Source: an uncultured Clostridia bacterium (GTDB lineage Bacteria; Bacillota; Clostridia; TANB77; CAG-508). Taken from it: a stretch of 64,000 nucleotides of DNA. Below are positions 1-64,000 of this stretch, in pieces. The notes below the pieces were generated by a model that saw only the letters and a program-made list of their open reading frames with translations, ran no database searches and was not told where the DNA came from. Within the stretch, counting starts at the first letter, position 1. Every line of letters begins with the position of its first letter. The stretch lies in contig CAKOWP010000002.1 of assembly GCA_934122385.1 (NCBI GenBank), positions 610-64,609 on the forward strand. The letters are read 5' to 3'. The position numbers and the translations under genes are program-made.

Positions 1-217
1 ACTTTTTCACATAAAAGTTGTTCATTTTTTGATGTTACAACTTTTAATTTTATAGAGTACTTTACATTTGTATCAGCCATACCTACATCAACATCAGCCT
101 TTGGACTTTCAAGCCATATCATATGATATTTATCAAGTTCACTTTGAATAACTTCAAAGTGAACAGTAATTACAGGTAATAGTTACATATTATATCATAT
201 TTTTATTACAAAGTAAA

Positions 218-883
218 TTAATTTTGCTCAACCTTAATAACGTTATCAAAACTAATTAAATCCGTAACAAAAGAGTGTTCAGATTTCTTTTTATCTTTAC
301 CAATTATTTTAATGATATTATTTTTATATTTAGACATATCTAATTCAGTAACAATAATTTCATTATCTTCAAGCATTTTTTTAATTTGCTGTAAAGTTTC
401 TTGGCTTTGTTTTTCAAGTTCAATTTCTAGTTCTAACATATTATAATGTTCAATTTTATCAGATATCAAATATGAGTAAGATAAAATTATATAAACTAAC
501 GCTGTAGCAATTATTCCGCATAAATAATATCCGGCACCTATACACAATCCAATACAAGTAACTGCAAGTAATGTTGAGGCAGTTGTTAAGCCTTTAACAT
601 TAAATCCATCTCTTAGTATTGTTCCAGCACCTAGGAATCCTATCCCTGATAATAATTGTGCAGGTATTCTTGAAGAATCTACGCCAAATGATTTTGACAT
701 ATATTCACCACATATCATAACTAAAACCGCACTTATTCCAACTAAAGCATGTGTTCTAAATCCTGCTGGTTTGCTCCAAGATGACCTTTCTAATCCTATA
801 ATTCCTGCTAATATAATTCCTAATAACAATTTTACAATTGTTTGGAATTCAAAACTGTTAATAATTGTTTTTAATATTTCCAT
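218..883 (-). CDS. MgtC/SapB family membrane protein
   Basis: N-terminal 4-5 TM region with the MgtC-type motif LLGIILAGIIGLERS...GFRTHALVG, followed by a soluble C-terminal domain. Confidence 0.8.
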   Translation of the reverse strand: MEILKTIINSFEFQTIVKLLLGIILAGIIGLERSSWSKPAGFRTHALVGISAVLVMICGEYMSKSFGVDSSRIPAQLLSGIGFLGAGTILRDGFNVKGLTTASTLLAVTCIGLCIGAGYYLCGIIATALVYIILSYSYLISDKIEHYNMLELEIELEKQSQETLQQIKKMLEDNEIIVTELDMSKYKNNIIKIIGKDKKKSEHSFVTDLISFDNVIKVEQN

Positions 884-963
884 TTTTTCTATCCTTTCTA
901 AAATTATAATTTTAAGTAAAAGGTTTTAAATTTCGACATGTGCAAAATCGCAATTCCTTTTTA

Positions 964-2556
964 CTATTTCTGTATATCAGAATTCTTTACATTGTACTCT
1001 TCCATAACATTTTTTATTTGTGGAAGAATTTCTTTATTTTTTTCATTTAAAATTGGGAGTATTATCATAAGTCCATTTATGCTTTCGCTAAGTCCTAGCA
1101 GATTTTGAGCATATATATTATGCCTTTCAGAAACAAATTCAGTAATTTCCTTAGCATTGCCTTTATTTGTTCTTATATATATTTCTTCACCCTTTTTTCT
1201 TTTATATGCAGCTATTCTATCTTCCCAAGAAATAACTCCATTTTCTTTTTCTTTTTCAGTAGCTATTCCAATTATACTATCTATTTTTTCTTTACATTCT
1301 TTTATATCTTGCTTTGATGTTGAACTTAATATCAAAAGATTTTCTGATTCTAAATTTTGTTTTCTTTTGTCTACAAATTTTGAAATATCAGTTAAAGTTT
1401 CTATTGTTTCAATATCTGCTTTGCTTAATGTTTTTTCTTCTTGTACTTTTGATATATATGTTCCTTCAAGTAAACTTTCTACTGATTCAGTACTAGGTAT
1501 ACATATTAATCCTAATTTTTTAAGTATTTCATCATCTGTACTCTTTATTGTGTCAGCAATTGCTTTTAAAAAACTCACATCAGTCCATTCTATATATTCA
1601 TCTAAATTTACTCTTTGTGGTGTTGACCTTACATTATTTTCTAAGAACCTTTTGAGTTTAGATTTCTCTTTTGATTGTAACAGCCTTTCCGCAAAGCTTT
1701 TCATAACATAGTCATATTTCTGACAATTTACATTATAATAAAAATTCTTATAATTATAAAATCTGTTTTCTAAGAATCTTAGAATATTTTCCAAATTTTC
1801 TTGTTTATAAATAGGTCGTATTAATTTATTTCCATTTGATTCTGTTACAATTTCCATTGTATAATTATCAAAAAAACAATCAACATCTTCTATAGATTTG
1901 TTCTTATCAGAAATATTCAAAAAATACTCGTCCCTAGGTAAAAAATCACCTCTGTCAACATCTATTTGGCCTTCACTTGTTGATGCTAAACCAAAAGGAT
2001 TTTTTTCTTGAAATTCTAATATAAGTTCATTTAGATTAGGATATATACTATTAAGTGTATCTTTTAATTCCTGATTTTCTAATATTAACCTTCTTCCTAT
2101 ATCTTCATGAAAACCTTTTGGTAATTCACATACAGCCTCCATCGTATGTGAAAATGGTCCATGACCAATATCATGTAATAAATCATTTACAATTTTTGCT
2201 ATTAACCATTTTTTATTGTCATTTTTTTCAAAAACATTTTTCCATGCTTCATTTTCACACAATGTCATTATTGTATTCAAGCTTCTAAAATATGTACCTT
2301 TGCTATGCTCTAATCTCGTATGATGAACCTTGGGTATATTATATATCTTTGTTCCTAATTGTAATATTTTCCCCATTCTTGACATTGCTTGTGTTTTTAA
2401 TATTTTTTCGATTTCCAATGGATAGTATATTATAGCATCTTCATTTGAATATTTATTATTTTTTAATGGTATATCTGTCTCATAAACCATAAAAACAGGT
2501 TTATCAAATAGCCATGTGAAAAATTTATCATAATCATTATAAGTCCTTGACTTCAT
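964..2556 (-). CDS. HD-domain dNTP triphosphohydrolase-like protein (SAMHD1/dGTPase-like) with a C-terminal extension
   Basis: Motifs HHTRLEHSKGT, HDIGHGPFSH and IDVDRGDFLPRD match the HD-superfamily dNTPase signature. About 120 extra C-terminal residues are charged and coiled-coil-like. Confidence 0.75.
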   Translation of the reverse strand: MKSRTYNDYDKFFTWLFDKPVFMVYETDIPLKNNKYSNEDAIIYYPLEIEKILKTQAMSRMGKILQLGTKIYNIPKVHHTRLEHSKGTYFRSLNTIMTLCENEAWKNVFEKNDNKKWLIAKIVNDLLHDIGHGPFSHTMEAVCELPKGFHEDIGRRLILENQELKDTLNSIYPNLNELILEFQEKNPFGLASTSEGQIDVDRGDFLPRDEYFLNISDKNKSIEDVDCFFDNYTMEIVTESNGNKLIRPIYKQENLENILRFLENRFYNYKNFYYNVNCQKYDYVMKSFAERLLQSKEKSKLKRFLENNVRSTPQRVNLDEYIEWTDVSFLKAIADTIKSTDDEILKKLGLICIPSTESVESLLEGTYISKVQEEKTLSKADIETIETLTDISKFVDKRKQNLESENLLILSSTSKQDIKECKEKIDSIIGIATEKEKENGVISWEDRIAAYKRKKGEEIYIRTNKGNAKEITEFVSERHNIYAQNLLGLSESINGLMIILPILNEKNKEILPQIKNVMEEYNVKNSDIQK

Positions 2557-2605
2557 TTATATCACTCCGTTTAAAATATGTTTTTTTATCTATATTAATT
2601 ATTTT

Positions 2606-5158
2606 TTAATCAGTAGTATTATCGGATGTTTTAGAGTTTAAACTATTGCTATTATTCTGCTCTTTTGATGTATTAGAATTATTTGTTACAGAATTATTTT
2701 TATTATTACTATTAGTACCAGAATTTACAGAATTTGTTTTTTCATCATTTTTACTGGAATTATTTTTATTACCAGGATTTTCTGTATTACTATTTGTATT
2801 TTCATTATTCGTATTTTCTTTGGCTTTATCACTATTTGCATTTTCTTTTACAGTATTAGTTTCTTCTTTGACTGTAGTTGTTGGGACATCCAAATCATCT
2901 TTTGTTGTAGTATCAAATGAATCAGCACCAGAATGGGTATTGTTTGTATTTTTATTAGATGTATTACCATCATTTATTTCAGTTCCTGCATGTTTTGTAC
3001 ATGTCGTTGGTTTTGTACCAATTAAAAAATATTCGTCATAAGTATTTGGACAGCCAGTATTGGCTTTTCTACCAGTTTCAGCACAAACTGTCACTTTCAA
3101 AACTGATGAAGGCTTATCAAATTTTGCACTTTGTAAATTTGAATGTACTCTACTCATAATATTAGCCCATAAAATTCCTGCTGGATTTTTTTTGCCGTTA
3201 TAATTGATTGACTCATTTTTATCATATCCATACCATGTAACACCTGTATAATATGGTGTAAATCCGCAAAGCCATCTATCATAATTATCGTCTGTTGTTC
3301 CTGTTTTTGCAGCAACATCCATTCCAGAAATTGAACAATATGTTGCTGTTCCATAGCTTCCTTTTACAGGTTCTGTTAATAATTCTTTTACTATGTAAGC
3401 AACTTCTTTTGAAAATACTCTTTTCTTTTTCTGCTTTACTTCTACAATAACCTTTTTATTTGATGTCTCAGCTTTTGTATAAAATGTTGGTTCTATATAT
3501 TCTCCGTCATTCGCAATTGTCGCATATGCTCCAGCCATTTGTAATGGACTTATTCCTTTGTCTAACCCACCTAATGCAAGTGCTAAATTTTCGTCTTTTT
3601 GGCTAAGTGTTGTAATTCCCATTTTTTCAAGATATTTCATAGACGTTTTAGGTCCTATTTTTTCCATCATTTCTACAAAGGGAATATTTTGAGAAGATTC
3701 TAGAGCCCTTCTCACAGTAATATTTCCGAGATATTTACTATAGTTTTCAGGTTTGTATCCATCAGCAAATATTGTTTGTTCGTCCGCAAATATTGTTGAA
3801 CCTGTAAACTCTTTTTTTGCAATTCCTGGTACTAAAACAGCTATCGGTTTTATACATGAACCAGTTTGCCTAATTGACTGAGTTGCACGGTTTAATCCTC
3901 TTGATGTTATTTTTTTACCAAGTCCGCCTACACATCCTACAACTTGCCCTGTTTTATGGTCTATTATTACCATAGCAGCTTGTGAAGGGTCTCCTCCTGT
4001 TTTTGATGCAAGTTGATATTTAGTTTTTTCAAATTCTTTTTCCATTTGATTTTGAACAGATGTATTTTGAGTACTATAAATTGTAAGACCTGCCATATTT
4101 ACATAATTTGTAGCAAATGTTTTTGTAATTTTCTTTTTATCTGCAATGTCATCTATTAGTTGTGATATTAATGCATCTGTATGATATGAATAAACTGCAT
4201 CATCTGTTTCAATTTTTCCTTTTTTAAATTTTAGTCCATTGTCAACATTTGCAACAGCTGTATTATATTCATCTTCATTAATATATTTAAGTTTCAACAT
4301 TTTTGACAAAACAGTTTTTGTTCTGGTTTTAATCTTTTCTGTATTATCCTTGTCACCATAAGGATTATAGGAATTTGGTGAATTATTAATACCTGCCATA
4401 AATGCACATTCTTCTAACGACAAATCACTTACAGATTTATTAAAGTAATAGTTTGCACCTGTTTCTATTCCATAAACATTTGGTCCAACATAAATTATAT
4501 TTAAATATAAAGCTAATATTTCATCTTTGCTCATAAAAGATTCAAGTATTACTGCTTTTCCCCATTCGTTTACCTTTCTTGAAATCTTACTTGAAGAATC
4601 TCCCGTTAAGTTTTTGACAACTTGTTGCGTTATACTACTTCCTCCAAATGATGATGAACCACGGTGAAATACATATGATGCAATTGCAGCACTTGTTCTT
4701 TTGACATCTACCCCATGATGCTTATAAAATCTTTCATCCTCTATTGCTACATACGCATTCTTTAAATTGCTTGGAATTTCTGATGCAGAAATTTTATTTT
4801 TTGCTTTTTCGCTTCCTATTTCCGCTATAGTTTTCCCATCTGTATCTTTAACAATTGAATTTTCGTTTTTTGACATTTCTTGTACTAAACTTTTCCATCT
4901 ATTTGCTGATACAGCTGTACATATTCCAAAAATTAAAATTAAAGCAATAATAAGTGATAATATTACTAGCTGTATTTTCTTTTTTCTTTTTGTGTGCTCT
5001 GGTGCTTTTATTTTATTTTTATTTCCGCGTTTGCTCTTTCTGTTATTTCTTTCATTTTGAATATCTTCTTTTTTTTCTTTTGTTTTTAAACTTATTAATA
5101 TATTTTTTCCGTTTTCTTTTTCTGTATTTTTCCTTTCTTTTGAATGTTTACTTTTCAT
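2606..5158 (-). CDS. Class A penicillin-binding protein (PBP1A-type transglycosylase/transpeptidase)
   Basis: GT51 motifs AIEDERFYKHHGVD and GGSSITQQ. Transpeptidase motifs SCIKP and KTGTT. K/R-rich cytoplasmic N-terminus, one TM, and an N/S/T-rich low-complexity C-terminal tail. Confidence 0.9.
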   Translation of the reverse strand: MKSKHSKERKNTEKENGKNILISLKTKEKKEDIQNERNNRKSKRGNKNKIKAPEHTKRKKKIQLVILSLIIALILIFGICTAVSANRWKSLVQEMSKNENSIVKDTDGKTIAEIGSEKAKNKISASEIPSNLKNAYVAIEDERFYKHHGVDVKRTSAAIASYVFHRGSSSFGGSSITQQVVKNLTGDSSSKISRKVNEWGKAVILESFMSKDEILALYLNIIYVGPNVYGIETGANYYFNKSVSDLSLEECAFMAGINNSPNSYNPYGDKDNTEKIKTRTKTVLSKMLKLKYINEDEYNTAVANVDNGLKFKKGKIETDDAVYSYHTDALISQLIDDIADKKKITKTFATNYVNMAGLTIYSTQNTSVQNQMEKEFEKTKYQLASKTGGDPSQAAMVIIDHKTGQVVGCVGGLGKKITSRGLNRATQSIRQTGSCIKPIAVLVPGIAKKEFTGSTIFADEQTIFADGYKPENYSKYLGNITVRRALESSQNIPFVEMMEKIGPKTSMKYLEKMGITTLSQKDENLALALGGLDKGISPLQMAGAYATIANDGEYIEPTFYTKAETSNKKVIVEVKQKKKRVFSKEVAYIVKELLTEPVKGSYGTATYCSISGMDVAAKTGTTDDNYDRWLCGFTPYYTGVTWYGYDKNESINYNGKKNPAGILWANIMSRVHSNLQSAKFDKPSSVLKVTVCAETGRKANTGCPNTYDEYFLIGTKPTTCTKHAGTEINDGNTSNKNTNNTHSGADSFDTTTKDDLDVPTTTVKEETNTVKENANSDKAKENTNNENTNSNTENPGNKNNSSKNDEKTNSVNSGTNSNNKNNSVTNNSNTSKEQNNSNSLNSKTSDNTTD

Positions 5159-5287
5159 TTATTTACCTCTAATCTCTTAATAATTCTGAACCTTTTATTA
5201 TATCTTTCAAAGTTATTTTCCTTTTCTATTTATATATTGCTAATTATATAATATTATAGTCTAAATTTCAACAAAATTAGTAAATTT

Positions 5288-5327
5288 AAATAGGGCGACC
5301 AGTGTTACAACACTAGCCGCCCTATTT
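5288..5327 (-). terminator. Long GC-containing hairpin downstream of the 5365-5970 ORF
   Basis: AAATAGGGCG...CGCCCTATTT stem with further inner pairing, followed by a T-rich tract on the minus strand. Confidence 0.55.
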
Positions 5328-5364
5328 AAAACTATCTTATTAAAGCAAAACGTCTCTTACTAAT

Positions 5365-5970
5365 CTAAAGAGTTTTAAAGTACTTTTTGTGTGCTCTGGT
5401 GCTATTAACAAGCTCTAAGAAATTCATTTTATTTTTTTCTGTTTTTTCCTTGAAAAAATCCAAAGTCGAAGAAGTATACCCCAATCTTCTTTCAATATCC
5501 TTCTCTGTTATTGTATCGTTATTTTCAAGAGAACTAAAAATGAATTCACATACAGGATATATTCCAGAGTAATAGTCAATTGGCTCGGTTCTGAAGTACG
5601 CAGTACACATACGTTCAAATTGATAACTTCTATCCCCAAATTGAAAATGTTCAGAAATTTTTTTAATAAAATCTACATAATTTTTAGAGTCATATGAAAA
5701 TGCACTCAACATTTCAAACATTTTTATATTATTTTCGATATATTGCATTTGCTCTATATTTTTTACTGCTTCTCTCATATTTGGATCCTTTATCAATTCT
5801 TCAGGATCAATTTCATCATGAGGAATATTATTAGATACTACAGAAGCTTTTTTATGTTTTTTTGCATTATTATTTTCCAAAGATATTGAAAAATCTTCAA
5901 AATTAATCATTTTTTTCAATATTTTTAGAATCTGTGAAAATCCTTTCCGTACTTTAATTTTAATGTCCAT
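5365..5970 (-). CDS. Hypothetical protein
   Basis: Long ORF. Start moved to MDIKIKV because AAAGGAGA lies 7 nt upstream of that ATG. No recognisable motif. Confidence 0.55.
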   Translation of the reverse strand: MDIKIKVRKGFSQILKILKKMINFEDFSISLENNNAKKHKKASVVSNNIPHDEIDPEELIKDPNMREAVKNIEQMQYIENNIKMFEMLSAFSYDSKNYVDFIKKISEHFQFGDRSYQFERMCTAYFRTEPIDYYSGIYPVCEFIFSSLENNDTITEKDIERRLGYTSSTLDFFKEKTEKNKMNFLELVNSTRAHKKYFKTL

Positions 5971-6477
5971 ACTGTATTCTCCTTTCATGTATGTATAATA
6001 AAATAGTTTTTTATATTGCACCACTCTACCAATTAAAAATCAGTAAATTAGCAATAAAATTACATTGTTACATTATTATAATACCATAAATTAATATAAA
6101 ATGCAATATTTACTAACAAATATATTGGAATTCTAAATTTATTTTTCAATTCATATAAACCATCAAAAACACTTTTTCTTAACAAAACAGACCTTGACAC
6201 ATAAGAATTATTTTTTCTTTTATATACATTTATATTTTCCGTTTTTATCAATTCTTCTACAGAAAGATTTATTAATTCCTATTTACCATTTTTTTACTTT
6301 TAAATAGCATTTAATAGGTAAATAGAAATTACTTTTTCTAAATAGATTTTACTTTTTCAATTGGCCATTATTTTTTATCATGTGTAATAAAAAAAGTTTT
6401 TATTTTTATTCTAATAAAAAGGGTTTATTTTTATTAAAAACTATTATATAATACACACTGAACGGAGAGTGAAACAT

Positions 6478-7467
6478 ATGATTAATCATGAAGAAAACCC
6501 TGAATATTTAAATTCATTTTTAGACTATACTATGACAATTTTAAACAAATCCCCTAACACAATAAAAGAATATAACTACGACCTAGCAATGTTTTTAAAA
6601 TTTATAAAAACAAGATTTAGATTAACAGATGAAGAAGATTATTCAATGATAGAAATAAAAGATATTAGTCTTGATACCATAAAACAAATTAAATTAGACG
6701 ATATTCACGCTTTTTTAAGTTATCTAACAACTACGTACCACAGTAAAGCAGCAACAAGAGCAAGGAAGGCTTCCAGCATACGTGTTTTTTTCAATTATTT
6801 ATGTGCAAAAGCAAACTTGATTGATAGTAACCCTGCTCAAAATTTGGAAACTCCAAAATTAGATAGACGTCTTCCAAAATATTTAAGTTTAGAAGACAGT
6901 CAAAAACTTTTGGAAGTTACAGAAAATGAAGACAATAGAAATTATCAAAGAGATTATGCTATTATCACACTATTTTTAAATTGTGGTATGCGTTTGTCTG
7001 AATTGGTTGGAATAAATATAAATGATATAGATTTTTCTGAAAATAAAATGACTGTTATTGGTAAAGGTAATAAAGAAAGAACAATTTATCTAAATAAAGC
7101 CTGTGTAAGAGCCATTGGAAATTATTTAGAGGTTAGGCCGAAAGATGGTATTAAGACAGATAAATTAAATTCAAGAAAAGCTCTATTTTTAAGTGAAAGA
7201 CGAGAACGTATTAGTAAAAGAACGGTTCAACATATTGTTGATAAAGAACTTATGGCTGCGAGCCTTGATACAAAAAAATATTCAACGCATAAATTAAGAC
7301 ATACAGCGGCTACATTAATGTATCAATACGGAGATGTTGATATAAGAGCTTTGCAAGAAGTTCTTGGCCATGAAAGTATTTCTACTACAGAAATTTATAC
7401 TCATGTTTCAAATAAACAAGCTAGAAATGCTATCGAAAGTAATCCATTAGCAAATTTTAATAAATAA
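6478..7467 (+). CDS. Tyrosine site-specific recombinase, XerC/XerD family
   Basis: C-terminal catalytic motifs HKLRHTAATLMY and LGHESISTTEIYTHV. N-terminal SAM-like core-binding domain. GGAGAG lies 8 nt upstream of the ATG at 6478. Confidence 0.85.
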   Translation: MINHEENPEYLNSFLDYTMTILNKSPNTIKEYNYDLAMFLKFIKTRFRLTDEEDYSMIEIKDISLDTIKQIKLDDIHAFLSYLTTTYHSKAATRARKASSIRVFFNYLCAKANLIDSNPAQNLETPKLDRRLPKYLSLEDSQKLLEVTENEDNRNYQRDYAIITLFLNCGMRLSELVGININDIDFSENKMTVIGKGNKERTIYLNKACVRAIGNYLEVRPKDGIKTDKLNSRKALFLSERRERISKRTVQHIVDKELMAASLDTKKYSTHKLRHTAATLMYQYGDVDIRALQEVLGHESISTTEIYTHVSNKQARNAIESNPLANFNK

Positions 7468-7468
7468 C

Positions 7469-7496
7469 AAGGTGCCCTAATTAAAGGACACCTTTT
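7469..7496. terminator. Bidirectional intrinsic terminator between convergent genes
   Basis: AAGGTGCCC / GGACACCTT stem (one mismatch) followed by TTTT. Confidence 0.55.
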
Positions 7497-7499
7497 CCT

Positions 7500-7808
7500 C
7501 TAAAAACTGGGAATTTTTAATTTGTCTCCTTCATTTAAATTTGCATTTGCTAAATTATTTACTTTTTTTAATTCATTAACAACATATCTTATATCTTTAC
7601 CTTCAAAGTATTTATTATTTTCTAATTCTTCTTGGGCTATTGACCACAATGTATCTCCAGCACACACATATTCTTCTTTATATTTTATTTCTACATTTGA
7701 ATATGCGTTAGTCGCAAAAATTACTATTGAACTTATTAAAATTGCTAATATTACATTACTTCTTATAAATTTTGCTTTATTTACTATTCTCATTATAATT
7801 ACCTCCAA
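7500..7808 (-). CDS. Small LysM-domain membrane protein, YneA-like candidate SOS cell-division inhibitor
   Basis: 102 aa with an N-terminal TM and a C-terminal LysM (GDTLWSIAQ...GDKLKIP). It is preceded by a consensus promoter overlapped by two LexA-type boxes. Confidence 0.7.
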   Translation of the reverse strand: MEVIIMRIVNKAKFIRSNVILAILISSIVIFATNAYSNVEIKYKEEYVCAGDTLWSIAQEELENNKYFEGKDIRYVVNELKKVNNLANANLNEGDKLKIPSF

Positions 7809-7843
7809 TTCGTATTAAGAATATTTGTTTGCTCTGTGAGATA

Positions 7844-7872
7844 ATTATATACGAACATTTATTCTTTGTCAA
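7844..7872 (-). promoter_or_regulatory. Consensus sigma-A promoter TTGACA-17-TATAAT for the LysM gene
   Basis: The minus strand reads TTGACA aagaataaatgttcgta TATAAT, with an exact 17-nt spacer. Confidence 0.7.
7852..7865. promoter_or_regulatory. LexA (Cheo-type) box candidate 1
   Basis: CGAACATTTATTCT versus the Firmicute consensus CGAAC-N4-GTTCG (2 mismatches). It lies in the promoter spacer. Confidence 0.55.
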
Positions 7873-7880
7873 TAGTTTTT

Positions 7881-7894
7881 AGAAAAAATGTTCG
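7881..7894. promoter_or_regulatory. LexA (Cheo-type) box candidate 2
   Basis: AGAAAAAATGTTCG versus CGAAC-N4-GTTCG (2 mismatches). It lies just upstream of the -35. Confidence 0.5.
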
Positions 7895-7910
7895 TCTTTT
7901 TTATTTTATC

Positions 7911-8144
7911 GTTACAGTTCAGTAATAAAAATCCCTAAAATACCTGTGAATGATATTTTGAATATATTTCGAATGTGACCAAAATAGTGTTACAAATTCT
8001 TAAGTAAATACTCTAAAGGGTCCTGCCTTCGGGTATTGTTAGAGTATTTACATTAGAATTTGTTAACATCATGTAGGGAACCTGAGAAAATATGAAAAAT
8101 ATCATCCACAGATATTTCAGGGATTTTTCCTGTTGAACTGTAAC
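7911..8144. repeat. 234-nt imperfect palindrome: structured RNA (6S-like) or MITE-like element
   Basis: Left arm 7911-8016 pairs with right arm 8039-8144. An ~18-nt unpaired internal loop lies on each side (7971-7988 / 8068-8086). The apical 22 nt contain a cc-UUCG-gg mini-hairpin. Confidence 0.6.
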
Positions 8145-8147
8145 ATT

Positions 8148-9101
8148 TTATCTTTTAAAATTAAATCTATAATAATACGGTTTTATATCATTCAATAGTA
8201 CGTCCATATATACCATGTTTCCATAGCAGTCTTGAACCTTTAAATTTGGAAAAGTTCTTAGCATTTTCTTGTCTCCCCAATATTTATAAATAAAATTAGA
8301 TAATTTTTTATCATTATAAATATCATCATATTTTTGCATAATTATTTCCTTGTTTGGTACATTTAAATCATAATTATGTACCATTCTTACTAAAAAGAAT
8401 GATAACGCTATTCCTGTTGCAATACAATCAACAAGTAGAAATATTGTAACTGTCGTTGTAAGTACCTTCAAAGCTTTAACAGAAAGTTTGCTTTTTATCC
8501 AATTTATTAGTCTGTCTATTCTAGGATTAAATGATGCAATTAGGTATAATGCTAAAAATCCCCAAAATATTGAGAAATAAACACATATTCTTCCATTAAT
8601 ATTAAGTGGCATGTCTGAATAGTCCCACCATTTTACACCTAATAGTATCTCACCTATCCAGCTAACTAGATATTCAACAATTGAACCAACTATAAAACCT
8701 CCAATGAATAGTCGTGTATAGTTTTTTGAATATTTATGTAAGAAAATAATCATTATTGCTGCACCTAGTCCATATATCGCACAAAATGGTCCATATAAAA
8801 AGCTCTGTCTGCTCTCCCATGTTCCCTTAGTTATTATTCCAAATATTGTTTCTATTATATATCCTACTACACTATATATTATGAAGTATGCCAATATTCT
8901 CCATACTGACAAACCCATAATTGTAAATTTTTTCTTTTGATTTGTAGCTTTAGTATTTGTTTGCTCCAATTTATTATCTATTTCCGCTTCTTTATTGCTT
9001 TTTTTTACTGTGTTTTTTATTTCAGCTTCTTTACTGCCTTTTTCAACTTTATTTTTTATTTCATTTTCTTTCATAATATATTTTTCACTCATTTCATTCA
9101 T
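8148..9101 (-). CDS. Polytopic membrane protein (putative ABC-transporter type IV / CmpB-like family) with a K/E-rich N-terminus
   Basis: About 7 TM segments with a YSVVGYIIETIFG-type first helix. The N-terminal 60 aa is lysine/glutamate-rich with an internal repeat. Confidence 0.6.
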   Translation of the reverse strand: MNEMSEKYIMKENEIKNKVEKGSKEAEIKNTVKKSNKEAEIDNKLEQTNTKATNQKKKFTIMGLSVWRILAYFIIYSVVGYIIETIFGIITKGTWESRQSFLYGPFCAIYGLGAAIMIIFLHKYSKNYTRLFIGGFIVGSIVEYLVSWIGEILLGVKWWDYSDMPLNINGRICVYFSIFWGFLALYLIASFNPRIDRLINWIKSKLSVKALKVLTTTVTIFLLVDCIATGIALSFFLVRMVHNYDLNVPNKEIIMQKYDDIYNDKKLSNFIYKYWGDKKMLRTFPNLKVQDCYGNMVYMDVLLNDIKPYYYRFNFKR

Positions 9102-9126
9102 AATTATATATTTTCATGTCCTTTTT

Positions 9127-9166
9127 GGAACCGATGTCTCAAACAGAACCGTCCCCAATAAGACAT
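9127..9166. repeat. REP-like hairpin repeat, type 1 (GGGGACGGTTC loop family)
   Basis: GGAACCGATGTCTCAAACAGAACCGTCCCCAATAAGACAT. The same core occurs at 58545, 62630 and 62731. Confidence 0.85.
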
Positions 9167-10917
9167 TTTAGATCTTTTATCTTCTGATTATAAAATTCAA
9201 TAGCATTCTTATATGTATCTTTGCTTTCTAAATCAACATTAACCATTTTAAGTAAATCAATTGATTTTTTAGAGCATCCTTGTTTAAGCATTTCAATATA
9301 CTTTTCAACAAAACCAGGTTCTTTATTCAATATTTTAGATGCAATAGCAATAGCTGAAGAAACTCCTGTAGAATATTTATATACATAAAAATCGCTATAA
9401 AAATGAGGAATTCTAGCCCATTCATATTTGATTTGTTCATCAATAACAATATCATTTCCAAAGTATTTTTGATTTAATTTATAATATATATCATTTAAAT
9501 CATCAGCTGAAAGCATAACATTATTTTCAATTTTCTCATGAACAATTTTTTCAAATTCAGCAAACATAGCTTGTCTAAAAAATGTAGCTCTTATATTTTC
9601 TAATAATTCATATAGTAGCTCTGCCTTTTTCTTATTATCCTTTTCATTTTTTATTTGATAATCACTTAATAATATTTCATTAACAGTTGATGCTACTTCT
9701 GCAACCATTATTGTATAATCAGCATTTATAACATTTTGTTCTCTATTTGAATAATATGAATGCATACTATGTCCTAATTCATGTGCTATAGTACTTACAT
9801 CTCTTTTACTATTTACAAAGTTAGTTAACACATATGGATGTACTCCATATACTCCCATACTATATGCTCCACCTCTTTTATTTGGCTTTGCATATACATC
9901 TATCCATCTATTATCAAAAGCTTCTTTTAGCTTGTTTGTATATTCTTCTCCTAATATTTGTAATGCATTTAATACTTCTTGTTTTGCATCTTCAAATATT
10001 ATTTCGTCTTTTCCCTGTTCACATGGATTTACATATAAATCATACATATGCATTTCATCTAAATTAAGCATTTTCTTTTTTAATTTTATGAATTCATAAT
10101 TTACTTTCATATCTCCATTAACCGCTTCTATTAAGCTTTCATATACTTTAAGACTTGCATCATCATGTTCAACAGCTTCCTCTAAACTTGAATTGTACTT
10201 TCTTAACTTTGCAGTTGTAGCTTTTGCTTTTACATTTGAAATATACATTTCTGTAATTGTATTTATAAACTCACTGTATTTTTTGTACATTAAGTCAAAA
10301 GCTTGTTTTCTTACATTTCTATCTTTATTTTTTAGGAATAATGTATATGTACTATCTGTCATTTCTACTTCTTTACCATTTTCATCTATTAAAGTACCAA
10401 ATTTAAACTCTGCATTTGTTAGTGTATCAAATGTATTTTCTGGAGCTGATATTATTTCTGAAAAGTTAGCAAGTATATTTTCCTCTTCTTTACTTAGTAC
10501 ATGTTTTTTCTCATTAAGTATATCCTTGATATCTCTTTCATATCCTTTTAATCTTTCTTCTTTGATATACTCTTTTATTGTGTTTTCATCTGCATATGTT
10601 ATTTCTGGTGTCATAAATGATGTTGCAACACTAAATTCTGTTCCTAATGTTTCAACTTCCTTAAATATTTTTATACCTTCTTGGTTTGACATATCTAAAT
10701 GATATTTTAGCATTCCATATGCATATACTTTTTCAAATTTTTCTAGTGCTTGTTCATATAGTTTATAACAATTATATAAATTATCTGATGTGTTACATAG
10801 TACCCCTTGATATTCTTTTATTTTTTCTAAAATACTTATTATCTCGTTTTTTTCTTTTTTGAATTGTTCTTCGTTTTCGAAGATATCTTGTAAGTTCCAG
10901 TTGTATTTTTCTTCCAT
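9139..10917 (-). CDS. pepF: Oligoendopeptidase F (M3B family)
   Basis: HELGHSMHS zinc motif, length and overall architecture. Start set at MEEKYNW (AAAGGA 8 nt upstream). Confidence 0.9.
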   Translation of the reverse strand: MEEKYNWNLQDIFENEEQFKKEKNEIISILEKIKEYQGVLCNTSDNLYNCYKLYEQALEKFEKVYAYGMLKYHLDMSNQEGIKIFKEVETLGTEFSVATSFMTPEITYADENTIKEYIKEERLKGYERDIKDILNEKKHVLSKEEENILANFSEIISAPENTFDTLTNAEFKFGTLIDENGKEVEMTDSTYTLFLKNKDRNVRKQAFDLMYKKYSEFINTITEMYISNVKAKATTAKLRKYNSSLEEAVEHDDASLKVYESLIEAVNGDMKVNYEFIKLKKKMLNLDEMHMYDLYVNPCEQGKDEIIFEDAKQEVLNALQILGEEYTNKLKEAFDNRWIDVYAKPNKRGGAYSMGVYGVHPYVLTNFVNSKRDVSTIAHELGHSMHSYYSNREQNVINADYTIMVAEVASTVNEILLSDYQIKNEKDNKKKAELLYELLENIRATFFRQAMFAEFEKIVHEKIENNVMLSADDLNDIYYKLNQKYFGNDIVIDEQIKYEWARIPHFYSDFYVYKYSTGVSSAIAIASKILNKEPGFVEKYIEMLKQGCSKKSIDLLKMVNVDLESKDTYKNAIEFYNQKIKDLKCLIGDGSV

Positions 10918-10995
10918 TTTTATCATCCTTTCTTTTGCATTTTATGTTTAAATTGTATCACATTATTAATTTGTTTGCTAGATTTATTTTATAAA

Positions 10996-11478
10996 TTATT
11001 CTTTTCCTTCTAATAAAACATTTCTCATTTTTATTATGTTATAAAAAGGTATACTGAATCCCTGTTCCGCTAATCCAACTACCCTAAGAGATGTGACAAT
11101 AACATTCTTTTGTTCTTTAGTAGGTATTTTTACATCCATATTTGAATTCATATATTTATTTTCTATATATTTTTCTGTAGTAGGAAATATATTTTGAATT
11201 AAGAATACCGCTTTTTTTCCTAAAACTTCACCAAAAACAAAATTATATACCGGATTTTTAGGATATTTTTGTTTTTTATTTTCATATATCTTTTTATACT
11301 TTTCATACTTTGTAGAAATTGGAACAAACCATATTATTTCTTTATATTTTCTATCTTTAAAACAAAAATAGCAAGGTCTTTTATTTCCATTTTCTTTGTT
11401 TACCATTAAACCATATTCTTTAAAAACATCAAAAAATTCATCCTTTATAAAATAAAATTTTCCATCTTCTATTACCAT
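10996..11478 (-). CDS. ToxN/AbiQ/CptN-like type III toxin (endoribonuclease) candidate
   Basis: 160 aa. The N-terminus KFYFIKDEFF and the segment IWFVPISTK resemble ToxN/AbiQ. It is preceded by AGGAGGA, a terminator and tandem repeats. Confidence 0.7.
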   Translation of the reverse strand: MVIEDGKFYFIKDEFFDVFKEYGLMVNKENGNKRPCYFCFKDRKYKEIIWFVPISTKYEKYKKIYENKKQKYPKNPVYNFVFGEVLGKKAVFLIQNIFPTTEKYIENKYMNSNMDVKIPTKEQKNVIVTSLRVVGLAEQGFSIPFYNIIKMRNVLLEGKE

Positions 11479-11496
11479 AATATTTTGTCTCCTCCT

Positions 11497-11529
11497 ATAA
11501 AAATATGGGATCTATGATTATAGACCCCA
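11497..11529 (-). terminator. Intrinsic terminator between the repeat array and the toxin ORF
   Basis: The minus strand reads TGGGGTCTAT-aatc-ATAGATCCCA followed by TATTTTTAT. Confidence 0.65.
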
Positions 11530-11641
11530 CATTTAACTATAATTAACATTTTTTCACCTGCACATTTATATCTCGCAAGCAGGGTTGCGGCTCACATTTT
11601 CTCACCTATAAATTTATATTTCGCAAATAGGGTTGCGGTTA
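11530..11641 (-). ncRNA. Candidate type III antitoxin RNA: 2 full 48-nt direct repeats plus a partial third
   Basis: Units 11594-11641 and 11546-11593 are 39/48 identical, and 11530-11545 is a partial unit. Each unit starts AAAATGT on the minus strand and carries CGCAA-N6-TTGCG. Confidence 0.7.
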
Positions 11642-11649
11642 ACATTTTA

Positions 11650-11658
11650 ATTATAGCA
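11650..11658 (-). promoter_or_regulatory. Extended -10 promoter element TGcTATAAT driving the repeat array
   Basis: Minus-strand TGCTATAAT lies immediately upstream of the first repeat. The -35 is weak. Confidence 0.5.
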
Positions 11659-11879
11659 GATATTAAATATCTACTACTAGTATATTCATTATAACCTTTT
11701 TTATTTCAAAATGTCAATAGTTTTTCAGAAAAAATAATAAAATTTTACCTAAAGCGTCCATTTGTGTTTTTTATTATCTATTTAAAATATTAATTTTATA
11801 ATTTTTAAATTATCACAACAAAATAAATTCTAATTTCATATAATATATAAATGTCGAATGAAAGGAGGTTTTGTAAATT

Positions 11880-12458
11880 TTGGAATTAGAACATAAAAAA
11901 ATAGGATTTGTTTTAACAGGTTCATTCTGTACTTTTAGTAAAACAATTCCTAAAATAAAAGAATTAGTTAAAATGGGTGCTGAGGTTATTCCAATTATGT
12001 CTTATAATGCTTATAACTTAGATACTAAATTTGGAAAAGCCGAAGATTTTATAAATGAAATTGAAGAAATTACAAACAAAAAGATTATTCATACTATACA
12101 AGAAGCGGAACCAATTGGACCTAAACACTTAACTGATATTATGGTAGTTGCTCCTTGTTCTGGCAATACAATGTCTAAACTTGCAAATGATATTATTGAT
12201 ACTCCTGCTACTATGGCTGTTAAATCTCATTTAAGAAATAATTTACCTGTTGTTATTGCCGCTTCTACTAATAATGCTTTAAGTGGTAATGCTTCTAATA
12301 TTGGTACTTTACTTAATAGGAAAAATTATTATTTCGTTCCTTTTAGACAAGATAATCCTATTACTAAGCCACGTTCTGTTGTTTTTGATTTTGATTATCT
12401 TATAAAAACTATTGAGGCTGCTTTGGATGGAAAACAGATTCAGCCTATACTACTATAA
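11880..12458 (+). CDS. dpaB: Dipicolinate synthase subunit B (SpoVFB-type flavoprotein)
   Basis: Matches as recalled SpoVFB along its length: IGFVLTGSFCTF, AEPIGPK, VAPCSGNTMSKLAN, YFVPFRQDNP and QIQPIL. TTG start after AAAGGAGG. Confidence 0.8.
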   Translation: MELEHKKIGFVLTGSFCTFSKTIPKIKELVKMGAEVIPIMSYNAYNLDTKFGKAEDFINEIEEITNKKIIHTIQEAEPIGPKHLTDIMVVAPCSGNTMSKLANDIIDTPATMAVKSHLRNNLPVVIAASTNNALSGNASNIGTLLNRKNYYFVPFRQDNPITKPRSVVFDFDYLIKTIEAALDGKQIQPILL

Positions 12459-12460
12459 AA

Positions 12461-12489
12461 GCACATCTATTTATAGATGTGCTCTTTTA
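12461..12489. terminator. Bidirectional intrinsic terminator
   Basis: AGCACATCTA-ttta-TAGATGTGCT followed by CTTTTATTT. Confidence 0.75.
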
Positions 12490-12490
12490 T

Positions 12491-14459
12491 TTAATCTTTG
12501 CCTAATATATATGGATCTGTCTCTGTTCCAGAGCCACCTGCTATATATACTCCATCATTCATTGTAACAACTGGACGGATGCCCAAACAATCATTCTTTT
12601 CATAGTCAATACTACCTTCTTTAGTCACACAATGCTCACCGTGGTTGCCAGCTAGAACCACTTGGGTCAGCAAGCCAATAATATGTCCCTATGTTTCTTA
12701 TCCTCTTATCAGTTATTTTTCTTGCTTCAGTAGCATCCATTATGTGTATATCACTTATATATCCTTTTTTATCTAAATTTTTATCTTTATAGATACTCCA
12801 ATCTCTTGGTTGGTATGTACTATAACCTGTATATCTCTTTCCACTTGATAATATATATGTTACTCTTCTATTGTCCCAATCTTTTGTAAAATAATATACA
12901 AAATTCTCTGGACTTCCTGCATGTGTTATTTTTGTTACATATGTTTTTCCATTTTCTTCTTTACTTTCTAATATTTGCCATCCTGAATATTTTGGTGTTC
13001 CATATCCGCTTTGTGGTGTTACACTTTGGTTTCTACTTGTGATTATATTTCCACTTGCTATATCACTCGCATTTGTTGTATCTCCTTCATATGTAAATCC
13101 TCCAAATGTAAAGTTTAGTCCTGCTGTATTACTTGCTGTCTTTGATTTATTTATATTATATAAACTCTTACTTTGCAATGCTTGTATTTCTTCTCGTGTC
13201 CAGTTTCCTGCATCATATTGCACAAATGCACCTTGTATAAAATATTGATTTACTGTTATTTCCTTATCTTCACTTATTGTCTTGCCGTTATATGTTCCGC
13301 TTACTTTAAATGTATAATTTCCATTTGTCGTTACTTGATATGGTACTTCCTTTGAATTATCTATTTTTAAAACAACTTTGCAACTGTTTCCTTCTAACGT
13401 TGCTATTATATTTATATACAATGGAGTGCCTCTTTCTATTGTATTTGCTTTTTCTGAATTTGTAGCAGTTGAGCTGTTACTTTTGCCTACTGCTATAGCT
13501 GTATATTGTATTTCTAATTTTTTTGTTGTTACCGTTATATTTATATCTCCTGTAACTTTTTCTATTTTAATTTTTCCTGTATTAATATCAACCACATTAT
13601 TTCCAGATGTAGTTACTGTTTGGCCTCCCATTGTAACAGTTAATCCTGTTATTGCATAATTTCCTTCTGTTGATACTGTTGCCTCATATGTTTTGTTATA
13701 TGCTGCTTTTGTTACATTATTATCTATTACTGCATTTTCTGCTAATGTTTTTGTTACATTATAATAATAATCATCTATTTTTATAATTTTTTCTGTTTTA
13801 TTTCCGTCTCCTGTTGTTATAACAAATTTATATTCTTTTCCAAGCTCTACTATATAATCAATTCCTACTGGATCTTTTCTGCTTTGCATTATTAGTGACT
13901 TTTCACTTGGATCTGGGTAATCTACCTGATTTATTCCATTAACCTTATCTGTTATTTCTATCAGTATCTGTACTTTTCCATTTTCTATTTTTTTAGTTTT
14001 ATATTCAAATTCTAATGTACTTACATTATATTCTGTTTTGCTTATTTCTAAGTTTTGATTAATTAAAAACTTTCCTGTAACATCGCTTTTTTTCATTCTA
14101 ACTAATTTTCCGTCTATCGATTCATCTTCTTTTATAGTTGGACTATAATCACTTGAAACTACTGTATTTATCCAGTCTTGTGTTACATCATCTAAACTCG
14201 CATTTTCTTTTTTGTCTAATTGCAATTCATTTAATGCTAGTGTTAATTGTTCCTGCATTTCTGATTGCACATGTGCTTTTTTTGCTTGCTTTACTCTCGC
14301 AAATAAACCATTTTCTCCACCTAATGTTGCTATTGCTATTCCTGATAATATTAATAAAATAACAATAGTTACTACTAACGATACCAATGTTATTCCAACA
14401 TCAGCTTTTCGATTTTTTATTGCGTAACTTTTTTTCATTTGTTTTCTCCTTTTTTTCAT
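12491..14459 (-). pseudogene. Large pilin-like (class III signal peptide-like) surface protein, frameshifted near its 3' end
   Basis: N-terminus KADVG-ITLVSLVVTIVILLILSG is prepilin-like. Ig-like beta-rich repeats follow. The reading frame breaks at about 12636-12673 and the C-terminal 60 aa (LGIRPVV...DPYIL) continue in another frame. Confidence 0.6.
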
Positions 14460-14470
14460 TTGTTTTCTCC
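14429..14470 (-). repeat. Perfect 21-bp tandem duplication containing SD plus ATG
   Basis: GGAGAAAACAAATGAAAAAAA occurs twice on the minus strand, in frame (7 codons). Confidence 0.9.
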
Positions 14471-14484
14471 TTTTTTTATTTTTA

Positions 14485-14550
14485 TACTCCAAATGGAGTA
14501 TAAAAGAATAATACACCATATGGGGTAAAAAGTCAACACCAAATGGAGTA
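14485..14550. promoter_or_regulatory. Three copies of the palindromic operator-like motif ACWCCAWATGGRGTA
   Basis: TACTCCAAATGGAGTA (14485-14500), ACACCATATGGGGTA (14512-14526) and CACCAAATGGAGTA (14537-14550). They lie in the divergent intergenic region next to the XRE gene. Confidence 0.45.
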
Positions 14551-14580
14551 TTTTATATAATAATGTAAGGAGTGAGAAAA

Positions 14581-14799
14581 ATGTTGAGATTAAAGGATTT
14601 AAGAGAAGATTATGAACTAACACAAGCTGAATGTGCCAAAATTGGTTATATATCTAAAAATTCATACATTAGATATGAAAAAGAAGAAAGAATCATACCA
14701 TTAGATACCCTAATTTACTATGCAAAATATTATAATACTTCATTAGATTATTTAGCAGGACTAACAAACATATCAAAACCATATCAAAGAAAAAAGTAA
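14581..14799 (+). CDS. XRE-family helix-turn-helix transcriptional regulator
   Basis: LTQAECAKIGYISKNSYIRYEKEER is a Cro/C1-type HTH. AAGGAG lies 8 nt upstream of the ATG at 14581. Confidence 0.85.
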   Translation: MLRLKDLREDYELTQAECAKIGYISKNSYIRYEKEERIIPLDTLIYYAKYYNTSLDYLAGLTNISKPYQRKK

Positions 14800-14807
14800 A
14801 AAAATAG

Positions 14808-14850
14808 AAACACGAATTTCTCTATTGAAAAATCGTGTTTTTATTTTTTT
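14808..14850 (+). terminator. Intrinsic terminator
   Basis: AAACACGA...TCGTGTTT stem followed by TTATTTTTTT. Confidence 0.65.
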
Positions 14851-14897
14851 ACTTTCGACAAAATACAACAAATTTGTGAGACAAATTCAGACTGTCC

Positions 14898-16616
14898 CTA
14901 CTGTCCCAAAATTTCTTTTAATTCTTCATTTCTTTTAACCTTCTTAGTAGTAGTCTTAATAAGTTCCTTATCAGTCAAAATCATATTCATAATATGTTTA
15001 TATCTAGGAACGGTAGTATTAACCTCATTCTTAATTTTATTCCAAATAATATCTCTAATCTCATCAAAAGAAATATCACCATATTTTTGTTTTACTTCAT
15101 CTTTATTATAAACAACCTTAACAGAAAGTTTAACATCATTTTTATCAACTTCGTCAGGCATTCCAAATACCATACATTCTTCTATTAAATCAATTCTGTT
15201 AACCAAAGTTTCAATTTCCTCTGGGAAGATTTTTTTACCATTTTTAAGAACTATCATATTCTTTTGTCTACCTGTTATAAAAATAAAGCCATCTTTATCA
15301 ATATAACCTAAATCTCCAGTATAGAACCAACCATCTTTAAGTACTTTATTTGTTTCTTCTTCGTTTTCATAGTAACCAAGCATTACATTAGGTCCTTTTG
15401 CACGTAGTTCACCTATCCCATTATCGTCTTTATTTACAACTTCAACAGTCACATTTTCCATTGGAACTCCTATTGAACCTGTTCTTGATTTGTACATATT
15501 TTCTGCTGCAATAACTGGTGATGTTTCTGTTAAACCATATCCTTGTGCTACATTTATTCCTAAATCTATAAATCCTTTTTGTATTTTAGGGTCTAATGGT
15601 GCTCCACCTGAAATTACAAATCTCATTTTTCCGCCTAATTGGTCAATTAACTGTTTGAATAATTTTCTTCTAATATCTATATGGAATTTTAATAAGAAGT
15701 TACTAACTCTTATAGCATTTTTTATAAGTTTTGTTTTTCCCTGTTTATCAATTTCTTTTACCACTTTATTGTAGATTGCTTCTACCAATAGTGGTACACC
15801 AACAAATACAGATACTTCATATTCTTTTAAGTTTTGTGCCACATATCTTAATCCATCTGGAAATGATGTCCTAGCACCACATGCTAACATAACGATTAGA
15901 CATGTTGAACCAAATATATGGTGCATTGGTAAAAATGCTAAATTTGAGTCTGTGCTTCTAATGTCTTCAACTCTTTGCATTGCATATACATTTGATGCAA
16001 TATTTTTTTGTGATAGCATTACAGCTTTTGATTTTGATGTTGTTCCAGATGTGAATAACAAAATATTCATTGCATTTTCATCTATTTTTGCAGATATATA
16101 TTCTTTGTTTCCTTCTTCTAGTAATTTTTGTCCTTCCTCTTTTAATGTATTTATATCATTATATCCTGCTAGTTTTGACATACAAATATATTCTTTTACA
16201 TTTGTATTGTTTCTGTTTTTTATTTCTTCTATTTTTTCTATGTATTTTTCGTCAAAATATATTGCATCTGCTTTACTTCTCATTAATGAGCTTTCTAGTT
16301 CATCTATTTGTAAATCTTTGTCTAATGGAATTGATACTATTCCACCTAATAAACTTGTTAAGTGTCCTAGTGCCCATTCATATCTATTTCGCCCCAAAAT
16401 GGCTATTCTTTTATTTTTAAATCCCATACTGTATAATTTAGTGCCTAAAGCATTTATTTGTTCTAAAAGCATTTTATAAGTTATATTTTCGTATGTTTTA
16501 GTTTTTCCTTCTTGGCGTTTTACTATAAATGCTATATTGTTTGCATATGTTTTGGCTGAGTTGTATATTAGTTCTTTTATGTCCTTAACTTCTTGGACTA
16601 TTTTTTCTTTTTTCAT
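14898..16616 (-). CDS. AMP-dependent synthetase/ligase (long-chain acyl-CoA synthetase-like)
   Basis: AMP-binding motifs LLFTSGTTSKSKAV, GYGLTETS, YTGDLGYIDKDGFIFITGR and KNGKKIFPEEIE. Confidence 0.85.
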   Translation of the reverse strand: MKKEKIVQEVKDIKELIYNSAKTYANNIAFIVKRQEGKTKTYENITYKMLLEQINALGTKLYSMGFKNKRIAILGRNRYEWALGHLTSLLGGIVSIPLDKDLQIDELESSLMRSKADAIYFDEKYIEKIEEIKNRNNTNVKEYICMSKLAGYNDINTLKEEGQKLLEEGNKEYISAKIDENAMNILLFTSGTTSKSKAVMLSQKNIASNVYAMQRVEDIRSTDSNLAFLPMHHIFGSTCLIVMLACGARTSFPDGLRYVAQNLKEYEVSVFVGVPLLVEAIYNKVVKEIDKQGKTKLIKNAIRVSNFLLKFHIDIRRKLFKQLIDQLGGKMRFVISGGAPLDPKIQKGFIDLGINVAQGYGLTETSPVIAAENMYKSRTGSIGVPMENVTVEVVNKDDNGIGELRAKGPNVMLGYYENEEETNKVLKDGWFYTGDLGYIDKDGFIFITGRQKNMIVLKNGKKIFPEEIETLVNRIDLIEECMVFGMPDEVDKNDVKLSVKVVYNKDEVKQKYGDISFDEIRDIIWNKIKNEVNTTVPRYKHIMNMILTDKELIKTTTKKVKRNEELKEILGQ

Positions 16617-16821
16617 TTTTATTTTCCTTTCTTAAAATACGAAATCTGTCAAAATTATTTTTAACAGATTAGTCTAGTCTTGTTAGCAGTTGAATTAAAT
16701 AACAATTGCTTTTACAATAATACACTATTTTTTAAAATTTGTCACTAGTCTTGGTGGTCAGTTGTTACAGTTCAGTTATTATTTTTAAATTTCTGCATAT
16801 TCATTAAAGAGGTGAATTTAT

Positions 16822-18321
16822 TTGAGACAAAAAAGTAAACTATTTCTAATAAATGGTGCAATACTAACAAGTACATCACTACTTATGAAATTTGCAGCAC
16901 TTATTTTCAATATATACATATCAAATCAAATAGGTTCAGAAGCGGTTGGTGTATTCAGCTTAGTAATGGCTGTATACCTATTTTTCATAACTGTTGCAAC
17001 ATCTGGATTAAACATTGCAGTAACTGTTATTGTTTCAGAAAAGTTTGCCTTAAATAAAAATAAACAAGCTATAAAGGCAATACGTACTTGTATATTTTTC
17101 AGCTTATTATTGGGAATAACTGCAGGTGGACTAATTTTACTTTTTTCTGATTTTATTACAAGTAAATGTTTGCACAATATGGTTTCTTCTAAGCCATTAT
17201 TTTACATTGCAATTGGATTACCTTTTATTGCTATGTCTTCTTGTATCAGTAGTTATTTTACAACTGTACGAAAAGCTTATAAAAATGCTATCACCCAAGT
17301 TTTTGAATTTACAATTAAAATGGTTGCAACAATAATATTACTTAAGATAAATATTTCTAATGGTGTAGAAGCGGTTTGTATTTCGCTTATTTTAGCTGAT
17401 GTAATTTCAGAAGTATGTTCTTTTACATTAATTTTTATTTTGTATATTATAGATATAAGACTTAAAAAATTAGAAGATGTCCGTTCATTTGGACAAAGAT
17501 TTAATATTTTAAAAATTGCTTTTCCAGTGGCTGTTACATCATATATACGCTCTGGGCTTTCAACTTTAAAACAATTGATAATTCCTACTCAACTTGAAAA
17601 GTCCGGCATTTCTTGTAGCAGAGCTCTTTCACAATATGGTATGATTAATGGTATGGTACTTCCAGTTATAACATTTCCAACTGTTTTTACAGATTCTTAT
17701 AGTATGCTTTTAATACCAGAGTTTTCAACATATGTAGCACAAAAAAACTATAAAGCAATTAACTATGTTGCAAATAAGATTTTTAAAATTACTTGTGCAT
17801 TTTCTATGTGTGTTTGCAGTATATTTTTTATATTTTCAAATGATTTAGGGCTTGCAATTTATAATAACATTGAGACCGGATACTTTTTTAAGGTATTTAC
17901 TCCTTTTATATTTTTTATGTATATGGACCATATTATTGACTGTATTTTAAAAGGTTTGAACAAACAGTTTGGCGTTATGTGCTGCAATATTTTAGATTTG
18001 AGTATTACAACATGCTTTATTTATTTTTTACTTCCTGTTTTGGGCATTAAAGGATATGTACTATCTATCTTTTTCAGCGAAGTGTTGAATTTTAGCATTA
18101 GTCTTTTCCAGTTGTATAAGTATTCTAAAATAAAGCCTAATTTAATAGACTGGATTATTATTCCTTTAACTTGTAGCTTAATTGCGTATTTTGTAACAAA
18201 TATTTTTCACTTTAACCTAATTAATCTTACTGTTAATCTAGTTTTTAATATATTGCTTTTTATTTTTATTTATGTGATAAGTTTCTTTATAATAAATTTA
18301 CTTAGACGAAAAAATAGCTAG
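16822..18321 (+). CDS. MOP-superfamily polysaccharide/peptidoglycan-lipid flippase (SpoVB/Wzx-like)
   Basis: About 14 TM segments with a SpoVB-like N-terminus LINGAILTSTSLLMKF. TTG start after AAGAGGTGA. Confidence 0.7.
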   Translation: MRQKSKLFLINGAILTSTSLLMKFAALIFNIYISNQIGSEAVGVFSLVMAVYLFFITVATSGLNIAVTVIVSEKFALNKNKQAIKAIRTCIFFSLLLGITAGGLILLFSDFITSKCLHNMVSSKPLFYIAIGLPFIAMSSCISSYFTTVRKAYKNAITQVFEFTIKMVATIILLKINISNGVEAVCISLILADVISEVCSFTLIFILYIIDIRLKKLEDVRSFGQRFNILKIAFPVAVTSYIRSGLSTLKQLIIPTQLEKSGISCSRALSQYGMINGMVLPVITFPTVFTDSYSMLLIPEFSTYVAQKNYKAINYVANKIFKITCAFSMCVCSIFFIFSNDLGLAIYNNIETGYFFKVFTPFIFFMYMDHIIDCILKGLNKQFGVMCCNILDLSITTCFIYFLLPVLGIKGYVLSIFFSEVLNFSISLFQLYKYSKIKPNLIDWIIIPLTCSLIAYFVTNIFHFNLINLTVNLVFNILLFIFIYVISFFIINLLRRKNS

Positions 18322-18341
18322 AAATACACTAGCTATTTTTT
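18314..18341. terminator. Bidirectional intrinsic terminator
   Basis: ATAGCTAG-aaataca-CTAGCTAT followed by TTTTT. Confidence 0.7.
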
Positions 18342-18344
18342 AAT

Positions 18345-19313
18345 CTATTTTAACCACTCAGGATTTGCTAAATACCAATCAATAGTCTTAACAATACCAT
18401 CTTCAAACTTAGTCTTTGGATACCAACCAAGTTCATTTTTTATTTTTGTTGGGTCAATTGCATATCTATAATCATGACCTTTTCTATCAGCAACATGTTC
18501 AATTAAATCTTCAGATTTTCCTAATCTTTGTAAGATTAATTTAACAATTTCAATGTTTCTTCTTTCATTGTGTCCACCAATGTTATATCTTTCACCAGCA
18601 ACACCATTATGGAATACTAAATCAATTGCTTCACAATGGTCTTCAACATATAACCAATCTCTAATGTTTAATCCTTCACCATAAACAGGTAATTTTTCAT
18701 CATTTAATGCTAATTTAATCATATGTGGAATTAATTTTTCATTGTGTTGATATGGTCCATAGTTGTTTGAACAGTTTGTTACATTTACATTCATTTTAAA
18801 TGTTTCATGATATGCAAATGCAATTAAATCTGAACTTGCTTTTGATGCTGAATATGGGCTACTTGGTTTAATTGGAGATTTTTCTGTAAAATATCCATCT
18901 TCTTTAAGTGATCCATAAACTTCATCTGTTGATATATGAACAAATTTATTTGAACTTCCTTCCCCCCATACTTGTTTAGCTGCTTCTAATAAAGTATGTG
19001 TTCCTATTACATTTGTGTGTGTAAATATAAATGGATTTTTAATGCTGTTATCAACATGTGATTCAGCTGCAAAGTGAATTACACCATTTATATCATATTT
19101 TTTAAATAAATCTAGTACAAAATCAAAATCACAAATATCTCCTTGTACAAATGTTATTTTATCCATTACTTTTTTTAAGTTATCTAAATTTCCTGCATAT
19201 GTTAATTTGTCTAATACTACTACTTTATAGTCAGGATGTTTATTTACAAAATATTCTACAAAATTTGCTCCTATAAATCCTGCTGCACCTGTTACTAATA
19301 CATTTTTACTCAT
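18345..19313 (-). CDS. rfbB: dTDP-glucose 4,6-dehydratase
   Basis: TGAAGFIG Rossmann motif, YSASKASSD catalytic motif, and the characteristic length and C-terminus. Confidence 0.92.
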   Translation of the reverse strand: MSKNVLVTGAAGFIGANFVEYFVNKHPDYKVVVLDKLTYAGNLDNLKKVMDKITFVQGDICDFDFVLDLFKKYDINGVIHFAAESHVDNSIKNPFIFTHTNVIGTHTLLEAAKQVWGEGSSNKFVHISTDEVYGSLKEDGYFTEKSPIKPSSPYSASKASSDLIAFAYHETFKMNVNVTNCSNNYGPYQHNEKLIPHMIKLALNDEKLPVYGEGLNIRDWLYVEDHCEAIDLVFHNGVAGERYNIGGHNERRNIEIVKLILQRLGKSEDLIEHVADRKGHDYRYAIDPTKIKNELGWYPKTKFEDGIVKTIDWYLANPEWLK

Positions 19314-19339
19314 TTTAAATACCTCTTTCTTTCAAACGA

Positions 19340-19439
19340 AATTCAACCAATGGGGACGTTCTTAAATTGGTTGAATTTCTTTAAAATTATTTTATTTTTT
19401 TATTCAACCAATTTAAGAACGTCCCCATTGGTTGAATTT
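19340..19439. repeat. Inverted pair of REP-like hairpins, type 2 (GGGGACGTTCTTA loop)
   Basis: AATTCAACCAAT-GGGGACGTTCTTAA-ATTGGTTGAATT (19340-19377), with its reverse complement at 19402-19439. Confidence 0.9.
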
Positions 19440-20016
19440 ATAAATTACTAAATAAATCTGTTTCTTTTAATTCTTTAAGTGATGGCCATTTTCCATCTTT
19501 TTCAGATGTTAATAAATCTTCTGGTTTTAAATCACCCATAGGCCATTCAATTCCTATATCTGGGTCATCCCATTTAAGGCCACCTTCTGCTTCATGGTTA
19601 TAAACATCATCACATTTATAAGCAAATTCAGCTTCATCTGATAGAACCAAGAATCCATGTGCAAATCCTTTTGGTATCATAAACATTTTTTTATTTTCTT
19701 CTGTTAATACAACACCTTCCCATTTTCCATATGTTTTGCTTCCTGGTCTTAAGTCAACTGCAACATCAAATACTGAACCTTTAATACATCTAACTAATTT
19801 TGATTGTGTATTTTCTTTTTGAAAATGTAATCCTCTTAAAACACCTTTTTTTGATTTTGATTGATTATCTTGTACAAAGTCATAATTTAATCCTAATTCT
19901 TCAAAATCAGCTTTGCTGTATGTTTCCATAAAGTATCCTCTGTTATCACCAAATACTGTTGGTTCTATAATACATACACCTTCAATAGATGTATCAATTT
20001 TTTTAAATTTTCCCAT
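19438..20016 (-). CDS. rfbC: dTDP-4-dehydrorhamnose 3,5-epimerase
   Basis: FGDNRGYF, RGLHFQ and PKGFAHGF motifs of the RmlC cupin. Confidence 0.92.
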   Translation of the reverse strand: MGKFKKIDTSIEGVCIIEPTVFGDNRGYFMETYSKADFEELGLNYDFVQDNQSKSKKGVLRGLHFQKENTQSKLVRCIKGSVFDVAVDLRPGSKTYGKWEGVVLTEENKKMFMIPKGFAHGFLVLSDEAEFAYKCDDVYNHEAEGGLKWDDPDIGIEWPMGDLKPEDLLTSEKDGKWPSLKELKETDLFSNL

Positions 20017-20052
20017 CTTAAATATCTCCTTTCTTATTTTCTTATGTATTTT

Positions 20053-20955
20053 TTAATAATTATTAACAATTTCTTCAAGCTGTTGTAATCCTAGTTTTTC
20101 TTCTTGTGTAGTTACTCTTCTCTCGAAACTATCTTTAATAATTTGATACCTTTCTAATACATTTTTCATATTATTTAAATCGTCATTCCTGCACTTCATA
20201 ATTGCCTCTTTTGCTGTCCTATATTCAAACTGAGGCAATTCACTATATTGTGAATATTCCTTTTTATACTGTTTTGAATAATTTCCATAAATTAAAATAG
20301 GTGATTTAATATCAGTTCCTCTTTTATATATTTCCAATACATCATAGTTATGATCTAATTCGATTTTTTCAATAACATTAGGAATATTTTTATAAGTTTC
20401 ATTATAGCTTAATGGATTAAAAAATCTTCCCCAACTACGGGTTTCAACCTGCTTTTCATATCTTTCATATGCAGAAAGTAAGCTTTCAATATATGAAACT
20501 GCAAGTCCTCTAACAATAACATTATAATTTTTTTCTTTTAGTTCTTTTATCCTTTCTAGAATTCTTTCATTCCTTAAAGTTACTTCAAAAATAAAGTTAT
20601 ATTTATTCTCAATTGCGTAGTTTAGAATTTCATTTGTCCATTTTGCGCTATCTTTTTCTACAATAGAACAATAACTTGTTGGATGTTTTATAGCAATTTC
20701 ACTTGCTTTTGGATGAAATGGTTTATAATCGTCTGTAGTAATAATTACAATATTATCATTTAAAAAAACATTTTTTGAATATCCTATTAATGAGCCTTTT
20801 CCTGAACCTGGTTGAGCACCTACTATGATTGCAGTAGGTTTTTCGACAGGTTCAAAATTGCTAAATAACATATTTTTTATTACTTCAAAAATTTCCTTAT
20901 GTTTCTTATCTGAAAGCATATATTTAGAAATTAAATCTTGTTCCATTTGTTTCAT
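20053..20955 (-). CDS. Zeta-toxin family kinase (UDP-GlcNAc kinase-like)
   Basis: PTAIIVGAQPGSGKGSL Walker A, DDYKPFHP, YNFIFEVTLRN and LAVSYIESLLSAYERYE align with the as recalled streptococcal zeta toxin. Confidence 0.85.
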   Translation of the reverse strand: MKQMEQDLISKYMLSDKKHKEIFEVIKNMLFSNFEPVEKPTAIIVGAQPGSGKGSLIGYSKNVFLNDNIVIITTDDYKPFHPKASEIAIKHPTSYCSIVEKDSAKWTNEILNYAIENKYNFIFEVTLRNERILERIKELKEKNYNVIVRGLAVSYIESLLSAYERYEKQVETRSWGRFFNPLSYNETYKNIPNVIEKIELDHNYDVLEIYKRGTDIKSPILIYGNYSKQYKKEYSQYSELPQFEYRTAKEAIMKCRNDDLNNMKNVLERYQIIKDSFERRVTTQEEKLGLQQLEEIVNNY

Positions 20956-21157
20956 CTTTCAATTCTTCTCCATAAATGTTTATTATTTTATCCATAATAG
21001 TATTATCACCATTATATAATTTATTTCTTTCATCCATCAAATTATCCATTTCATTGGCATATTCCTTTTTTCCTGTTTCATAGAATTCCATTGAAACTTT
21101 TGACATTTTATCAGCTAATATTTCTAGAGCAACATCCATCTTTACGAAATTGTTCAT
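20924..21157 (-). CDS. Small helical protein, candidate epsilon-like antitoxin
   Basis: 77 aa and acidic, with a good RBS. Its 3' end overlaps the zeta ORF start by 32 nt (translational coupling). Confidence 0.45.
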   Translation of the reverse strand: MNNFVKMDVALEILADKMSKVSMEFYETGKKEYANEMDNLMDERNKLYNGDNTIMDKIINIYGEELKDETNGTRFNF

Positions 21158-21180
21158 ATACTATCATCCTTTCGACTTAA

Positions 21181-22065
21181 TTAAAAAATTTTACCTTCAG
21201 CCAAATCTCTTAAATATTTACCATAATCTGTCTTTAAAAATGGTTTTATTATTTCTAAAAGTTTTTCCTTATCTATCCATTTCTTTCTAAATGCTATTTC
21301 TTCTGGGCAAGACACTTGCATTCCTTGTCTATTTTCTATTGTTTTTATAAAGTTTGCAGCTTCTATTAAATCTGCATGTGTTCCTGTATCTAACCAAGCA
21401 AGACCTCTACCAAGTCTTTCTACTTTAAGTCTCTTTTGTTTTAAGTATTCCTCATTTATAGATGTAATTTCAATTTCTCCCCTAGCAGATGGCTTTATTT
21501 CTTTTGCAATTTTTACAACATCATTTGGATAAAAATATAATCCAGGAACACATAAATTTGATTTTGGTTCTTGTGGTTTTTCCTCAATTGAAATAGCATT
21601 ATGGTTTTCATCCATTTCAACAACACCATATGCCCTAGGATCTTTTACAGGATATCCAAATATTGTAGCATTTTCATGGTTATTTGAAACCTTCTCTAGT
21701 TTTTCTGTCAAGCTTTGTCCAAAGAATATATTATCTCCCAAAACCATTGCAACATCATCGTCTCCAATAAATTCTTCACCTATTATAAATGCGTCTGCCA
21801 ATCCTCTTGGTTTATCTTGTATAGCATAAGTAAAATTCATACCCCACTTAGTACCATCTCCTAATAATTCCTTAAAAGCATTCACATCTCTTGGAGTAGA
21901 AATAATTAAAACATCCCTTATATTTGATAACATTAACATTGATAGTGGATAATAGATCATTGGTTTATCATATATTGGCATAAGTTGCTTTGATATTGAT
22001 AAAGTTAACGGATATAATCTTGTTCCACTTCCCCCAGCTAAAATAATTCCTTTTCTATTTTTCAT
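21181..22065 (-). CDS. rfbA: Glucose-1-phosphate thymidylyltransferase
   Basis: [16 protein letters not shown] motif and overall RmlA pattern. Confidence 0.93.
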
Positions 22066-22121
22066 TTTTATTCATTCCTTTCGTTTCTACTATATTGACA
22101 TCAAATTAAAATATTCTATTT

Positions 22122-22994
22122 TTATATTTCTATATTTTTTGCTTCTTCTAAATATCTTCTTAATCCGTCTTTCCATTCTGGAACATTTATTCCACATGCT
22201 TCAAGTTTTGCTTTTGACATTTGTGAATTAAATGGTCTCTTAGCTTGTGTAACTTTCATCATTTCAATGTATTCTTCTGTTGTTACCGGATTAACTTTAC
22301 ATTCAATTCCTTGTTCTTTTAAGATTTCTTTTGTAAAGTCATACCATGTTGTATATCCATTGTTTGTTGCATTATATATTCCATAAGGTATTTTTTTAGT
22401 TACTGCTTGATATATTATTTCTGTTAAATCTTTTGCATATGTTGGGCTTCCATGTTGGTCTGATACTACACTTATTTCATCTCTTGTTGAACCCAATTTT
22501 GTCATTGTTTTAACAAAATTGTTTCCTCCAACTCCATATAGCCATGCTGTTCTAAAGATGTAGTATTCATCCATATTTTTTTCTATTCCTTCTTCTCCAT
22601 GTAACTTTGTTTTTCCATATACTGTTACCGGCGCTTTTGTGTCATCTTCTTTATAATCTTTTGACACATCTAAATCTCCACCAAATACATAATCTGTTGA
22701 AATATGTACTAGTTTTGCTCCAGCTGCTTTTGCCGCTTTTGCAAGATTTGTTGGTCCGTCTCCATTTATTTTATCTGCTAATTCATAGCATTCTTCTGCT
22801 TTATCAACAGCTGTAAATGCTGCACAGTTTATTACATAATCAGGTTTTAAATCTGTAATAAATTTCATAACAGCGTCTTCGTTTGTTATGTCTAATTCTG
22901 CTACATCTGTTGCTATTATTTCATTTCCTTCTGCAAATTTTTCTTTTACTTCTTTTGCGAGCATTCCATTTGCTCCTGTTACTAAAATTTTCAT
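22122..22994 (-). CDS. rfbD: dTDP-4-dehydrorhamnose reductase
   Basis: KILVTGANGMLA Rossmann motif, YGKTK catalytic motif, RmlD length. Confidence 0.9.
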   Translation of the reverse strand: MKILVTGANGMLAKEVKEKFAEGNEIIATDVAELDITNEDAVMKFITDLKPDYVINCAAFTAVDKAEECYELADKINGDGPTNLAKAAKAAGAKLVHISTDYVFGGDLDVSKDYKEDDTKAPVTVYGKTKLHGEEGIEKNMDEYYIFRTAWLYGVGGNNFVKTMTKLGSTRDEISVVSDQHGSPTYAKDLTEIIYQAVTKKIPYGIYNATNNGYTTWYDFTKEILKEQGIECKVNPVTTEEYIEMMKVTQAKRPFNSQMSKAKLEACGINVPEWKDGLRRYLEEAKNIEI

Positions 22995-23115
22995 TTTTTA
23001 CCTTCCTTCTTATCTTGAGAATTTTTCCTTAATTGTTCTTTATAATAATACCATTAAATAAGTAAAAGTTCAAGTATTTCTGTTAATAAATTTTGGCAAA
23101 AATAAAAGGTCCAAC

Positions 23116-23340
23116 TTAGGACCTTTTATTTTTCAATTCTTCAATAACAATAATTGCAATTGTAACAACTGTAATTATTGTTATAAGAATTACGAATGAG
23201 CTCAATGCCCACATCAATATTCTTAATATGCTGTTATAAAATAAGCTATATGATATGTATTTACCTAAATACATACTAAATATGAATAAAATAAAACAGC
23301 TCAATTTTTCTAAAATATCTTTTTTCTTTTTGTTTTTCAT
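23116..23340 (-). CDS. Small two-TM membrane protein, hypothetical
   Basis: 74-aa ORF with two hydrophobic helices. A hairpin overlaps its stop codon. Confidence 0.35.
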   Translation of the reverse strand: MKNKKKKDILEKLSCFILFIFSMYLGKYISYSLFYNSILRILMWALSSFVILITIITVVTIAIIVIEELKNKRS

Positions 23341-23484
23341 AGTATACTCCTTTTCTTTGAGTTAAAAATTAAAATGTTCTAAAACAGGTAACACCTGTAA
23401 AAAGGCTTTTTCTTCTATACCTTTATAAATATATTATATTACGAACTTGTATTTTTGTCAAACAAAAAGCTATTTTAGGATAGC

Positions 23485-24678
23485 ATAAATTTTTAGTAGG
23501 AAAACTTTTCATTAAAATTATAAAATTCTTTTATTTCATGACTTCAGATATTTCCTAATTTGATACATATTTTATCTTTATTTTACTATATTTTAAGGTT
23601 TACTTAATAAACCTTTTTATAGGTATTTTTAAAATATCACATATTCACTTATATTTCAACATTTACACTGCTTTCCCATACCAAATATTTTTTAACTCAT
23701 AATACAATTTGTCTCTTGCTCCTGCTAATGTTGAAATTGCTACTCCTATCGTTCCAAACAATTTCTTATTTGCTTTCCTTTTTATTCTTTTTTCTAATGC
23801 TTCATTTTTTTATTTCTTTTTTCTTGTATTGATATATCTATTATTCTCTGGTAAATATTTCCATTATTTTGTGTAAAAGCTCTTAATTGACTCATTTCAT
23901 CTATTCCATTTTCACTCCATGCTTTTGCATCTGTACTCATTCTCTCTGATAATGTATGATGTGCTTGACCTTTTTGGCAACATCCTTTTAATTTGTCTTT
24001 ATATTTTTCATGTGTTTCTATTCCAGACCATTGATTCATTAAATATGTCTTTGTATTCTCTATTTTCTTTAATCTATTATTTAACCTTTTTGTATTTCTC
24101 CCTAATTGTTCATCTTCTTTTATTTCTTCTTTTATTTTCTTTATTGCTTCATTCATTATATTTTCTGTACTTATTGGTTCGTATTGGTCTATTGTTTCTT
24201 GTAATTTTCTTTTTAAATATTCATCATAATTTAAATGATTAATATATTTTTCTAAATTAAATAAATCTAATACAAATACTGATTTCTCTATCCTTGTAAT
24301 ATCTTCTTTCAAACTTGGCTTTTCCATTTTTTGTAATTAAACTTTTTCCTGAAACCTTACTGCCTCATATTGTTTTTTCTTTTTATTATCTTCAAATATT
24401 ATTTCATCTATCTGTTTTTCTATTTCTGATAATAATTCTTTTCCTAAAATATCTATAAATTCTTTTATTGCAACTGTTAATGAACTTACATCTTCTCCTG
24501 ATAATGCTTTTTTTAATCCTTCTTTTAAAATTTTGTTGTTTTTTTCATAAATCTTTTGTATAATTGAATACATAAGAGATACCTCCTTTGAATGTTATTT
24601 TTTTCTTGATAAAAACATTCTATCAAATTGGTATCTCTTATTCAATTTTTTTCTTAAATTTTCCTACTAAAAGTTTAT
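23485..24678 (-). mobile_element. Decayed ISLre2/UPF0236-like insertion element with intact terminal inverted repeats
   Basis: 20-bp TIRs ATAAATTTTTAGTAGGAAAA (23485-23504) and the reverse complement of 24659-24678 (ATAAACTTTTAGTAGGAAAA) bracket the transposase fragments. Confidence 0.55.
23794..24573 (-). pseudogene. Transposase remnant (ISLre2/UPF0236-like) with an in-frame stop and a likely internal deletion
   Basis: The 78-aa and 177-aa ORFs share one frame and are separated by a single TAA (24337-24339). N-terminal and C-terminal segments resemble UPF0236 transposases, but the total length is too short. Confidence 0.45.
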
Positions 24679-24710
24679 ACTAACTTGCACTTTTTACAAT
24701 AATATAATTC

Positions 24711-26087
24711 TTACAAATGTATATATTTTATTATATTAACAAAACCTGAAACTAAAATAAATATTATTAATATAACATAAAATTTATTTTTATTCTCATT
24801 TTTAAAGAGTTCCTTTAGTAAAGCAGAACATACAATTAAGTTCATAATATCATTAACAAAAAAGATTCTGCTTCCTGATGCAAAAATCGTTGGTGAAAAG
24901 CTCAAAGCAAGTGAAGCACAAATTCCAGCAAAATATATTAATGTATATACAATTGATTTTTTTAAATCTTTAAAACTATAAAAAACCAATACACTTAACA
25001 ATAGTAAAACAAAAGTTCCAATTATTATTTGAAAATATTTAAATGGGTTACATATTGTATCTATAGAATACGTACTAAATGAAAATAATAATTCATTTAA
25101 TTTAGCTTCTATATTAAAACTTACAACTCTTGAAAATAAAGCATTAAAAGGTATTGTTTTTAATAAAGAGTATCCTAATGGTATTATGGATAAAATTGTT
25201 CTATTTTTATCTTTACTTTTTATTGATAATAATGTTATTGCTATTGAAATTATTAATATAATCAATGGGCTTTTATTTATCAAATGGTCAATTGTTAATG
25301 AGCCACCTAGAAATATTTTATCAAACATAGATAACATATCAAAGTCTTGATAATATCTTAATAATTCGGCTTCAAATCTAACATTATTTCCCTTTACAGC
25401 AAAAGATGTTATAAAAACCATTATTGTAAGTATATAATTAAATATCATAGCTTTAGGAATTTTCTTTTTTCCAATTATTGATAAAATTAATAGTATTGTG
25501 GAAAATACAACCAATACTGCTCCTGTTTGTTCAATATTGCTTGCCAAAACTCCTGATAAAAAGTATATAATATATTCCCATTTTTTAATCTTTTGACAAT
25601 TTAATATTTTTACAAATGGTATCATTGCAATCATCAATGCTGTAGTAGGCCATAAATAATTAAATGCACCTGTTATCCATATTACAGCTTCTCCCAATAT
25701 TAATTCATCAATACATAAGAATAGTGAAATTATTATAAATAACATAACTCCCTTATTTCCTATTTCTTTTTCTGTACTTATATTTATTATTTTATAAATT
25801 GAATAAATCAATATAGTTATTACAAATGCATTTGCAAGTATAAATATTTTTGTATTAATGTTTAAAAATACTGTACACAGTCCTAGAGCTATTATTCTTC
25901 CTCCCCATAAAGCTCTAAATTCTTTAGCCCATGTAAAAAAAGTAAAAATACTGTTAAATGTGTTTTTATATACCCCGTCATCTGGTGTATTATTTAATGG
26001 TATTGACATTACTATCAAACTGCAAATAAAAATTATTCCAAATATAATAATATTTTTTAATTTATTTTTTTTCATTATTTTCTCCAA
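24711..26087 (-). CDS. Polytopic membrane protein, GT-C-like (DUF6056-like) candidate glycosyltransferase/polymerase
   Basis: About 12 TM segments. The first periplasmic loop carries the DDGVY...WGGRI pattern. It lies in a glycan locus. Confidence 0.5.
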   Translation of the reverse strand: MEKIMKKNKLKNIIIFGIIFICSLIVMSIPLNNTPDDGVYKNTFNSIFTFFTWAKEFRALWGGRIIALGLCTVFLNINTKIFILANAFVITILIYSIYKIINISTEKEIGNKGVMLFIIISLFLCIDELILGEAVIWITGAFNYLWPTTALMIAMIPFVKILNCQKIKKWEYIIYFLSGVLASNIEQTGAVLVVFSTILLILSIIGKKKIPKAMIFNYILTIMVFITSFAVKGNNVRFEAELLRYYQDFDMLSMFDKIFLGGSLTIDHLINKSPLIILIISIAITLLSIKSKDKNRTILSIIPLGYSLLKTIPFNALFSRVVSFNIEAKLNELLFSFSTYSIDTICNPFKYFQIIIGTFVLLLLSVLVFYSFKDLKKSIVYTLIYFAGICASLALSFSPTIFASGSRIFFVNDIMNLIVCSALLKELFKNENKNKFYVILIIFILVSGFVNIIKYIHL

Positions 26088-26628
26088 TTATTGTTAAATT
26101 TTTATAATATACTTTATCTAATTTTTTATAATCTTCTTTGTAATCTTTTTGAATAATTCCAACACTGTATTTATCATTAAAAAAATTCTTATTTAAGAAA
26201 ATCCCAACTATATAAATATATCCATCTTTATCCATTTTATCAAAATTATCAAGCAAATTTTTGTCATCAATTATAGTTTTTACTTTATAATTTTTATCAT
26301 TATTGCTTAATATAATTGTATAATTGAAATAATAATTTCTTCCTTCTCCTAAAGTATAGTTATAACGTTTTTTTAATTCTTCTTCATTCATTTTTTTCTT
26401 TACAGTTATTTTAGAAAAAGTTTTTCCTTGTTCTATACTTTCAATTTCAAATGTTTTATTATTATTTTCAACCATTTGAACGTCATCTTTTATTGAGACT
26501 TTTTTAGGTACTAGATTATTTATATAATATATTGCTGCTCCTAAACAAACTATTATAAAAAATATTAAAGAAAGTACTATTAAATTTATATTTTGTATTT
26601 TTTTCATTTCTAATATCTTTCCTCTCAT
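26062..26628 (-). CDS. Membrane-anchored hypothetical protein
   Basis: A single N-terminal TM followed by a beta-rich extracytoplasmic domain. Confidence 0.45.
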   Translation of the reverse strand: MRGKILEMKKIQNINLIVLSLIFFIIVCLGAAIYYINNLVPKKVSIKDDVQMVENNNKTFEIESIEQGKTFSKITVKKKMNEEELKKRYNYTLGEGRNYYFNYTIILSNNDKNYKVKTIIDDKNLLDNFDKMDKDGYIYIVGIFLNKNFFNDKYSVGIIQKDYKEDYKKLDKVYYKNLTIIGENNEKK

Positions 26629-26703
26629 AATATATAAATTTGGTTGAAAAAAAATTTAAATTAATGATATTCAAATTTATAATTATTTTTCAACCTAATA
26701 TTT

Positions 26704-27645
26704 TTATTTTATATTAATTTTTTTATCAACAATATATTGTGGTCTTTGTTTACATTCATCATAGATTCTGCCAACATATTCAGCAATAATCCAAATAGAC
26801 ATCAATTGAATACCCGCAAAAAATGTTATAGCAACCATTATTGAAGTCCATCCAGCTGATAAATTAGGAGAATGACAAGCAAAAGAAACTAATGCATAGA
26901 TCAATAATATAACTGATATTACAATTGATATCATCCCTAAAGCCCCAACTAATTTTAAAGGTTTTGTTGAAAAACTAATTATACCATCTGAAGCTAATTT
27001 TAACATTTTCTTTAATGGATATTTTGTTTCTCCAGCAAATCTTTCTTTTCTTTCATATTCAAATGGAGCTTGTTTATATCCAACCCAGCTGAATAATCCT
27101 CTTAAAAATTTATTGTGTTCTGGTAAAGAATTTACAGTATCTACAACTTTTCTATCAACAAGTCTGAAATCTCCTGTATCTTTTGGAATTTCAACATCTG
27201 ATAATGCATTTAAAGTTTTGTAGAACATTTTTGCTGTAAATAATTTAAATGCACTCTCCCCTTCTCTTGATTTTCTTTTTCCGTAAATTACTTCATTTCC
27301 TTCTTCCCATAATTTTAACATATCTGGTATTAGTTCTGGTGGGTCTTGAAGGTCTGCATCCATTATTACTATTGCATCACCTGTTACATATTGAAGTCCT
27401 GCTGTTACTGCTGCTTGATGTCCAAAGTTTCTTGAAAATGATATTACTTTAACATCTGTATCTTTTTTTGCAATGTCTTCAAGAATTTCTAATGTTTTGT
27501 CTTTACTTCCATCATTTACAAAAATTATTTCATGATCATAATTTTCTAATTTTACTAAATTTTCTTTAACTCTTTTGTAGCATTCTTCTGCAACTTTTTC
27601 TTCGTAGTACATTGGTATTACTAGTGTTACTTTTTTCTTTTCCAT
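26704..27645 (-). CDS. GT2 polyprenyl-phosphate glycosyltransferase (GtrB/CsbB/GacI-like)
   Basis: VIPMYYEE, NDGSKD, FSRNFGHQ and DADLQDPPE motifs, plus two C-terminal TM helices. Confidence 0.88.
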   Translation of the reverse strand: MEKKKVTLVIPMYYEEKVAEECYKRVKENLVKLENYDHEIIFVNDGSKDKTLEILEDIAKKDTDVKVISFSRNFGHQAAVTAGLQYVTGDAIVIMDADLQDPPELIPDMLKLWEEGNEVIYGKRKSREGESAFKLFTAKMFYKTLNALSDVEIPKDTGDFRLVDRKVVDTVNSLPEHNKFLRGLFSWVGYKQAPFEYERKERFAGETKYPLKKMLKLASDGIISFSTKPLKLVGALGMISIVISVILLIYALVSFACHSPNLSAGWTSIMVAITFFAGIQLMSIWIIAEYVGRIYDECKQRPQYIVDKKINIK

Positions 27646-27709
27646 ATATATCTTCTCCTTTTTTTATATAATAGAAAATTATAAATTTTCTATATACAAT
27701 GATTTTAAT

Positions 27710-29347
27710 TTATTTGTGCTTAAAAGTCAATATTATTTTTCTTAAACTATTTGTCAAACCATATGTTCCTACCAATATAAATATTGGAATATGATTAATC
27801 AAATACCTTGATCTACCTTCAAATAATAATATAAATAAAATTATTCCAATTATTGTTATTTTACACATGTCTATATTCTTTTTGTTTTCTTTTCTATTAT
27901 TTGAAAATATTAACCCTATTGTTACCAAAATCCATGATATTTGCATTATATTTGCAGTAATATTTTTATATATTTTTGTAGTTGGATCAACGAATTTTTG
28001 AACTTTTTTTGCTATATTACTTTTATTATAAAAAATTTCTGAATTCCAGTATCCCTCTTGTCCATAAAAAAATGTTCCATCTGATAATATCCAATTTGCC
28101 TTATTATATAGAAATTTGGAATATCCCAATACCCCGAAATCTTTTAATCTTTCTTTTATTATTTTTATATTATGTTCTTTTTTTGCTTTACTCCCAGTAA
28201 TAGCTACAGTCCCACTTACATCATTTTCATTGTATGCCCCATATAACGTTTGATTTTTTCCCTCTGTTTTAAAATCATTTGGTCTTTCTTGCATTCCCAT
28301 CATTAAAAAATGTACAAATGATACTGAATTATTTTCATACTCTTCCTTAGAAATAATGTTGCCTAAATTTTTTTCTTTGATTTTTGAATATCCAGAAAAA
28401 TATCCTCCAAATCCAATTACAAATATAGCAATTATTATTAATATGTATTTAGATTTTTTTATAAACTCTTGTCTAGTAAATTTTATATTATTAATATTTA
28501 AAATTTCTACTATTATAATTGCTATTGGCATAATAGCTACTGTTGGTTTTAATGTTATTCCAAATGCAGTTATTATACTATTCAAAAATATCAATAAATA
28601 TTTTTTTACATCTTTACACGATTTTTCTTTTTGCTTTATATATAAATATAATATCATTATAGGAAATACCATTGTTATAGTATCTGTATATGGTATTAAT
28701 ATATTAGGTGAAAATATCATTAATGGTAATATAAAAATTAATGATAAATATGCTTGTTTTTTTCCTAAAATTTTTTTTGCACATAAAAATGTAAAAACTG
28801 CTGATATATCAACAACAACAATATTGAAAATTGTTGCTATAAAGAAAACTCTTGATGCTGTTAAATTATGTATAAATATTTTAAAAAATTCAAATAAATA
28901 TTTCATTAAAAGTAATATACCAATGTTATTAGGATATCTAGAAAAATATATACTAAACAAATCATCCCCGTTTATTAATGCAAGAGCATTATTTATTACT
29001 AGACTACAATCCCATCCACATGAGGTATATGAAAATTTTGCCAATAAAAATTGCAATAAAAAAATTACTAAAAATATGAAAAGTCCAAAAATCCATTTTG
29101 GACTTTTCTCTAAAAAACTGCAATTTTTCTTTTTATACTCATAATATATAATTAGCAGTATTAAATAAGCTAAAGCCGTCACTATTATCATTACAGGTAT
29201 ACTATAATTAAAAGCTATAGTTCTATTAAAAAATAAAGTATTTAATAGAACTATACTAAAAAATATCGAAAATATTATCGAAATTATTTTAATCACTATT
29301 CTCTCTAAATTTTTCATTTTTAATATTTTCCCCTTTATAAAGTACAA
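27710..29347 (-). CDS. GT-C fold glycosyltransferase (GT39/ArnT/GtrC-like)
   Basis: More than 12 TM segments and a large C-terminal extracytoplasmic domain. Sits between GtrA and GtrB homologues. Confidence 0.6.
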   Translation of the reverse strand: MYFIKGKILKMKNLERIVIKIISIIFSIFFSIVLLNTLFFNRTIAFNYSIPVMIIVTALAYLILLIIYYEYKKKNCSFLEKSPKWIFGLFIFLVIFLLQFLLAKFSYTSCGWDCSLVINNALALINGDDLFSIYFSRYPNNIGILLLMKYLFEFFKIFIHNLTASRVFFIATIFNIVVVDISAVFTFLCAKKILGKKQAYLSLIFILPLMIFSPNILIPYTDTITMVFPIMILYLYIKQKEKSCKDVKKYLLIFLNSIITAFGITLKPTVAIMPIAIIIVEILNINNIKFTRQEFIKKSKYILIIIAIFVIGFGGYFSGYSKIKEKNLGNIISKEEYENNSVSFVHFLMMGMQERPNDFKTEGKNQTLYGAYNENDVSGTVAITGSKAKKEHNIKIIKERLKDFGVLGYSKFLYNKANWILSDGTFFYGQEGYWNSEIFYNKSNIAKKVQKFVDPTTKIYKNITANIMQISWILVTIGLIFSNNRKENKKNIDMCKITIIGIILFILLFEGRSRYLINHIPIFILVGTYGLTNSLRKIILTFKHK

Positions 29348-29794
29348 TTATTTTTCTTTTATTGTTTCATTTTTACTCTCTTTTTTAAAAACAAATAATT
29401 TGCTAAAAATATAATTAGATACAATAATAACTATTTGTGATATTATCTTTACTATTTTATCATTGCAATGTAATACAGTTACGCCTAGCCACATTATTAT
29501 CATATCCATTATAAGTGTTGTTACTCTTGCTAAAACAAATTTACTAGCTTCTTTTATTTTGTTTTTTTCATTACTTTCAAAAACATATTTTCTATTGGTA
29601 AAATACGCAAATGTAACACCTGCCACCCATGATAAAATATTTGCAATTTGTAACTGTATTGCGTTATCTGGATTTAAAAATGTATATACAGATGCATAGT
29701 ATACTATTAAAGACACAATTGTTGTTAATACTCCAAATATTAAATAATTTATTACTTCTTTATATTTTTTATATAACTCTGTTATTTTTTCCAT
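29348..29794 (-). CDS. GtrA-family membrane protein
   Basis: 4 TM segments, YLIFGVLTTIVSL...FTNRKYVF pattern typical of GtrA. Confidence 0.85.
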   Translation of the reverse strand: MEKITELYKKYKEVINYLIFGVLTTIVSLIVYYASVYTFLNPDNAIQLQIANILSWVAGVTFAYFTNRKYVFESNEKNKIKEASKFVLARVTTLIMDMIIMWLGVTVLHCNDKIVKIISQIVIIVSNYIFSKLFVFKKESKNETIKEK

Positions 29795-29853
29795 TTACTT
29801 TTCCTCTTCTAAATTTTTATAATACATCATTATGCTATAATCATAGTTATCCA

Positions 29854-32046
29854 TTATAACATATATTTTTTGTAGCATATATTTCTATCAACATTTCCTA
29901 ATATACCACTTGTCTGTCCAGAACTTGTATATTGCCAAATAGAATATTTTCCATTATACCCAGGATCATTAGCTCTATAACTTGCAATCCAAGTATCATA
30001 CGCTGACAAATCTGACATATTTAGATAATTATATGCCCAATCAACGTTACAGTATATTATTGGAACGTATCCAGCATTTTGTATTACTTCACAAAATAGT
30101 CTTGCTAGATATGTACGTGTGTTTTTGTCTAAATTTTGTGTTCTTGGTATATCTGATGGACTTTCTAATTTGGGTGCTTCTATATCAATTGCTATAGGAT
30201 AATCAATTTTATATTTTTTAACTCTTTCAACCACCCAATTAGCTTCTTGAATTGCTTCTTCACCATTTGTAGCTTGTGTTACAAAATAAACTCCAACAGG
30301 TAGCCCAGCTTGTGTTGCTCCTTGCATATTTAATCTAAACTGAGTATCTTCATTAAGTGTTCCTCTTGAACCATAACCTCTAAATCCAGCTCTTATAAAA
30401 GCAAAGTCTACTCCATCTCTTTTTACAAGTCCCCAGTTAATACTTCCATTAAACTGGCTTACATCTATTCCTTTATATGATCTTTTTTCTTTTTTTGGTA
30501 CTAACCTTATTTCTATTGCCTCAATTCTTCTTCTTTGTCCAACTGTCCCTGCTGTTTCTCCATCTCTATACCAATCTGTCCATCCTTTATCTTGTATATG
30601 TACTTTATATTCCACTGTATATTTATCCATATTTTCAAGCATTATTTCTATAGCTTCTATTCTATAGGCCATTCCAGATGTTCCAGCCATGTTTCCATTT
30701 TGTTGCCAGCCTTGCCAGCCTATATTTTCTACATGAGTTCTGTACACAATTTTAGCGTTTTGTGGTGCATTTAATAGGTTGATATTTAAAGCCTCTACTC
30801 TATACCCTAATCCTGTTGTACCTGACATATTTCCATCTTTTACATACCCCTGCCATCCAATTTCTTGTACATGAGATCTATATTGAACATGTAAACTATT
30901 GTCTATATTAAATGTAACGGAGTCTTTTACAAGTACAGTGTTGTCACTAGTATAAACTTCTATATATATTTTATGTTTTCCTTCAGACATTTCAGATGGG
31001 TCAATAGAAAATTCAAATCCCGGATTAGGATTTTCTATTTCTGTTCCAAATCCTTCTACCGATTTTATAACATCTTTTCTTTCTTTATATGTTATAAGTT
31101 TGTCTTCAACAACTTGATAATTATTGTCTATATAAGCTCTAATTTTAGTATTAGAAACATTTGACATTTTCCATCCACTTATCTTTATAGTATTTAAGTT
31201 ATAATATGTATAATTATTAGTTGGTGTATCTATATACATTTTACCTTTTTTTACTTTAGGAACTATTTTTATTTGTATTGCTTCCAAACGTAAACATTTG
31301 CCTTGTGTACCAGCTATTTCTCCATCTGTCTTCCAGTCTTGCCATCCAATGTCTTGCACATGTACTCTATACATAATAGAATAATTTTCTGAATGCTCCA
31401 GTTTTATTTTTATTGCTTCAAGCCTTAAGGCATTTCCTTGTGTTCCTGCCATTTCATCATCTTTCTTCCAATTTTGCCATCCAATATCTTGTACATGTAC
31501 TTGATAATCTATTTTTAAATTATTATCATTATTACCAATAAGTCTTATATTAAGTGCTTCAAGCCTATAGCACTTTCCTTGTGTTCCTGCAACTTCTCCA
31601 TTTTTAACATAATCTTGCCAACCTATATTTTCTACATGTGTTCTATATTCGACTCCAAGCGTTTCAATTTTATTTGAATCTTCTGAACTATTCTCTAATA
31701 CTTGAATATTATCCTCAAATGTATTATTTCCTAAATCAGAATTATTTAGTGTGGCATTATTTTCTATAATATTATTAACAGACTCTGTATTTTCATTATT
31801 ACTTTCATTTATTACACTATTTTCTGTTTTATTTGTAGTATTATTTATTATTTCATTTAAATTTGTGTTGTTTTCACTATTTTCTAATTGATTTTCTTCT
31901 TTAGTTAATTCATTATTTGTTATATCTTTTGCATTATCATTACCCAAATTCAATGCTTTTACATTATGCCCTATATTTAATAAAGTATTTAATATAATTA
32001 CTAAAATTGTAATAATTGCTAAAAATCTACTTTTTTTCATAACCAT
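29854..32046 (-). CDS. Secreted GH25 muramidase with 3+3 ChW repeats
   Basis: Signal peptide, six ChW units (Y.THV.NIGWQ...AGT.G...R.EA..I.L), an Ig-like spacer, and a C-terminal GH25 domain (KGIDVSQFNG.INW...DFAFIRAG). Confidence 0.88.
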   Translation of the reverse strand: MVMKKSRFLAIITILVIILNTLLNIGHNVKALNLGNDNAKDITNNELTKEENQLENSENNTNLNEIINNTTNKTENSVINESNNENTESVNNIIENNATLNNSDLGNNTFEDNIQVLENSSEDSNKIETLGVEYRTHVENIGWQDYVKNGEVAGTQGKCYRLEALNIRLIGNNDNNLKIDYQVHVQDIGWQNWKKDDEMAGTQGNALRLEAIKIKLEHSENYSIMYRVHVQDIGWQDWKTDGEIAGTQGKCLRLEAIQIKIVPKVKKGKMYIDTPTNNYTYYNLNTIKISGWKMSNVSNTKIRAYIDNNYQVVEDKLITYKERKDVIKSVEGFGTEIENPNPGFEFSIDPSEMSEGKHKIYIEVYTSDNTVLVKDSVTFNIDNSLHVQYRSHVQEIGWQGYVKDGNMSGTTGLGYRVEALNINLLNAPQNAKIVYRTHVENIGWQGWQQNGNMAGTSGMAYRIEAIEIMLENMDKYTVEYKVHIQDKGWTDWYRDGETAGTVGQRRRIEAIEIRLVPKKEKRSYKGIDVSQFNGSINWGLVKRDGVDFAFIRAGFRGYGSRGTLNEDTQFRLNMQGATQAGLPVGVYFVTQATNGEEAIQEANWVVERVKKYKIDYPIAIDIEAPKLESPSDIPRTQNLDKNTRTYLARLFCEVIQNAGYVPIIYCNVDWAYNYLNMSDLSAYDTWIASYRANDPGYNGKYSIWQYTSSGQTSGILGNVDRNICYKKYML

Positions 32047-32133
32047 TATACCCTTTTCTATAAAATATAATTTTATTATATATTTTTATTATATATTTTT
32101 AAAATCATAAAATCAATGTTTTTATTTGGAAAT

Positions 32134-32490
32134 TTAAGCTGTTTGTTTCCAATTCATAACAACAATTCCAACTATTACAAGACTTGCACCTATAATTCCA
32201 GCTGTTGTTATATTTTCTTTGAATATAAATTTAGATGCTACTAAAGTTAATACTTGTACAATTCCTGTACATATTGGCATTATATAGCTTAAATCAAACA
32301 TAACAACTATTCTTGTGAACAATAAAAAACTACATAAATAGCAAACTAATCCCGCCAAACTTATTAAACTTATCCCAAAGTTTGCAGTACCTTCAGATAC
32401 TGACAAACTTCCTGGATTTCCACCTTTTTTCATAAGTATTAATCCTGAAAGAGTTAATACTAAATATATTAATACTAATACAATTTTCAT
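32134..32490 (-). CDS. Small 4-TM DMT/EamA-half-like membrane protein
   Basis: About 118 aa with four helices. Resembles ArnE/F or SMR-like small transporters. Start set at MKIVLV. Confidence 0.45.
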   Translation of the reverse strand: MKIVLVLIYLVLTLSGLILMKKGGNPGSLSVSEGTANFGISLISLAGLVCYLCSFLLFTRIVVMFDLSYIMPICTGIVQVLTLVASKFIFKENITTAGIIGASLVIVGIVVMNWKQTA

Positions 32491-32537
32491 AACATTTTTT
32501 CTCCCTTTAATCATTAGAATTTCTCCTCGTTTTTATA

Positions 32538-34307
32538 TTAAATTTTATTATCTTCATCTTTTTTTGCTCTATTTATAATTAGACAATACATTATGCTTAA
32601 TGGCATATACATTGGTATAATATATCTAAATTCAGTATTAGATGGTCCCATCAAAACAATTATATAATTAAATATTGATGGCAATAATGGAACTAGTAAA
32701 TAGTATTTTCTTTTATATATAATATAGAAAATTAAGAACATTAGTATCCATAAAGTAAGGCCAGCACTAAATAACATTCCAACTATTGGTAGTTGTCTAT
32801 TATCTGTAAGTTTATCTAATTTATCTAATAAAGAATTATTTATTAATTGTTTAGTTTCTATTCCAAAATCATTAACAATTACTCCTTTATCAAATAGTGT
32901 TTTATGTTTTTCTGGTAACCAATATCCAGATGTATTGCACAATATTGACTCAATATAATAATTTGGATAATGTGCAAATAATTTTATGTTTAAAAGTATA
33001 TATTGAATTTTATGTTCCTGCATATATTCCCTTCTAAAGTGTCCCATTTCTGGATCGGCTAAATTAGGATTATACGATCCTGGTAATTCATCATATTCTA
33101 CAAATAAATCTATTTCTTCTCTTTCTTTTTCTGTTAAATTGTTACCATTATATTTGACTAGTCTTGACATTGCTTGCATTGGAACGCATAATAGTCCAAA
33201 TGATGAACTTTCTAATACATTAAATGCTGCAAATGCTATAGTATTTATTAAATATACACTCAATAAAGTTGATGCAATAAATGCTGTCAATTTTAAATAA
33301 TTTTTTCTTAATGTTATGTATAAAAATGGTATCAATAATACATATATGTACATTCCATTGTGTCTAACTAATGCAGTTAGTAAAACAAATATAAATGATA
33401 AAATTATATAAAATTTTGATTTTACAAAATTATCTTTGTTTGTTACAAATTCAAATAATAATATAAAATCCATTACAAATATACTTGCAAATAATGAGTC
33501 TTTATCTATACTAATTGCATAAAAAGAAAATACTGGGTTAATAGCAAAAAAAGCTAAAACTAATAAACGTATTTTATAATTAATTCCTTTTTTGGCTAAA
33601 TAATAAATACTATATGAAATTATTAATGCTGTAAACATCATTTTCAAAATTGTGCAAATAGCCATAGAAATATTCAAATTATTAAATATTGGCATTGTAA
33701 TATCAATTATAAGTTTTAACGTTAATGTTGTGCATATAGGACTTCCATTCCACATTGGACTTGTTCCAAGTGCTTCTTTTAATTGTTCCAAAGTATCAAA
33801 TCCTATAATTCCAGGAAAATATTTCAAAAAATATGGTAGCCATGAAATCATTAAAACTAGGAAAACAACCAATATTGATTTTTTATTATTTGTAAATAAT
33901 TTATATTTTTTTAGTTCTTCAGTATTTTCAATTTTGTCAAAATAAGACATTAATATTTTTACTACAGAATATATTATTATTAAATAATACATTAATTTTA
34001 TGCTACTTTGTAAAAAAGCAACATTACTGTATAATATTCCTTCAAGATTGCCATAATTTACTATTGAATTTCCTACAACCTCAAAAATTGAAAAAATAAA
34101 TCCTATAATTAAAGAAATTATATTTAGTCTTTTGTCTTTGTTTTCCAAAGCTTTACTAATAAAAAATATAAAAACTATAAATATTATAAGAACTGAAATT
34201 TCATTTCCACTAAACGACTGTAATAAGTCTAAATTTTTATCTAATCTAATATTCATTCCAACTGTAGCTATAGCTGCAAGAATAACTGCTAAAATATTTC
34301 TTATCAT
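32538..34307 (-). CDS. Polytopic membrane protein (DUF6020-like), candidate GT-C glycosyltransferase
   Basis: More than 12 TM segments. YFPGIIGFDTLEQL loop motif typical of this family. Confidence 0.5.
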   Translation of the reverse strand: MIRNILAVILAAIATVGMNIRLDKNLDLLQSFSGNEISVLIIFIVFIFFISKALENKDKRLNIISLIIGFIFSIFEVVGNSIVNYGNLEGILYSNVAFLQSSIKLMYYLIIIYSVVKILMSYFDKIENTEELKKYKLFTNNKKSILVVFLVLMISWLPYFLKYFPGIIGFDTLEQLKEALGTSPMWNGSPICTTLTLKLIIDITMPIFNNLNISMAICTILKMMFTALIISYSIYYLAKKGINYKIRLLVLAFFAINPVFSFYAISIDKDSLFASIFVMDFILLFEFVTNKDNFVKSKFYIILSFIFVLLTALVRHNGMYIYVLLIPFLYITLRKNYLKLTAFIASTLLSVYLINTIAFAAFNVLESSSFGLLCVPMQAMSRLVKYNGNNLTEKEREEIDLFVEYDELPGSYNPNLADPEMGHFRREYMQEHKIQYILLNIKLFAHYPNYYIESILCNTSGYWLPEKHKTLFDKGVIVNDFGIETKQLINNSLLDKLDKLTDNRQLPIVGMLFSAGLTLWILMFLIFYIIYKRKYYLLVPLLPSIFNYIIVLMGPSNTEFRYIIPMYMPLSIMYCLIINRAKKDEDNKI

Positions 34308-34318
34308 GCGTATCCTCC

Positions 34319-35110
34319 CTATTTCACTTCATTTGTATCTATAGCTTTACTATAAAATTTCATTAAAAGCTTAGCGATTGGCTTTGGCCAAAATTTTGAA
34401 AACATAATTAAGTCCTCTTCTAATCTGGTGTTATTTTCAATTAAATTGGATGTTTCTGAACCTTCGTGTATTCTATGGTCCATTAGTTCTTTTGAAATGT
34501 ACAAAAAGTTTCCTTTAAATTTTGTCATTTGATACCAAGTGTCCCAGTCTAAATCGCATTTCAAATCTGTTTTATATGGTTCTTTTCCCACTATTTTTGT
34601 ATTTACTGTAACACTTGGACAGCAAATGCTACATCCAAAAGACAATACTCTTCGCTTAATAAATATTGACTTTGGAAAAATTTTCAAAGGACTTAATAAT
34701 ATTTTTTTTAATTTTAAATTTTTTGTTAAATTTATTTCTTTATTATTTTTTATTTCTCTGTAATCAGAAAATGCAATAACAAAATCTTTTCCTTTGTTTA
34801 AATATTTTACTATTTCTTCTAGATAATTTTCATTATATATATCATCTTGATGAGCAACTGTTACATAGTCAGTTTTTGTATTACTAATTCCAAAATTCCA
34901 GTCTTGACCAATTCCAGATTTACCAGTATTTACAAATAATTTTAAATTATATTTTTTGGCCAAGTTTTCTATGTATTCATTAGGCGTTGAGGTTGACATT
35001 ATAATATTACTTTTTACCGTTTGATTTAATACAGATTTTATACAATCCTCTAAGTATGGTGATTCTTTATATGCACAAATGACAAATGTATGATTTTGAA
35101 ATTTTTCCAT
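34319..35110 (-). CDS. GT2 glycosyltransferase
   Basis: FVICAYKESPYLEDCIKSVLNQT and AHQDD motifs. Confidence 0.8.
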   Translation of the reverse strand: MEKFQNHTFVICAYKESPYLEDCIKSVLNQTVKSNIIMSTSTPNEYIENLAKKYNLKLFVNTGKSGIGQDWNFGISNTKTDYVTVAHQDDIYNENYLEEIVKYLNKGKDFVIAFSDYREIKNNKEINLTKNLKLKKILLSPLKIFPKSIFIKRRVLSFGCSICCPSVTVNTKIVGKEPYKTDLKCDLDWDTWYQMTKFKGNFLYISKELMDHRIHEGSETSNLIENNTRLEEDLIMFSKFWPKPIAKLLMKFYSKAIDTNEVK

Positions 35111-35485
35111 TTATTTTTCCTCCTCAATATCCTTATCTTTTTTTTCTAATTTTTCAACTCTTTTTTTCAATAACGATATTTCTTGAATTAGTAATACATT
35201 GTTTTGATATTCTTTTGATAATTTCATTGTTAAATTAAATATTAAATAAAAAGCTGTAAATATTGTTATACAAAATAGCATATTTGATGGAACTTCAAAT
35301 CCTAACAATTTAGTTAAATCTTCTATAAAATTTGGTATTATAATTGATAAAATTAGTAAAGCTCCACTAATTATCCAAAAGATAGCAAAAGATAATTGCA
35401 TCTTTTTCTCTCTTATTTTTTTTAACATTAATCCAACATATATTAAAGTCATAATAATTAATGCGATTTTTAAATTTATTGCCAT
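35111..35485 (-). CDS. DUF2304-like small membrane protein
   Basis: Three TM segments plus a C-terminal coiled coil. Lies between a GT2 gene and a DUF2142-like gene, the canonical context. Confidence 0.6.
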   Translation of the reverse strand: MAINLKIALIIMTLIYVGLMLKKIREKKMQLSFAIFWIISGALLILSIIIPNFIEDLTKLLGFEVPSNMLFCITIFTAFYLIFNLTMKLSKEYQNNVLLIQEISLLKKRVEKLEKKDKDIEEEK

Positions 35486-36213
35486 TATCTTCTTTCCCCT
35501 TTCTTTCTAAAGTGCATACTGTCTATTATTACAGCTAAAGAGACTTTAACCATATAATCAATACTTTTCCAAACATTTATTGATGATTTACCACCAGTTC
35601 TTTCATTCATACTTACAGGTACTTCTACAACCTTAAAATTATCCACTAAAACTTCTACTGTAGATTCAGGTTCTGGGTAATCTGTAGGATAATCATTTGC
35701 AAATATTTTTATAACATTTTTGTCTATTGCTCTAAATCCTGATGTTGGATCTGTTATTTTCTTATGACAGAATAGTTTTATAAAAAATGATATAATATTT
35801 TTTCCTAATCTTCTCATAAAAGTAGATTGGAACTCACTAGAGTTTTTATCTAAATATCTTGTTCCAATACACATATTAGCTTGTCCATCAATTATTGGCT
35901 TTGTAATATTAGGTACACAATTAATATCATGTTGTCCATCTCCATCAAATTGAATTGCTATATCATAATTGTTTTCATATGCATATTTATAACCTGTTTG
36001 AACAGCACCACCAATTCCTAAATTGTGTACTAAATTGACATGGTTAAAATTATTTTCTTGTAAAATTTTAAGTGTATTATCTTTTGAACCATCATTAATT
36101 ACAACATAATCTACTTTTGTTTCGTTTTTCTTGTTATATTCTTCTATATTTAAGCATACATTTTTAATATTTTCTTGTTCATTATATGCTGGTATTATTA
36201 ATAAAATTTTCAT
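35485..36213 (-). CDS. GT2 polyprenyl-phosphate sugar synthase-like glycosyltransferase
   Basis: LLIIPAYNEQENI, NDGSKDNT and QFDGDGQHD motifs. Confidence 0.85.
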   Translation of the reverse strand: MKILLIIPAYNEQENIKNVCLNIEEYNKKNETKVDYVVINDGSKDNTLKILQENNFNHVNLVHNLGIGGAVQTGYKYAYENNYDIAIQFDGDGQHDINCVPNITKPIIDGQANMCIGTRYLDKNSSEFQSTFMRRLGKNIISFFIKLFCHKKITDPTSGFRAIDKNVIKIFANDYPTDYPEPESTVEVLVDNFKVVEVPVSMNERTGGKSSINVWKSIDYMVKVSLAVIIDSMHFRKKGERR

Positions 36214-36227
36214 TTACTTCTCCTCAT

Positions 36228-37928
36228 TTATCTTAATATTGACCCTATTAAATTAACTATTATAAATGCTAATTGCATACTTGAAATTTTTAATACTATT
36301 TCATTGTCCTCTTGAGTCTTTAACATTTTGCTTGATGCACATATCATAATTAATGAAATAATTGGAAATATATATCTTGGTTGATATCCTAAAACATAGT
36401 TAGCTCCAACTGGTGCACACGCAATATATAATATACCACTTGTAAAACAAAATGTTAGCATAAATGCAGCTAAAAATACTATTTTTTCTTTTTTATTAAA
36501 GTTCTTTGAGTCATCCCTTACTGCAACATAAAAATAATATAAAAACATAACTACAAATATATTAGATGAGTTTTGTGCAAAATACAAATCAGAGTTAAAC
36601 ATTTGTAACCATGCAAAATTAAGTAAACAATTTTTCACTTGATTTTTTATTACACTTAATACAATTAATGGGTTGTGTATTGCATTTTTTATTTGCTCAG
36701 TTGCATTTACATTTTCATATCTATTATCTGTTAAATTAATTTTAGGTTGAAGATATAATATTAATAAATTTACAATAATAAATGCAATTAATATTACAGG
36801 TATTTGTTTTTTGTATTTTTTTATAATGTCTTTTAAAGGTAATAAAAACATTATTAGCCCAACAAATATATATGACATTGATTTAAACATCAATAGTAGT
36901 GTATACAAACATAGTAATACAATTATATTTTTTAATGTTATATTTTCTTTGTCATTATATAATTTTAAGAAATATGCTATAAACAAAGAGGCTAGTCCAA
37001 CTCCAATTCCATCAACAGAGTATGTTGATGCAAAACATAAAAACATTGGAATTGTTAATATTATGAAAAACGTATTCTTTTTATATGGTAATATTTTCAA
37101 TGCTAATGCTATTAATGCTATATATGTTGCTAAGTTAAAAATTCTACCCATAAAAAATACATCTGCAACACTTCCCTGTAGTATTCTACCTACAAGTATT
37201 CCCAAAGTTGATGGAATATATATTACAGCATTATATGATGTTGGCATAGAATCAACCAAATATTCTTCTGGTAAATTTCCATTTTGGAATTCATATTTTT
37301 CTCCAAAAAGAGATACAAAAATTGAATAATGTGTTCCTCTAGGTATTTCTTCCATAAATTGTTTATCAACAACAGGATTTTCAACATCTAAATTTCCATA
37401 TGATAAATTATATGCAGACATAAAATGTCTTTTTTCATCTAAAATATGATATACATTTACTGTAAAGCAAAATATCATTCCTATCATAAATATTGAAATT
37501 AAATTTGTATAATATTTTTTTGTTAACATTTCTACTGATATAAATCCAGTTATTAATGATACTGATATTAAGGTAAAGTGTATTAATGCCAAATCTTGTT
37601 TAACTAAAAACTTATACGCATATATTGCAATTGCTACAATTGCTAATAAAAAATATAAAATCATTACTATCTTTTTTGTTTTGCTTTTAAATGATTCACT
37701 TACATCATCTATTATTTTACTTCTGTTTATAAAGAATATTGCTATTAATATTCCTAAATATGCAACTCCCCTACATAAAGAGAAGTAAAATCCTTGAACA
37801 GGTTGACGTGTTACTAAATCTGTTGTGAATTTAACATTACAGTATCCAAATTCAAAAATTATAAGATTTATAATTATAGCTATCCAATTAAAAATTTTTA
37901 TATTTCTTTTACTGAAAATCTTTTCCAT
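36228..37928 (-). CDS. DUF2142-like GT-C membrane glycosyltransferase candidate
   Basis: More than 12 TM segments. The first loop carries the DEKRHFMSAYNLSYG (DE..H) motif. Confidence 0.55.
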   Translation of the reverse strand: MEKIFSKRNIKIFNWIAIIINLIIFEFGYCNVKFTTDLVTRQPVQGFYFSLCRGVAYLGILIAIFFINRSKIIDDVSESFKSKTKKIVMILYFLLAIVAIAIYAYKFLVKQDLALIHFTLISVSLITGFISVEMLTKKYYTNLISIFMIGMIFCFTVNVYHILDEKRHFMSAYNLSYGNLDVENPVVDKQFMEEIPRGTHYSIFVSLFGEKYEFQNGNLPEEYLVDSMPTSYNAVIYIPSTLGILVGRILQGSVADVFFMGRIFNLATYIALIALALKILPYKKNTFFIILTIPMFLCFASTYSVDGIGVGLASLFIAYFLKLYNDKENITLKNIIVLLCLYTLLLMFKSMSYIFVGLIMFLLPLKDIIKKYKKQIPVILIAFIIVNLLILYLQPKINLTDNRYENVNATEQIKNAIHNPLIVLSVIKNQVKNCLLNFAWLQMFNSDLYFAQNSSNIFVVMFLYYFYVAVRDDSKNFNKKEKIVFLAAFMLTFCFTSGILYIACAPVGANYVLGYQPRYIFPIISLIMICASSKMLKTQEDNEIVLKISSMQLAFIIVNLIGSILR

Positions 37929-38088
37929 AATTTTTTATCCGTTTTTCCTTTCATTTATTTTTATTTCTTATTTTCTAATAATTCTACTTTTTGTTCAATT
38001 GTATAAATTTTTCCTAACTTTATATAATTAAAATAGTTTGTACAAAAATTTGCTTTGCAAATTTTGCACTCGAACAAAGACGCGGACT

Positions 38089-39141
38089 TTAAAATGCTAT
38101 AATAAGTGCAGACTTTATTATTGTCCGCTTTTGTTCTACTTTAAAAAGATTTTGGATATTTTTATTCAAAACATACAAAATTTTTGCACATATACCTATA
38201 ACTATCCAACAAGTAATATATAAACATATTGTTTCTGATACACGTAATGTTTTATTTGTAAATGTACTTTCTATTTTCATTATTATATAATGATGTACTA
38301 AAAATATTGCATATGAGTATTTACCTATAATATTAAATATTTTTTGAACATTAATATTTTCAATTTTTTCTCCTATATATCCTAATACAATAAATAAATT
38401 ATATCCAATAAAGTTAGCTATTAATACAGTTTTGTTTAAACTACTTGAACTATTTGGAATCAAATACGCTATAATTGCTAATACAAGTGCCACTATGGCT
38501 TGCCATAACTTAAATTGTTTTATATATTTAATAACATACATTCCTAATACAAAACTATATGTACAAATAATTAAATTTTTATTTATAGGCATTACACCAT
38601 TTCTATAAAAAATTAATAATGCAAAATTTATAAGAGTGTATACCCCAATAAATATTTTTGGATATTTATTAACAATTTTTCGTAAAATTGGAAATAGTAT
38701 ATATATAAATACTATACAACCTAAAAACCATTCGCCTATTAAATAAAAAGTTTGTGTATATGGGCTTAAGTATCCATCCATTGCTAATAATGATATTCCC
38801 AATTTATAAGTTGGTAAATCCCATATTATTCCTTTACATCCATAAAAAATGTATATAAATACAAGTGTATATGCTATCCAGAACATAGGATATATTCCTA
38901 AAAATCTTTTCTTAGCATATTTTTTCAAGTCTATTTTTTCTCCATAATTGTACATTAAAGATGCACCTGATATCATGAAAAATAGTGTTACACCTATCAT
39001 TCCCCATTTTCCATTTGAAAAAATTTTAAATCCTGTAATGTTATTTTCTGCAAAGTGCACGTAAAAATGATATGTTACTATCATAATCATTGATATAACT
39101 CTTATAAAATCTAAATAAAAAATTTTTTTCTTTTTCTCCAT
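38089..39141 (-). CDS. Acyltransferase family 3 (O-acetyltransferase) membrane protein
   Basis: 10 TM segments. N-terminal YLDFIRVISMIMIVTYHF motif. Confidence 0.8.
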   Translation of the reverse strand: MEKKKKIFYLDFIRVISMIMIVTYHFYVHFAENNITGFKIFSNGKWGMIGVTLFFMISGASLMYNYGEKIDLKKYAKKRFLGIYPMFWIAYTLVFIYIFYGCKGIIWDLPTYKLGISLLAMDGYLSPYTQTFYLIGEWFLGCIVFIYILFPILRKIVNKYPKIFIGVYTLINFALLIFYRNGVMPINKNLIICTYSFVLGMYVIKYIKQFKLWQAIVALVLAIIAYLIPNSSSSLNKTVLIANFIGYNLFIVLGYIGEKIENINVQKIFNIIGKYSYAIFLVHHYIIMKIESTFTNKTLRVSETICLYITCWIVIGICAKILYVLNKNIQNLFKVEQKRTIIKSALIIAF

Positions 39142-39142
39142 T

Positions 39143-41377
39143 TTATTTTCCTTTTATCTTTCCCTTTATTTTCTTAGATATTTTCCATATCTTTGTATTT
39201 CTTAATTTTTCATATTTATAAACTACATGTCCATACAAAGCTTGATATTGGTCAAAATCTTGCTCTCTTGTTTTTGTTCTATATTCCATAAAGCTGTAAG
39301 CGTCGGCTACTAATTTTGTGTTTTCAATTTTAACATTATTATATAATTCAATATAATAGTTTTGCATTTCTGTAACTGTTTTAAATTTATAATTTTTAAA
39401 ATTATTTTTCTTATTGTTATATTCTTCCTTATTATTATGTATTTCTTCTATTTTTTCAAGTATTTTTGTAGAATTTGTAGAAAAACTTATTGTCCATCCT
39501 AATTCATCTTTTTTAATCCTATCCCCTACTGCTCCAATATTAAATGTAAGTACTGGCACATGTGCCATATAGCATTCTGTTAATGTATATGAATATGTTT
39601 CTGGCCATGTTGCAAAAATGCATACTAAGTCAATGTTATTATCTATCAATAATTGAGGTAATTCTCCTCTTCTATATGGTCCATGGTTTGTATAATTCTT
39701 TTGATTTTTTGTTAATTCTGGTAATTCAGATTTTCCAAATAAATGTATTTTTATATTTGAATTATTATTAGTTCTAATTAAATCTTTTAATATGTTTCCA
39801 CCTTTGTGTATAGCCATTGCTCCAACAAATGCTACATTAAATGTATTGTTTTCCGCTTTTCTTTCTTTGTTTTTTACTTCTATTACATCAACACCATGTT
39901 CTACAACTTCAAAATTTATATCTTTATAAGTTTTTTCAAAAATATTTTTAGTATTATCAGATGGAACTATTATTTTATCAAATTTTTCTAATACTTCTTT
40001 GCAAGTATTTTTCCAATTTTCTATTATATTGCTATTTACACCATATCTATTGTGTAGACATTTTTCACAATTTTTTTCTTTATCATATTCACAATAAATA
40101 TCTTTATATACCATATTTATTGAAGGACAAATCATATATAAATCATGTAATGTAAGTATTGAATATATATTTCTTTCTTTTGCTACATCTATTGCATCAA
40201 ATGTCTGGAATAAGAAATGATGCACATGTAATATGTTTATTTTGAAACTGTCAAATATGTTTTCTACCATTTCTTTATACCTGTTATTTGTATAAACAAT
40301 TTGACCATATTGATTTATATCTGTTTTGTAATTTGCTATCTCTCTTCCGCCTTTATCTGTATACAAATATAATTTAAATCTTGATAAATCATTTTTATCT
40401 GGTGCTAATACAAAACTTGCTATTCCATTTTTGTTATTGGCAATAATTATATCTTTTATATGTAATGATGTTCCTCCTGTCATTTCCATATTTGCTTCCC
40501 ATTCATTTACAAGATACAAAATTCTCTTCTTACCATATAATTGTATATTTAAGCTTACATTTTCTTGTATATCTCTAATTGGATTATTTGCTAGAAAATT
40601 ATCTGTTTTTTGGACATATATTGGATGTTTTTTTCTTAATAAATTCATATGTTCTTCAATTAAAGCTGCTCTTGATGCTGTAAGGTTTTCCTTTTTAAAA
40701 CTTTGTGTCCCTTTATGATATATAAATGTATTATCACATAATACATTTGTGTACCCATGGTCTAGGGCTCTATAGCAAAAATCATTTTCTTCGCCATATC
40801 CTTTTCCAAATGTTTCATCATCAAATAAACCTACTTCTTTTATTACATCTCTTTTAATGTACATACAAAATCCATTTCCAGTTGTCAATTGTGGATATCT
40901 ATTTTTTGATATTTCTTCTATCATTTTTGCATATTCTTCAAGTGACATATTTTCTGGTAAATCGTTGTCTACTCCAAAATTTGGTACTGATGCAATTGTT
41001 CCATTGTTTGTAAGCGGTGTTACTGTTGCTATATACTCATTTGAATATGCACATTTTTGTATTTTTTCTGTCCATCCCTCTGTAACTTCTGTATCGCTGT
41101 TTAACAAGATTACATCATTTCCTGAATATTGCATACCTTTATTTACTGTTTTTACAAATCCCATATTTTGTTCATTATCTAATACTACAATTTTTTTATC
41201 TGTATTTTCATTTTTATATTTTAATAGCATTGGTAATATTTTTTCATCTGGGCTTTTGTCATTTATTAATACAAGTGTATGTACTACTAAATCAGTATTT
41301 TTTATTACACTTTTTATACATTCTTCTGTAAATTCATATGCATTATAAATTGGTACTATTATATCTATTGGTTTCAT
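39143..41377 (-). CDS. Bifunctional glycosyltransferase (N-terminal GT2, C-terminal GT4-like)
   Basis: IIVPIYNAYEFTEECIKSV and LNSDTEV GT2 motifs. The C-terminal half is GT-B-like (EHGVD...FVGAM). Confidence 0.75.
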   Translation of the reverse strand: MKPIDIIVPIYNAYEFTEECIKSVIKNTDLVVHTLVLINDKSPDEKILPMLLKYKNENTDKKIVVLDNEQNMGFVKTVNKGMQYSGNDVILLNSDTEVTEGWTEKIQKCAYSNEYIATVTPLTNNGTIASVPNFGVDNDLPENMSLEEYAKMIEEISKNRYPQLTTGNGFCMYIKRDVIKEVGLFDDETFGKGYGEENDFCYRALDHGYTNVLCDNTFIYHKGTQSFKKENLTASRAALIEEHMNLLRKKHPIYVQKTDNFLANNPIRDIQENVSLNIQLYGKKRILYLVNEWEANMEMTGGTSLHIKDIIIANNKNGIASFVLAPDKNDLSRFKLYLYTDKGGREIANYKTDINQYGQIVYTNNRYKEMVENIFDSFKINILHVHHFLFQTFDAIDVAKERNIYSILTLHDLYMICPSINMVYKDIYCEYDKEKNCEKCLHNRYGVNSNIIENWKNTCKEVLEKFDKIIVPSDNTKNIFEKTYKDINFEVVEHGVDVIEVKNKERKAENNTFNVAFVGAMAIHKGGNILKDLIRTNNNSNIKIHLFGKSELPELTKNQKNYTNHGPYRRGELPQLLIDNNIDLVCIFATWPETYSYTLTECYMAHVPVLTFNIGAVGDRIKKDELGWTISFSTNSTKILEKIEEIHNNKEEYNNKKNNFKNYKFKTVTEMQNYYIELYNNVKIENTKLVADAYSFMEYRTKTREQDFDQYQALYGHVVYKYEKLRNTKIWKISKKIKGKIKGK

Positions 41378-41408
41378 AATTTCCTCTCTTTTTATACTAA
41401 TATTTTTA

Positions 41409-43112
41409 TTACACGTTTAAGCTTAATCCTGTATTCGTTTTACTTAAATTTGGACTAAAGAATATATCGCCTTTTTCGTACATATCATTCCATTTCTTTT
41501 GAATCTTTGTTTCTTCTGATGGTATTTTTTCAGCTTGTCCTAATTTTTTAACTTCAAAAGTAATTATTGGATTTATTACAATTTGTTTTCCAGAAGCTAA
41601 CATTTTCAAACATGTATCTATGCTTTGTGCTAATCCTCTAAAATCACCTGTAAATCCGCCTGTTTGCATAAATATGTCTTTGTCTATCATTGCATATTTT
41701 ACATATACACAAGATACATTATGGATTATTAATAATCTTTGCATATATGTTCCAACATCTTTTGGTGCACCTTTATATAGAAAATCTCCTGCTCCATTCA
41801 TTCCTAGAATAATTCCGCTGTGTTCTACTTGTCCATTTTTATTGTATAATTTAGTTCCTACTATTCCAACATTTTTATCTTGGCAGATTCCAACTAAGTC
41901 TTCTATATATGTTGATTTATCAATTTTATTTAAGTTTTCATCAACTATCATAAAATACTTTCCTTCTGCCTGTATAACAGCTTCGTTATAATCTTTAAAT
42001 ACGTCATTTGTTGGTTTTATTACTTTTTTTACATTTTCTATATCTTTGCTTGAAATAACAAGTATTTCATAGTTTTTATAATTTGTATTATTATCTATTT
42101 TTCTAACTATTTTTTCTACATCATTTTCAAAGCAATTTCTTCCATCAACTATTATACTAACTTTTGGATTATCTTTTATAGCATATTTTATTTCATAGCT
42201 TCCTGGTGTTAATCCATCTGTAACTTCAACATCAGTATCTAAACTTCTTTTTATATGGTCTTTAATAACCTTTTTTCCAACTTCAAAAGCATATGGCTTT
42301 GAATCAGAATTTTGTGCTGTAGAATTTTTATGTGCTCTCCAATGATATAAAACCTTAGGAATATGAACTATGTGTTGTGTTAATTCAGATGCTCTTGCTA
42401 CAATATCAAAATCTTGGCTTCCATCATATTCACTTCTAAATCCGTCTAATCTATCCATTAATTCTTTTTTAAATATACTAAAATGGCAGATATAATTTGC
42501 ACTGTTTAATGTATATGGTGAAAAGTCTGGTTTAAAGAATACTCCATATCTAGGTCCTTTTGCTGTTTCTAATTTGTCTTCATCTGAATATAGAAATTCT
42601 ACATCAGGATTTTCGTTTATTGCTTTTACAACTTCATATAAAGAAAATACTGGTAATAAATCATCGTGATCTAATAATCCTATAAAATCACCTGTTGCAA
42701 GTGTTAAAGCTTCATTTGTATTTCCTGAAATTCCTTTATTTTCGCCTATTATTTTGTATTTAATTCTATTGTCTTTTTTTGGATATTCTTGCATATATTT
42801 TATTGGCTCTGGCGAACCATCTGCTAAACATAATTCCCAATTAGAATAAGTTTGATTTTGTAAACTTTTTACTAATTCTTCAAAGAATTTTTGTGGTGTG
42901 TTATATACTGGAACAACTATACTAATTTTAGGTTGAATTTTAAACTTAGTATTTCTCTGTTCTTCTAATTCTTTTTTATTTGGTTCATTTGCATCTATCC
43001 ATTTTTTATATATTCTTTCTTCTTCGCTATATTTTGCAAAAAATTTATTGTATATTTTTTTTGCTACTTCTCTTCTTTTTGATCCTTCTGGTAATATTTT
43101 TTTAATACACAT
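41409..43112 (-). CDS. Two-domain GT2 glycosyltransferase (rhamnan-type polymerising GT candidate)
   Basis: SIVVPVYNTPQKFF...LDHDD GT2 motifs, followed by a second GT-A-like half. Confidence 0.75.
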   Translation of the reverse strand: MCIKKILPEGSKRREVAKKIYNKFFAKYSEEERIYKKWIDANEPNKKELEEQRNTKFKIQPKISIVVPVYNTPQKFFEELVKSLQNQTYSNWELCLADGSPEPIKYMQEYPKKDNRIKYKIIGENKGISGNTNEALTLATGDFIGLLDHDDLLPVFSLYEVVKAINENPDVEFLYSDEDKLETAKGPRYGVFFKPDFSPYTLNSANYICHFSIFKKELMDRLDGFRSEYDGSQDFDIVARASELTQHIVHIPKVLYHWRAHKNSTAQNSDSKPYAFEVGKKVIKDHIKRSLDTDVEVTDGLTPGSYEIKYAIKDNPKVSIIVDGRNCFENDVEKIVRKIDNNTNYKNYEILVISSKDIENVKKVIKPTNDVFKDYNEAVIQAEGKYFMIVDENLNKIDKSTYIEDLVGICQDKNVGIVGTKLYNKNGQVEHSGIILGMNGAGDFLYKGAPKDVGTYMQRLLIIHNVSCVYVKYAMIDKDIFMQTGGFTGDFRGLAQSIDTCLKMLASGKQIVINPIITFEVKKLGQAEKIPSEETKIQKKWNDMYEKGDIFFSPNLSKTNTGLSLNV

Positions 43113-43126
43113 AATTATACCTCTTT

Positions 43127-44620
43127 TTATTTTTTCATATTCAACATTCTTTCTAAATTAGTTATATATTCTTGTTTCTTTTCATTATCATGTTTTAAAT
43201 CAGAATAATACTGTTCTAAGTTCTTTATATATTTATCTTTGTTGTTTATTTCTTCTAAATATGATTTATTTTCATTTATTAGATTATCGATTGCTTTTAA
43301 ATTTTCTTTTTTATACATTGCATCATATATTTCCTCATCTAATATTCCTTCTCTTAACTTTTTATCAATTTCATTAAAGAATTCCTTATATTTTAAAATA
43401 TTTAATCTTTCCAGCAATTCATCTAAATTTATTTTACGAACTAAATCATATGAATTAATAACTGACCTATATATTATAAATTCAACTGGTAAATATTCTT
43501 TTTCCCATTCTTGGTCAAAAAATATAAATTTTTTATCTATATAAAAGCAGTTTTTAGATATCATATCCCAATAAGCATTTTTCATATAATTTAAATTTTT
43601 CATTAAATCTTCATCTGTTCTAAAAGTCAATTTATCATTGCATTGTTCATATTTTAAAGAATTTTTCAACAATATATTTTTTAAATCATTTAAAATATTT
43701 ACTATTGCATTTATATCATCAATTTTTTCATATAATACTTCATCTAAAGTTGTTTCGTTTTTTATTAATTTGCTATATATTTTTCCATCTTTTTCATAAT
43801 CTAATATTTCTATATTTTCATCCTTAACATTATGAATTATATTTGTCATATTTGCAATATGTTTATTTGCCTCTTCATTTGCTGGCAATTTTTCTACAAC
43901 ATTATCTTTTATTATTGTCATAAGTTGATATTGTTCTTTTCTGCAATTATTGAAAGATATATATTTTATATCATTTTTACTTTCATAATTTGATGCCTCC
44001 ATAAAATATGAATTTGCAAATATATCAAGCATTTCTGGTGAAGTTGATATTACTGTTTTTAATACATTTTTTTCATCGAACACCTTTATTTCATCTTCAG
44101 AAATATCAGGATTATATTTGTCAATTTGTCCTTTTCCAATTTTAAAATTTTTATTTATAATTAGCTCAGCTGTTCTGTAGTTTGGAAAAGCATAAAATAT
44201 GTTATTAACATTCAAGTTATTATTTTCTATTTCATTTTCAATACAATTTATTGTTTTTATTTTGTTATTATCTTCCAGGCTTAAAACTCCATTCTGTCTG
44301 TTTATATCATATTTACTCCAATTATTAATTCCTAAACCATTATTTCCTATAATTAATATTTTGCCGGTATCATTTAACATGTTTTTAACTATCTTAATTA
44401 TATTTTTATATCTTTCATATCCATATATTAAGATATAATCATATTTAAGGCTTTGTTCAATTTCTTCAATATCATTAATTACATTAACACTAATAAATTT
44501 TTTCCTTAATTCTTTTGTTATATAATTATTTATACCAATTTGAAGTATCGTTTTGTTATTATCAAAAGGATACCATTTGATTATATTTGAATTAAATTTT
44601 TCTAATTTATCTTGATTCAC
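43127..44620 (-). CDS. Rossmann-like N-terminal domain protein with a C-terminal coiled coil (WbdD-like chain terminator/ruler candidate)
   Basis: Degenerate methyltransferase-like ILQIG...ILIYGYE...KILIIGNN pattern. About 60 aa of C-terminal heptad-rich sequence. Sits next to wzt. Confidence 0.4.
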   Translation of the reverse strand: MNQDKLEKFNSNIIKWYPFDNNKTILQIGINNYITKELRKKFISVNVINDIEEIEQSLKYDYILIYGYERYKNIIKIVKNMLNDTGKILIIGNNGLGINNWSKYDINRQNGVLSLEDNNKIKTINCIENEIENNNLNVNNIFYAFPNYRTAELIINKNFKIGKGQIDKYNPDISEDEIKVFDEKNVLKTVISTSPEMLDIFANSYFMEASNYESKNDIKYISFNNCRKEQYQLMTIIKDNVVEKLPANEEANKHIANMTNIIHNVKDENIEILDYEKDGKIYSKLIKNETTLDEVLYEKIDDINAIVNILNDLKNILLKNSLKYEQCNDKLTFRTDEDLMKNLNYMKNAYWDMISKNCFYIDKKFIFFDQEWEKEYLPVEFIIYRSVINSYDLVRKINLDELLERLNILKYKEFFNEIDKKLREGILDEEIYDAMYKKENLKAIDNLINENKSYLEEINNKDKYIKNLEQYYSDLKHDNEKKQEYITNLERMLNMKK

Positions 44621-44635
44621 TTACGTTCCTCCATT

Positions 44636-45538
44636 TTAAAAAATCTTAATATTTTGAACTCCATTAAACGCTAAGTAATTTACCTTAACTTTTAAATCTT
44701 CCATCCATTTTCTAGTTTCTTTTGTTGTCCAAGGTCCATCATCTTCAGTTCCGTACATATTGTTTTCCCATATTCTTTGTGTTGTTGGCCACAAGCAAAT
44801 TTCTGGTTTTACAATTTTATATAGCTCCTCTGTTGCTCCTGCTTGTCCATGATGTGCAACTTGAACAATATCAGCTCTTAGATTTTCACCTTGATTTTTT
44901 ATTAATTTTTCACTACTTTCAGATCCTGTATCACCCAAAAACAAAATATCTTTCTGATTAACAGTAAATTTTATTACCATACTCGAATTATTTATAGCAT
45001 TTGTTGTTATTTCAGGATTTTTGATTCCCAATATTTTAGCTGTTACATTATCAATTCTTATTATATCATTTATTTGTGGTTCTATGATTTTTTCTTTTAT
45101 TCTTTCTTGTTCTATTACAGGAAAAAACATATCTATATCTTCTTGTCTTGATGGTTCATTTTCTATATACCACTGTTTATCATTTACAGACATGTATATT
45201 TTTTCGATGTCTATATTTTCATTTTGTGATATAATTTCAAATGCTCCTGCATGGTCTGAATGTGGATGTGTTATAAACCAAGCATCTACTTTACTTCCAT
45301 TATCTACTATATATTTTTCTAATTGTTCTGCATCATCTGTTGTTCCACCATCAATTATTATTATTTTTTCATTTATTGTTTTTATTGCATATCCCATCAT
45401 TTGTCTTGCTGAACACGGAGAAAATTCTGTTAATATTATATAATTATTTCTTCTTTTTATATAAAAAATACTAAATACTATGCATATTATTAATATTGTT
45501 ATTATTGATATTTTTATAGACTTCTTTTTTTCTTTCAT
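44636..45538 (-). CDS. Membrane-anchored MBL-fold metallo-hydrolase (ComEC C-terminal-like)
   Basis: N-terminal TM, plus THPHSDHAG and VAHHG motifs. Confidence 0.8.
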   Translation of the reverse strand: MKEKKKSIKISIITILIICIVFSIFYIKRRNNYIILTEFSPCSARQMMGYAIKTINEKIIIIDGGTTDDAEQLEKYIVDNGSKVDAWFITHPHSDHAGAFEIISQNENIDIEKIYMSVNDKQWYIENEPSRQEDIDMFFPVIEQERIKEKIIEPQINDIIRIDNVTAKILGIKNPEITTNAINNSSMVIKFTVNQKDILFLGDTGSESSEKLIKNQGENLRADIVQVAHHGQAGATEELYKIVKPEICLWPTTQRIWENNMYGTEDDGPWTTKETRKWMEDLKVKVNYLAFNGVQNIKIF

Positions 45539-45603
45539 TTATACATTTATCCCCCTTTGAATATATAAAATTGATTTTTAATTTACAAAATTACATTTTT
45601 TTA

Positions 45604-46929
45604 TTATAATTTTGTAACAGTAATATCAGAATCCAATCTATATAATCCAACGCAATCCTTATTTGATGTTATCTCTACCAATAGAGCATCATATTTTCTA
45701 CTTAAGACTTCTAATTCTCCATTTGCATTAAAGTGTGTACAACTAAAAGACAATGTATATTTATTTGGCGCTAAACTCAATTTTTGTCTAAATTCTGCAA
45801 TAGCAGTGTCACCTTTTTCAAACACACCAGTTACAATTTTTTCTTGAACTGTATTTGTTCCCATCATATCCAAGCCTTTAAAATCTTTTACTGTCATTGT
45901 AAATATTGGATCTGTCACATTATCATGGAATACAACTTTTGATTTTAATACAACTTCCTTATCATTTTCAATTGATGTTAAAATATTTCCATCTGTATCA
46001 AAAATACCAAAATCAATTAAATCTGCCTGTCCGTTTCCATATTCTATTATATTAGGATTTATTGTATAATTTTTCTTCCATTCACCTTGTGGGACATTAA
46101 CAGCTTTTACATTTCTTATATCCTGCTCCTGTTTTAACTTTTCATTTTCTTCAAGTTTTTCTCTATCTTCGTCTAATTTAACAATTATTTTCTTATATTT
46201 TTCTACTCCACCTTTTACATCACCATCGTAAATTTTTTTACCACCATTTATAATTATTGCTCTAGTACAATTTCTTATAACATCTGTGACATTATGAGTA
46301 ACAAAAAGTATAGTTTTACCCTTTTCTTTAAATTGTTCAAACTTTTTAAAACATTTTAATTGAAATGCCATATCTCCAACTGATAACACCTCATCAACAA
46401 TTAAAATATCTGGATCAACATTTATTGCGCATGCAAATGCTAATCTTGCAAACATTCCTGAAGAATATGTTTTTACTGGTTGATATAAATGGTCCCCTAT
46501 ATCAGCAAAATCTATTATATCTTGTTTTGTTGCTTCAATTTGTTCATTTGTTAATCCCATTACTTGTCCATGTTGATATATGTTTTCAATTCCTGTTAAT
46601 TCTGAATTAAATGCTGCTCCTAATTCAAGTAATGAACTTATTTTTCCATTAACTTTAATTTCACCACTCGTTGGTGTAACAACACCTGTTATCATTTTTA
46701 ATAAAGTTGATTTTCCAGCTCCATTTTTTCCCAATATTCCAAGTACTTCGCCTTTTTTTAATTCTAGGTCAAGTCCATCAATCGCACTAAATGTTTCATG
46801 GTTTTTATAAAATGGCAATACTGCTTCTAATAATCTTGCTTTTTTACTTGTATACATTTTGTAATCTTTTTTTAAATTTTTAATTTCAATTATGTTTTCA
46901 GAATTTTCTTGTTTGGTCATTTTTTTCAT
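45604..46929 (-). CDS. Polysaccharide/teichoic-acid ABC exporter ATPase (Wzt/TagH) with a C-terminal glycan-binding-type domain
   Basis: GKNGAGKST Walker A, YSSGM signature, LIVDE Walker B. About 190 extra C-terminal residues are beta-rich (Wzt-C-like). Confidence 0.88.
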   Translation of the reverse strand: MKKMTKQENSENIIEIKNLKKDYKMYTSKKARLLEAVLPFYKNHETFSAIDGLDLELKKGEVLGILGKNGAGKSTLLKMITGVVTPTSGEIKVNGKISSLLELGAAFNSELTGIENIYQHGQVMGLTNEQIEATKQDIIDFADIGDHLYQPVKTYSSGMFARLAFACAINVDPDILIVDEVLSVGDMAFQLKCFKKFEQFKEKGKTILFVTHNVTDVIRNCTRAIIINGGKKIYDGDVKGGVEKYKKIIVKLDEDREKLEENEKLKQEQDIRNVKAVNVPQGEWKKNYTINPNIIEYGNGQADLIDFGIFDTDGNILTSIENDKEVVLKSKVVFHDNVTDPIFTMTVKDFKGLDMMGTNTVQEKIVTGVFEKGDTAIAEFRQKLSLAPNKYTLSFSCTHFNANGELEVLSRKYDALLVEITSNKDCVGLYRLDSDITVTKL

Positions 46930-46998
46930 TCCTTCCTTAGGGAGTAAAATTAATTATTTTTTTAATTCACAAATTTCTTTGTAAACTATAATCTCATT

Positions 46999-47991
46999 TT
47001 ATCTTTTCTTTAAAAGTTTTAATATTTTATATCTCAATGCAAATACTGGTTTTCCTAACAATGGCATATTCATTATAACAAAGTTCATCATATAATATTT
47101 AAAATTTTCTGTTTTATATAATTTGTGATAAATATTCCATTTTCTAAAGTTAAAGTTTTTCTTTCTTTCTACCATTTTAAAATATTCATAAGCTTCTGTA
47201 TTTAATTTTTGGATATCTTTCGGAAATCTATCATTATTTTCTACATATGTTCCAAATACTCCAAGTTTTACATTTATAAAATGTGTTCTTACCTGTTCTA
47301 TTTTATCAAATCCATGAGATATTTTATTTGTACCAACTTGATTGTCTCCATGCTGTCTATATTTTATATATTTTTCAGGCATATATGCTAATCTTCCATA
47401 TATTCCAACCATTAATCCAATCCAGTAATCATGAATCAAAAACCTGGAATATGTAGGTAATGGTAATATTTTTTCAATAAATTTCTTTTTAGATATTACT
47501 GTACAACCTGTAACACAATTATACAAATAGTTAACTTTATAGCTATTTATATATTTTTCTATTTTTTTATTTAATAACATAAAATCTCCAAATGATGGAT
47601 ATATAGTGTTTAAGTCTTGGTCAACTACCTCCAAGTCACCAAAAACCAAATCTGCATTTTTCCTTTTCAATGTTTCAACTGATTTTTCAACTTTCTCTTC
47701 AAGCCACACATCATCTTGGTCTGAAAGCATATAAAATTCACTTTTTACTTGTTTTAATAAAAATTCTATATTTTTTACAACTCCTAAATTTTGTGATTGA
47801 AGATATAAAATTATTCTTTTATCTTTTTCTGCATATTTCTTTAATATATCTGGTGTACTATCTTTAGAGCAATCGTCTGATATAATTAGATTAAAATTTT
47901 TATAAGTTTGATTTAATATACTTTCTATTTGTTCTGCTACATATTTCTCACCATTATAAGTAGCTAATAATATATCTACTTTTTCTTCCAT
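46999..47991 (-). CDS. GT2 glycosyltransferase (rhamnosyltransferase-like)
   Basis: ILLATYNGEKYVAEQIESILNQTY...SDDCSKD...SDQDD motifs. Confidence 0.85.
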   Translation of the reverse strand: MEEKVDILLATYNGEKYVAEQIESILNQTYKNFNLIISDDCSKDSTPDILKKYAEKDKRIILYLQSQNLGVVKNIEFLLKQVKSEFYMLSDQDDVWLEEKVEKSVETLKRKNADLVFGDLEVVDQDLNTIYPSFGDFMLLNKKIEKYINSYKVNYLYNCVTGCTVISKKKFIEKILPLPTYSRFLIHDYWIGLMVGIYGRLAYMPEKYIKYRQHGDNQVGTNKISHGFDKIEQVRTHFINVKLGVFGTYVENNDRFPKDIQKLNTEAYEYFKMVERKKNFNFRKWNIYHKLYKTENFKYYMMNFVIMNMPLLGKPVFALRYKILKLLKKR

Positions 47992-48030
47992 TTTTCTATG
48001 TATGATATATTTATCATACTTTCCTCCCTT

Positions 48031-48822
48031 TTATAATACATCTGCAAAATCTTTTTTATTTTTCTTAAATACATGGTTTCCCCATGCAAACATTAATATT
48101 GTTACTACCCAAAATACAATTGTATATATTCCATGATTTGCTGTTATAATGTTTCCACCCATAAATGCTTGTCTAAACCCTGTTACTAAATATGTAAATG
48201 GCATATATTGCATTATTTTTAATAGTGTTTGATGATTTGCAAGTGTTGTTAAACTCCAAACAACTGGTGTTGCCCAGAAAAATAATTGCATTAATATTCC
48301 TAATAAATTTGAAAAATCTGGTACAAGTGTTGTTATTGCTGATGTTAATCTTGTAAATGCTATTATAAATGCATATGTAGCAAATACAATATATACTATA
48401 ATTAATAAATTTGGCACAAACTTAAATAATATGCATACTATTGTTGCAACCGCAAGTAAAAATATTGATACAAAACAACTTCCTATTAATGCTATAACGG
48501 GAATTACATCAACTGGAAATATTACTTTTTTAACTAGATAGCTATAATTTCTAATTGAACCACTTGCACTCATTATACTATCATTTAAGCATTGCCATAT
48601 TGCCATTCCAGGTAAAAACCATACAACATATGGTGCTCCACCTTCTCCTGGTGTTTGAAATATAAATTGAAATACAAATACATACATCATCATAAATACA
48701 AATGGTTGTAAAAAACCCCATATACTGCCTAAACTTGTACTTGCAAATCTATTTTTAAAATCACTTTTTCCTAATTTCCATACTATTTTTTTATTATCCC
48801 ATAATGTTTTAAAAAAATCCAT
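48031..48822 (-). CDS. ABC-2 type polysaccharide exporter permease (Wzm/TagG)
   Basis: 6 TM segments. N-terminal LGKSDFKNRFASTSLGSIWGFLQP motif typical of TagG/Wzm. Confidence 0.88.
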   Translation of the reverse strand: MDFFKTLWDNKKIVWKLGKSDFKNRFASTSLGSIWGFLQPFVFMMMYVFVFQFIFQTPGEGGAPYVVWFLPGMAIWQCLNDSIMSASGSIRNYSYLVKKVIFPVDVIPVIALIGSCFVSIFLLAVATIVCILFKFVPNLLIIVYIVFATYAFIIAFTRLTSAITTLVPDFSNLLGILMQLFFWATPVVWSLTTLANHQTLLKIMQYMPFTYLVTGFRQAFMGGNIITANHGIYTIVFWVVTILMFAWGNHVFKKNKKDFADVL

Positions 48823-48858
48823 ATTTTCTCTCCTATTCGCTATAAAAAATCTTCCTAT

Positions 48859-48887
48859 ATTTTATATTTAATTTGTTTTTTTGTCAA
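48859..48887 (-). promoter_or_regulatory. Sigma-A type promoter TTGACA-17-TAAAAT upstream of wzm
   Basis: The minus strand reads TTGACA aaaaaacaaattaaata TAAAAT. Confidence 0.55.
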
Positions 48888-48889
48888 TA

Positions 48890-48926
48890 AAAAAAGTAAA
48901 ATAAGAGAGCCTTTTTCAAGCTCTCT
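48890..48926 (-). terminator. Intrinsic terminator after the 48925-49704 ORF
   Basis: AGAGAGC-N9-GCTCTCT stem overlapping the stop codon, followed on the minus strand by ATTTTACTTTTTTT. Confidence 0.55.
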
Positions 48927-49704
48927 ATAACAAATTTATTACACTTTCAAAAATTTCTTTATCATCCAATTGATTACTTTTATTTTCATTTATAAAAATA
49001 ATCATTTTATCATTATCTTCAAAATATTCATATGTTTGATATTTATCCATATTTTCAAAATTATAATCTAGAATTTCTCCTGTAATATCATCTACAATAT
49101 AGCAAACACTATTAACGTCCAAAATATAAAGTTTATTTCCATTAATTATATTTATAATTTTTTTGTCATAATCATTTATTTTTTGATTATCAGATATTTT
49201 CAAGTATCCATCATCATTAATTTCATATTTTGATTTAAACAATCCTGTATCATTTAAATATTTTTTTATTTTTTCTCTACTATTTTTTTCTACCCAAATT
49301 CCATTGTTTGAAGGAATATTTTTCGAATATATATCATCTAGTTCTGAAGTTAATGGTTTACCATTTTTTATCATCCCGGTAAATGCAACCTTATATTTTA
49401 AACTAGGCTTAACCTGTAAAGTCTTTCTACCATCATATTCAGTTTCTACCTCATAAATATTGCTATCTCCAGTTTTTCCTGATTCTTGTTTTAATTCCTC
49501 AACATTAGTGTTTTCACTATATTCTATTTGATTTTTGTCAATATTAGTATAAATATTATTAATTGCAACAAAACCGTTACCATCGTATTTTTTATTATTA
49601 TTTCTAGTCATTAAAAATATTATAAATACTACGATTATCATAATTGCTATACCAATAATTATTTGTTTTTTCTTCATATTATCGTATTCCTTTCTCAATG
49701 TCAA
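48925..49704 (-). CDS. Membrane-anchored hypothetical protein
   Basis: N-terminal TM followed by an extracytoplasmic domain with no recognisable motif. Confidence 0.5.
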   Translation of the reverse strand: MTLRKEYDNMKKKQIIIGIAIMIIVVFIIFLMTRNNNKKYDGNGFVAINNIYTNIDKNQIEYSENTNVEELKQESGKTGDSNIYEVETEYDGRKTLQVKPSLKYKVAFTGMIKNGKPLTSELDDIYSKNIPSNNGIWVEKNSREKIKKYLNDTGLFKSKYEINDDGYLKISDNQKINDYDKKIINIINGNKLYILDVNSVCYIVDDITGEILDYNFENMDKYQTYEYFEDNDKMIIFINENKSNQLDDKEIFESVINLL

Positions 49705-49752
49705 ATATCATCAAAACTCACATCTTAAACTACATATTTCAAATATTTTATT

Positions 49753-52197
49753 TTACATATTTCTAAGCATAGAAAGCGTTGCATTAATATATCGTTGGCT
49801 AAATCTTTTGTCTAAAACTGATTGATGATTATTGACACCTGAATGTGGTAATTCAATTAATGCAGATTTTGCAGCACATCCATTTGCTCCTAAAGAATTT
49901 CTTGCCCAATTTATTAGGTAACCATCTCCATATCTTCCAATAGCAGAGCCATCGTTTTCTGGAAATTCATTTCTATAGAATGAGCACATTGTTGAATCTC
50001 CTATTAATTGTTGTGTCCATCCATGTAAATCAACTAACAATGTTTGACCATTTCTTGCTCTATTATTTACTAAAAAGTCTCTTAAATATTGTGATTCATA
50101 TGCCTGGAATCCTTGTGTACCATTATAATTTCTACTATCTGTTCTTCTTGTATAATAACTTCCAACTTGCCAACATCTATTCAAATCTATTCCCTGTCCA
50201 CCTGGTGCTTGACTAACTAATGTTGTTCTTCCCGGTCCATTGTGTGAATTTCCATGATTTAATCCATCTAGATTTATTCCTGGAAATATATAAATAGTCC
50301 ATTTATCTGATAAATCATAATCATTGCTATTTAATAATTGTTGATAAAAATCATTTGCAATTTGTACTAATTCAGAGCCATCACGCCACCATAAATCTTC
50401 AAATCCATGTACTGCAAATGTTGCATAAAATACATTTGGGCCATTTCCCCATTTGTAATATTCCAAGTTGCTACCATTTGCATTTCCAACTGCTCTTAAT
50501 CCTGTTACTCCGTATACACCTTTTGAATAGTTTATTTTATTTCTTACTGTAAATCTTCTTTCATATGATGATAATATTTTATTATTTTCATCTAAAAGTT
50601 TTACAAGTAATGTATGATTTCCTATTGAATATTTAGAATAATCAACATCCATTTCAAATCCTGGATTTTGATTGTTTTTACTTTCATCTCCAAAGCCCTT
50701 CATTGTATTTAGTACATCTTGTCTTTGCGTTCTTTTCATTGTACTTATATCTAGCGGAGTTTCATCAATAAATACTTGCAATTTTGTGTTTGACTGCGTT
50801 GTCATTGTCCATCCTTTTAACTTTCCAACTTCATTAGGAATTTGATTTATTGGTAGGTCAATATCCATAGCTGATTTATTATTTTCAAATTTAGGAACAA
50901 TTTTTATTTTAATTGCCTCTATTCTTCTACACAATCCGACGGTTCCAGCAGTTTCACCATCATAGCACCATTCCTGCCATCCAACATTTTCAACATGTGC
51001 GCTATACATAATAGAATATTCTTCTGTCCCTTCAAGTTTAAATTTAATTGCTTCTATTCTATAGCATTGTCCTTGTGTTCCTGCAACTTCACCTTCATTT
51101 TTCCATCCTTGCCATCCTATTTCTTGCACATGTGCTTGATATTGTATTTTAACACCTTCTGGCATATTGATACCATTTACTTTTATTGCTTCCACTCTTA
51201 AGCATTGTCCTTGTGTTCCTGCAATTTCCGAATCTTTTTTTACGCCTTGCCATCCTATCTCTTGTACATGAGCCTGATATTGTACATGTATCTGTCTATC
51301 TATTTGTATGTTTTTTGTGTATGACTGTAATATCTTGCCTTCTTTGGTCAATAATTCCAATTTTAAAGAATGTTTACCTTCTTTAAGTGATGTAGTATCT
51401 ATTTGAAAATCAAATCCCGGATTCTCATTTTCTTTTGCTGTTCCGACGCTTTGTTCTGATTTTATAATATCTTCTCTTTTTGTATAATTAATATTTGTAA
51501 TTTCAGAATCATCTAATGTTGCTTTTAATGTTGTTCCTTCTACATTTGCCATTTTCCATCCAGAAATATTTATTATTTTTGTATCATTATAACATACATC
51601 TGGTATTGTAGATTCTACTTTCATTTTTCCTTTTTCTATTTTATTTGTAATTTTTATTTCTATAGCTTCTATTCTTTTACATTGCCCTGTTGTTCCAGCT
51701 ATTTCACCATCATTCTTCCACTCTTGCCATCCTATATCTTCTATATGTGCCCTATAAGAAATACTATATTTTTCAGCATTTTCTAGTTTTATTTTTAATG
51801 CCTCTATTCTATAGCATTTTCCTTGTGTTCCAGCTATTTCACCATCTTTTACCCAATCTTGCCATCCAATTTCTTGCACATGTGCTTGATATTTTATAGA
51901 TGCATTTGCTAAATTATTCAATTTTATTTTCATAGCTTCGACTCTTAAACATCTTCCAGTTGTCCCTGCTAATTCTCCATCTTTTTTTGAAAAGTCACTT
52001 TCCCAGCCAATGTCCTGGATATGTGTACTATATACAACACTTGGCTTTACTTCTTCAGTTTGATCATTTTTTTGTTCTTTCAAATCTTTATCTATATCTT
52101 TGGCATATTGATTTCCCATACAACCTAATACAAGTGCAATCATTAATATACTTGACGATATCATTCTAAACAACTTTTCATTTTTAAAAATTTTCAT
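49753..52197 (-). CDS. Secreted ChW-repeat (3+3) protein with a C-terminal M14-like metallopeptidase domain
   Basis: Six ChW units and two Ig-like spacers. The C-terminal domain has HGFE, DLNRCW and DLHGW, which resemble the M14 zinc/substrate motifs. Confidence 0.75.
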   Translation of the reverse strand: MKIFKNEKLFRMISSSILMIALVLGCMGNQYAKDIDKDLKEQKNDQTEEVKPSVVYSTHIQDIGWESDFSKKDGELAGTTGRCLRVEAMKIKLNNLANASIKYQAHVQEIGWQDWVKDGEIAGTQGKCYRIEALKIKLENAEKYSISYRAHIEDIGWQEWKNDGEIAGTTGQCKRIEAIEIKITNKIEKGKMKVESTIPDVCYNDTKIINISGWKMANVEGTTLKATLDDSEITNINYTKREDIIKSEQSVGTAKENENPGFDFQIDTTSLKEGKHSLKLELLTKEGKILQSYTKNIQIDRQIHVQYQAHVQEIGWQGVKKDSEIAGTQGQCLRVEAIKVNGINMPEGVKIQYQAHVQEIGWQGWKNEGEVAGTQGQCYRIEAIKFKLEGTEEYSIMYSAHVENVGWQEWCYDGETAGTVGLCRRIEAIKIKIVPKFENNKSAMDIDLPINQIPNEVGKLKGWTMTTQSNTKLQVFIDETPLDISTMKRTQRQDVLNTMKGFGDESKNNQNPGFEMDVDYSKYSIGNHTLLVKLLDENNKILSSYERRFTVRNKINYSKGVYGVTGLRAVGNANGSNLEYYKWGNGPNVFYATFAVHGFEDLWWRDGSELVQIANDFYQQLLNSNDYDLSDKWTIYIFPGINLDGLNHGNSHNGPGRTTLVSQAPGGQGIDLNRCWQVGSYYTRRTDSRNYNGTQGFQAYESQYLRDFLVNNRARNGQTLLVDLHGWTQQLIGDSTMCSFYRNEFPENDGSAIGRYGDGYLINWARNSLGANGCAAKSALIELPHSGVNNHQSVLDKRFSQRYINATLSMLRNM

Positions 52198-52314
52198 TTG
52201 TTTTCCCCCTTATATTTATATATTTTTTACCTATATATCAGTAAAATTATATACATTTTATAATATGTGATTTTACATACAAATTAGTTTTTGTATATGT
52301 TTTGCATAAAAAAT

Positions 52315-53364
52315 TTATGTAATTGAAAAAATCAAATAACTAATTAACGGAAAATGTAAAATCATAATCTCTTTATATTTTCTTTTTTTCATTCCTTTAA
52401 AAGATAAATATTTAAAATATTTATGTATTGGAAAATATAGAACCTTTGACTTTTGAGCATTTTTAAAATAATTTATTACCTTTTTTTCTTGGTCTTGTTG
52501 TTTATTAAAATTATCTTTTTTCGTTCTTATTATTTCTTCAGAATGAATTTTTATATATTCATTGATTCTGTTTCTATAGTCTTCGCACATCAATACTCCT
52601 GCCAAATAAGTTTCTGTAATAGCTCTATGTCTATATTTCAAATAAGATTTATAACCTTTTCCATTTTTTTCTTTCCATATTTTCACATTTTGTTTAAAAC
52701 TTCTACCTCCAAAAGCATTGTTTCCATGAAGTCTATATCCAAATAATGGCTTATCTATACAATAAACTCCATTTAATGCATTTGCAATGTATAGTGAATG
52801 CCAGTCATGAGCCATTGTATTTTCTGTAAAGGGAATCATTAAGTCTTTTACACTTTTGGTAAATAATTGACTACATCCAATTGCAATATGCCTAGAAAAT
52901 GGTAAAATTTCTTTTTGATATTTTTCGTTTAGTATTGGCATATTTTTATATCTTAAATAGCTTTCATGCAATACTTTTCCATTTTCATCAATTTGTTTTG
53001 CATCACAATAAACTAAATCTACATTTTTTTCTTTTAATATTTTTAAACTTTCCTCTATTTTATTTGGATACCATATATCGTCATGATCACTAAAAGCTAT
53101 ATAATCTGCTGTTGATTTTGTTAATACAAATTCAAAGTTTTTTGTGTATCCAAGATTTTGTGGCTGAAAATATATTTGTATTCTATTATCCTTTTGTTCA
53201 TATTCTTTTAATACTTCTTTCACTTCTTCTTTTGTAGAGCAGTCGTCTGATATTATTAATTTAAAATCTTTATATGTTTGGTTTAATATGCTATCTATTT
53301 GCATTTTTAAGTATTCAATTTTGCTATTATATGTTGTTAATAATATATCTACTTTTTCTTCCAT
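52315..53364 (-). CDS. GT2 glycosyltransferase, paralog of 46999-47991
   Basis: MEEKVDILLTTYN...ILNQTYKDFKLIISDDCS...SDHDD motifs. Confidence 0.85.
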   Translation of the reverse strand: MEEKVDILLTTYNSKIEYLKMQIDSILNQTYKDFKLIISDDCSTKEEVKEVLKEYEQKDNRIQIYFQPQNLGYTKNFEFVLTKSTADYIAFSDHDDIWYPNKIEESLKILKEKNVDLVYCDAKQIDENGKVLHESYLRYKNMPILNEKYQKEILPFSRHIAIGCSQLFTKSVKDLMIPFTENTMAHDWHSLYIANALNGVYCIDKPLFGYRLHGNNAFGGRSFKQNVKIWKEKNGKGYKSYLKYRHRAITETYLAGVLMCEDYRNRINEYIKIHSEEIIRTKKDNFNKQQDQEKKVINYFKNAQKSKVLYFPIHKYFKYLSFKGMKKRKYKEIMILHFPLISYLIFSIT

Positions 53365-53399
53365 TTTTTCACTCACTTTTTACATTTTAATCCAACAAT

Positions 53400-53428
53400 A
53401 TTTTACACTTTTTTGTTTTTTTTATCAA
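53400..53428 (-). promoter_or_regulatory. Sigma-A type promoter TTGATA-17-TAAAAT
   Basis: The minus strand reads TTGATA aaaaaaacaaaaaagtg TAAAAT, about 35 nt upstream of the GT2 start. Confidence 0.5.
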
Positions 53429-53513
53429 TACTTTAGCTATGTTTTTTACAAAAAATATTAATATATCAATATTTATAATAATTAATACTTATATTTTACT
53501 GAACTGTAACACA

Positions 53514-54704
53514 TTATTCTACTGCATAATATTTTGACCAATGATTATCCCATATTAAATAATCACTTGAGTCTCCACCAATTATTTCACCAGTTGTGCA
53601 GTCTACAAAATAGCTATATTGTCCCTTTTGTGTTCTTTCAGCTAGATTTTCAAATTCATTTTTATTTTCATCATTTTTTTCTGCATAATTAAATACTACA
53701 ACCCAAACTCTTCTTACTCTATTATCAGTTTTATATAAATATCTTTCATTGTCTGGTACTTCCACCTGCATCATTGGTTTATAATAATCATCTGTATATT
53801 TTAATCTTGCATACGCATCACCATTCATTTTTTCAATTCTAAGTTCTGCATCTGTTTTTATAATGTCTTTTGTTTCGACTTTTCTATCTTCATTTTTTGC
53901 AATTTCTATCGCTTGCTCTTTTGTTATTTCCATTGGATTATTTTCAAATTTATTATTTAAAACTCTATAGTTATATAAATGTTTATCTTTTGCAAAAAAA
54001 TCTATTTCTATTGTTTCATACCTATTGATTAATCCATCATAAACTTTACTAAATTGTGCAAAAAATTCATAACCTGAATTACCGTTGCCTTCTCCTTTTT
54101 TATCATTTGCACGTAATGAAACTAATTTATATTCTTCTTCTTTATATCCAAATTGATTATAAAAATATTTTGCAACTTCTATCGCTTCTTTTCTTGTAAT
54201 TGTGTGTTTTTCCCATTCGTTATTATAATCACCAAAGATTAAGCTTTCAAATTCTGATGTTATCGCATTTATTGATACTATCCATTTATTATTAGTTTTA
54301 AAGCAATATGAATCCAACATTTTTTCCTGGCTTGGCACATCTATTGTTTCAGTTATTTCTTCATTTAAAAAACCTATTTCTTTCAATTTATCTTTTGCTA
54401 TTTCTTTTGCTTGTTCTTCTGTAATATATTGTTTTTCTTCAGTTGATTCTTGCTGCGCTTCTTCTACACTAATTCTTTCTGGATCTTTCCAAATTTTTTG
54501 ATACAATTCATGTCCTGCAAAACTAACTCCACCAGCTACTAATATTCCTGCACATGCTGTTGCACATATTTTTGCAAATTCAAATATTTTATTTTTGTTT
54601 TTTATTTTTTTATATAATGCACCTTGTATTGTCTGTGTAAATTTTAATGGAACATTTTTATCTTCATTAAATTTTGATTCTATCTTTTTATCTAACTCAT
54701 CCAT
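53514..54704 (-). CDS. Anti-sigma-factor-like membrane protein with three PepSY-like extracytoplasmic repeats
   Basis: Abuts the sigma gene stop. Has a short cytoplasmic N-terminus and one TM. The motif IT.E(Q/E)A.EIAK recurs three times. Confidence 0.55.
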   Translation of the reverse strand: MDELDKKIESKFNEDKNVPLKFTQTIQGALYKKIKNKNKIFEFAKICATACAGILVAGGVSFAGHELYQKIWKDPERISVEEAQQESTEEKQYITEEQAKEIAKDKLKEIGFLNEEITETIDVPSQEKMLDSYCFKTNNKWIVSINAITSEFESLIFGDYNNEWEKHTITRKEAIEVAKYFYNQFGYKEEEYKLVSLRANDKKGEGNGNSGYEFFAQFSKVYDGLINRYETIEIDFFAKDKHLYNYRVLNNKFENNPMEITKEQAIEIAKNEDRKVETKDIIKTDAELRIEKMNGDAYARLKYTDDYYKPMMQVEVPDNERYLYKTDNRVRRVWVVVFNYAEKNDENKNEFENLAERTQKGQYSYFVDCTTGEIIGGDSSDYLIWDNHWSKYYAVE

Positions 54705-54705
54705 A

Positions 54706-55216
54706 TTAATTTTCCTCCTCTAGATATCTTCTCAACTTCTTTTTAGCTCTTGATAATTTCGTTTTAATGGTATTTTCATTTTTGTTTAAAATTTTTGATA
54801 TTTCCTTTGTTGTATATCTTTCTAGATAATACAAAGTGATTATTATTCTTTCAGCATATTCTAATTTTGAAATTATTATATAAAAATCTATATCTGTTTG
54901 TATTTCGTTTTCTTTTATTTGATTTTCTAAATTATTGTATTCATATGATATATTTTCTTTTTTATTTTTTCTATATTGTTTATTACATTTATTTATCAAT
55001 ATTTTTATTATCCATGTTTTAAAGTATTGATTATGTTTTAGTTTTTTTATTTCTTTATATGCTTCTATCATTGTTTCTTGTACTGCTTCATTTATGTCGT
55101 CTTCATTGTATAATCTTGTTTTTGCAATTTTATATAATTCACTTTGTATATCTAATATTAGTCCGAGTAAATGCTTGTTTATCTCCTTCTTTAGCTTTTT
55201 CTATTAATCCTTCCAT
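54706..55216 (-). pseudogene. ECF-type sigma-70 family factor interrupted by a +1 frameshift
   Basis: MEGLIEKAKEGDKQAFT (frame 1, good RBS) stops at 55139. Frame 2 continues (G)LILDIQSELYKIAKTRLY...YLERYTTKEISKILNKNENTIKTKLSRAKKKL (region 4 HTH). Confidence 0.75.
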
Positions 55217-55433
55217 TTGCTTCCTCCATTTTCAAACGTTTGATATCTATTAGAGTTTTTATTTTTAGTAAAAAGTTTCAATTTTATTATATTTTTTCAT
55301 AAACATTTTTAAAACTGTTGATTATTAACATAATTTATGCTAATATATTAACATATCGAGTATATGCTCTCTTAGTAACTATTAACAAGTAACTGGAGGG
55401 CAAAACCTCCAGCACAATTTAGGAGGTAACATT

Positions 55434-55910
55434 ATGTGTGATACGTATCAATTCAGATTCGGATGTGACGAAAAACAACTTTCAAGAATCTTTAAAGATT
55501 CAGAAATTTCAAGGGCTTTTGAAACCGCTTTTATGGAGAATTACTGGCTTTTATTAAATCGTTTAAGAGAATATAAAGATTTTATACAATCCCAAAATGT
55601 TCCTAACAAAGATGGTACATTACCTTTTAATTTTGATAACTTAGATGAAGATATAATAATCCAGAATTTCAAGCAGCGTTTACAGGTCCATATCTTGCAT
55701 CTTGCAATTAATGATATTTTTTCATCAAAGTTAAGTATTAGGAACAATATCCTAGAAAGACTCAATGTCAATTTTATTAAAGATAATATTTTAAGTGAAC
55801 GTCTATTATTTTCATTTAATGAATCAGTTGGTGTATTAAATCCTAGCACAGGTGTTTATTGCAAAGGCGATGTTCCTGATGAATTCATATCTGAATTTTT
55901 ACAAAAGTAA
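55434..55910 (+). CDS. Hypothetical protein
   Basis: 158-aa ORF with a strong AGGAGG RBS. No recognisable motif. Confidence 0.55.
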   Translation: MCDTYQFRFGCDEKQLSRIFKDSEISRAFETAFMENYWLLLNRLREYKDFIQSQNVPNKDGTLPFNFDNLDEDIIIQNFKQRLQVHILHLAINDIFSSKLSIRNNILERLNVNFIKDNILSERLLFSFNESVGVLNPSTGVYCKGDVPDEFISEFLQK

Positions 55911-55915
55911 CATTA

Positions 55916-55952
55916 AAGGTAGATATAATGATAATTCTTATATCTACCTTTT
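55916..55952. terminator. Bidirectional intrinsic terminator
   Basis: AAGGTAGATATA-N11-TATATCTACCTT followed by TTC. Confidence 0.8.
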
Positions 55953-55971
55953 CACTCATTGTTTTTTCAAA

Positions 55972-57162
55972 CTATTTTACTAATCTCAAAGTTTCTTTAG
56001 CTATCATTAATTCTTCATTTGTAGGAATAACATAAACTTTAATTGTTGAATCAGGTGTAGAAACAACTCTTTCTTCCCCTCTCATATTATTAGCATCAAC
56101 ATCTAATTTAACACCCATAAATTCTAGTTTTTCACAAATTCCTTTACGGATATTAATTTGATTTTCACCAATTCCACCTGTAAATATAATGTAATCAACA
56201 CCATTCATTGCAACTGCATATTTTGCAACATAACTTGCAATTGTATAATTAAAGTTTTCAACTGCAATTCTAGCATCTGGTTGTCCTTCATTTGAAGCAA
56301 TTTCTATTTCTCTAAAATCAGGAACTAAGTTTGACATACCAGAAAGTCCTGATTTTTTATTTAGTAAGTCTTCCATTTGTGCAGGTGTTAAATTTTCTTT
56401 TTTCATTATATATGTTACAACTGATGGGTCTAAATCTCCACTTCTTGTAACCATTGGAAGTCCACCAAGTGGTGTTAATCCCATACTTGTATCTACTGAT
56501 TTTCCATCTTTTATAGCACATATACTTGAACCTTGTCCTAAGTGACATGTTACAATTTTTGTACCTTCTAATGATTTGTTTTCAATCTCAGCAAGTCTTT
56601 GTGATACAAACATATGCGATGTTCCATGGAATCCATATTTTCTTACACCGTATTTTTTATAATATTCATATGGTATTGGGTAAATAAATTTATCTTTTGG
56701 CATTGTTTGATGGAATGCTGTATCAAATACTCCTACCATTGGTTTTCCAGGCATAACTTCTTGACACGCCTTTATTCCTAATATACAAGCTGGGTTGTGT
56801 AAAGGTGCTAAGTCTGTATATTCTTCTAGAACTTTTACAACATTGTCATCAATTACAACTGATTCTGCAATTTTTTCTCCACCATGAACTAATCTGTGTC
56901 CAATCGCATTTATCTCATCTAAGCTATCTATTACTTTATATTCTGGATTTGTAAATTGTTTTAATGTGAAGTCTATTGCTTCTGAATGATTATATGCTGG
57001 ATTTTTTATTTCTATTTTTTTTCCATTTACTTTGTGTGTTATAAATGCTTCTGCTTCTCCTATTCTTTCATATTTTCCAGAAGCCATTACTTCTTCTGTC
57101 TCCATGTTAATTAATTGATATTTTAGTGATGAACTACCACAGTTTAATACTAATATTTTCAT
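55972..57162 (-). CDS. ackA: Acetate kinase paralog 2
   Basis: MKILVLNCGSSSLKYQ, HRLVHGG, FHGTSH and TRSGDLDP motifs. Start set at the ATG at 57162, because the upstream TTG lies inside a repeat. Confidence 0.9.
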   Translation of the reverse strand: MKILVLNCGSSSLKYQLINMETEEVMASGKYERIGEAEAFITHKVNGKKIEIKNPAYNHSEAIDFTLKQFTNPEYKVIDSLDEINAIGHRLVHGGEKIAESVVIDDNVVKVLEEYTDLAPLHNPACILGIKACQEVMPGKPMVGVFDTAFHQTMPKDKFIYPIPYEYYKKYGVRKYGFHGTSHMFVSQRLAEIENKSLEGTKIVTCHLGQGSSICAIKDGKSVDTSMGLTPLGGLPMVTRSGDLDPSVVTYIMKKENLTPAQMEDLLNKKSGLSGMSNLVPDFREIEIASNEGQPDARIAVENFNYTIASYVAKYAVAMNGVDYIIFTGGIGENQINIRKGICEKLEFMGVKLDVDANNMRGEERVVSTPDSTIKVYVIPTNEELMIAKETLRLVK

Positions 57163-57186
57163 TTTTATACTCTCTTTCTTTTGAGT

Positions 57187-57330
57187 CAACCAATGGGGAC
57201 GTTGATAAATTGGTTTATCTTTTTAATCATTAGTTTACTCTTAATTTTCAAATTTTTAAAATCAAAGTTTTAAGAAGGGCTGTCCCATTATCCCTAAAAT
57301 TCGGGATTTTAAGGAACGTCCCTAAATCCC
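57187..57330. repeat. Cluster of REP-like hairpins, type 2 variants
   Basis: CAACCAAT-GGGGACGTTGATAA-ATTGGTT (57187-57215) and GGGATTT-taaggaacgtccct-AAATCCC (57303-57330). A small hairpin ATCCC-N8-GGGAT lies between them. Confidence 0.8.
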
Positions 57331-58517
57331 ACTTGTTTCATTGTTTCTCTTGCTATCATTAATTCTTCATTTGTTGGAACAACATAGACTTTTACTTTTG
57401 AGTCTTCAGCTGATATCTCAACTTCTTCGCCTCTTATTTTATTTTTTTCATCATCAATTTTTACTCCAAAAAATTCTAATTGTTCACAAATCGCTTTTCT
57501 AGATAATGGACCTTTTTCTCCAACACCAGCTGTAAATGTAAGCACATCAATTCCACTCATAGCCACTGCACATTTTGCTACATATGCTGCTGTTAAATAA
57601 TGATATATATCTAAAGCTAATTGGGCATGTGTTCCACCTGCTTGAGCTTCTATTTCTATATCTCTAAAATCAACAGATACACCTCTAGATGCACCGTAAA
57701 CTCCAGATTTTTTATTTAATATATCTTCCATTTCTTGTGGTGTAAGATTTTCTTTTTTCATTATATAAGTCACAACTGATGGATCTAAATCTCCACTTCT
57801 TGTTCCCATTGGTATTCCACCAAGTGGTGTAAGTCCCATACTTGTTTCTACAGATTTACCATTTTGAATAGCGCATACACTTGCTCCTTGTCCTAAATGG
57901 CAATTTACTATTTTCAAATCTTTAATATCTTTTCCCATCATTTCTGCAACTCTATATGCAACATATTCATGTGATGTTCCATGAGCTCCATATTTTCTAA
58001 TTCCATATTTCTTATAATATTCATATGGTATTGGATAAATATATCTTTCCTTTGGAATTGATTGATGAAATGCTGTATCAAATACTGCAACCATTGGAAT
58101 ATTTGGAGCTATTTTTTTACATGCATTTATTCCTAAAATAGCAGCTGGATTGTGCAATGGTGCTAAATCACTGCATTTTTTTATTTCTTCAATGACTTCA
58201 TCTGTAATAAGAACTGGCTTAGAATATTTTTCTCCGCCTTGAACAACTCTATGTCCAATTCCGCCTAACTCATCTAAAGTTTTAATAACGCCATAATGGT
58301 CATTTGTTAATCTATCAAAAACAAATTCTAAAGCTTGTTCATGATTTTCAACATGTTTTTCAAATTTGTGTTTTAAGCCATTTACTTTATGTGTTAAAAA
58401 TGAATTTTGTTGTCCTATTCTTTCAAAATATCCTTTTACCAACATTTCTTCTGTGTCCATATCAATTACTTGATATTTTAATGATGAACTTCCTGAATTT
58501 AAAACTAATATTTTCAT
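57309..58517 (-). CDS. ackA: Acetate kinase paralog 1
   Basis: MKILVLNSGSSSLKYQ, HRVVQGG, AHGTSH and TRSGDLDP motifs. AAAGGAGG RBS. Confidence 0.92.
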   Translation of the reverse strand: MKILVLNSGSSSLKYQVIDMDTEEMLVKGYFERIGQQNSFLTHKVNGLKHKFEKHVENHEQALEFVFDRLTNDHYGVIKTLDELGGIGHRVVQGGEKYSKPVLITDEVIEEIKKCSDLAPLHNPAAILGINACKKIAPNIPMVAVFDTAFHQSIPKERYIYPIPYEYYKKYGIRKYGAHGTSHEYVAYRVAEMMGKDIKDLKIVNCHLGQGASVCAIQNGKSVETSMGLTPLGGIPMGTRSGDLDPSVVTYIMKKENLTPQEMEDILNKKSGVYGASRGVSVDFRDIEIEAQAGGTHAQLALDIYHYLTAAYVAKCAVAMSGIDVLTFTAGVGEKGPLSRKAICEQLEFFGVKIDDEKNKIRGEEVEISAEDSKVKVYVVPTNEELMIARETMKQVGFRDVP

Positions 58518-58544
58518 AGAAGACCTCCTTTAATTTTATTATTT

Positions 58545-58595
58545 TGTCTCTTTGGGGACGGTTCTGTTTGAGACATCCGGTTCCTTTTGAGACAT
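58545..58595. repeat. REP-like hairpin repeat, type 1
   Basis: TGTCTCTTTGGGGACGGTTCTGTTTGAGACATCCGGTTCCTTTTGAGACAT. Confidence 0.85.
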
Positions 58596-59597
58596 TTAAT
58601 TTTGTGCTTGAACAGCCGTTATTGCAATAACACCTGCTATATCTTGATAGCTACATCCTCTTGATAAGTCATTTACAGGTTTTGCAATTCCTTGGCATAG
58701 CGGTCCATATGCTTCGGCTTTTGCAAGTCTTTGAACTAATTTATATCCAATATTTCCAGCGTCTAAATCTGGGAATATTAAAACATTAGCTTCTCCAGCA
58801 ACTTTACTATCTGGCGCTTTAGATTTAGCAACTTCTGGTATTATAGCCGCATCTAATTGTAGCTCTCCATCTGCTTTTAGTTCTGGCTCTTTTTCTTTTA
58901 ATAATTTAGTTGCATCAATAACTTTTTGTGTTAATTCTGATTTTGCACTTCCCATTGTTGAATATGAAAGCATCGCAACTTTTGGTTCTTCGCCAACTAA
59001 TTGTTTAAAGCTTTTACTTGAAGATATTGCTATTTCTGATAATTCTTCTGGATTTGGATTTGCATTTAACCCTGAATCTCCAAATATAAATGTTCCATTT
59101 GAACCATATTCACAGTCTGGAACTACCATAACAAAGAATGCTGAAACTAATCTTGTGTCTGGTGCTGTTTTTAAAATTTGAAGTGCAGGTCTTAATGTAT
59201 CAGCTGTTGAATGTGCTGCACCTGAGACCAAACCATCTGCCTTTGTTTCTTCATCTTTTACCATTAGCATTCCAAAATATACTGGATTCAAAGTAATTTC
59301 TTTTGCTTGTTCTATTGTCATACCTTTATGTTTTCTTAATTCATATAATAGATTTGCATATTTTTCGTAATCTGGTGATGTTTGTGGTTCTATTATTTTT
59401 GCACCTTCAATATTTACATTATTTGCTTCAGCTTTTTCTTTGATTTCTTTTTCATTTCCTACTAAAATTATATTTGCATATTTTTCTTTTAGTGCTATTT
59501 CTGTTGCTTTTAGTGTTCGTATGTCTTCTGCTTCTGGTAGTACTATTGTTTTTATTTCTTGTCTTGCTCTTTCTTTTATTGATTCTATAAAGTTCAT
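58596..59597 (-). CDS. pta: Phosphate acetyltransferase
   Basis: Matches as recalled Bacillus Pta along its length: VSGAAHSTADTLRPALQ, MLSYSTMGSAKS, FPDLDAGNIGYK and NDLSRGC. Start set at MNFIES. Confidence 0.92.
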   Translation of the reverse strand: MNFIESIKERARQEIKTIVLPEAEDIRTLKATEIALKEKYANIILVGNEKEIKEKAEANNVNIEGAKIIEPQTSPDYEKYANLLYELRKHKGMTIEQAKEITLNPVYFGMLMVKDEETKADGLVSGAAHSTADTLRPALQILKTAPDTRLVSAFFVMVVPDCEYGSNGTFIFGDSGLNANPNPEELSEIAISSSKSFKQLVGEEPKVAMLSYSTMGSAKSELTQKVIDATKLLKEKEPELKADGELQLDAAIIPEVAKSKAPDSKVAGEANVLIFPDLDAGNIGYKLVQRLAKAEAYGPLCQGIAKPVNDLSRGCSYQDIAGVIAITAVQAQN

Positions 59598-59730
59598 TTT
59601 CGTTTCCTTTCTCTTCACTTCGTTTCGTTCATCATAAAATGAAAATTTACAATTTTCATTTTACAAATCTCTCGCTTTGCTCGTTCATCGTCATCCAAAT
59701 TTTTATGCTTTTATTATATCTATAAATTAT

Positions 59731-59763
59731 AAAAAGTACAAGCCTTTTTACAAAACTTGTACT
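59731..59763. terminator. Intrinsic terminator downstream of uvrA
   Basis: AAAGTACAAG-N13-CTTGTACTTT with T-rich flanks on both strands. Confidence 0.6.
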
Positions 59764-59772
59764 TTTTGTTTT

Positions 59773-62610
59773 TTATTCCAAATACTTCTTCAAAAACTTA
59801 CCAGTAAAACTCTGTTCATTCTTACAAATCTGTTCTGGTGTACCAACAGCAACAACCTGTCCTCCACCATCTCCACCTTCTGGGCCTAAATCAATAATAT
59901 GATCACAAGTTTTTATTAGGTCAAGATTATGTTCAATAACAATAATTGTATTTCCAGTATCAACTAATCTTTGTAAAATATCAACTAGTCTATGAACATC
60001 AGCAATGTGAAGACCTGTAGTTGGTTCATCTAAAATATACAAAGTTTTTCCTGTTGCTCTTTTTGAAAGTTCTGTTGCAAGTTTAACTCTTTGAGCCTCA
60101 CCACCTGATAGTGTTGTTGATGGTTGTCCTAACTTGATATATCCTAAGCCTACATCATATAAAGTTTGAATTTTTTGTTTTATTTTTGGTATTTTATCAA
60201 AAAACTCTAATGCTTCTTCAACTGTCATATCAAGTACATCTGCTATGTTTTTACCTTTATATTTAACTTCTAGTGTTTCTCTATTATATCTCTTTCCTTT
60301 ACACACTTCACATGGTACATATACATCTGGTAAGAAATGCATTTCTATTTTGTGAACTCCGTCGCCGTTACAGCTTTCGCATCTTCCACCTGCTACATTA
60401 AAGCTGAATCTTCCTTTTTCAAATCCACGCAATTTGGCTTCATTTGTTCCTGCAAAAATATCTCTAATTAAGTCAAATACTCCTGTATATGTTGCAGGAT
60501 TTGAACGAGGTGTTCTTCCTATTGGTGATTGGTCTATGTTTATTATTTTGTCTATATTTTCTAATCCTTTAACCTCTTTACATTTTCCTGGTTTTTCTGA
60601 TGAACCATTTAGTTCTTTTGCAATTGTTTTATATAATACTTCATTTACAAGTGTTGATTTTCCTGAACCAGAGACACCTGTAACACATGTAAATACACCA
60701 AGTGGGAATTTAACACTTATGTTCTTTAGGTTGTTTTCTGTTGCATTTTTTACTTCAATAGCTTTTGATTTAACAACTTTTCTTCTTTTTTTAGGAACTT
60801 CTATTTTCTTTCTACCACTTAAATATTGACCTGTAACAGAATCTTTTACTAATTTTACTTCTTCTGCTGTACCTTGTGCCATAACATTTCCGCCATGAAC
60901 ACCTGCACCTGGACCAATATCAATAATTTGGTCTGCTGCATACATTGTATCTTCATCATGTTCTACAATTAATAAAGTATTTCCTAAGTCTCTCAATTTT
61001 TTAAGTGTTGCAATTAATTTGTCATTATCTCTTTGATGTAGTCCTATACTTGGTTCGTCCAAAATATACATAACACCTGTAAGTCCTGAACCTATTTGAG
61101 TTGCCAAACGAATACGTTGTGCTTCTCCCCCTGATAGTGTTCCAGCACTTCTTGAAAGTGTTAAATATTCAAGTCCTACATCTATTAAAAATTGAAGTCT
61201 TTTATTGATTTCTTTTAAAATCATGTCTGCAATCATTGCTTCTTTTTCTGTTAATTTTAATGTACCCAAAAATTCTTTTAAAGCTTTGATTGACATATCT
61301 GTAACTTCATTTATATTTTTACCATTTATTTTGATACATAATATTTCTTTCTTTAAACGTGCTCCATTACAAGTATGGCAATGAGAATTTGTCATATACA
61401 TCTCATAAAATGCTCTCATTCCTTGTGATTTTGTTTCACTATGACGTCTGTCAAGTGTTGGCAAAACTCCCTCAAATGGTGCAGTAAACTTTCTTACACC
61501 AGCAGCAGATGAATATTCAAAATCAATTTTTTCGTCACCTGTACCATATAAGATTTTTTCCATAAACCATCGTGGTAATTTCTTAATTGGAACTCCTTTT
61601 ATTTCAACACCATAATGTTTTCCAATGCTTTCAAAATACATTTTAGCCATTGTGTCGCCCTTTTTCATTGTACTTGAGCCAAACGCTTTTATACCATCAT
61701 ATAATGTTTTGTTTTTATCTGGAACTATTAAGTCTTCATCCATTTTCATCAAATATCCTATACCCATACAAGTAGGACAAGCACCATATGGATTATTAAA
61801 TGAAAACATTCTTGGAGTGATTTCTGGAAAACTGAAACCGCAGTCAGGACACGCATAATTTGAGCTGTATAAAACTGTTTTATTTTCCTCTTTTGTTATA
61901 ACATTTACTAGCACCAAATTATCAGCATGTTTCAAAGCAATTTCAACAGACTCTGTAAGTCTACTTCTTATTTCTGGTTTTACAACTAATCTGTCTACAA
62001 CTAATTCAATTTCGTGTTTTTTATTTTTATCTAATTTTATTTCATCTGATAAATCATAAACTTCGCCATCAATTCTTGCTCTTACAAATCCGTCTTTTTG
62101 ATATCCTTCTAATTGTTTTACAAATTCACCTTTTCTACTTCTTACAACTGGTGCCAAAATTTGTATTTTTGTACCTTCCTCAAGTTCCATAATATTATCA
62201 ATAATTTGGTCAATTGATTGTTTTTCAATTTTTTTACCACAATTTGGACAATATGGTACCCCTATATTTGCATACAATAAACGAATGTAATCATATATTT
62301 CTGTTACTGTTCCAACTGTTGAACGTGGATTTTTTGATGTTGTTTTTTGGTCTATTGATATTGCAGGTGATAGTCCTTCAATTGACTCAACATCTGGTTT
62401 TTCCATTATTCCTAGGAATTGTCTTGCATATGAAGATAAGCTCTCAACATATCTTCTTTGACCTTCTGCATACAATGTGTCAAATGCTAATGAAGATTTA
62501 CCTGAGCCTGAAAGTCCTGTTATTACTACCATTTTATCTCTTGGAATTTCTAGATTTATATTTTTTAAGTTATGCTCTTTTGCGCCTTTTATTATTATTT
62601 TATCATTCAT
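59773..62610 (-). CDS. uvrA: Excinuclease ABC subunit A
   Basis: Two ABC ATPase modules ([18 protein letters not shown]), zinc-finger cysteine pairs, and LSGGEAQR twice. Start set at [15 protein letters not shown] after GGGGGAA. The upstream ORF extension runs into a repeat. Confidence 0.95.
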
Positions 62611-62629
62611 TTTTATTCCCCCATTTTTT

Positions 62630-62679
62630 TGTCTCTTTGGGGACGGTTCTGTTTGAGACATCGGTTCCAAAAGAGACAT
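62630..62679. repeat. REP-like hairpin repeat, type 1 (full unit)
   Basis: TGTCTCTTTGGGGACGGTTCTGTTTGAGACATCGGTTCCAAAAGAGACAT. Confidence 0.9.
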
Positions 62680-62730
62680 TCTCCAAATCCTTGCGTAAGT
62701 AAGATTTTAAAATATCACTATTTTATAAAA

Positions 62731-62763
62731 ATGTCTCAAACAGAACCGTCCCCAAAGAGACAT
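62731..62763. repeat. REP-like hairpin repeat, type 1, inverted partner
   Basis: ATGTCTCAAACAGAACCGTCCCCAAAGAGACAT. Its core is the exact reverse complement of 62630-62661 (32 nt). Confidence 0.9.
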
Positions 62764-62902
62764 TTTTATTATACTATAATTTCGAGGTAAAAACAAGAGT
62801 TTGGTAAAAACTTTTCTTGGCAAATTTTAAAAAATATGTTATAATATCTCCACACAAAATTTTTTGTTAACTATTCAAACAACATCTATGGAGGAAAATT
62901 AT

Positions 62903-63124
62903 ATGAGCAAAAACAATTACGAAACTTATGCTGAAAAGAAACAAAAAGAAATACTTTCATCAACATGCACACTCGAACATGCAATATCTGTTTTAAAATC
63001 AAAAAAAGAGTATTGCAGCAAAAGTTGTTATGAAGCTTCATGTGAGATGGTGTCAACTCTGTTTGGATTATCTTATAACGAGATAGATCATGCCGTAGAA
63101 GGCCAAGAATATTGGATAGTTTAA
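62903..63124 (+). CDS. Small hypothetical protein
   Basis: 73 aa. GGAGGA lies 7 nt upstream of the ATG at 62903, and a terminator follows. Confidence 0.4.
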   Translation: MSKNNYETYAEKKQKEILSSTCTLEHAISVLKSKKEYCSKSCYEASCEMVSTLFGLSYNEIDHAVEGQEYWIV

Positions 63125-63133
63125 AAGTAAAAA

Positions 63134-63158
63134 GGACCACAAATTGTGGTTCTTTTTT
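63134..63158 (+). terminator. Intrinsic terminator
   Basis: GGACCAC-aaatt-GTGGTTC followed by TTTTTT. Confidence 0.7.
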
Positions 63159-63202
63159 CCTTGATTTTTCAGCAATTTTGTAAAACATTTTAAAACAAGA
63201 AT

Positions 63203-64000
63203 CTACTTTTCTTTTGCTATTTTATCTATTTCTGCTTTATTTAATCCAGTAATCTCTATTATTTCTTTTTTTGATGTATTTTTGCTTAATAATTTTTTTG
63301 CAATTTCTATGCTTTTTTCTTTAATCCCTTCAGTTTTCCCTTCTATTTTTCCTTCTTTTCTTCCCATATCAATATACATCTTATTTTCTCTTCTTATCAT
63401 ATCAACCACTGCTAACACTTCTTTTCCCCTCCCTTCTTCTATTTTATTTACTAATCTTTCTACTTCATCATCTCCTAGCTTTTCTTTAAATACTATTTTT
63501 ATTATTCTAATTAATACATCTTTATCTTCCTCTTTTGTTCTTTCTATTACTTTTTCTAATGTTTCTACTGTTTCCTCTGTGTTTTTACTTTTTTCAATTA
63601 GCATCATTTTTGTTATAAATGTATCGTCTTCTAGTAATTCCTTTTCTGTTAAATTATTAACATCTATTAAATTGTATTTTCCAACATCTTCTTTTATATT
63701 TCTTAATGTTTCTTGACTTTTTTGCAAATATTCTGCTGCATTCCATTTTCTATTTCCGGTATATAACACTATTGAAATTACTAATGGTAGTTTATAATTT
63801 TTAGTTTTAATTTTATTCATATCAATTGCACTTTTCATTATTGCTACTTCATATTCTAATATTCTAAATGGCATTGAATAATCAATTTTCGTTTGATGTT
63901 CTATTAAGAAAAATATGTTTTTGTCTTTCATTTTGTATACTATATCTGCTTCTCTATTTTGAAATACTTTATTTACAAAACTATTTTTATATTTTTCTAT
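63203..64000 (-). CDS. Rpn-family recombination-promoting nuclease / putative transposase (PD-(D/E)XK), 5' end outside the window
   Basis: ADIVYK...FFLIEHQTKIDYSMPFRILEY motif. The frame stays open to the window edge. C-terminal helical domain. Confidence 0.8.
   Translation of the reverse strand: MEKYKNSFVNKVFQNREADIVYKMKDKNIFFLIEHQTKIDYSMPFRILEYEVAIMKSAIDMNKIKTKNYKLPLVISIVLYTGNRKWNAAEYLQKSQETLRNIKEDVGKYNLIDVNNLTEKELLEDDTFITKMMLIEKSKNTEETVETLEKVIERTKEEDKDVLIRIIKIVFKEKLGDDEVERLVNKIEEGRGKEVLAVVDMIRRENKMYIDMGRKEGKIEGKTEGIKEKSIEIAKKLLSKNTSKKEIIEITGLNKAEIDKIAKEK

What the first reader, a model, noticed from the sequence alone, without database searches (positions are those of the whole stretch)
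7911..8144. 234-nt near-perfect hairpin with a large central bubble and a cUUCGg apical loop (6S-like RNA or MITE)
Left arm 7911-8016 and right arm 8039-8144 are reverse complements, apart from roughly ten mismatches or bulges and one symmetric internal loop of about 18 nt per side (7971-7988 / 8068-8086) that has no complementarity. The 22-nt apex contains gcc-UUCG-ggt on the plus strand.

A long interrupted helix with a big central bubble is the defining shape of 6S RNA, the RNA-polymerase-sequestering open-promoter mimic. The helix here is longer and more perfect than typical 6S RNAs, which also fits a palindromic MITE/ERIC-like DNA element.

The strand is ambiguous. A U-tract follows the hairpin on the plus strand (ATTTTATCTTTT), and the UUCG loop is also plus-strand. 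However, more arm differences resolve to G-U wobbles on the minus strand (4 versus 2).

The element sits exactly where lexA would normally lie, divergent from a yneA-type gene. LexA box 2 (7881-7894) overlaps a weak plus-strand promoter (TTAGAA-17-TATTTT) that would start transcription at the first base of the hairpin.
Basis: partly seen in the sequence, partly recalled or inferred. Interest (0 to 1): 0.7.

Follow-up and report, generated by a model that had tools for sequence, protein, structure and literature searches.

The report
Miniature transposon (MITE), not 6S RNA
The 234-base hairpin is a small non-coding jumping-gene remnant (a MITE related to IS66-family insertion sequences) found in many copies across gut Clostridia, not an RNA gene, so it is an ordinary kind of feature from a family that seems not to have been described.

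Summary
The hairpin at 7911-8144 is real and far stronger than chance (z about -12 on either strand). [quoted passage not shown]

- An exact 8-bp direct repeat, ATTTTATC, flanks it at 7903-7910 and 8145-8152. This is a target-site duplication.
- Its 11-nt tips, GTTACAGTTCA, bound 220-250-nt elements at 99 places in 45 Clostridia assemblies, up to 13 loci per genome. Of 97 copies, 64 have a duplication matching at 6 or more of 8 positions, against 1.7% in controls.
- At this same locus, close relatives carry a full copy, a 44-nt internally deleted copy or a 16-nt solo tip. A slightly more distant lineage has a clean empty site of the predicted length.
- The same tips and the same 8-bp duplication bound 2.17-2.27-kb insertion sequences that encode IS66-family transposases. 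These are the likely mobilisers.
- No Rfam family matches, 6S included. The UUCG loop is not conserved, and the "U-tract" is simply the duplicated target.
- lexA was never at this site.

The open point is a core that stays conserved and asymmetric while the arms change in step. An arm-to-arm copying event suggests this happens at the DNA level.

The parts
7911..8144 (.). The MITE itself: a 234-bp non-coding foldback element
   Evidence: Inverted repeat and fold statistics. Family members at 99 loci. A profile of 32 family members matches 7911-8144 end to end, E = 2e-54.
7911..7921 (+). Left terminal inverted-repeat tip, GTTACAGTTCA
   Evidence: This is the same 11-nt tip that I used as the search pattern and that bounds all family copies. 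With 0-2 mismatches it also forms the ends of IS66-family insertion sequences.
8134..8144 (-). Right terminal inverted-repeat tip, TGAACTGTAAC on the plus strand
   Evidence: Exact reverse complement of the left tip.
7903..7910 (.). Left copy of the 8-bp target-site duplication, ATTTTATC
   Evidence: Read directly from the sequence. The empty site in L110/L111 has the length predicted once the element and one duplication copy are removed.
8145..8152 (.). Right copy of the 8-bp target-site duplication, ATTTTATC. It contains the stop codon (8148-8150) of the upstream PF06541 membrane-protein gene.
7969..7991 (.). Left side of the conserved asymmetric core ('bubble'), TTCGAATGTGACCAAAATAG...
   Evidence: Conserved in 32 family copies from different genomes, while the flanking arms differ.
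8017..8038 (.). Apex, AGGGTCCTGCCTTCGGGTATTG. It is conserved as AAAGGGTCCTG....CGGGTATTGTT, but the four loop bases vary.
8064..8086 (.). Right side of the conserved asymmetric core, ...CATGTAGGGAACCTGAGAAAA
16764..16776 (+). Solo tip: the remnant of a second copy of the same MITE
   Evidence: The exact 13-mer is found here. The syntenic locus L034 (96-97% identical DNA) has a full 234-bp copy with the duplication GGTCAGTT at exactly this place. The window's deletion joins TCAGT microhomologies.
53498..53510 (-). Solo tip, probably the remnant of a third copy, 3 nt downstream of the stop codon of the gene at 53514-54704
   Evidence: The exact 13-mer occurs 3 times in the window against 0.08 expected. 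No relative with a full copy at this site was found.

Best explanation
The hairpin is a non-autonomous DNA transposon: a foldback-type MITE that carries the terminal inverted repeats of a group of IS66-family insertion sequences.

Shown:
- It inserted into the 8-bp target ATTTTATC. That target overlaps the stop codon of a PF06541 membrane-protein gene and lies 10 bp upstream of the distal LexA-like box of the yneA-type LysM gene. The insertion duplicated the target.
- The same tips and the same duplication length mark about 2.2-kb elements that encode an IS66-family DDE transposase.
- The long palindrome is unstable. Relatives show copies deleted between short direct repeats, down to a solo tip.

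Inferred:
- The element moves when such a transposase, supplied in trans, binds the tips and makes an 8-bp staggered cut in the target.
- At this locus it is most likely a neutral passenger. The upstream gene has no terminator, so its transcript probably reads into the element and ends in a long RNA duplex. No function is attached to that.
For: - Flanking duplication: an exact 8-bp direct repeat flanks the element.
- Copy number: the pattern tip-N(197-227)-tip hits 99 stretches in 45 Clostridia assemblies, where roughly 2 are expected by chance. There are several copies per genome: CAMEON01 13 loci, CAWVJB01 8, CAZQAI01 8, and the window's closest relative CAMBEE01 5 plus one more.
- Duplications across the family: 42 of 97 copies have a perfect 8-bp duplication and 64 of 97 match at 6 or more of 8 positions, against 1.7% in offset controls.
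- Same locus in relatives: a full copy (L102), a 44-nt internally deleted copy still flanked by the duplication (L103, L106, L107), a 16-nt solo tip (L108, L109) and a clean empty site (L110, L111).
- A second site: the window has a solo tip where L034 has a full copy.
- Autonomous partners: L134:4646-8616 is bounded by the tips with a perfect duplication AAAATTAT and encodes a protein that matches Pfam DDE_Tnp_IS66 (53.8 bits, cut-off 23.1) and NCBIfam transpos_IS66 (162 bits).
- Three further transposase lineages (58-64% identical) all sit in 2167-2229-bp elements with the same tips. Four different insertion sites have perfect 8-bp duplications, and a fifth matches at 7 of 8 positions.
- G+C-rich MITE subfamilies share 18-30 nt of terminal repeat with these insertion sequences.
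- Classical IS66 ends (GTAACCGTCCGG, PMC12888890) resemble GTTACAGTTCAC.
- There is no Rfam match and no open reading frame of note in the element.
Against: - No IS66-family transposase was found in the 64-kb window or in the contigs held for this species, so the ability of this copy to move today is untested.
- The window's subfamily shares only the 11-12-nt tip with the insertion sequences found. Longer end similarity is seen only for G+C-rich subfamilies.
- The NCBIfam IS66 score for the L134 transposase (162) is just under that model's cut-off (180), although the Pfam domain is well above its own.
- About a third of family copies lack a recognisable duplication. Some of these are old insertions, and some sit between inverted host flanks.
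- A conserved asymmetric core with arms that change in step is not needed by a plain cut-and-paste model.
Confidence: 0.93

Rival explanations
1. It is a 6S-like or other small RNA gene: a long interrupted helix with a central bubble, transcribed from a LexA-controlled plus-strand promoter and ended by the U-tract.
For: The shape superficially resembles 6S RNA, with a long helix, a roughly 23-nt-per-side internal loop and an apical hairpin. The internal loop and apex are conserved among family members.
Against: - No 6S or other Rfam match at gathering score or at E <= 10.
- The element is multi-copy with target-site duplications.
- It is absent, truncated or reduced to 16 nt at this very locus in close relatives.
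- The 'U-tract' is the duplicated target.
- The proposed promoter fails a consensus scan.
- The UUCG loop is not conserved.
- There is no strand bias in this copy, and no orientation bias relative to genes.
Confidence: 0.02
2. It is a MITE that the host has put to use at this locus. It could act as a barrier or RNase III-type processing site that insulates the SOS-controlled yneA-type gene from read-through out of the upstream PF06541 gene, or it could alter LexA control.
For: - The element starts 3 nt after the upstream gene's stop codon and ends 10 bp before the distal LexA-like box.
- No terminator lies between the two genes in the empty site.
- A read-through transcript would form a duplex of about 100 bp.
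Against: - Relatives do without it or carry only remnants, with the promoter region unchanged.
- Family copies show no orientation preference relative to flanking genes.
- There is no intrinsic terminator signature on the minus strand.
- There are no expression data.
Confidence: 0.08
3. It is a host-maintained palindromic repeat of the REP or ERIC type that spreads by recombination rather than transposition.
For: It is intergenic, palindromic and multi-copy. A few copies sit between inverted host flanks with no duplication.
Against: Most copies have 8-bp duplications of unrelated target sequences. The ends and duplication length are identical to those of transposase-encoding IS66-family elements. 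The insertion breakpoints against the empty site are clean.
Confidence: 0.02

Closest known systems
IS66-family insertion sequences (DDE transposase 'TnpC'; classical members have ends starting GTAA and 8-bp duplications)
   Same: The 8-bp target-site duplication is the same. The terminal repeat GTTACAGTTCAC resembles GTAACCGTCCGG / GTAAGCGTCCGG (PMC12888890). The tips are those of 2.2-kb elements that encode IS66-family transposases.
   Different: The window element has no transposase and is 234 bp long. The related autonomous elements found here carry a 75-80-aa coiled-coil ORF plus one 511-528-aa transposase, not the classical tnpA-tnpB-tnpC trio. Their ends start GTTAC, not GTAA.
Bacterial MITEs such as Correia/NEMIS (Neisseria), ERIC/IRU (enterobacteria), RUP (pneumococcus) and MITEAba12 (PMC6382973)
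   Same: It is short, non-coding and intergenic, with terminal inverted repeats, target-site duplications, many copies and a hairpin-forming transcript if read through.
   Different: There is no sequence relationship. The duplication is 8 bp (TA for Correia and RUP, 9 bp for MITEAba12). The palindrome is unusually long and runs almost the whole element. The arm sequences differ greatly between subfamilies, while an asymmetric core is conserved.
6S RNA (Rfam RF00013 and relatives)
   Same: Only the outline is shared: a long helix, a large internal loop and an apical stem-loop.
   Different: There is no covariance-model match. The element is multi-copy and mobile, it is not syntenic, and there is no evidence of a defined transcript.
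Eukaryotic foldback elements and MITE-derived microRNA precursor hairpins
   Same: The palindrome runs almost end to end. This explains the weak Rfam matches to plant and animal microRNA-precursor hairpin families such as MIR2646, 43.8 bits against a gathering score of 245.
   Different: It is bacterial, there is no microRNA pathway, and the matches are far below threshold.

Membership tests
[quoted passage not shown] | Short (under about 600 bp) with no transposase gene | tested here: met
   The element is 234 bp, and one search lists no ORF of 40 aa or more inside it.
MITE | Terminal inverted repeats | tested here: met
   The 11-nt tips are exact, and the arms pair over about 58 + 25 nt.
MITE | Target-site duplication of fixed length | tested here: met
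   ATTTTATC flanks both ends. Of 97 family copies, 64 match at 6 or more of 8 positions, against 1.7% in controls.
MITE | Multiple dispersed copies within genomes | tested here: met
   99 loci in 45 assemblies, up to 13 loci per assembly. The window holds 1 full copy and 2 solo tips.
MITE | Presence/absence polymorphism with a clean empty site | tested here: met
   Full copy, 44-nt remnant, 16-nt remnant and empty site at the same locus. A second site is shown.
MITE | An autonomous element with matching ends and the same duplication length | tested here: met
   IS66-family elements of 2167-2266 bp have the same tips and 8-bp duplications. They were found in other Clostridia contigs, not in this species.
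MITE | Mobilisation in trans by that transposase | not testable with these tools
   This needs a transposition assay.
IS66-family derivative | Ends related to IS66-type terminal repeats | tested here: met
   The tip matches the ends of IS66-transposase-encoding elements with 0-2 mismatches. G+C-rich subfamilies share 18-30 nt. The window subfamily shares only 11-12 nt.
IS66-family derivative | The partner's transposase belongs to the IS66 family | tested here: met
   Pfam PF03050 scores 53.8 bits (cut-off 23.1). NCBIfam transpos_IS66 scores 162 bits, just below its cut-off of 180. Homologues carry PF03050 in precomputed annotation.
6S RNA | Match to the 6S covariance models | tested here: not met
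   There is no match at gathering score in the window, and none at E <= 10 in 7400-8600.
6S RNA | A single conserved gene kept in relatives | tested here: not met
   The element is multi-copy and is missing or truncated at this locus in close relatives.
6S RNA | Binds RNA polymerase holoenzyme and templates product RNA | not testable with these tools
   This needs biochemistry.

The most novel reading that the evidence does not exclude
The family may carry a functional folded module. Across 25 representative copies chosen from the 32 that share the core, the sub-terminal arms differ almost completely yet stay complementary (37 of 70 pairs show compensatory changes). A roughly 23-nt-per-side asymmetric internal loop and the apex stay conserved, and the apex keeps several G-T wobble pairs on one strand.

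This could mean that the single-stranded hairpin, as DNA during transposition or replication or as RNA, is itself recognised, for example by the IS66-family transposase or by a host factor. That would make this a structure-dependent MITE rather than a plain pair of ends.

The ordinary alternative is template-switch 'palindrome correction', which homogenises the arms, combined with sequence-level constraint on internal binding sites. One copy (L024) has had its loop converted into a perfect palindrome, which fits this alternative.
Probability: 0.1. Interest if true: 0.6.

Novelty: new member of a known kind. Interest (0 to 1): 0.3.

Why it matters
- It removes a false lead. There is no 6S-like RNA gene here and no displaced lexA.
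- It defines a widespread MITE family in gut and rumen Clostridia (Clostridium, Lachnospiraceae, Hungatella, Lacrimispora, Ruminiclostridium) and links it to IS66-family insertion sequences. I found no description of this family in the literature available to me. This is useful for annotation, because such hairpins are easily mistaken for small-RNA genes or terminators.
- The locus shows step by step how a long bacterial palindrome decays: full copy, internal deletion, solo tip.
- The solo 13-mers elsewhere in the window are explained as the scars of such decay.
- The element sits next to an SOS-controlled cell-division inhibitor gene, but nothing suggests that this matters.

Tried and rejected
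- Rfam at gathering score over the whole window and at E <= 10 over 7400-8600 gave nothing meaningful.
- BLAST of the element, and of a 2.7-kb concatenate of 40 subfamily ends, against plasmid and phage collections found nothing. The single 28-nt Pseudomonas hit at E = 0.2 is chance.
- Two scans of viral contigs gave 0 hits, so the element is not phage-borne.
- I searched the first 114 held loci for long tip-to-tip elements with duplications, for ORFs next to solo tips and for recurrent protein families. None showed a transposase. Short-read assemblies probably break at the insertion-sequence copies.
- I considered an IS6/IS26-like parent because of the 8-bp duplication and the shared G1 and G7-T8-T9 positions (PMC6807381, PMC7986276).
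- I considered the IS4-family element found as the mobiliser and rejected it. Its own ends are CAATGTCATT..., it makes 9-10-bp duplications, and it lies inside the tip in either orientation.
- Strand tests were indecisive. G-T against A-C mismatches are 97:58 over non-independent copies and 5:5 in the window copy. Orientation relative to genes shows no bias.
- Literature searches for the tip sequence and for Clostridial or IS66 MITEs found no description.

Full report
**Observation**

The window is A+T-rich (26.6% G+C). Positions 7911-8144 form a long imperfect palindrome.
- The outer arms are 7911-7968 / 8087-8144 (58 nt, 83% complementary).
- The inner arms are 7992-8016 / 8039-8063 (25 nt, 92% complementary).
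- About 23 nt per side between them do not pair, and the apex is 22 nt and contains GCCTTCGGGT.
- As a single strand the region folds at -93.9 kcal/mol (plus) or -94.9 (minus), against about -44 and -41 for dinucleotide shuffles. That is z = -11.8 and -12.3, and no shuffle folds as well.

It is equally strong on both strands, as expected for a DNA palindrome.

**The decisive detail**

The eight bases before the hairpin (ATTTTATC, 7903-7910) recur exactly after it (8145-8152). This is the signature of a transposon insertion. The stop codon of the upstream gene (8148-9101, minus strand, Pfam PF06541) lies inside the right-hand copy.

**Copies elsewhere**

The first 13 nt of the element (GTTACAGTTCAGT) also occur at 16764 and 53498 in the window, 3 matches against 0.08 expected.

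One scan of the species-representative genome collection used the two 11-nt tips separated by 197-227 nt. It returned 99 stretches of DNA, where my rough estimate is about 2 by chance. The hits come from 45 assemblies of Clostridia: Clostridium, Lachnospiraceae, Hungatella effluvii, [Clostridium] symbiosum, Lacrimispora and Ruminiclostridium. Several genomes have many copies: 13 loci in CAMEON01, 8 in CAWVJB01 and 8 in CAZQAI01.

Of 97 copies with enough flank, 42 have a perfect 8-bp duplication and 64 match at 6 or more of 8 positions. Offset controls give 1.7%. The duplicated sequences are unrelated to one another and A+T-biased.

Ten copies are 91-95% identical to the window's. They come from CAMBEE01, CAKOUU01 and Clostridium sp. 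28_17, plus a more diverged copy in URWN01.

**The same locus in relatives**

I looked up homologues of the PF06541 protein on their contigs and aligned the spacer between that gene and the LysM gene. The alignment gives a complete series.
- Contigs from the window's own strain are identical.
- CAMBEE01 (L102, 96% protein identity) has a full copy with one mismatch in a tip.
- L103, L106 and L107 retain only 44 nt, the left tip joined to the last 32 nt, still flanked by the duplication.
- L108 and L109 retain a 16-nt solo tip.
- L110 and L111 (91% protein identity) have an uninterrupted site of exactly the length predicted after removing the element and one copy of the duplication.

Likewise, L034 is 96-97% identical to window 10331-20035. 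It has a full 234-bp copy with the duplication GGTCAGTT where the window keeps only the solo tip at 16764. The deletion joins two TCAGT microhomologies.

The element is therefore an insertion that is polymorphic in the population and decays by deletion across the hairpin. A conserved RNA gene would not behave this way.

**Not an RNA family**

Nothing in the 64 kb reaches an Rfam gathering score. At E <= 10 the region gives only far-sub-threshold matches to microRNA-precursor hairpins, which are themselves long hairpins.
- The UUCG loop is not conserved. Most subfamilies have UUUC, and close copies have CUUCAG, CUUCUG or UCUCCG.
- A consensus scan finds no more promoter-like sites than chance. 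The single strong one is TTGACA-17-TATAAT at 7872-7844 on the minus strand, with a LexA-like box in its spacer, and it drives the 97-aa LysM (yneA-type) gene.
- The empty-site spacer is 113 nt, so lexA was never there.

**Who moves it**

No transposase lay near copies in the first 114 loci.

Some G+C-rich subfamilies carry CAATGTCATT 15-16 nt inside the tip. A metagenome scan for tip plus that motif gave 61 contigs, many with the motif at a contig end, as is typical of multi-copy insertion sequences. This motif proved to be the end of a separate IS4-family element (NCBIfam transpos_IS4_1, 155.6 bits). That element sits exactly 6 nt inside the tip, in either orientation, with its own 9-10-bp duplication GTTCACNNN(N). 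It targets the tip and does not own it.

One of these contigs revealed the true partner. L134:4646-8616 is bounded by GTTACGGTTCACACGTCCGCCAG and its inverted copy, with a perfect 8-bp duplication AAAATTAT. Without the nested IS4-type element it is 2266 bp. It encodes an 80-aa coiled-coil protein and a 526-aa protein that matches Pfam DDE_Tnp_IS66 (53.8 bits, cut-off 23.1) and NCBIfam transpos_IS66 (162 bits, cut-off 180).

This transposase has more than a thousand relatives in the protein collection (1,461 of the 8,000 candidates scored reached E <= 1e-20). Most sit on contigs of about 2.2 kb. I inspected three lineages (58-64% identical), and all lie in 2167-2229-bp elements with the same tips. 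Four different insertion sites have perfect 8-bp duplications: GCATAATT (seen on two contigs, L185 and L186), TCTGATTT, TAATATTT and ACTTAAGA. A fifth matches at 7 of 8 positions.

G+C-rich MITE subfamilies share 18-30 nt of terminal repeat with these elements. Classical IS66 ends (GTAACCGTCCGG, GTAAGCGTCCGG; PMC12888890) resemble the tip. From general knowledge, the IS66 family makes 8-bp duplications.

I conclude that the window element is a MITE of this IS66-family group. For the window's own A+T-rich subfamily the shared end is only 11-12 nt, and no autonomous copy was seen in this species.

**Anatomy of the family**

Thirty-two of 101 copies share a homologous core with the window's copy.
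- The 11-nt tip is the same in all copies; that tip was the search pattern, so this is by construction.
- The next roughly 45 nt of each arm differ almost completely between subfamilies, yet remain complementary.
- The two sides of the internal loop (TTCGAATGCGACC... and ...GGGAATCGAAGGGTAGCCGAGAA) and the apex (AAAGGGTCCTG....CGGGTATTGTT) are conserved.
- In a 25-sequence alignment, 37 of 70 predicted pairs show compensatory changes.

This would normally suggest a functional fold. However, one copy (L024) has had its loop replaced by the reverse complement of the other side, which made it a perfect palindrome. That points to arm-to-arm templated correction at the DNA level.

Wobble-type mismatches show only a weak strand bias (97:58 over non-independent copies, 5:5 in the window copy). 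Insertions show no orientation preference relative to genes.

Other subfamilies, mostly G+C-rich, are not simple palindromes at all and share only the tips. I treat a structure-dependent function as an unexcluded minority reading.

**Consequences at this locus (inference)**

The element lies between the stop codon of the PF06541 gene and the LexA-like boxes and promoter of the yneA-type gene. Both genes are on the minus strand, with no terminator between them. Read-through RNA would end in a duplex of about 100 bp. Relatives lacking the element have the same promoter region, so a neutral passenger is the simplest view.

**Verdict**

It is an ordinary kind of element (a MITE) from a family that I could not find described, and it is now tied to IS66-family insertion sequences.

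Noticed in passing
L119, L134, L136, L140, L155, L171 (metagenome contigs); e.g. L134:6906-8600: An IS4-family insertion sequence (1.70-1.91 kb, ends CAATGTCATT..., 9-10-bp duplication GTTCACNNN(N)) is found again and again inserted exactly 6 nt inside the GTTACAGTTCAC tip of the IS66-type elements, in either orientation. This looks like site-specific targeting of another transposon's end. From memory, it recalls IS231A inserting into the ends of Tn4430. In L115, L130, L142 and L151 the same element is flanked by inverted tips with no 8-bp duplication.
   Followed up: partly
window 9134-9156 (+), 58554-58576 (-), 62639-62661 (-), 62731-62753 (+): The 23-mer ATGTCTCAAACAGAACCGTCCCC occurs four times exactly, against 0 expected. 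It lies in short spacers or 5' leaders of minus-strand genes. Two copies form a perfect 32-nt inverted repeat (62630-62661 / 62731-62762). A longer shared stretch, ...GAGACATCGGTTCCAAAA(A)G(A/G)GACAT, is seen at 9115-9156 and 62630-62680. There is no Rfam match. It could be an operator, a leader element or another small repeat family.
   Followed up: partly
window 19339-19376 / 19402-19439: A perfect 38-nt inverted repeat with a 25-nt spacer sits between two minus-strand genes. It contains GGGGACGTTC, which is similar to part of the 23-mer above.
   Followed up: no
window 7851-7865 and 7881-7895: Two LexA-like boxes of the form AGAA(T/A)AAATGTTCG lie in inverted orientation around the -35 of the LysM (yneA-type) gene promoter (TTGACA-17-TATAAT, 7872-7844, minus strand). 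They are conserved in the relatives aligned, including those with the empty site. This fits an SOS-controlled cell-division inhibitor gene.
   Followed up: partly
L023:323-570, L031:3967-4203, L099:6514-6743: A few family copies have no direct duplication and instead sit between perfectly inverted host flanks of 13-19 nt. These look like terminator stems, or like the palindrome having grown outward.
   Followed up: no
window 10995-11788 compared with L034; L102-L109 compared with window 7468-7500: There are small gene-content differences between the window and its closest relatives. A 160-aa ORF (10996-11478) is missing in CAMBEE01, and a 129-aa ORF lies between the LysM gene and the XerD-like recombinase gene in relatives but not in the window.
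   Followed up: no

Follow-up and report, generated by a model that had tools for sequence, protein, structure and literature searches.

A CptIN-family type III toxin–antitoxin cassette between pepF and dpaB in an uncultured Clostridia bacterium

[quoted passage not shown] The window (i.e., the whole stretch of 64,000 nucleotides that was analysed) has a G+C content of 26.6%. A sequence-only reading of this DNA had proposed the type III order of promoter, tandem RNA repeats, terminator and endoRNase toxin, and the proposal is correct: every element that it named is located on the minus strand within 10996–11717, and the toxin is of the CptN family. The full order on this strand is promoter, leader stem–loop, two repeats with a partial third, terminator, ribosome-binding site and cptN (Table 1). 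The module is very probably a complete cassette of the CptIN family, which is probably functional and would work by the type III mechanism. As such it is a genuine but ordinary member of a known family.

Table 1. Features of the cptIN cassette and of its insertion site, in window coordinates.
Feature	Position	Strand	Basis or remark
Probable module promoter, TTGACA-N18-TATAAT	11688..11717	-	12/12 consensus match; kept in relatives
Promoter boxes	-35 11717-11712; 18-nt spacer; -10 11693-11688	-	predicted transcription start near 11681
5′ leader stem–loop, GUAGUAGAUAU-UUA-AUAUCUGCUAU, 11 bp with two G·U pairs	11653..11677	-	MFE fold
CptI repeat 1, 48 nt	11600..11647	-	TRF, unit alignment, pseudoknot pair counts
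Repeat 1, predicted S1 CGCAA/UUGCG	11637-11633 paired with 11626-11622	-	pair counts
Repeat 1, predicted L1 = C	11632	-	
Repeat 1, predicted S2 CCUAU/AUAGG	11631-11627 paired with 11609-11605	-	pair counts
Repeat 1, predicted L2 = AAAUAUAAAUUU, 12 nt	11621-11610	-	
CptI repeat 2, 48 nt	11552..11599	-	repeat 1 fold; S2 CCUGC/GCAGG; L2 AGAUAUAAAUGU
Partial third repeat, AAAUGUUAAUUAUAG	11536..11551	-	sequence; kept in relatives
Intrinsic terminator, 10–14-bp stem followed by AUAUUUUUA	11498..11529	-	folds at -17.2 kcal/mol
Ribosome-binding site, AGGAGGAG	11489..11496	-	sequence; 10 nt before ATG
cptN, 160-aa CptN-family endoribonuclease toxin (predicted)	10996..11478	-	NF047359, 4RMO, AF2 model, invariant residues kept
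Putative catalytic motif of CptN	S55-T56-K57 with K60, Q95 and Y109	-	alignment
Whole inserted block, 807 bp relative to the empty pepF–dpaB site	10986..11801	-	occupied/empty alignment
9-bp direct repeat, ATTTTATAA	10986-10994 and 11793-11801	+	bounds the inserted block

The sequence and the predicted fold of the toxin both point to CptIN, the family that the label 'CptIN-like' had rightly indicated. The 160-aa protein passes the NCBIfam equivalog NF047359 ('type III toxin-antitoxin system CptIN family toxin') with 153.5 bits (E=3.4e-45) against a cutoff of 90, in an alignment spanning positions 1–149 of the 150-position model and residues 6–154 of the protein. CptN of Eubacterium rectale (CptN_Er; 4RMO) is the only significant sequence match in the PDB (E=1.1e-19), with an identity of only about 27–30%. 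For an AF2 model of the window CptN (mean pLDDT 77.8, pTM 0.76), the best match among known structures is 4RMO_A (TM 0.77/0.79, rmsd 3.0 Å, E=7e-9), followed by ToxN (2XD0, 7D8O) with TM of 0.59–0.61 and then by MazF/Kid toxins with about 0.4. The protein is thus similar to a type III toxin fold, and is predicted from this model to have the CptN fold itself, a Kid/MazF-like twisted β-sheet with helices.

A likeness of the N-terminus to ToxN/AbiQ had also been suggested. This holds at the level of the fold superfamily, as the TM values of the ToxN structures indicate, but not at the level of sequence: the Pfam profile search found no family above cutoff and no ToxN match (sole match DUF1132, 16.7 bits against 25), and the PADLOC search found no match, so that nothing from either library places the toxin in the ToxN/AbiQ sequence family. 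An Rfam search at E≤10 likewise gave no match in the repeat region. The empty results from Pfam, PADLOC and Rfam reflect library coverage and are not contrary evidence. The forecast that automated annotation would call the protein hypothetical is true of at least one deposited relative (MEE0865704.1); the curated NCBIfam model would now name the protein.

At 50% identity, a full HMMER scan of this large family gives 913 clusters with E≤0.001, 430 of them with E≤1e-10. Residues P35, W50, S55, K60 and Q95 are invariant across 32 diverse family members, and all are kept in the window CptN. In the 4RMO alignment, S55-T56-K57 and Y109 align with an S-S-R stretch and the putative Tyr104 of CptN_Er, respectively; by this alignment, the Ser-Ser/Thr-Arg triad of Rao 2015 would correspond to CptN_Er residues 51–53. 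In the 32-member alignment, position 57 is occupied by K, R or Q, most often by K. Asp81 and Ser85 of CptN_Er are reported to specify the scissile adenine (Rao 2015; PMC4627078). As the equivalents of these residues are not obviously conserved in the window CptN (4RMO alignment), its cleavage specificity may differ from that of CptN_Er.

A genome-collection scan yielded 80 related loci, all from uncultured low-GC gut Clostridia, in which CptN is 59–84% identical to that of the window. All 80 have the same layout, in which the toxin gene comes after exactly two full units of 44–49 nt and a partial third (one locus ends at the contig end); this recurrence indicates that the arrangement is not due to chance. 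DNA homology between the window and these relatives extends from about 11725, immediately 5′ of the -35 box, to the cptN stop codon.

Tandem Repeats Finder (TRF) reports an array at 11544–11648 with a period of 48 nt, 2.2 copies, 82% matches and a score of 147. This is the only intergenic tandem array scoring at least 80 in the 64-kb window, the other two falling within coding repeats. The repeat register is arbitrary, and the units were set at 11647–11600 and 11599–11552, with the partial third from 11551. Two observations of the sequence-only reading are confirmed here: the two full 48-nt units are identical at 39 positions and differ at 9, and each contains CGCAA-N6-TTGCG. The partial third repeat provides the junction motif 3′ of repeat 2.

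Each repeat is predicted to fold as an H-type pseudoknot consisting of a 5-bp S1, a 1-nt L1, a 5-bp S2 and an A-rich L2. Among 54 distinct units from the related loci, 95.1% of the cells in the proposed pairs are standard pairs, compared with 29–47% in slid controls in which the 3′ partners were moved by 1–3 columns, and changes have occurred on both sides in 8 of 11 pairs. S1 changes in a compensatory manner from CGCAA/UUGCG to CGGAG/CUCCG, and S2 from CCUAU/AUAGG to CCUGC/GCAGG, CCUAC/GUAGG, CCUGU/ACAGG or GUCAC/GUGA. None of 500 shuffles matches the observed values. Because the unit sequences are related, significance is overestimated by the shuffle control. This weakness does not affect the slid controls or the compensation between repeats 1 and 2 within a single locus.

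In the crystal structure of the E. rectale complex, S1 and S2 of CptI_Er are coaxial, L1 is a single base, and the long, A-rich L2 makes an A-minor twist (Rao 2015; PMC4627078). The 45-nt CptI_Er unit was rebuilt as AAGUUUACCACUGACCGAUAUGUGGUAUAUAAAUGGUCGGGUUGA from a primer given in the same paper, and its numbering reproduces every residue named there. The L2 of CptI_Er, AUAUAAAUG, recurs within both L2s of the window, AAAUAUAAAUUU and AGAUAUAAAUGU, and the columns matching CptI_Er A29, A31, A32 and U34 show little or no variation in the unit alignment of the window clade. The invariant junction motif AAAUGU follows GGUGA or GGUGGA. Neighbouring pseudoknots are separated by 15 nt of single-stranded linker in the window array and by 9 nt in CptI_Er, and because of this difference the cut site is not assignable by analogy.

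By the unit alignments, repeats 1 and 2 are two separately conserved types. The two repeats of a locus have a mean identity of 76% (range 67–87.5%; 80 loci), whereas identity between loci is 81% among repeat 1 units and 86% among repeat 2 units. Each of the 160 units has as its closest match at another locus a unit of its own type; the duplication therefore predates the clade, and the copies have not been homogenised. Compensatory changes in S2 account for four of the nine differences between the two repeats in the window. By contrast, reported cptI repeats are described as nearly identical in a published account (PMC12283969).

The extended -10 element from which the sequence-only reading had the module transcribed, TGCTATAAT, is present on the minus strand at 11658–11650, but is probably not the main promoter. 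The TATAAT adjoining repeat 1 is missing in 28 of 79 relatives and the TG is present in only 22, whereas TTGAnn-N17/18-TATAAT is found 40–45 nt upstream of repeat 1 in 78 of the 79. The element is disfavoured as main promoter because the distal promoter is far better conserved and because TGCTA belongs to the 3′ arm of the leader hairpin, which thus holds the 'TGc' of the proposed box. The leader stem–loop is present in all relatives except one (L075), and in a second clade its stem has a different, covarying sequence. The mean fold energy of the leaders is -9.5 kcal/mol for the sense strand and -6.9 kcal/mol for the antisense strand, and G·U pairs occur in 28 of 38 unique leaders. Retention of the stem with differing sequences, the higher stability of the sense strand and the G·U pairs argue for an element that functions at the RNA level. 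The stem–loop would be a 5′-proximal stabiliser of the antitoxin precursor, or it might act as an operator or in processing.

The intrinsic terminator predicted between the array and the ORF is present as a hairpin, TGGGGTCTAT-aatc-ATAGATCCCA, followed by the U-run TATTTTTA; a simple pattern scan missed it. In all 18 of the relatives' loci inspected by sequence, a hairpin and a T-run separate the array from the toxin gene, and in the second clade the stem sequence differs while the position is kept. An automated test for a T-run after the last stem gave 0/81 and was discarded as flawed, since in the MFE fold the U-run is taken up in pairs with A's upstream of it.

A metagenome scan with DpaB revealed both occupied and empty states of the pepF–dpaB site. 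One locus (L081) is occupied like that of the window, with a 99% identical CptN, whereas two loci (L134 and L135), in which PepF is 92–95% and DpaB 97–99% identical to the proteins of the window, are empty and have pepF and dpaB 146 bp apart with a single ATTTTATAA. In the window, 798 bp of DNA is inserted between the two 9-mers, giving a period of 807 bp from one direct repeat to the other. Entry of the cassette into the pepF–dpaB intergenic region as an insertion of about 0.8 kb is the favoured explanation. Loss of the DNA between two 9-mers present by chance would look identical, but is less favoured because the cassette is found at many other sites. No terminal inverted repeats were found at the ends of the insertion. 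In other loci, flanking direct repeats of at least 8 nt are uninformative, as their null rate in this AT-rich DNA is 54%, whereas those of at least 12 nt exceed the null expectation (7 of 77 loci against 0.9%). The pepF–dpaB gap was also considered as a hotspot for such cassettes and was rejected, the extra DNA in two further loci (L084 and L085) being spoIIID.

The genomic context of cptIN varies among relatives: pepF is beside cptIN in none of the 80, and dpaB is nearby in only one (L064). In about 29–35 of the 80 relatives, a large serine recombinase (Resolvase + Recombinase + Zn_ribbon_recom) is encoded just downstream of cptN, and cptIN and the recombinase gene form a block of about 3 kb, at both ends of which homology falls off sharply. 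No homologue of this recombinase was found anywhere in the 64-kb window, where the cassette is solo among housekeeping or sporulation genes. One flanking gene encodes an M3 oligoendopeptidase F, and the other a protein of the flavoprotein family that fits dpaB; farther out are an HTH_3 protein, an AMP-binding enzyme and a protein of 627 aa whose N-terminus is pilin-like. None of these neighbours in the window is a defence gene.

The possibility that the locus represents a distinct subfamily had been raised from its repeat unit of 48 nt in about 2.3 copies. Table 2 of Blower 2012 (PMC3401426) gives, for 33 cptIN loci, repeats of 40–48 nt (mean 44.8) in 1.9–3.4 copies (mean 2.4) and toxins of 45–213 aa; the idea is unsupported because 48 nt in 2.2 copies is inside this range. 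A new type III subfamily apart from ToxIN, CptIN and TenpIN, defined by the 48-nt repeat, is therefore highly improbable, even though Pfam and PADLOC have no model matching the toxin and Rfam none for the RNA, and the two repeats are only 81% identical where published cptI repeats are said to be almost identical (PMC12283969). The CptIN equivalog is passed by a wide margin, CptN of 4RMO is the closest protein by both sequence and fold, toxin length is also within the published range, and the RNA topology and L2 motif are common to CptI_Er. The window locus has the features by which CptIN is recognised, namely CptN homology, fold, array size, terminator, promoter and pseudoknot secondary structure; in Blower 2012 (PMC3401426), a promoter upstream of the repeats is given as a preferred, not a strict, criterion. 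The list in that paper includes several truncated cptN genes, and these, together with the non-identity of the two repeats in the window, might suggest a decayed, non-functional remnant. This is scarcely to be expected of a cassette in which the ORF is full length and aligned end to end with the family model, the invariant residues are kept, the repeat differences are compensatory in S2, and the promoter, ribosome-binding site and terminator are intact, and of which a 99%-identical copy is found in other samples.

Because of the homology of both the protein and the RNA, the established type III scheme may be transferred to the window locus, and from it we infer toxicity, self-processing and its cut site, stoichiometry and terminator leakiness for this cassette. 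Transcription from the sigma-A-type promoter would produce an RNA carrying a protective or regulatory 5′ stem–loop, the two CptI repeats and the partial third. Most transcripts would stop at the intrinsic terminator and a minority would read into cptN, so that antitoxin RNA would exceed toxin mRNA. CptN, a putative metal-independent endoRNase with the Kid/MazF fold, would cut the precursor in the single-stranded junctions bearing AAAUGU. The freed unit of about 48 nt would then adopt the H-type pseudoknot with S1 CGCAA/UUGCG, a one-base L1, S2 and an A-rich L2 containing AUAUAAAU, and two pseudoknots and two toxin monomers would assemble into an inactive 2:2 ring, by analogy with CptIN of E. 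rectale. If transcription halts or the locus is lost, the RNA would decay faster than the protein, and the resulting free CptN might cleave cellular or phage RNA, leading to growth arrest.

The window cassette may serve to stabilise mobile DNA or to defend the host against phages. That it is mainly an addiction or stabilisation element for mobile or dispensable DNA is plausible, at somewhat under an even chance. Published work has CptIN_Er lifting plasmid retention from ~50% to 100%, many relatives carry cptIN with the large serine recombinase in the sharply bounded block of about 3 kb, and a plasmid-collection search gave distant CptN homologues, annotated as hypothetical proteins, on 7 plasmids. 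However, with a solo cassette, housekeeping or sporulation neighbours and no recombinase homologue in 64 kb, there is nothing obvious for the window module to stabilise but the cassette itself. Abortive-infection phage defence, as in ToxIN, AbiQ and TenpIN, is possible but rather doubtful. ToxIN and TenpIN are reported to abort phage infection (Blower 2012; PMC3401426), and the cassette is horizontally mobile at variable sites, as defence genes often are; against this, a protein search of 50,697 phage records found no homologues, the neighbourhood in the window has no defence genes, and linkage to the large serine recombinase in relatives fits an addiction role instead. The label 'abortive-infection' given by the sequence-only reading is not borne out by the published CptIN loci, which are described as toxic and rescuable in E. 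coli and as giving no phage protection there (PMC3401426), and no CptIN is reported to abort phage infection.

A more elaborate proposal, which we regard as unlikely, is that a two-part antitoxin has evolved in this CptIN clade of uncultured low-GC gut Clostridia, with the two repeat types held apart over at least 80 species-level genomes. Repeats 1 and 2 might each contribute one unit to the 2:2 ring, or their divergence might prevent mis-pairing, with the 5′ hairpin acting as a stabiliser; the recombinase-less cassette of about 0.75–0.8 kb with its 9-bp repeats would then possibly be mobilised in trans by the large serine recombinase found with it in about a third to half of the relatives.

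The family assignment itself adds little, as the definition of CptIN dates from 2012 and its crystal structure from 2015, and a curated NCBIfam model is now available. CptIN loci are easily missed, because no Rfam family covers the RNA antitoxin and at least one relative of the toxin has been deposited as a hypothetical protein. Covariation across the 80 loci and 54 distinct units supports the CptI pseudoknot beyond a single crystal structure, and the comparative set indicates which nucleotides of L2 and of the junctions do not vary. Modest additions are the leader hairpin, the divergence of the repeat types and the clean insertion site with its empty and occupied states, all of which bear on the expression and spread of type III cassettes.

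Among known systems, CptIN of E. rectale (4RMO; PMC4627078) is alike in toxin family and fold, in the order of promoter, about two repeats, terminator and toxin, and in its chromosomal location in a gut Firmicute. CptI_Er shares with the window RNA the H-type pseudoknot with a one-base L1, an A-rich L2 with AUAUAAAU(G) and a unit ending in ...UGA. The two differ in that the E. rectale unit is 45 nt with an L2 and a linker of 9 nt each, compared with 48, 12 and 15 nt in the window, and in that CptN_Er has the motif S-S-R, compared with S-T-K, and the residues Asp81 and Ser85, which are not obviously conserved in the window toxin. In addition, the window clade has a conserved 5′ leader hairpin, of which we found no description for CptIN in the portions of the literature available.

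ToxIN (Pectobacterium atrosepticum, Bacillus thuringiensis and E. coli) and AbiQ/antiQ resemble the window module in that a self-processed repeat RNA inhibits a Kid/MazF-like endoRNase, the terminator sets the ratio of RNA to toxin, and the fold superfamily is shared. Unlike the window array, ToxI is described as having units of 34–36 nt in more copies and as forming 3:3 triangular complexes (Rao 2015; PMC4627078). ToxIN also has a proven abortive-infection phenotype, which CptIN has not, and the window toxin has no sequence match to ToxN. TenpIN (Photorhabdus luminescens) is alike in having few, long and often non-identical repeats, with A-rich stretches proposed for A-minor contacts, as described in one account (PMC12283969). 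Its toxin belongs to another family, whereas the window protein passes the CptIN equivalog and has CptN as its best structural match.

The cptIN insertion between pepF and dpaB is bounded by two copies of the short direct repeat ATTTTATAA, and in near-identical metagenome contigs (L134 and L135) an empty pepF-dpaB site carries a single copy. No inverted repeats were found at the window insertion, and no recombinase was found in the window. Direct repeats of 12-14 nt bound the cassette at 7 of 77 other loci (null rate, 0.9%), their sequence and distance varying from locus to locus; the one at L042 takes in the -35 region and may be a partial duplication of the cassette.

A large serine recombinase is encoded directly downstream of cptN at related cptIN loci from gut Clostridia (L001, L009, L043, L046, L053, L074 and about 25 further loci), with 88-93% identity among loci. 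The upstream segment, cptIN and the recombinase together make up a block of inter-locus homology of about 3 kb, whose ends are sharp and whose spacer varies. This arrangement suggests that cptIN is the cargo of a small integrative element.

Location of features at the window cptIN site, in related loci and in other window ORFs (window coordinates unless a locus is named)
Feature	Location	Strand	Remark
9-bp direct repeat ATTTTATAA	10986-10994 and 11793-11801		bounds 807-bp insertion
Empty pepF-dpaB site	L134:3354-3501; L135:1109-1256		
12-14 nt direct repeats	L013, L023/L025, L031, L042, L050, L079		cptIN flanks
Large serine recombinase	L001:4620-6191		
Leader stem-loop	11653-11677	minus	conserved; between promoter and repeat 1
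Repeats 1 and 2	11552-11647	minus	
spoIIID	L084:3091-3357; L085; L082:1858-2175		Pfam SpoIIID, E=1e-29
Putative pepF extended -10	10940-10960	minus	TGaTACAAT
627-aa ORF	12636-14519	minus	
KKRRKQM tandem coding repeat	14428-14481		21-nt period, 2.6 copies
75-aa HTH_3 regulator	14572-14799		divergent
39-nt tandem coding repeat	8972-9071		2.6 copies
ORF with 39-nt repeat	8148-9101	minus	

In more distant relatives (L082, L084 and L085), the pepF-dpaB gap contains spoIIID, which is apparently truncated or altered in L082 and is missing from this site in the window's lineage and in L134 and L135. The stop codon of cptN is not followed by any evident terminator, and transcription may therefore read through from cptN into pepF. 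A putative extended -10 of pepF's own lies about 30 nt 5' of the pepF RBS.

Elsewhere in the window, the 627-aa ORF has no Pfam match; its N-terminus resembles a prepilin-type signal with a hydrophobic segment, ahead of which lies the KKRRKQM repeat, and the HTH_3 regulator gene adjoins the ORF. The 39-nt repeat encodes a recurring KxxKEAEIxN motif; the protein that bears this motif at its N-terminus is a membrane protein of the ABC_trans_CmpB family.

The 5' leader stem-loop shows covariation between clades, contains many G.U pairs and folds more stably on the sense than on the antisense strand; L075 is the only relative that lacks it. It may stabilise the RNA or serve in regulation; no mention of it was found in the available portions of the CptIN literature.

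Distant CptN homologues (31-42% identity), every one labelled hypothetical protein, are encoded on plasmids (NZ_CP075965.1, NZ_CP075963.1, NZ_CP048628.1 and four others) of hosts including Clostridium perfringens, Megamonas and Oscillibacter; no plasmid-borne cptIN was found in an earlier survey (Blower 2012; PMC3401426). Repeats 1 and 2 of the window and of the upstream regions of L001-L080 form two types, each conserved separately: the nearest other-locus unit is of the same type for all 160 of 160 repeat units, and identity between repeats 1 and 2 inside one locus is only 76%. Judged from these comparisons, concerted evolution is absent between the two repeats, unlike published cptI repeats, which are described as 'nearly identical' (PMC12283969).
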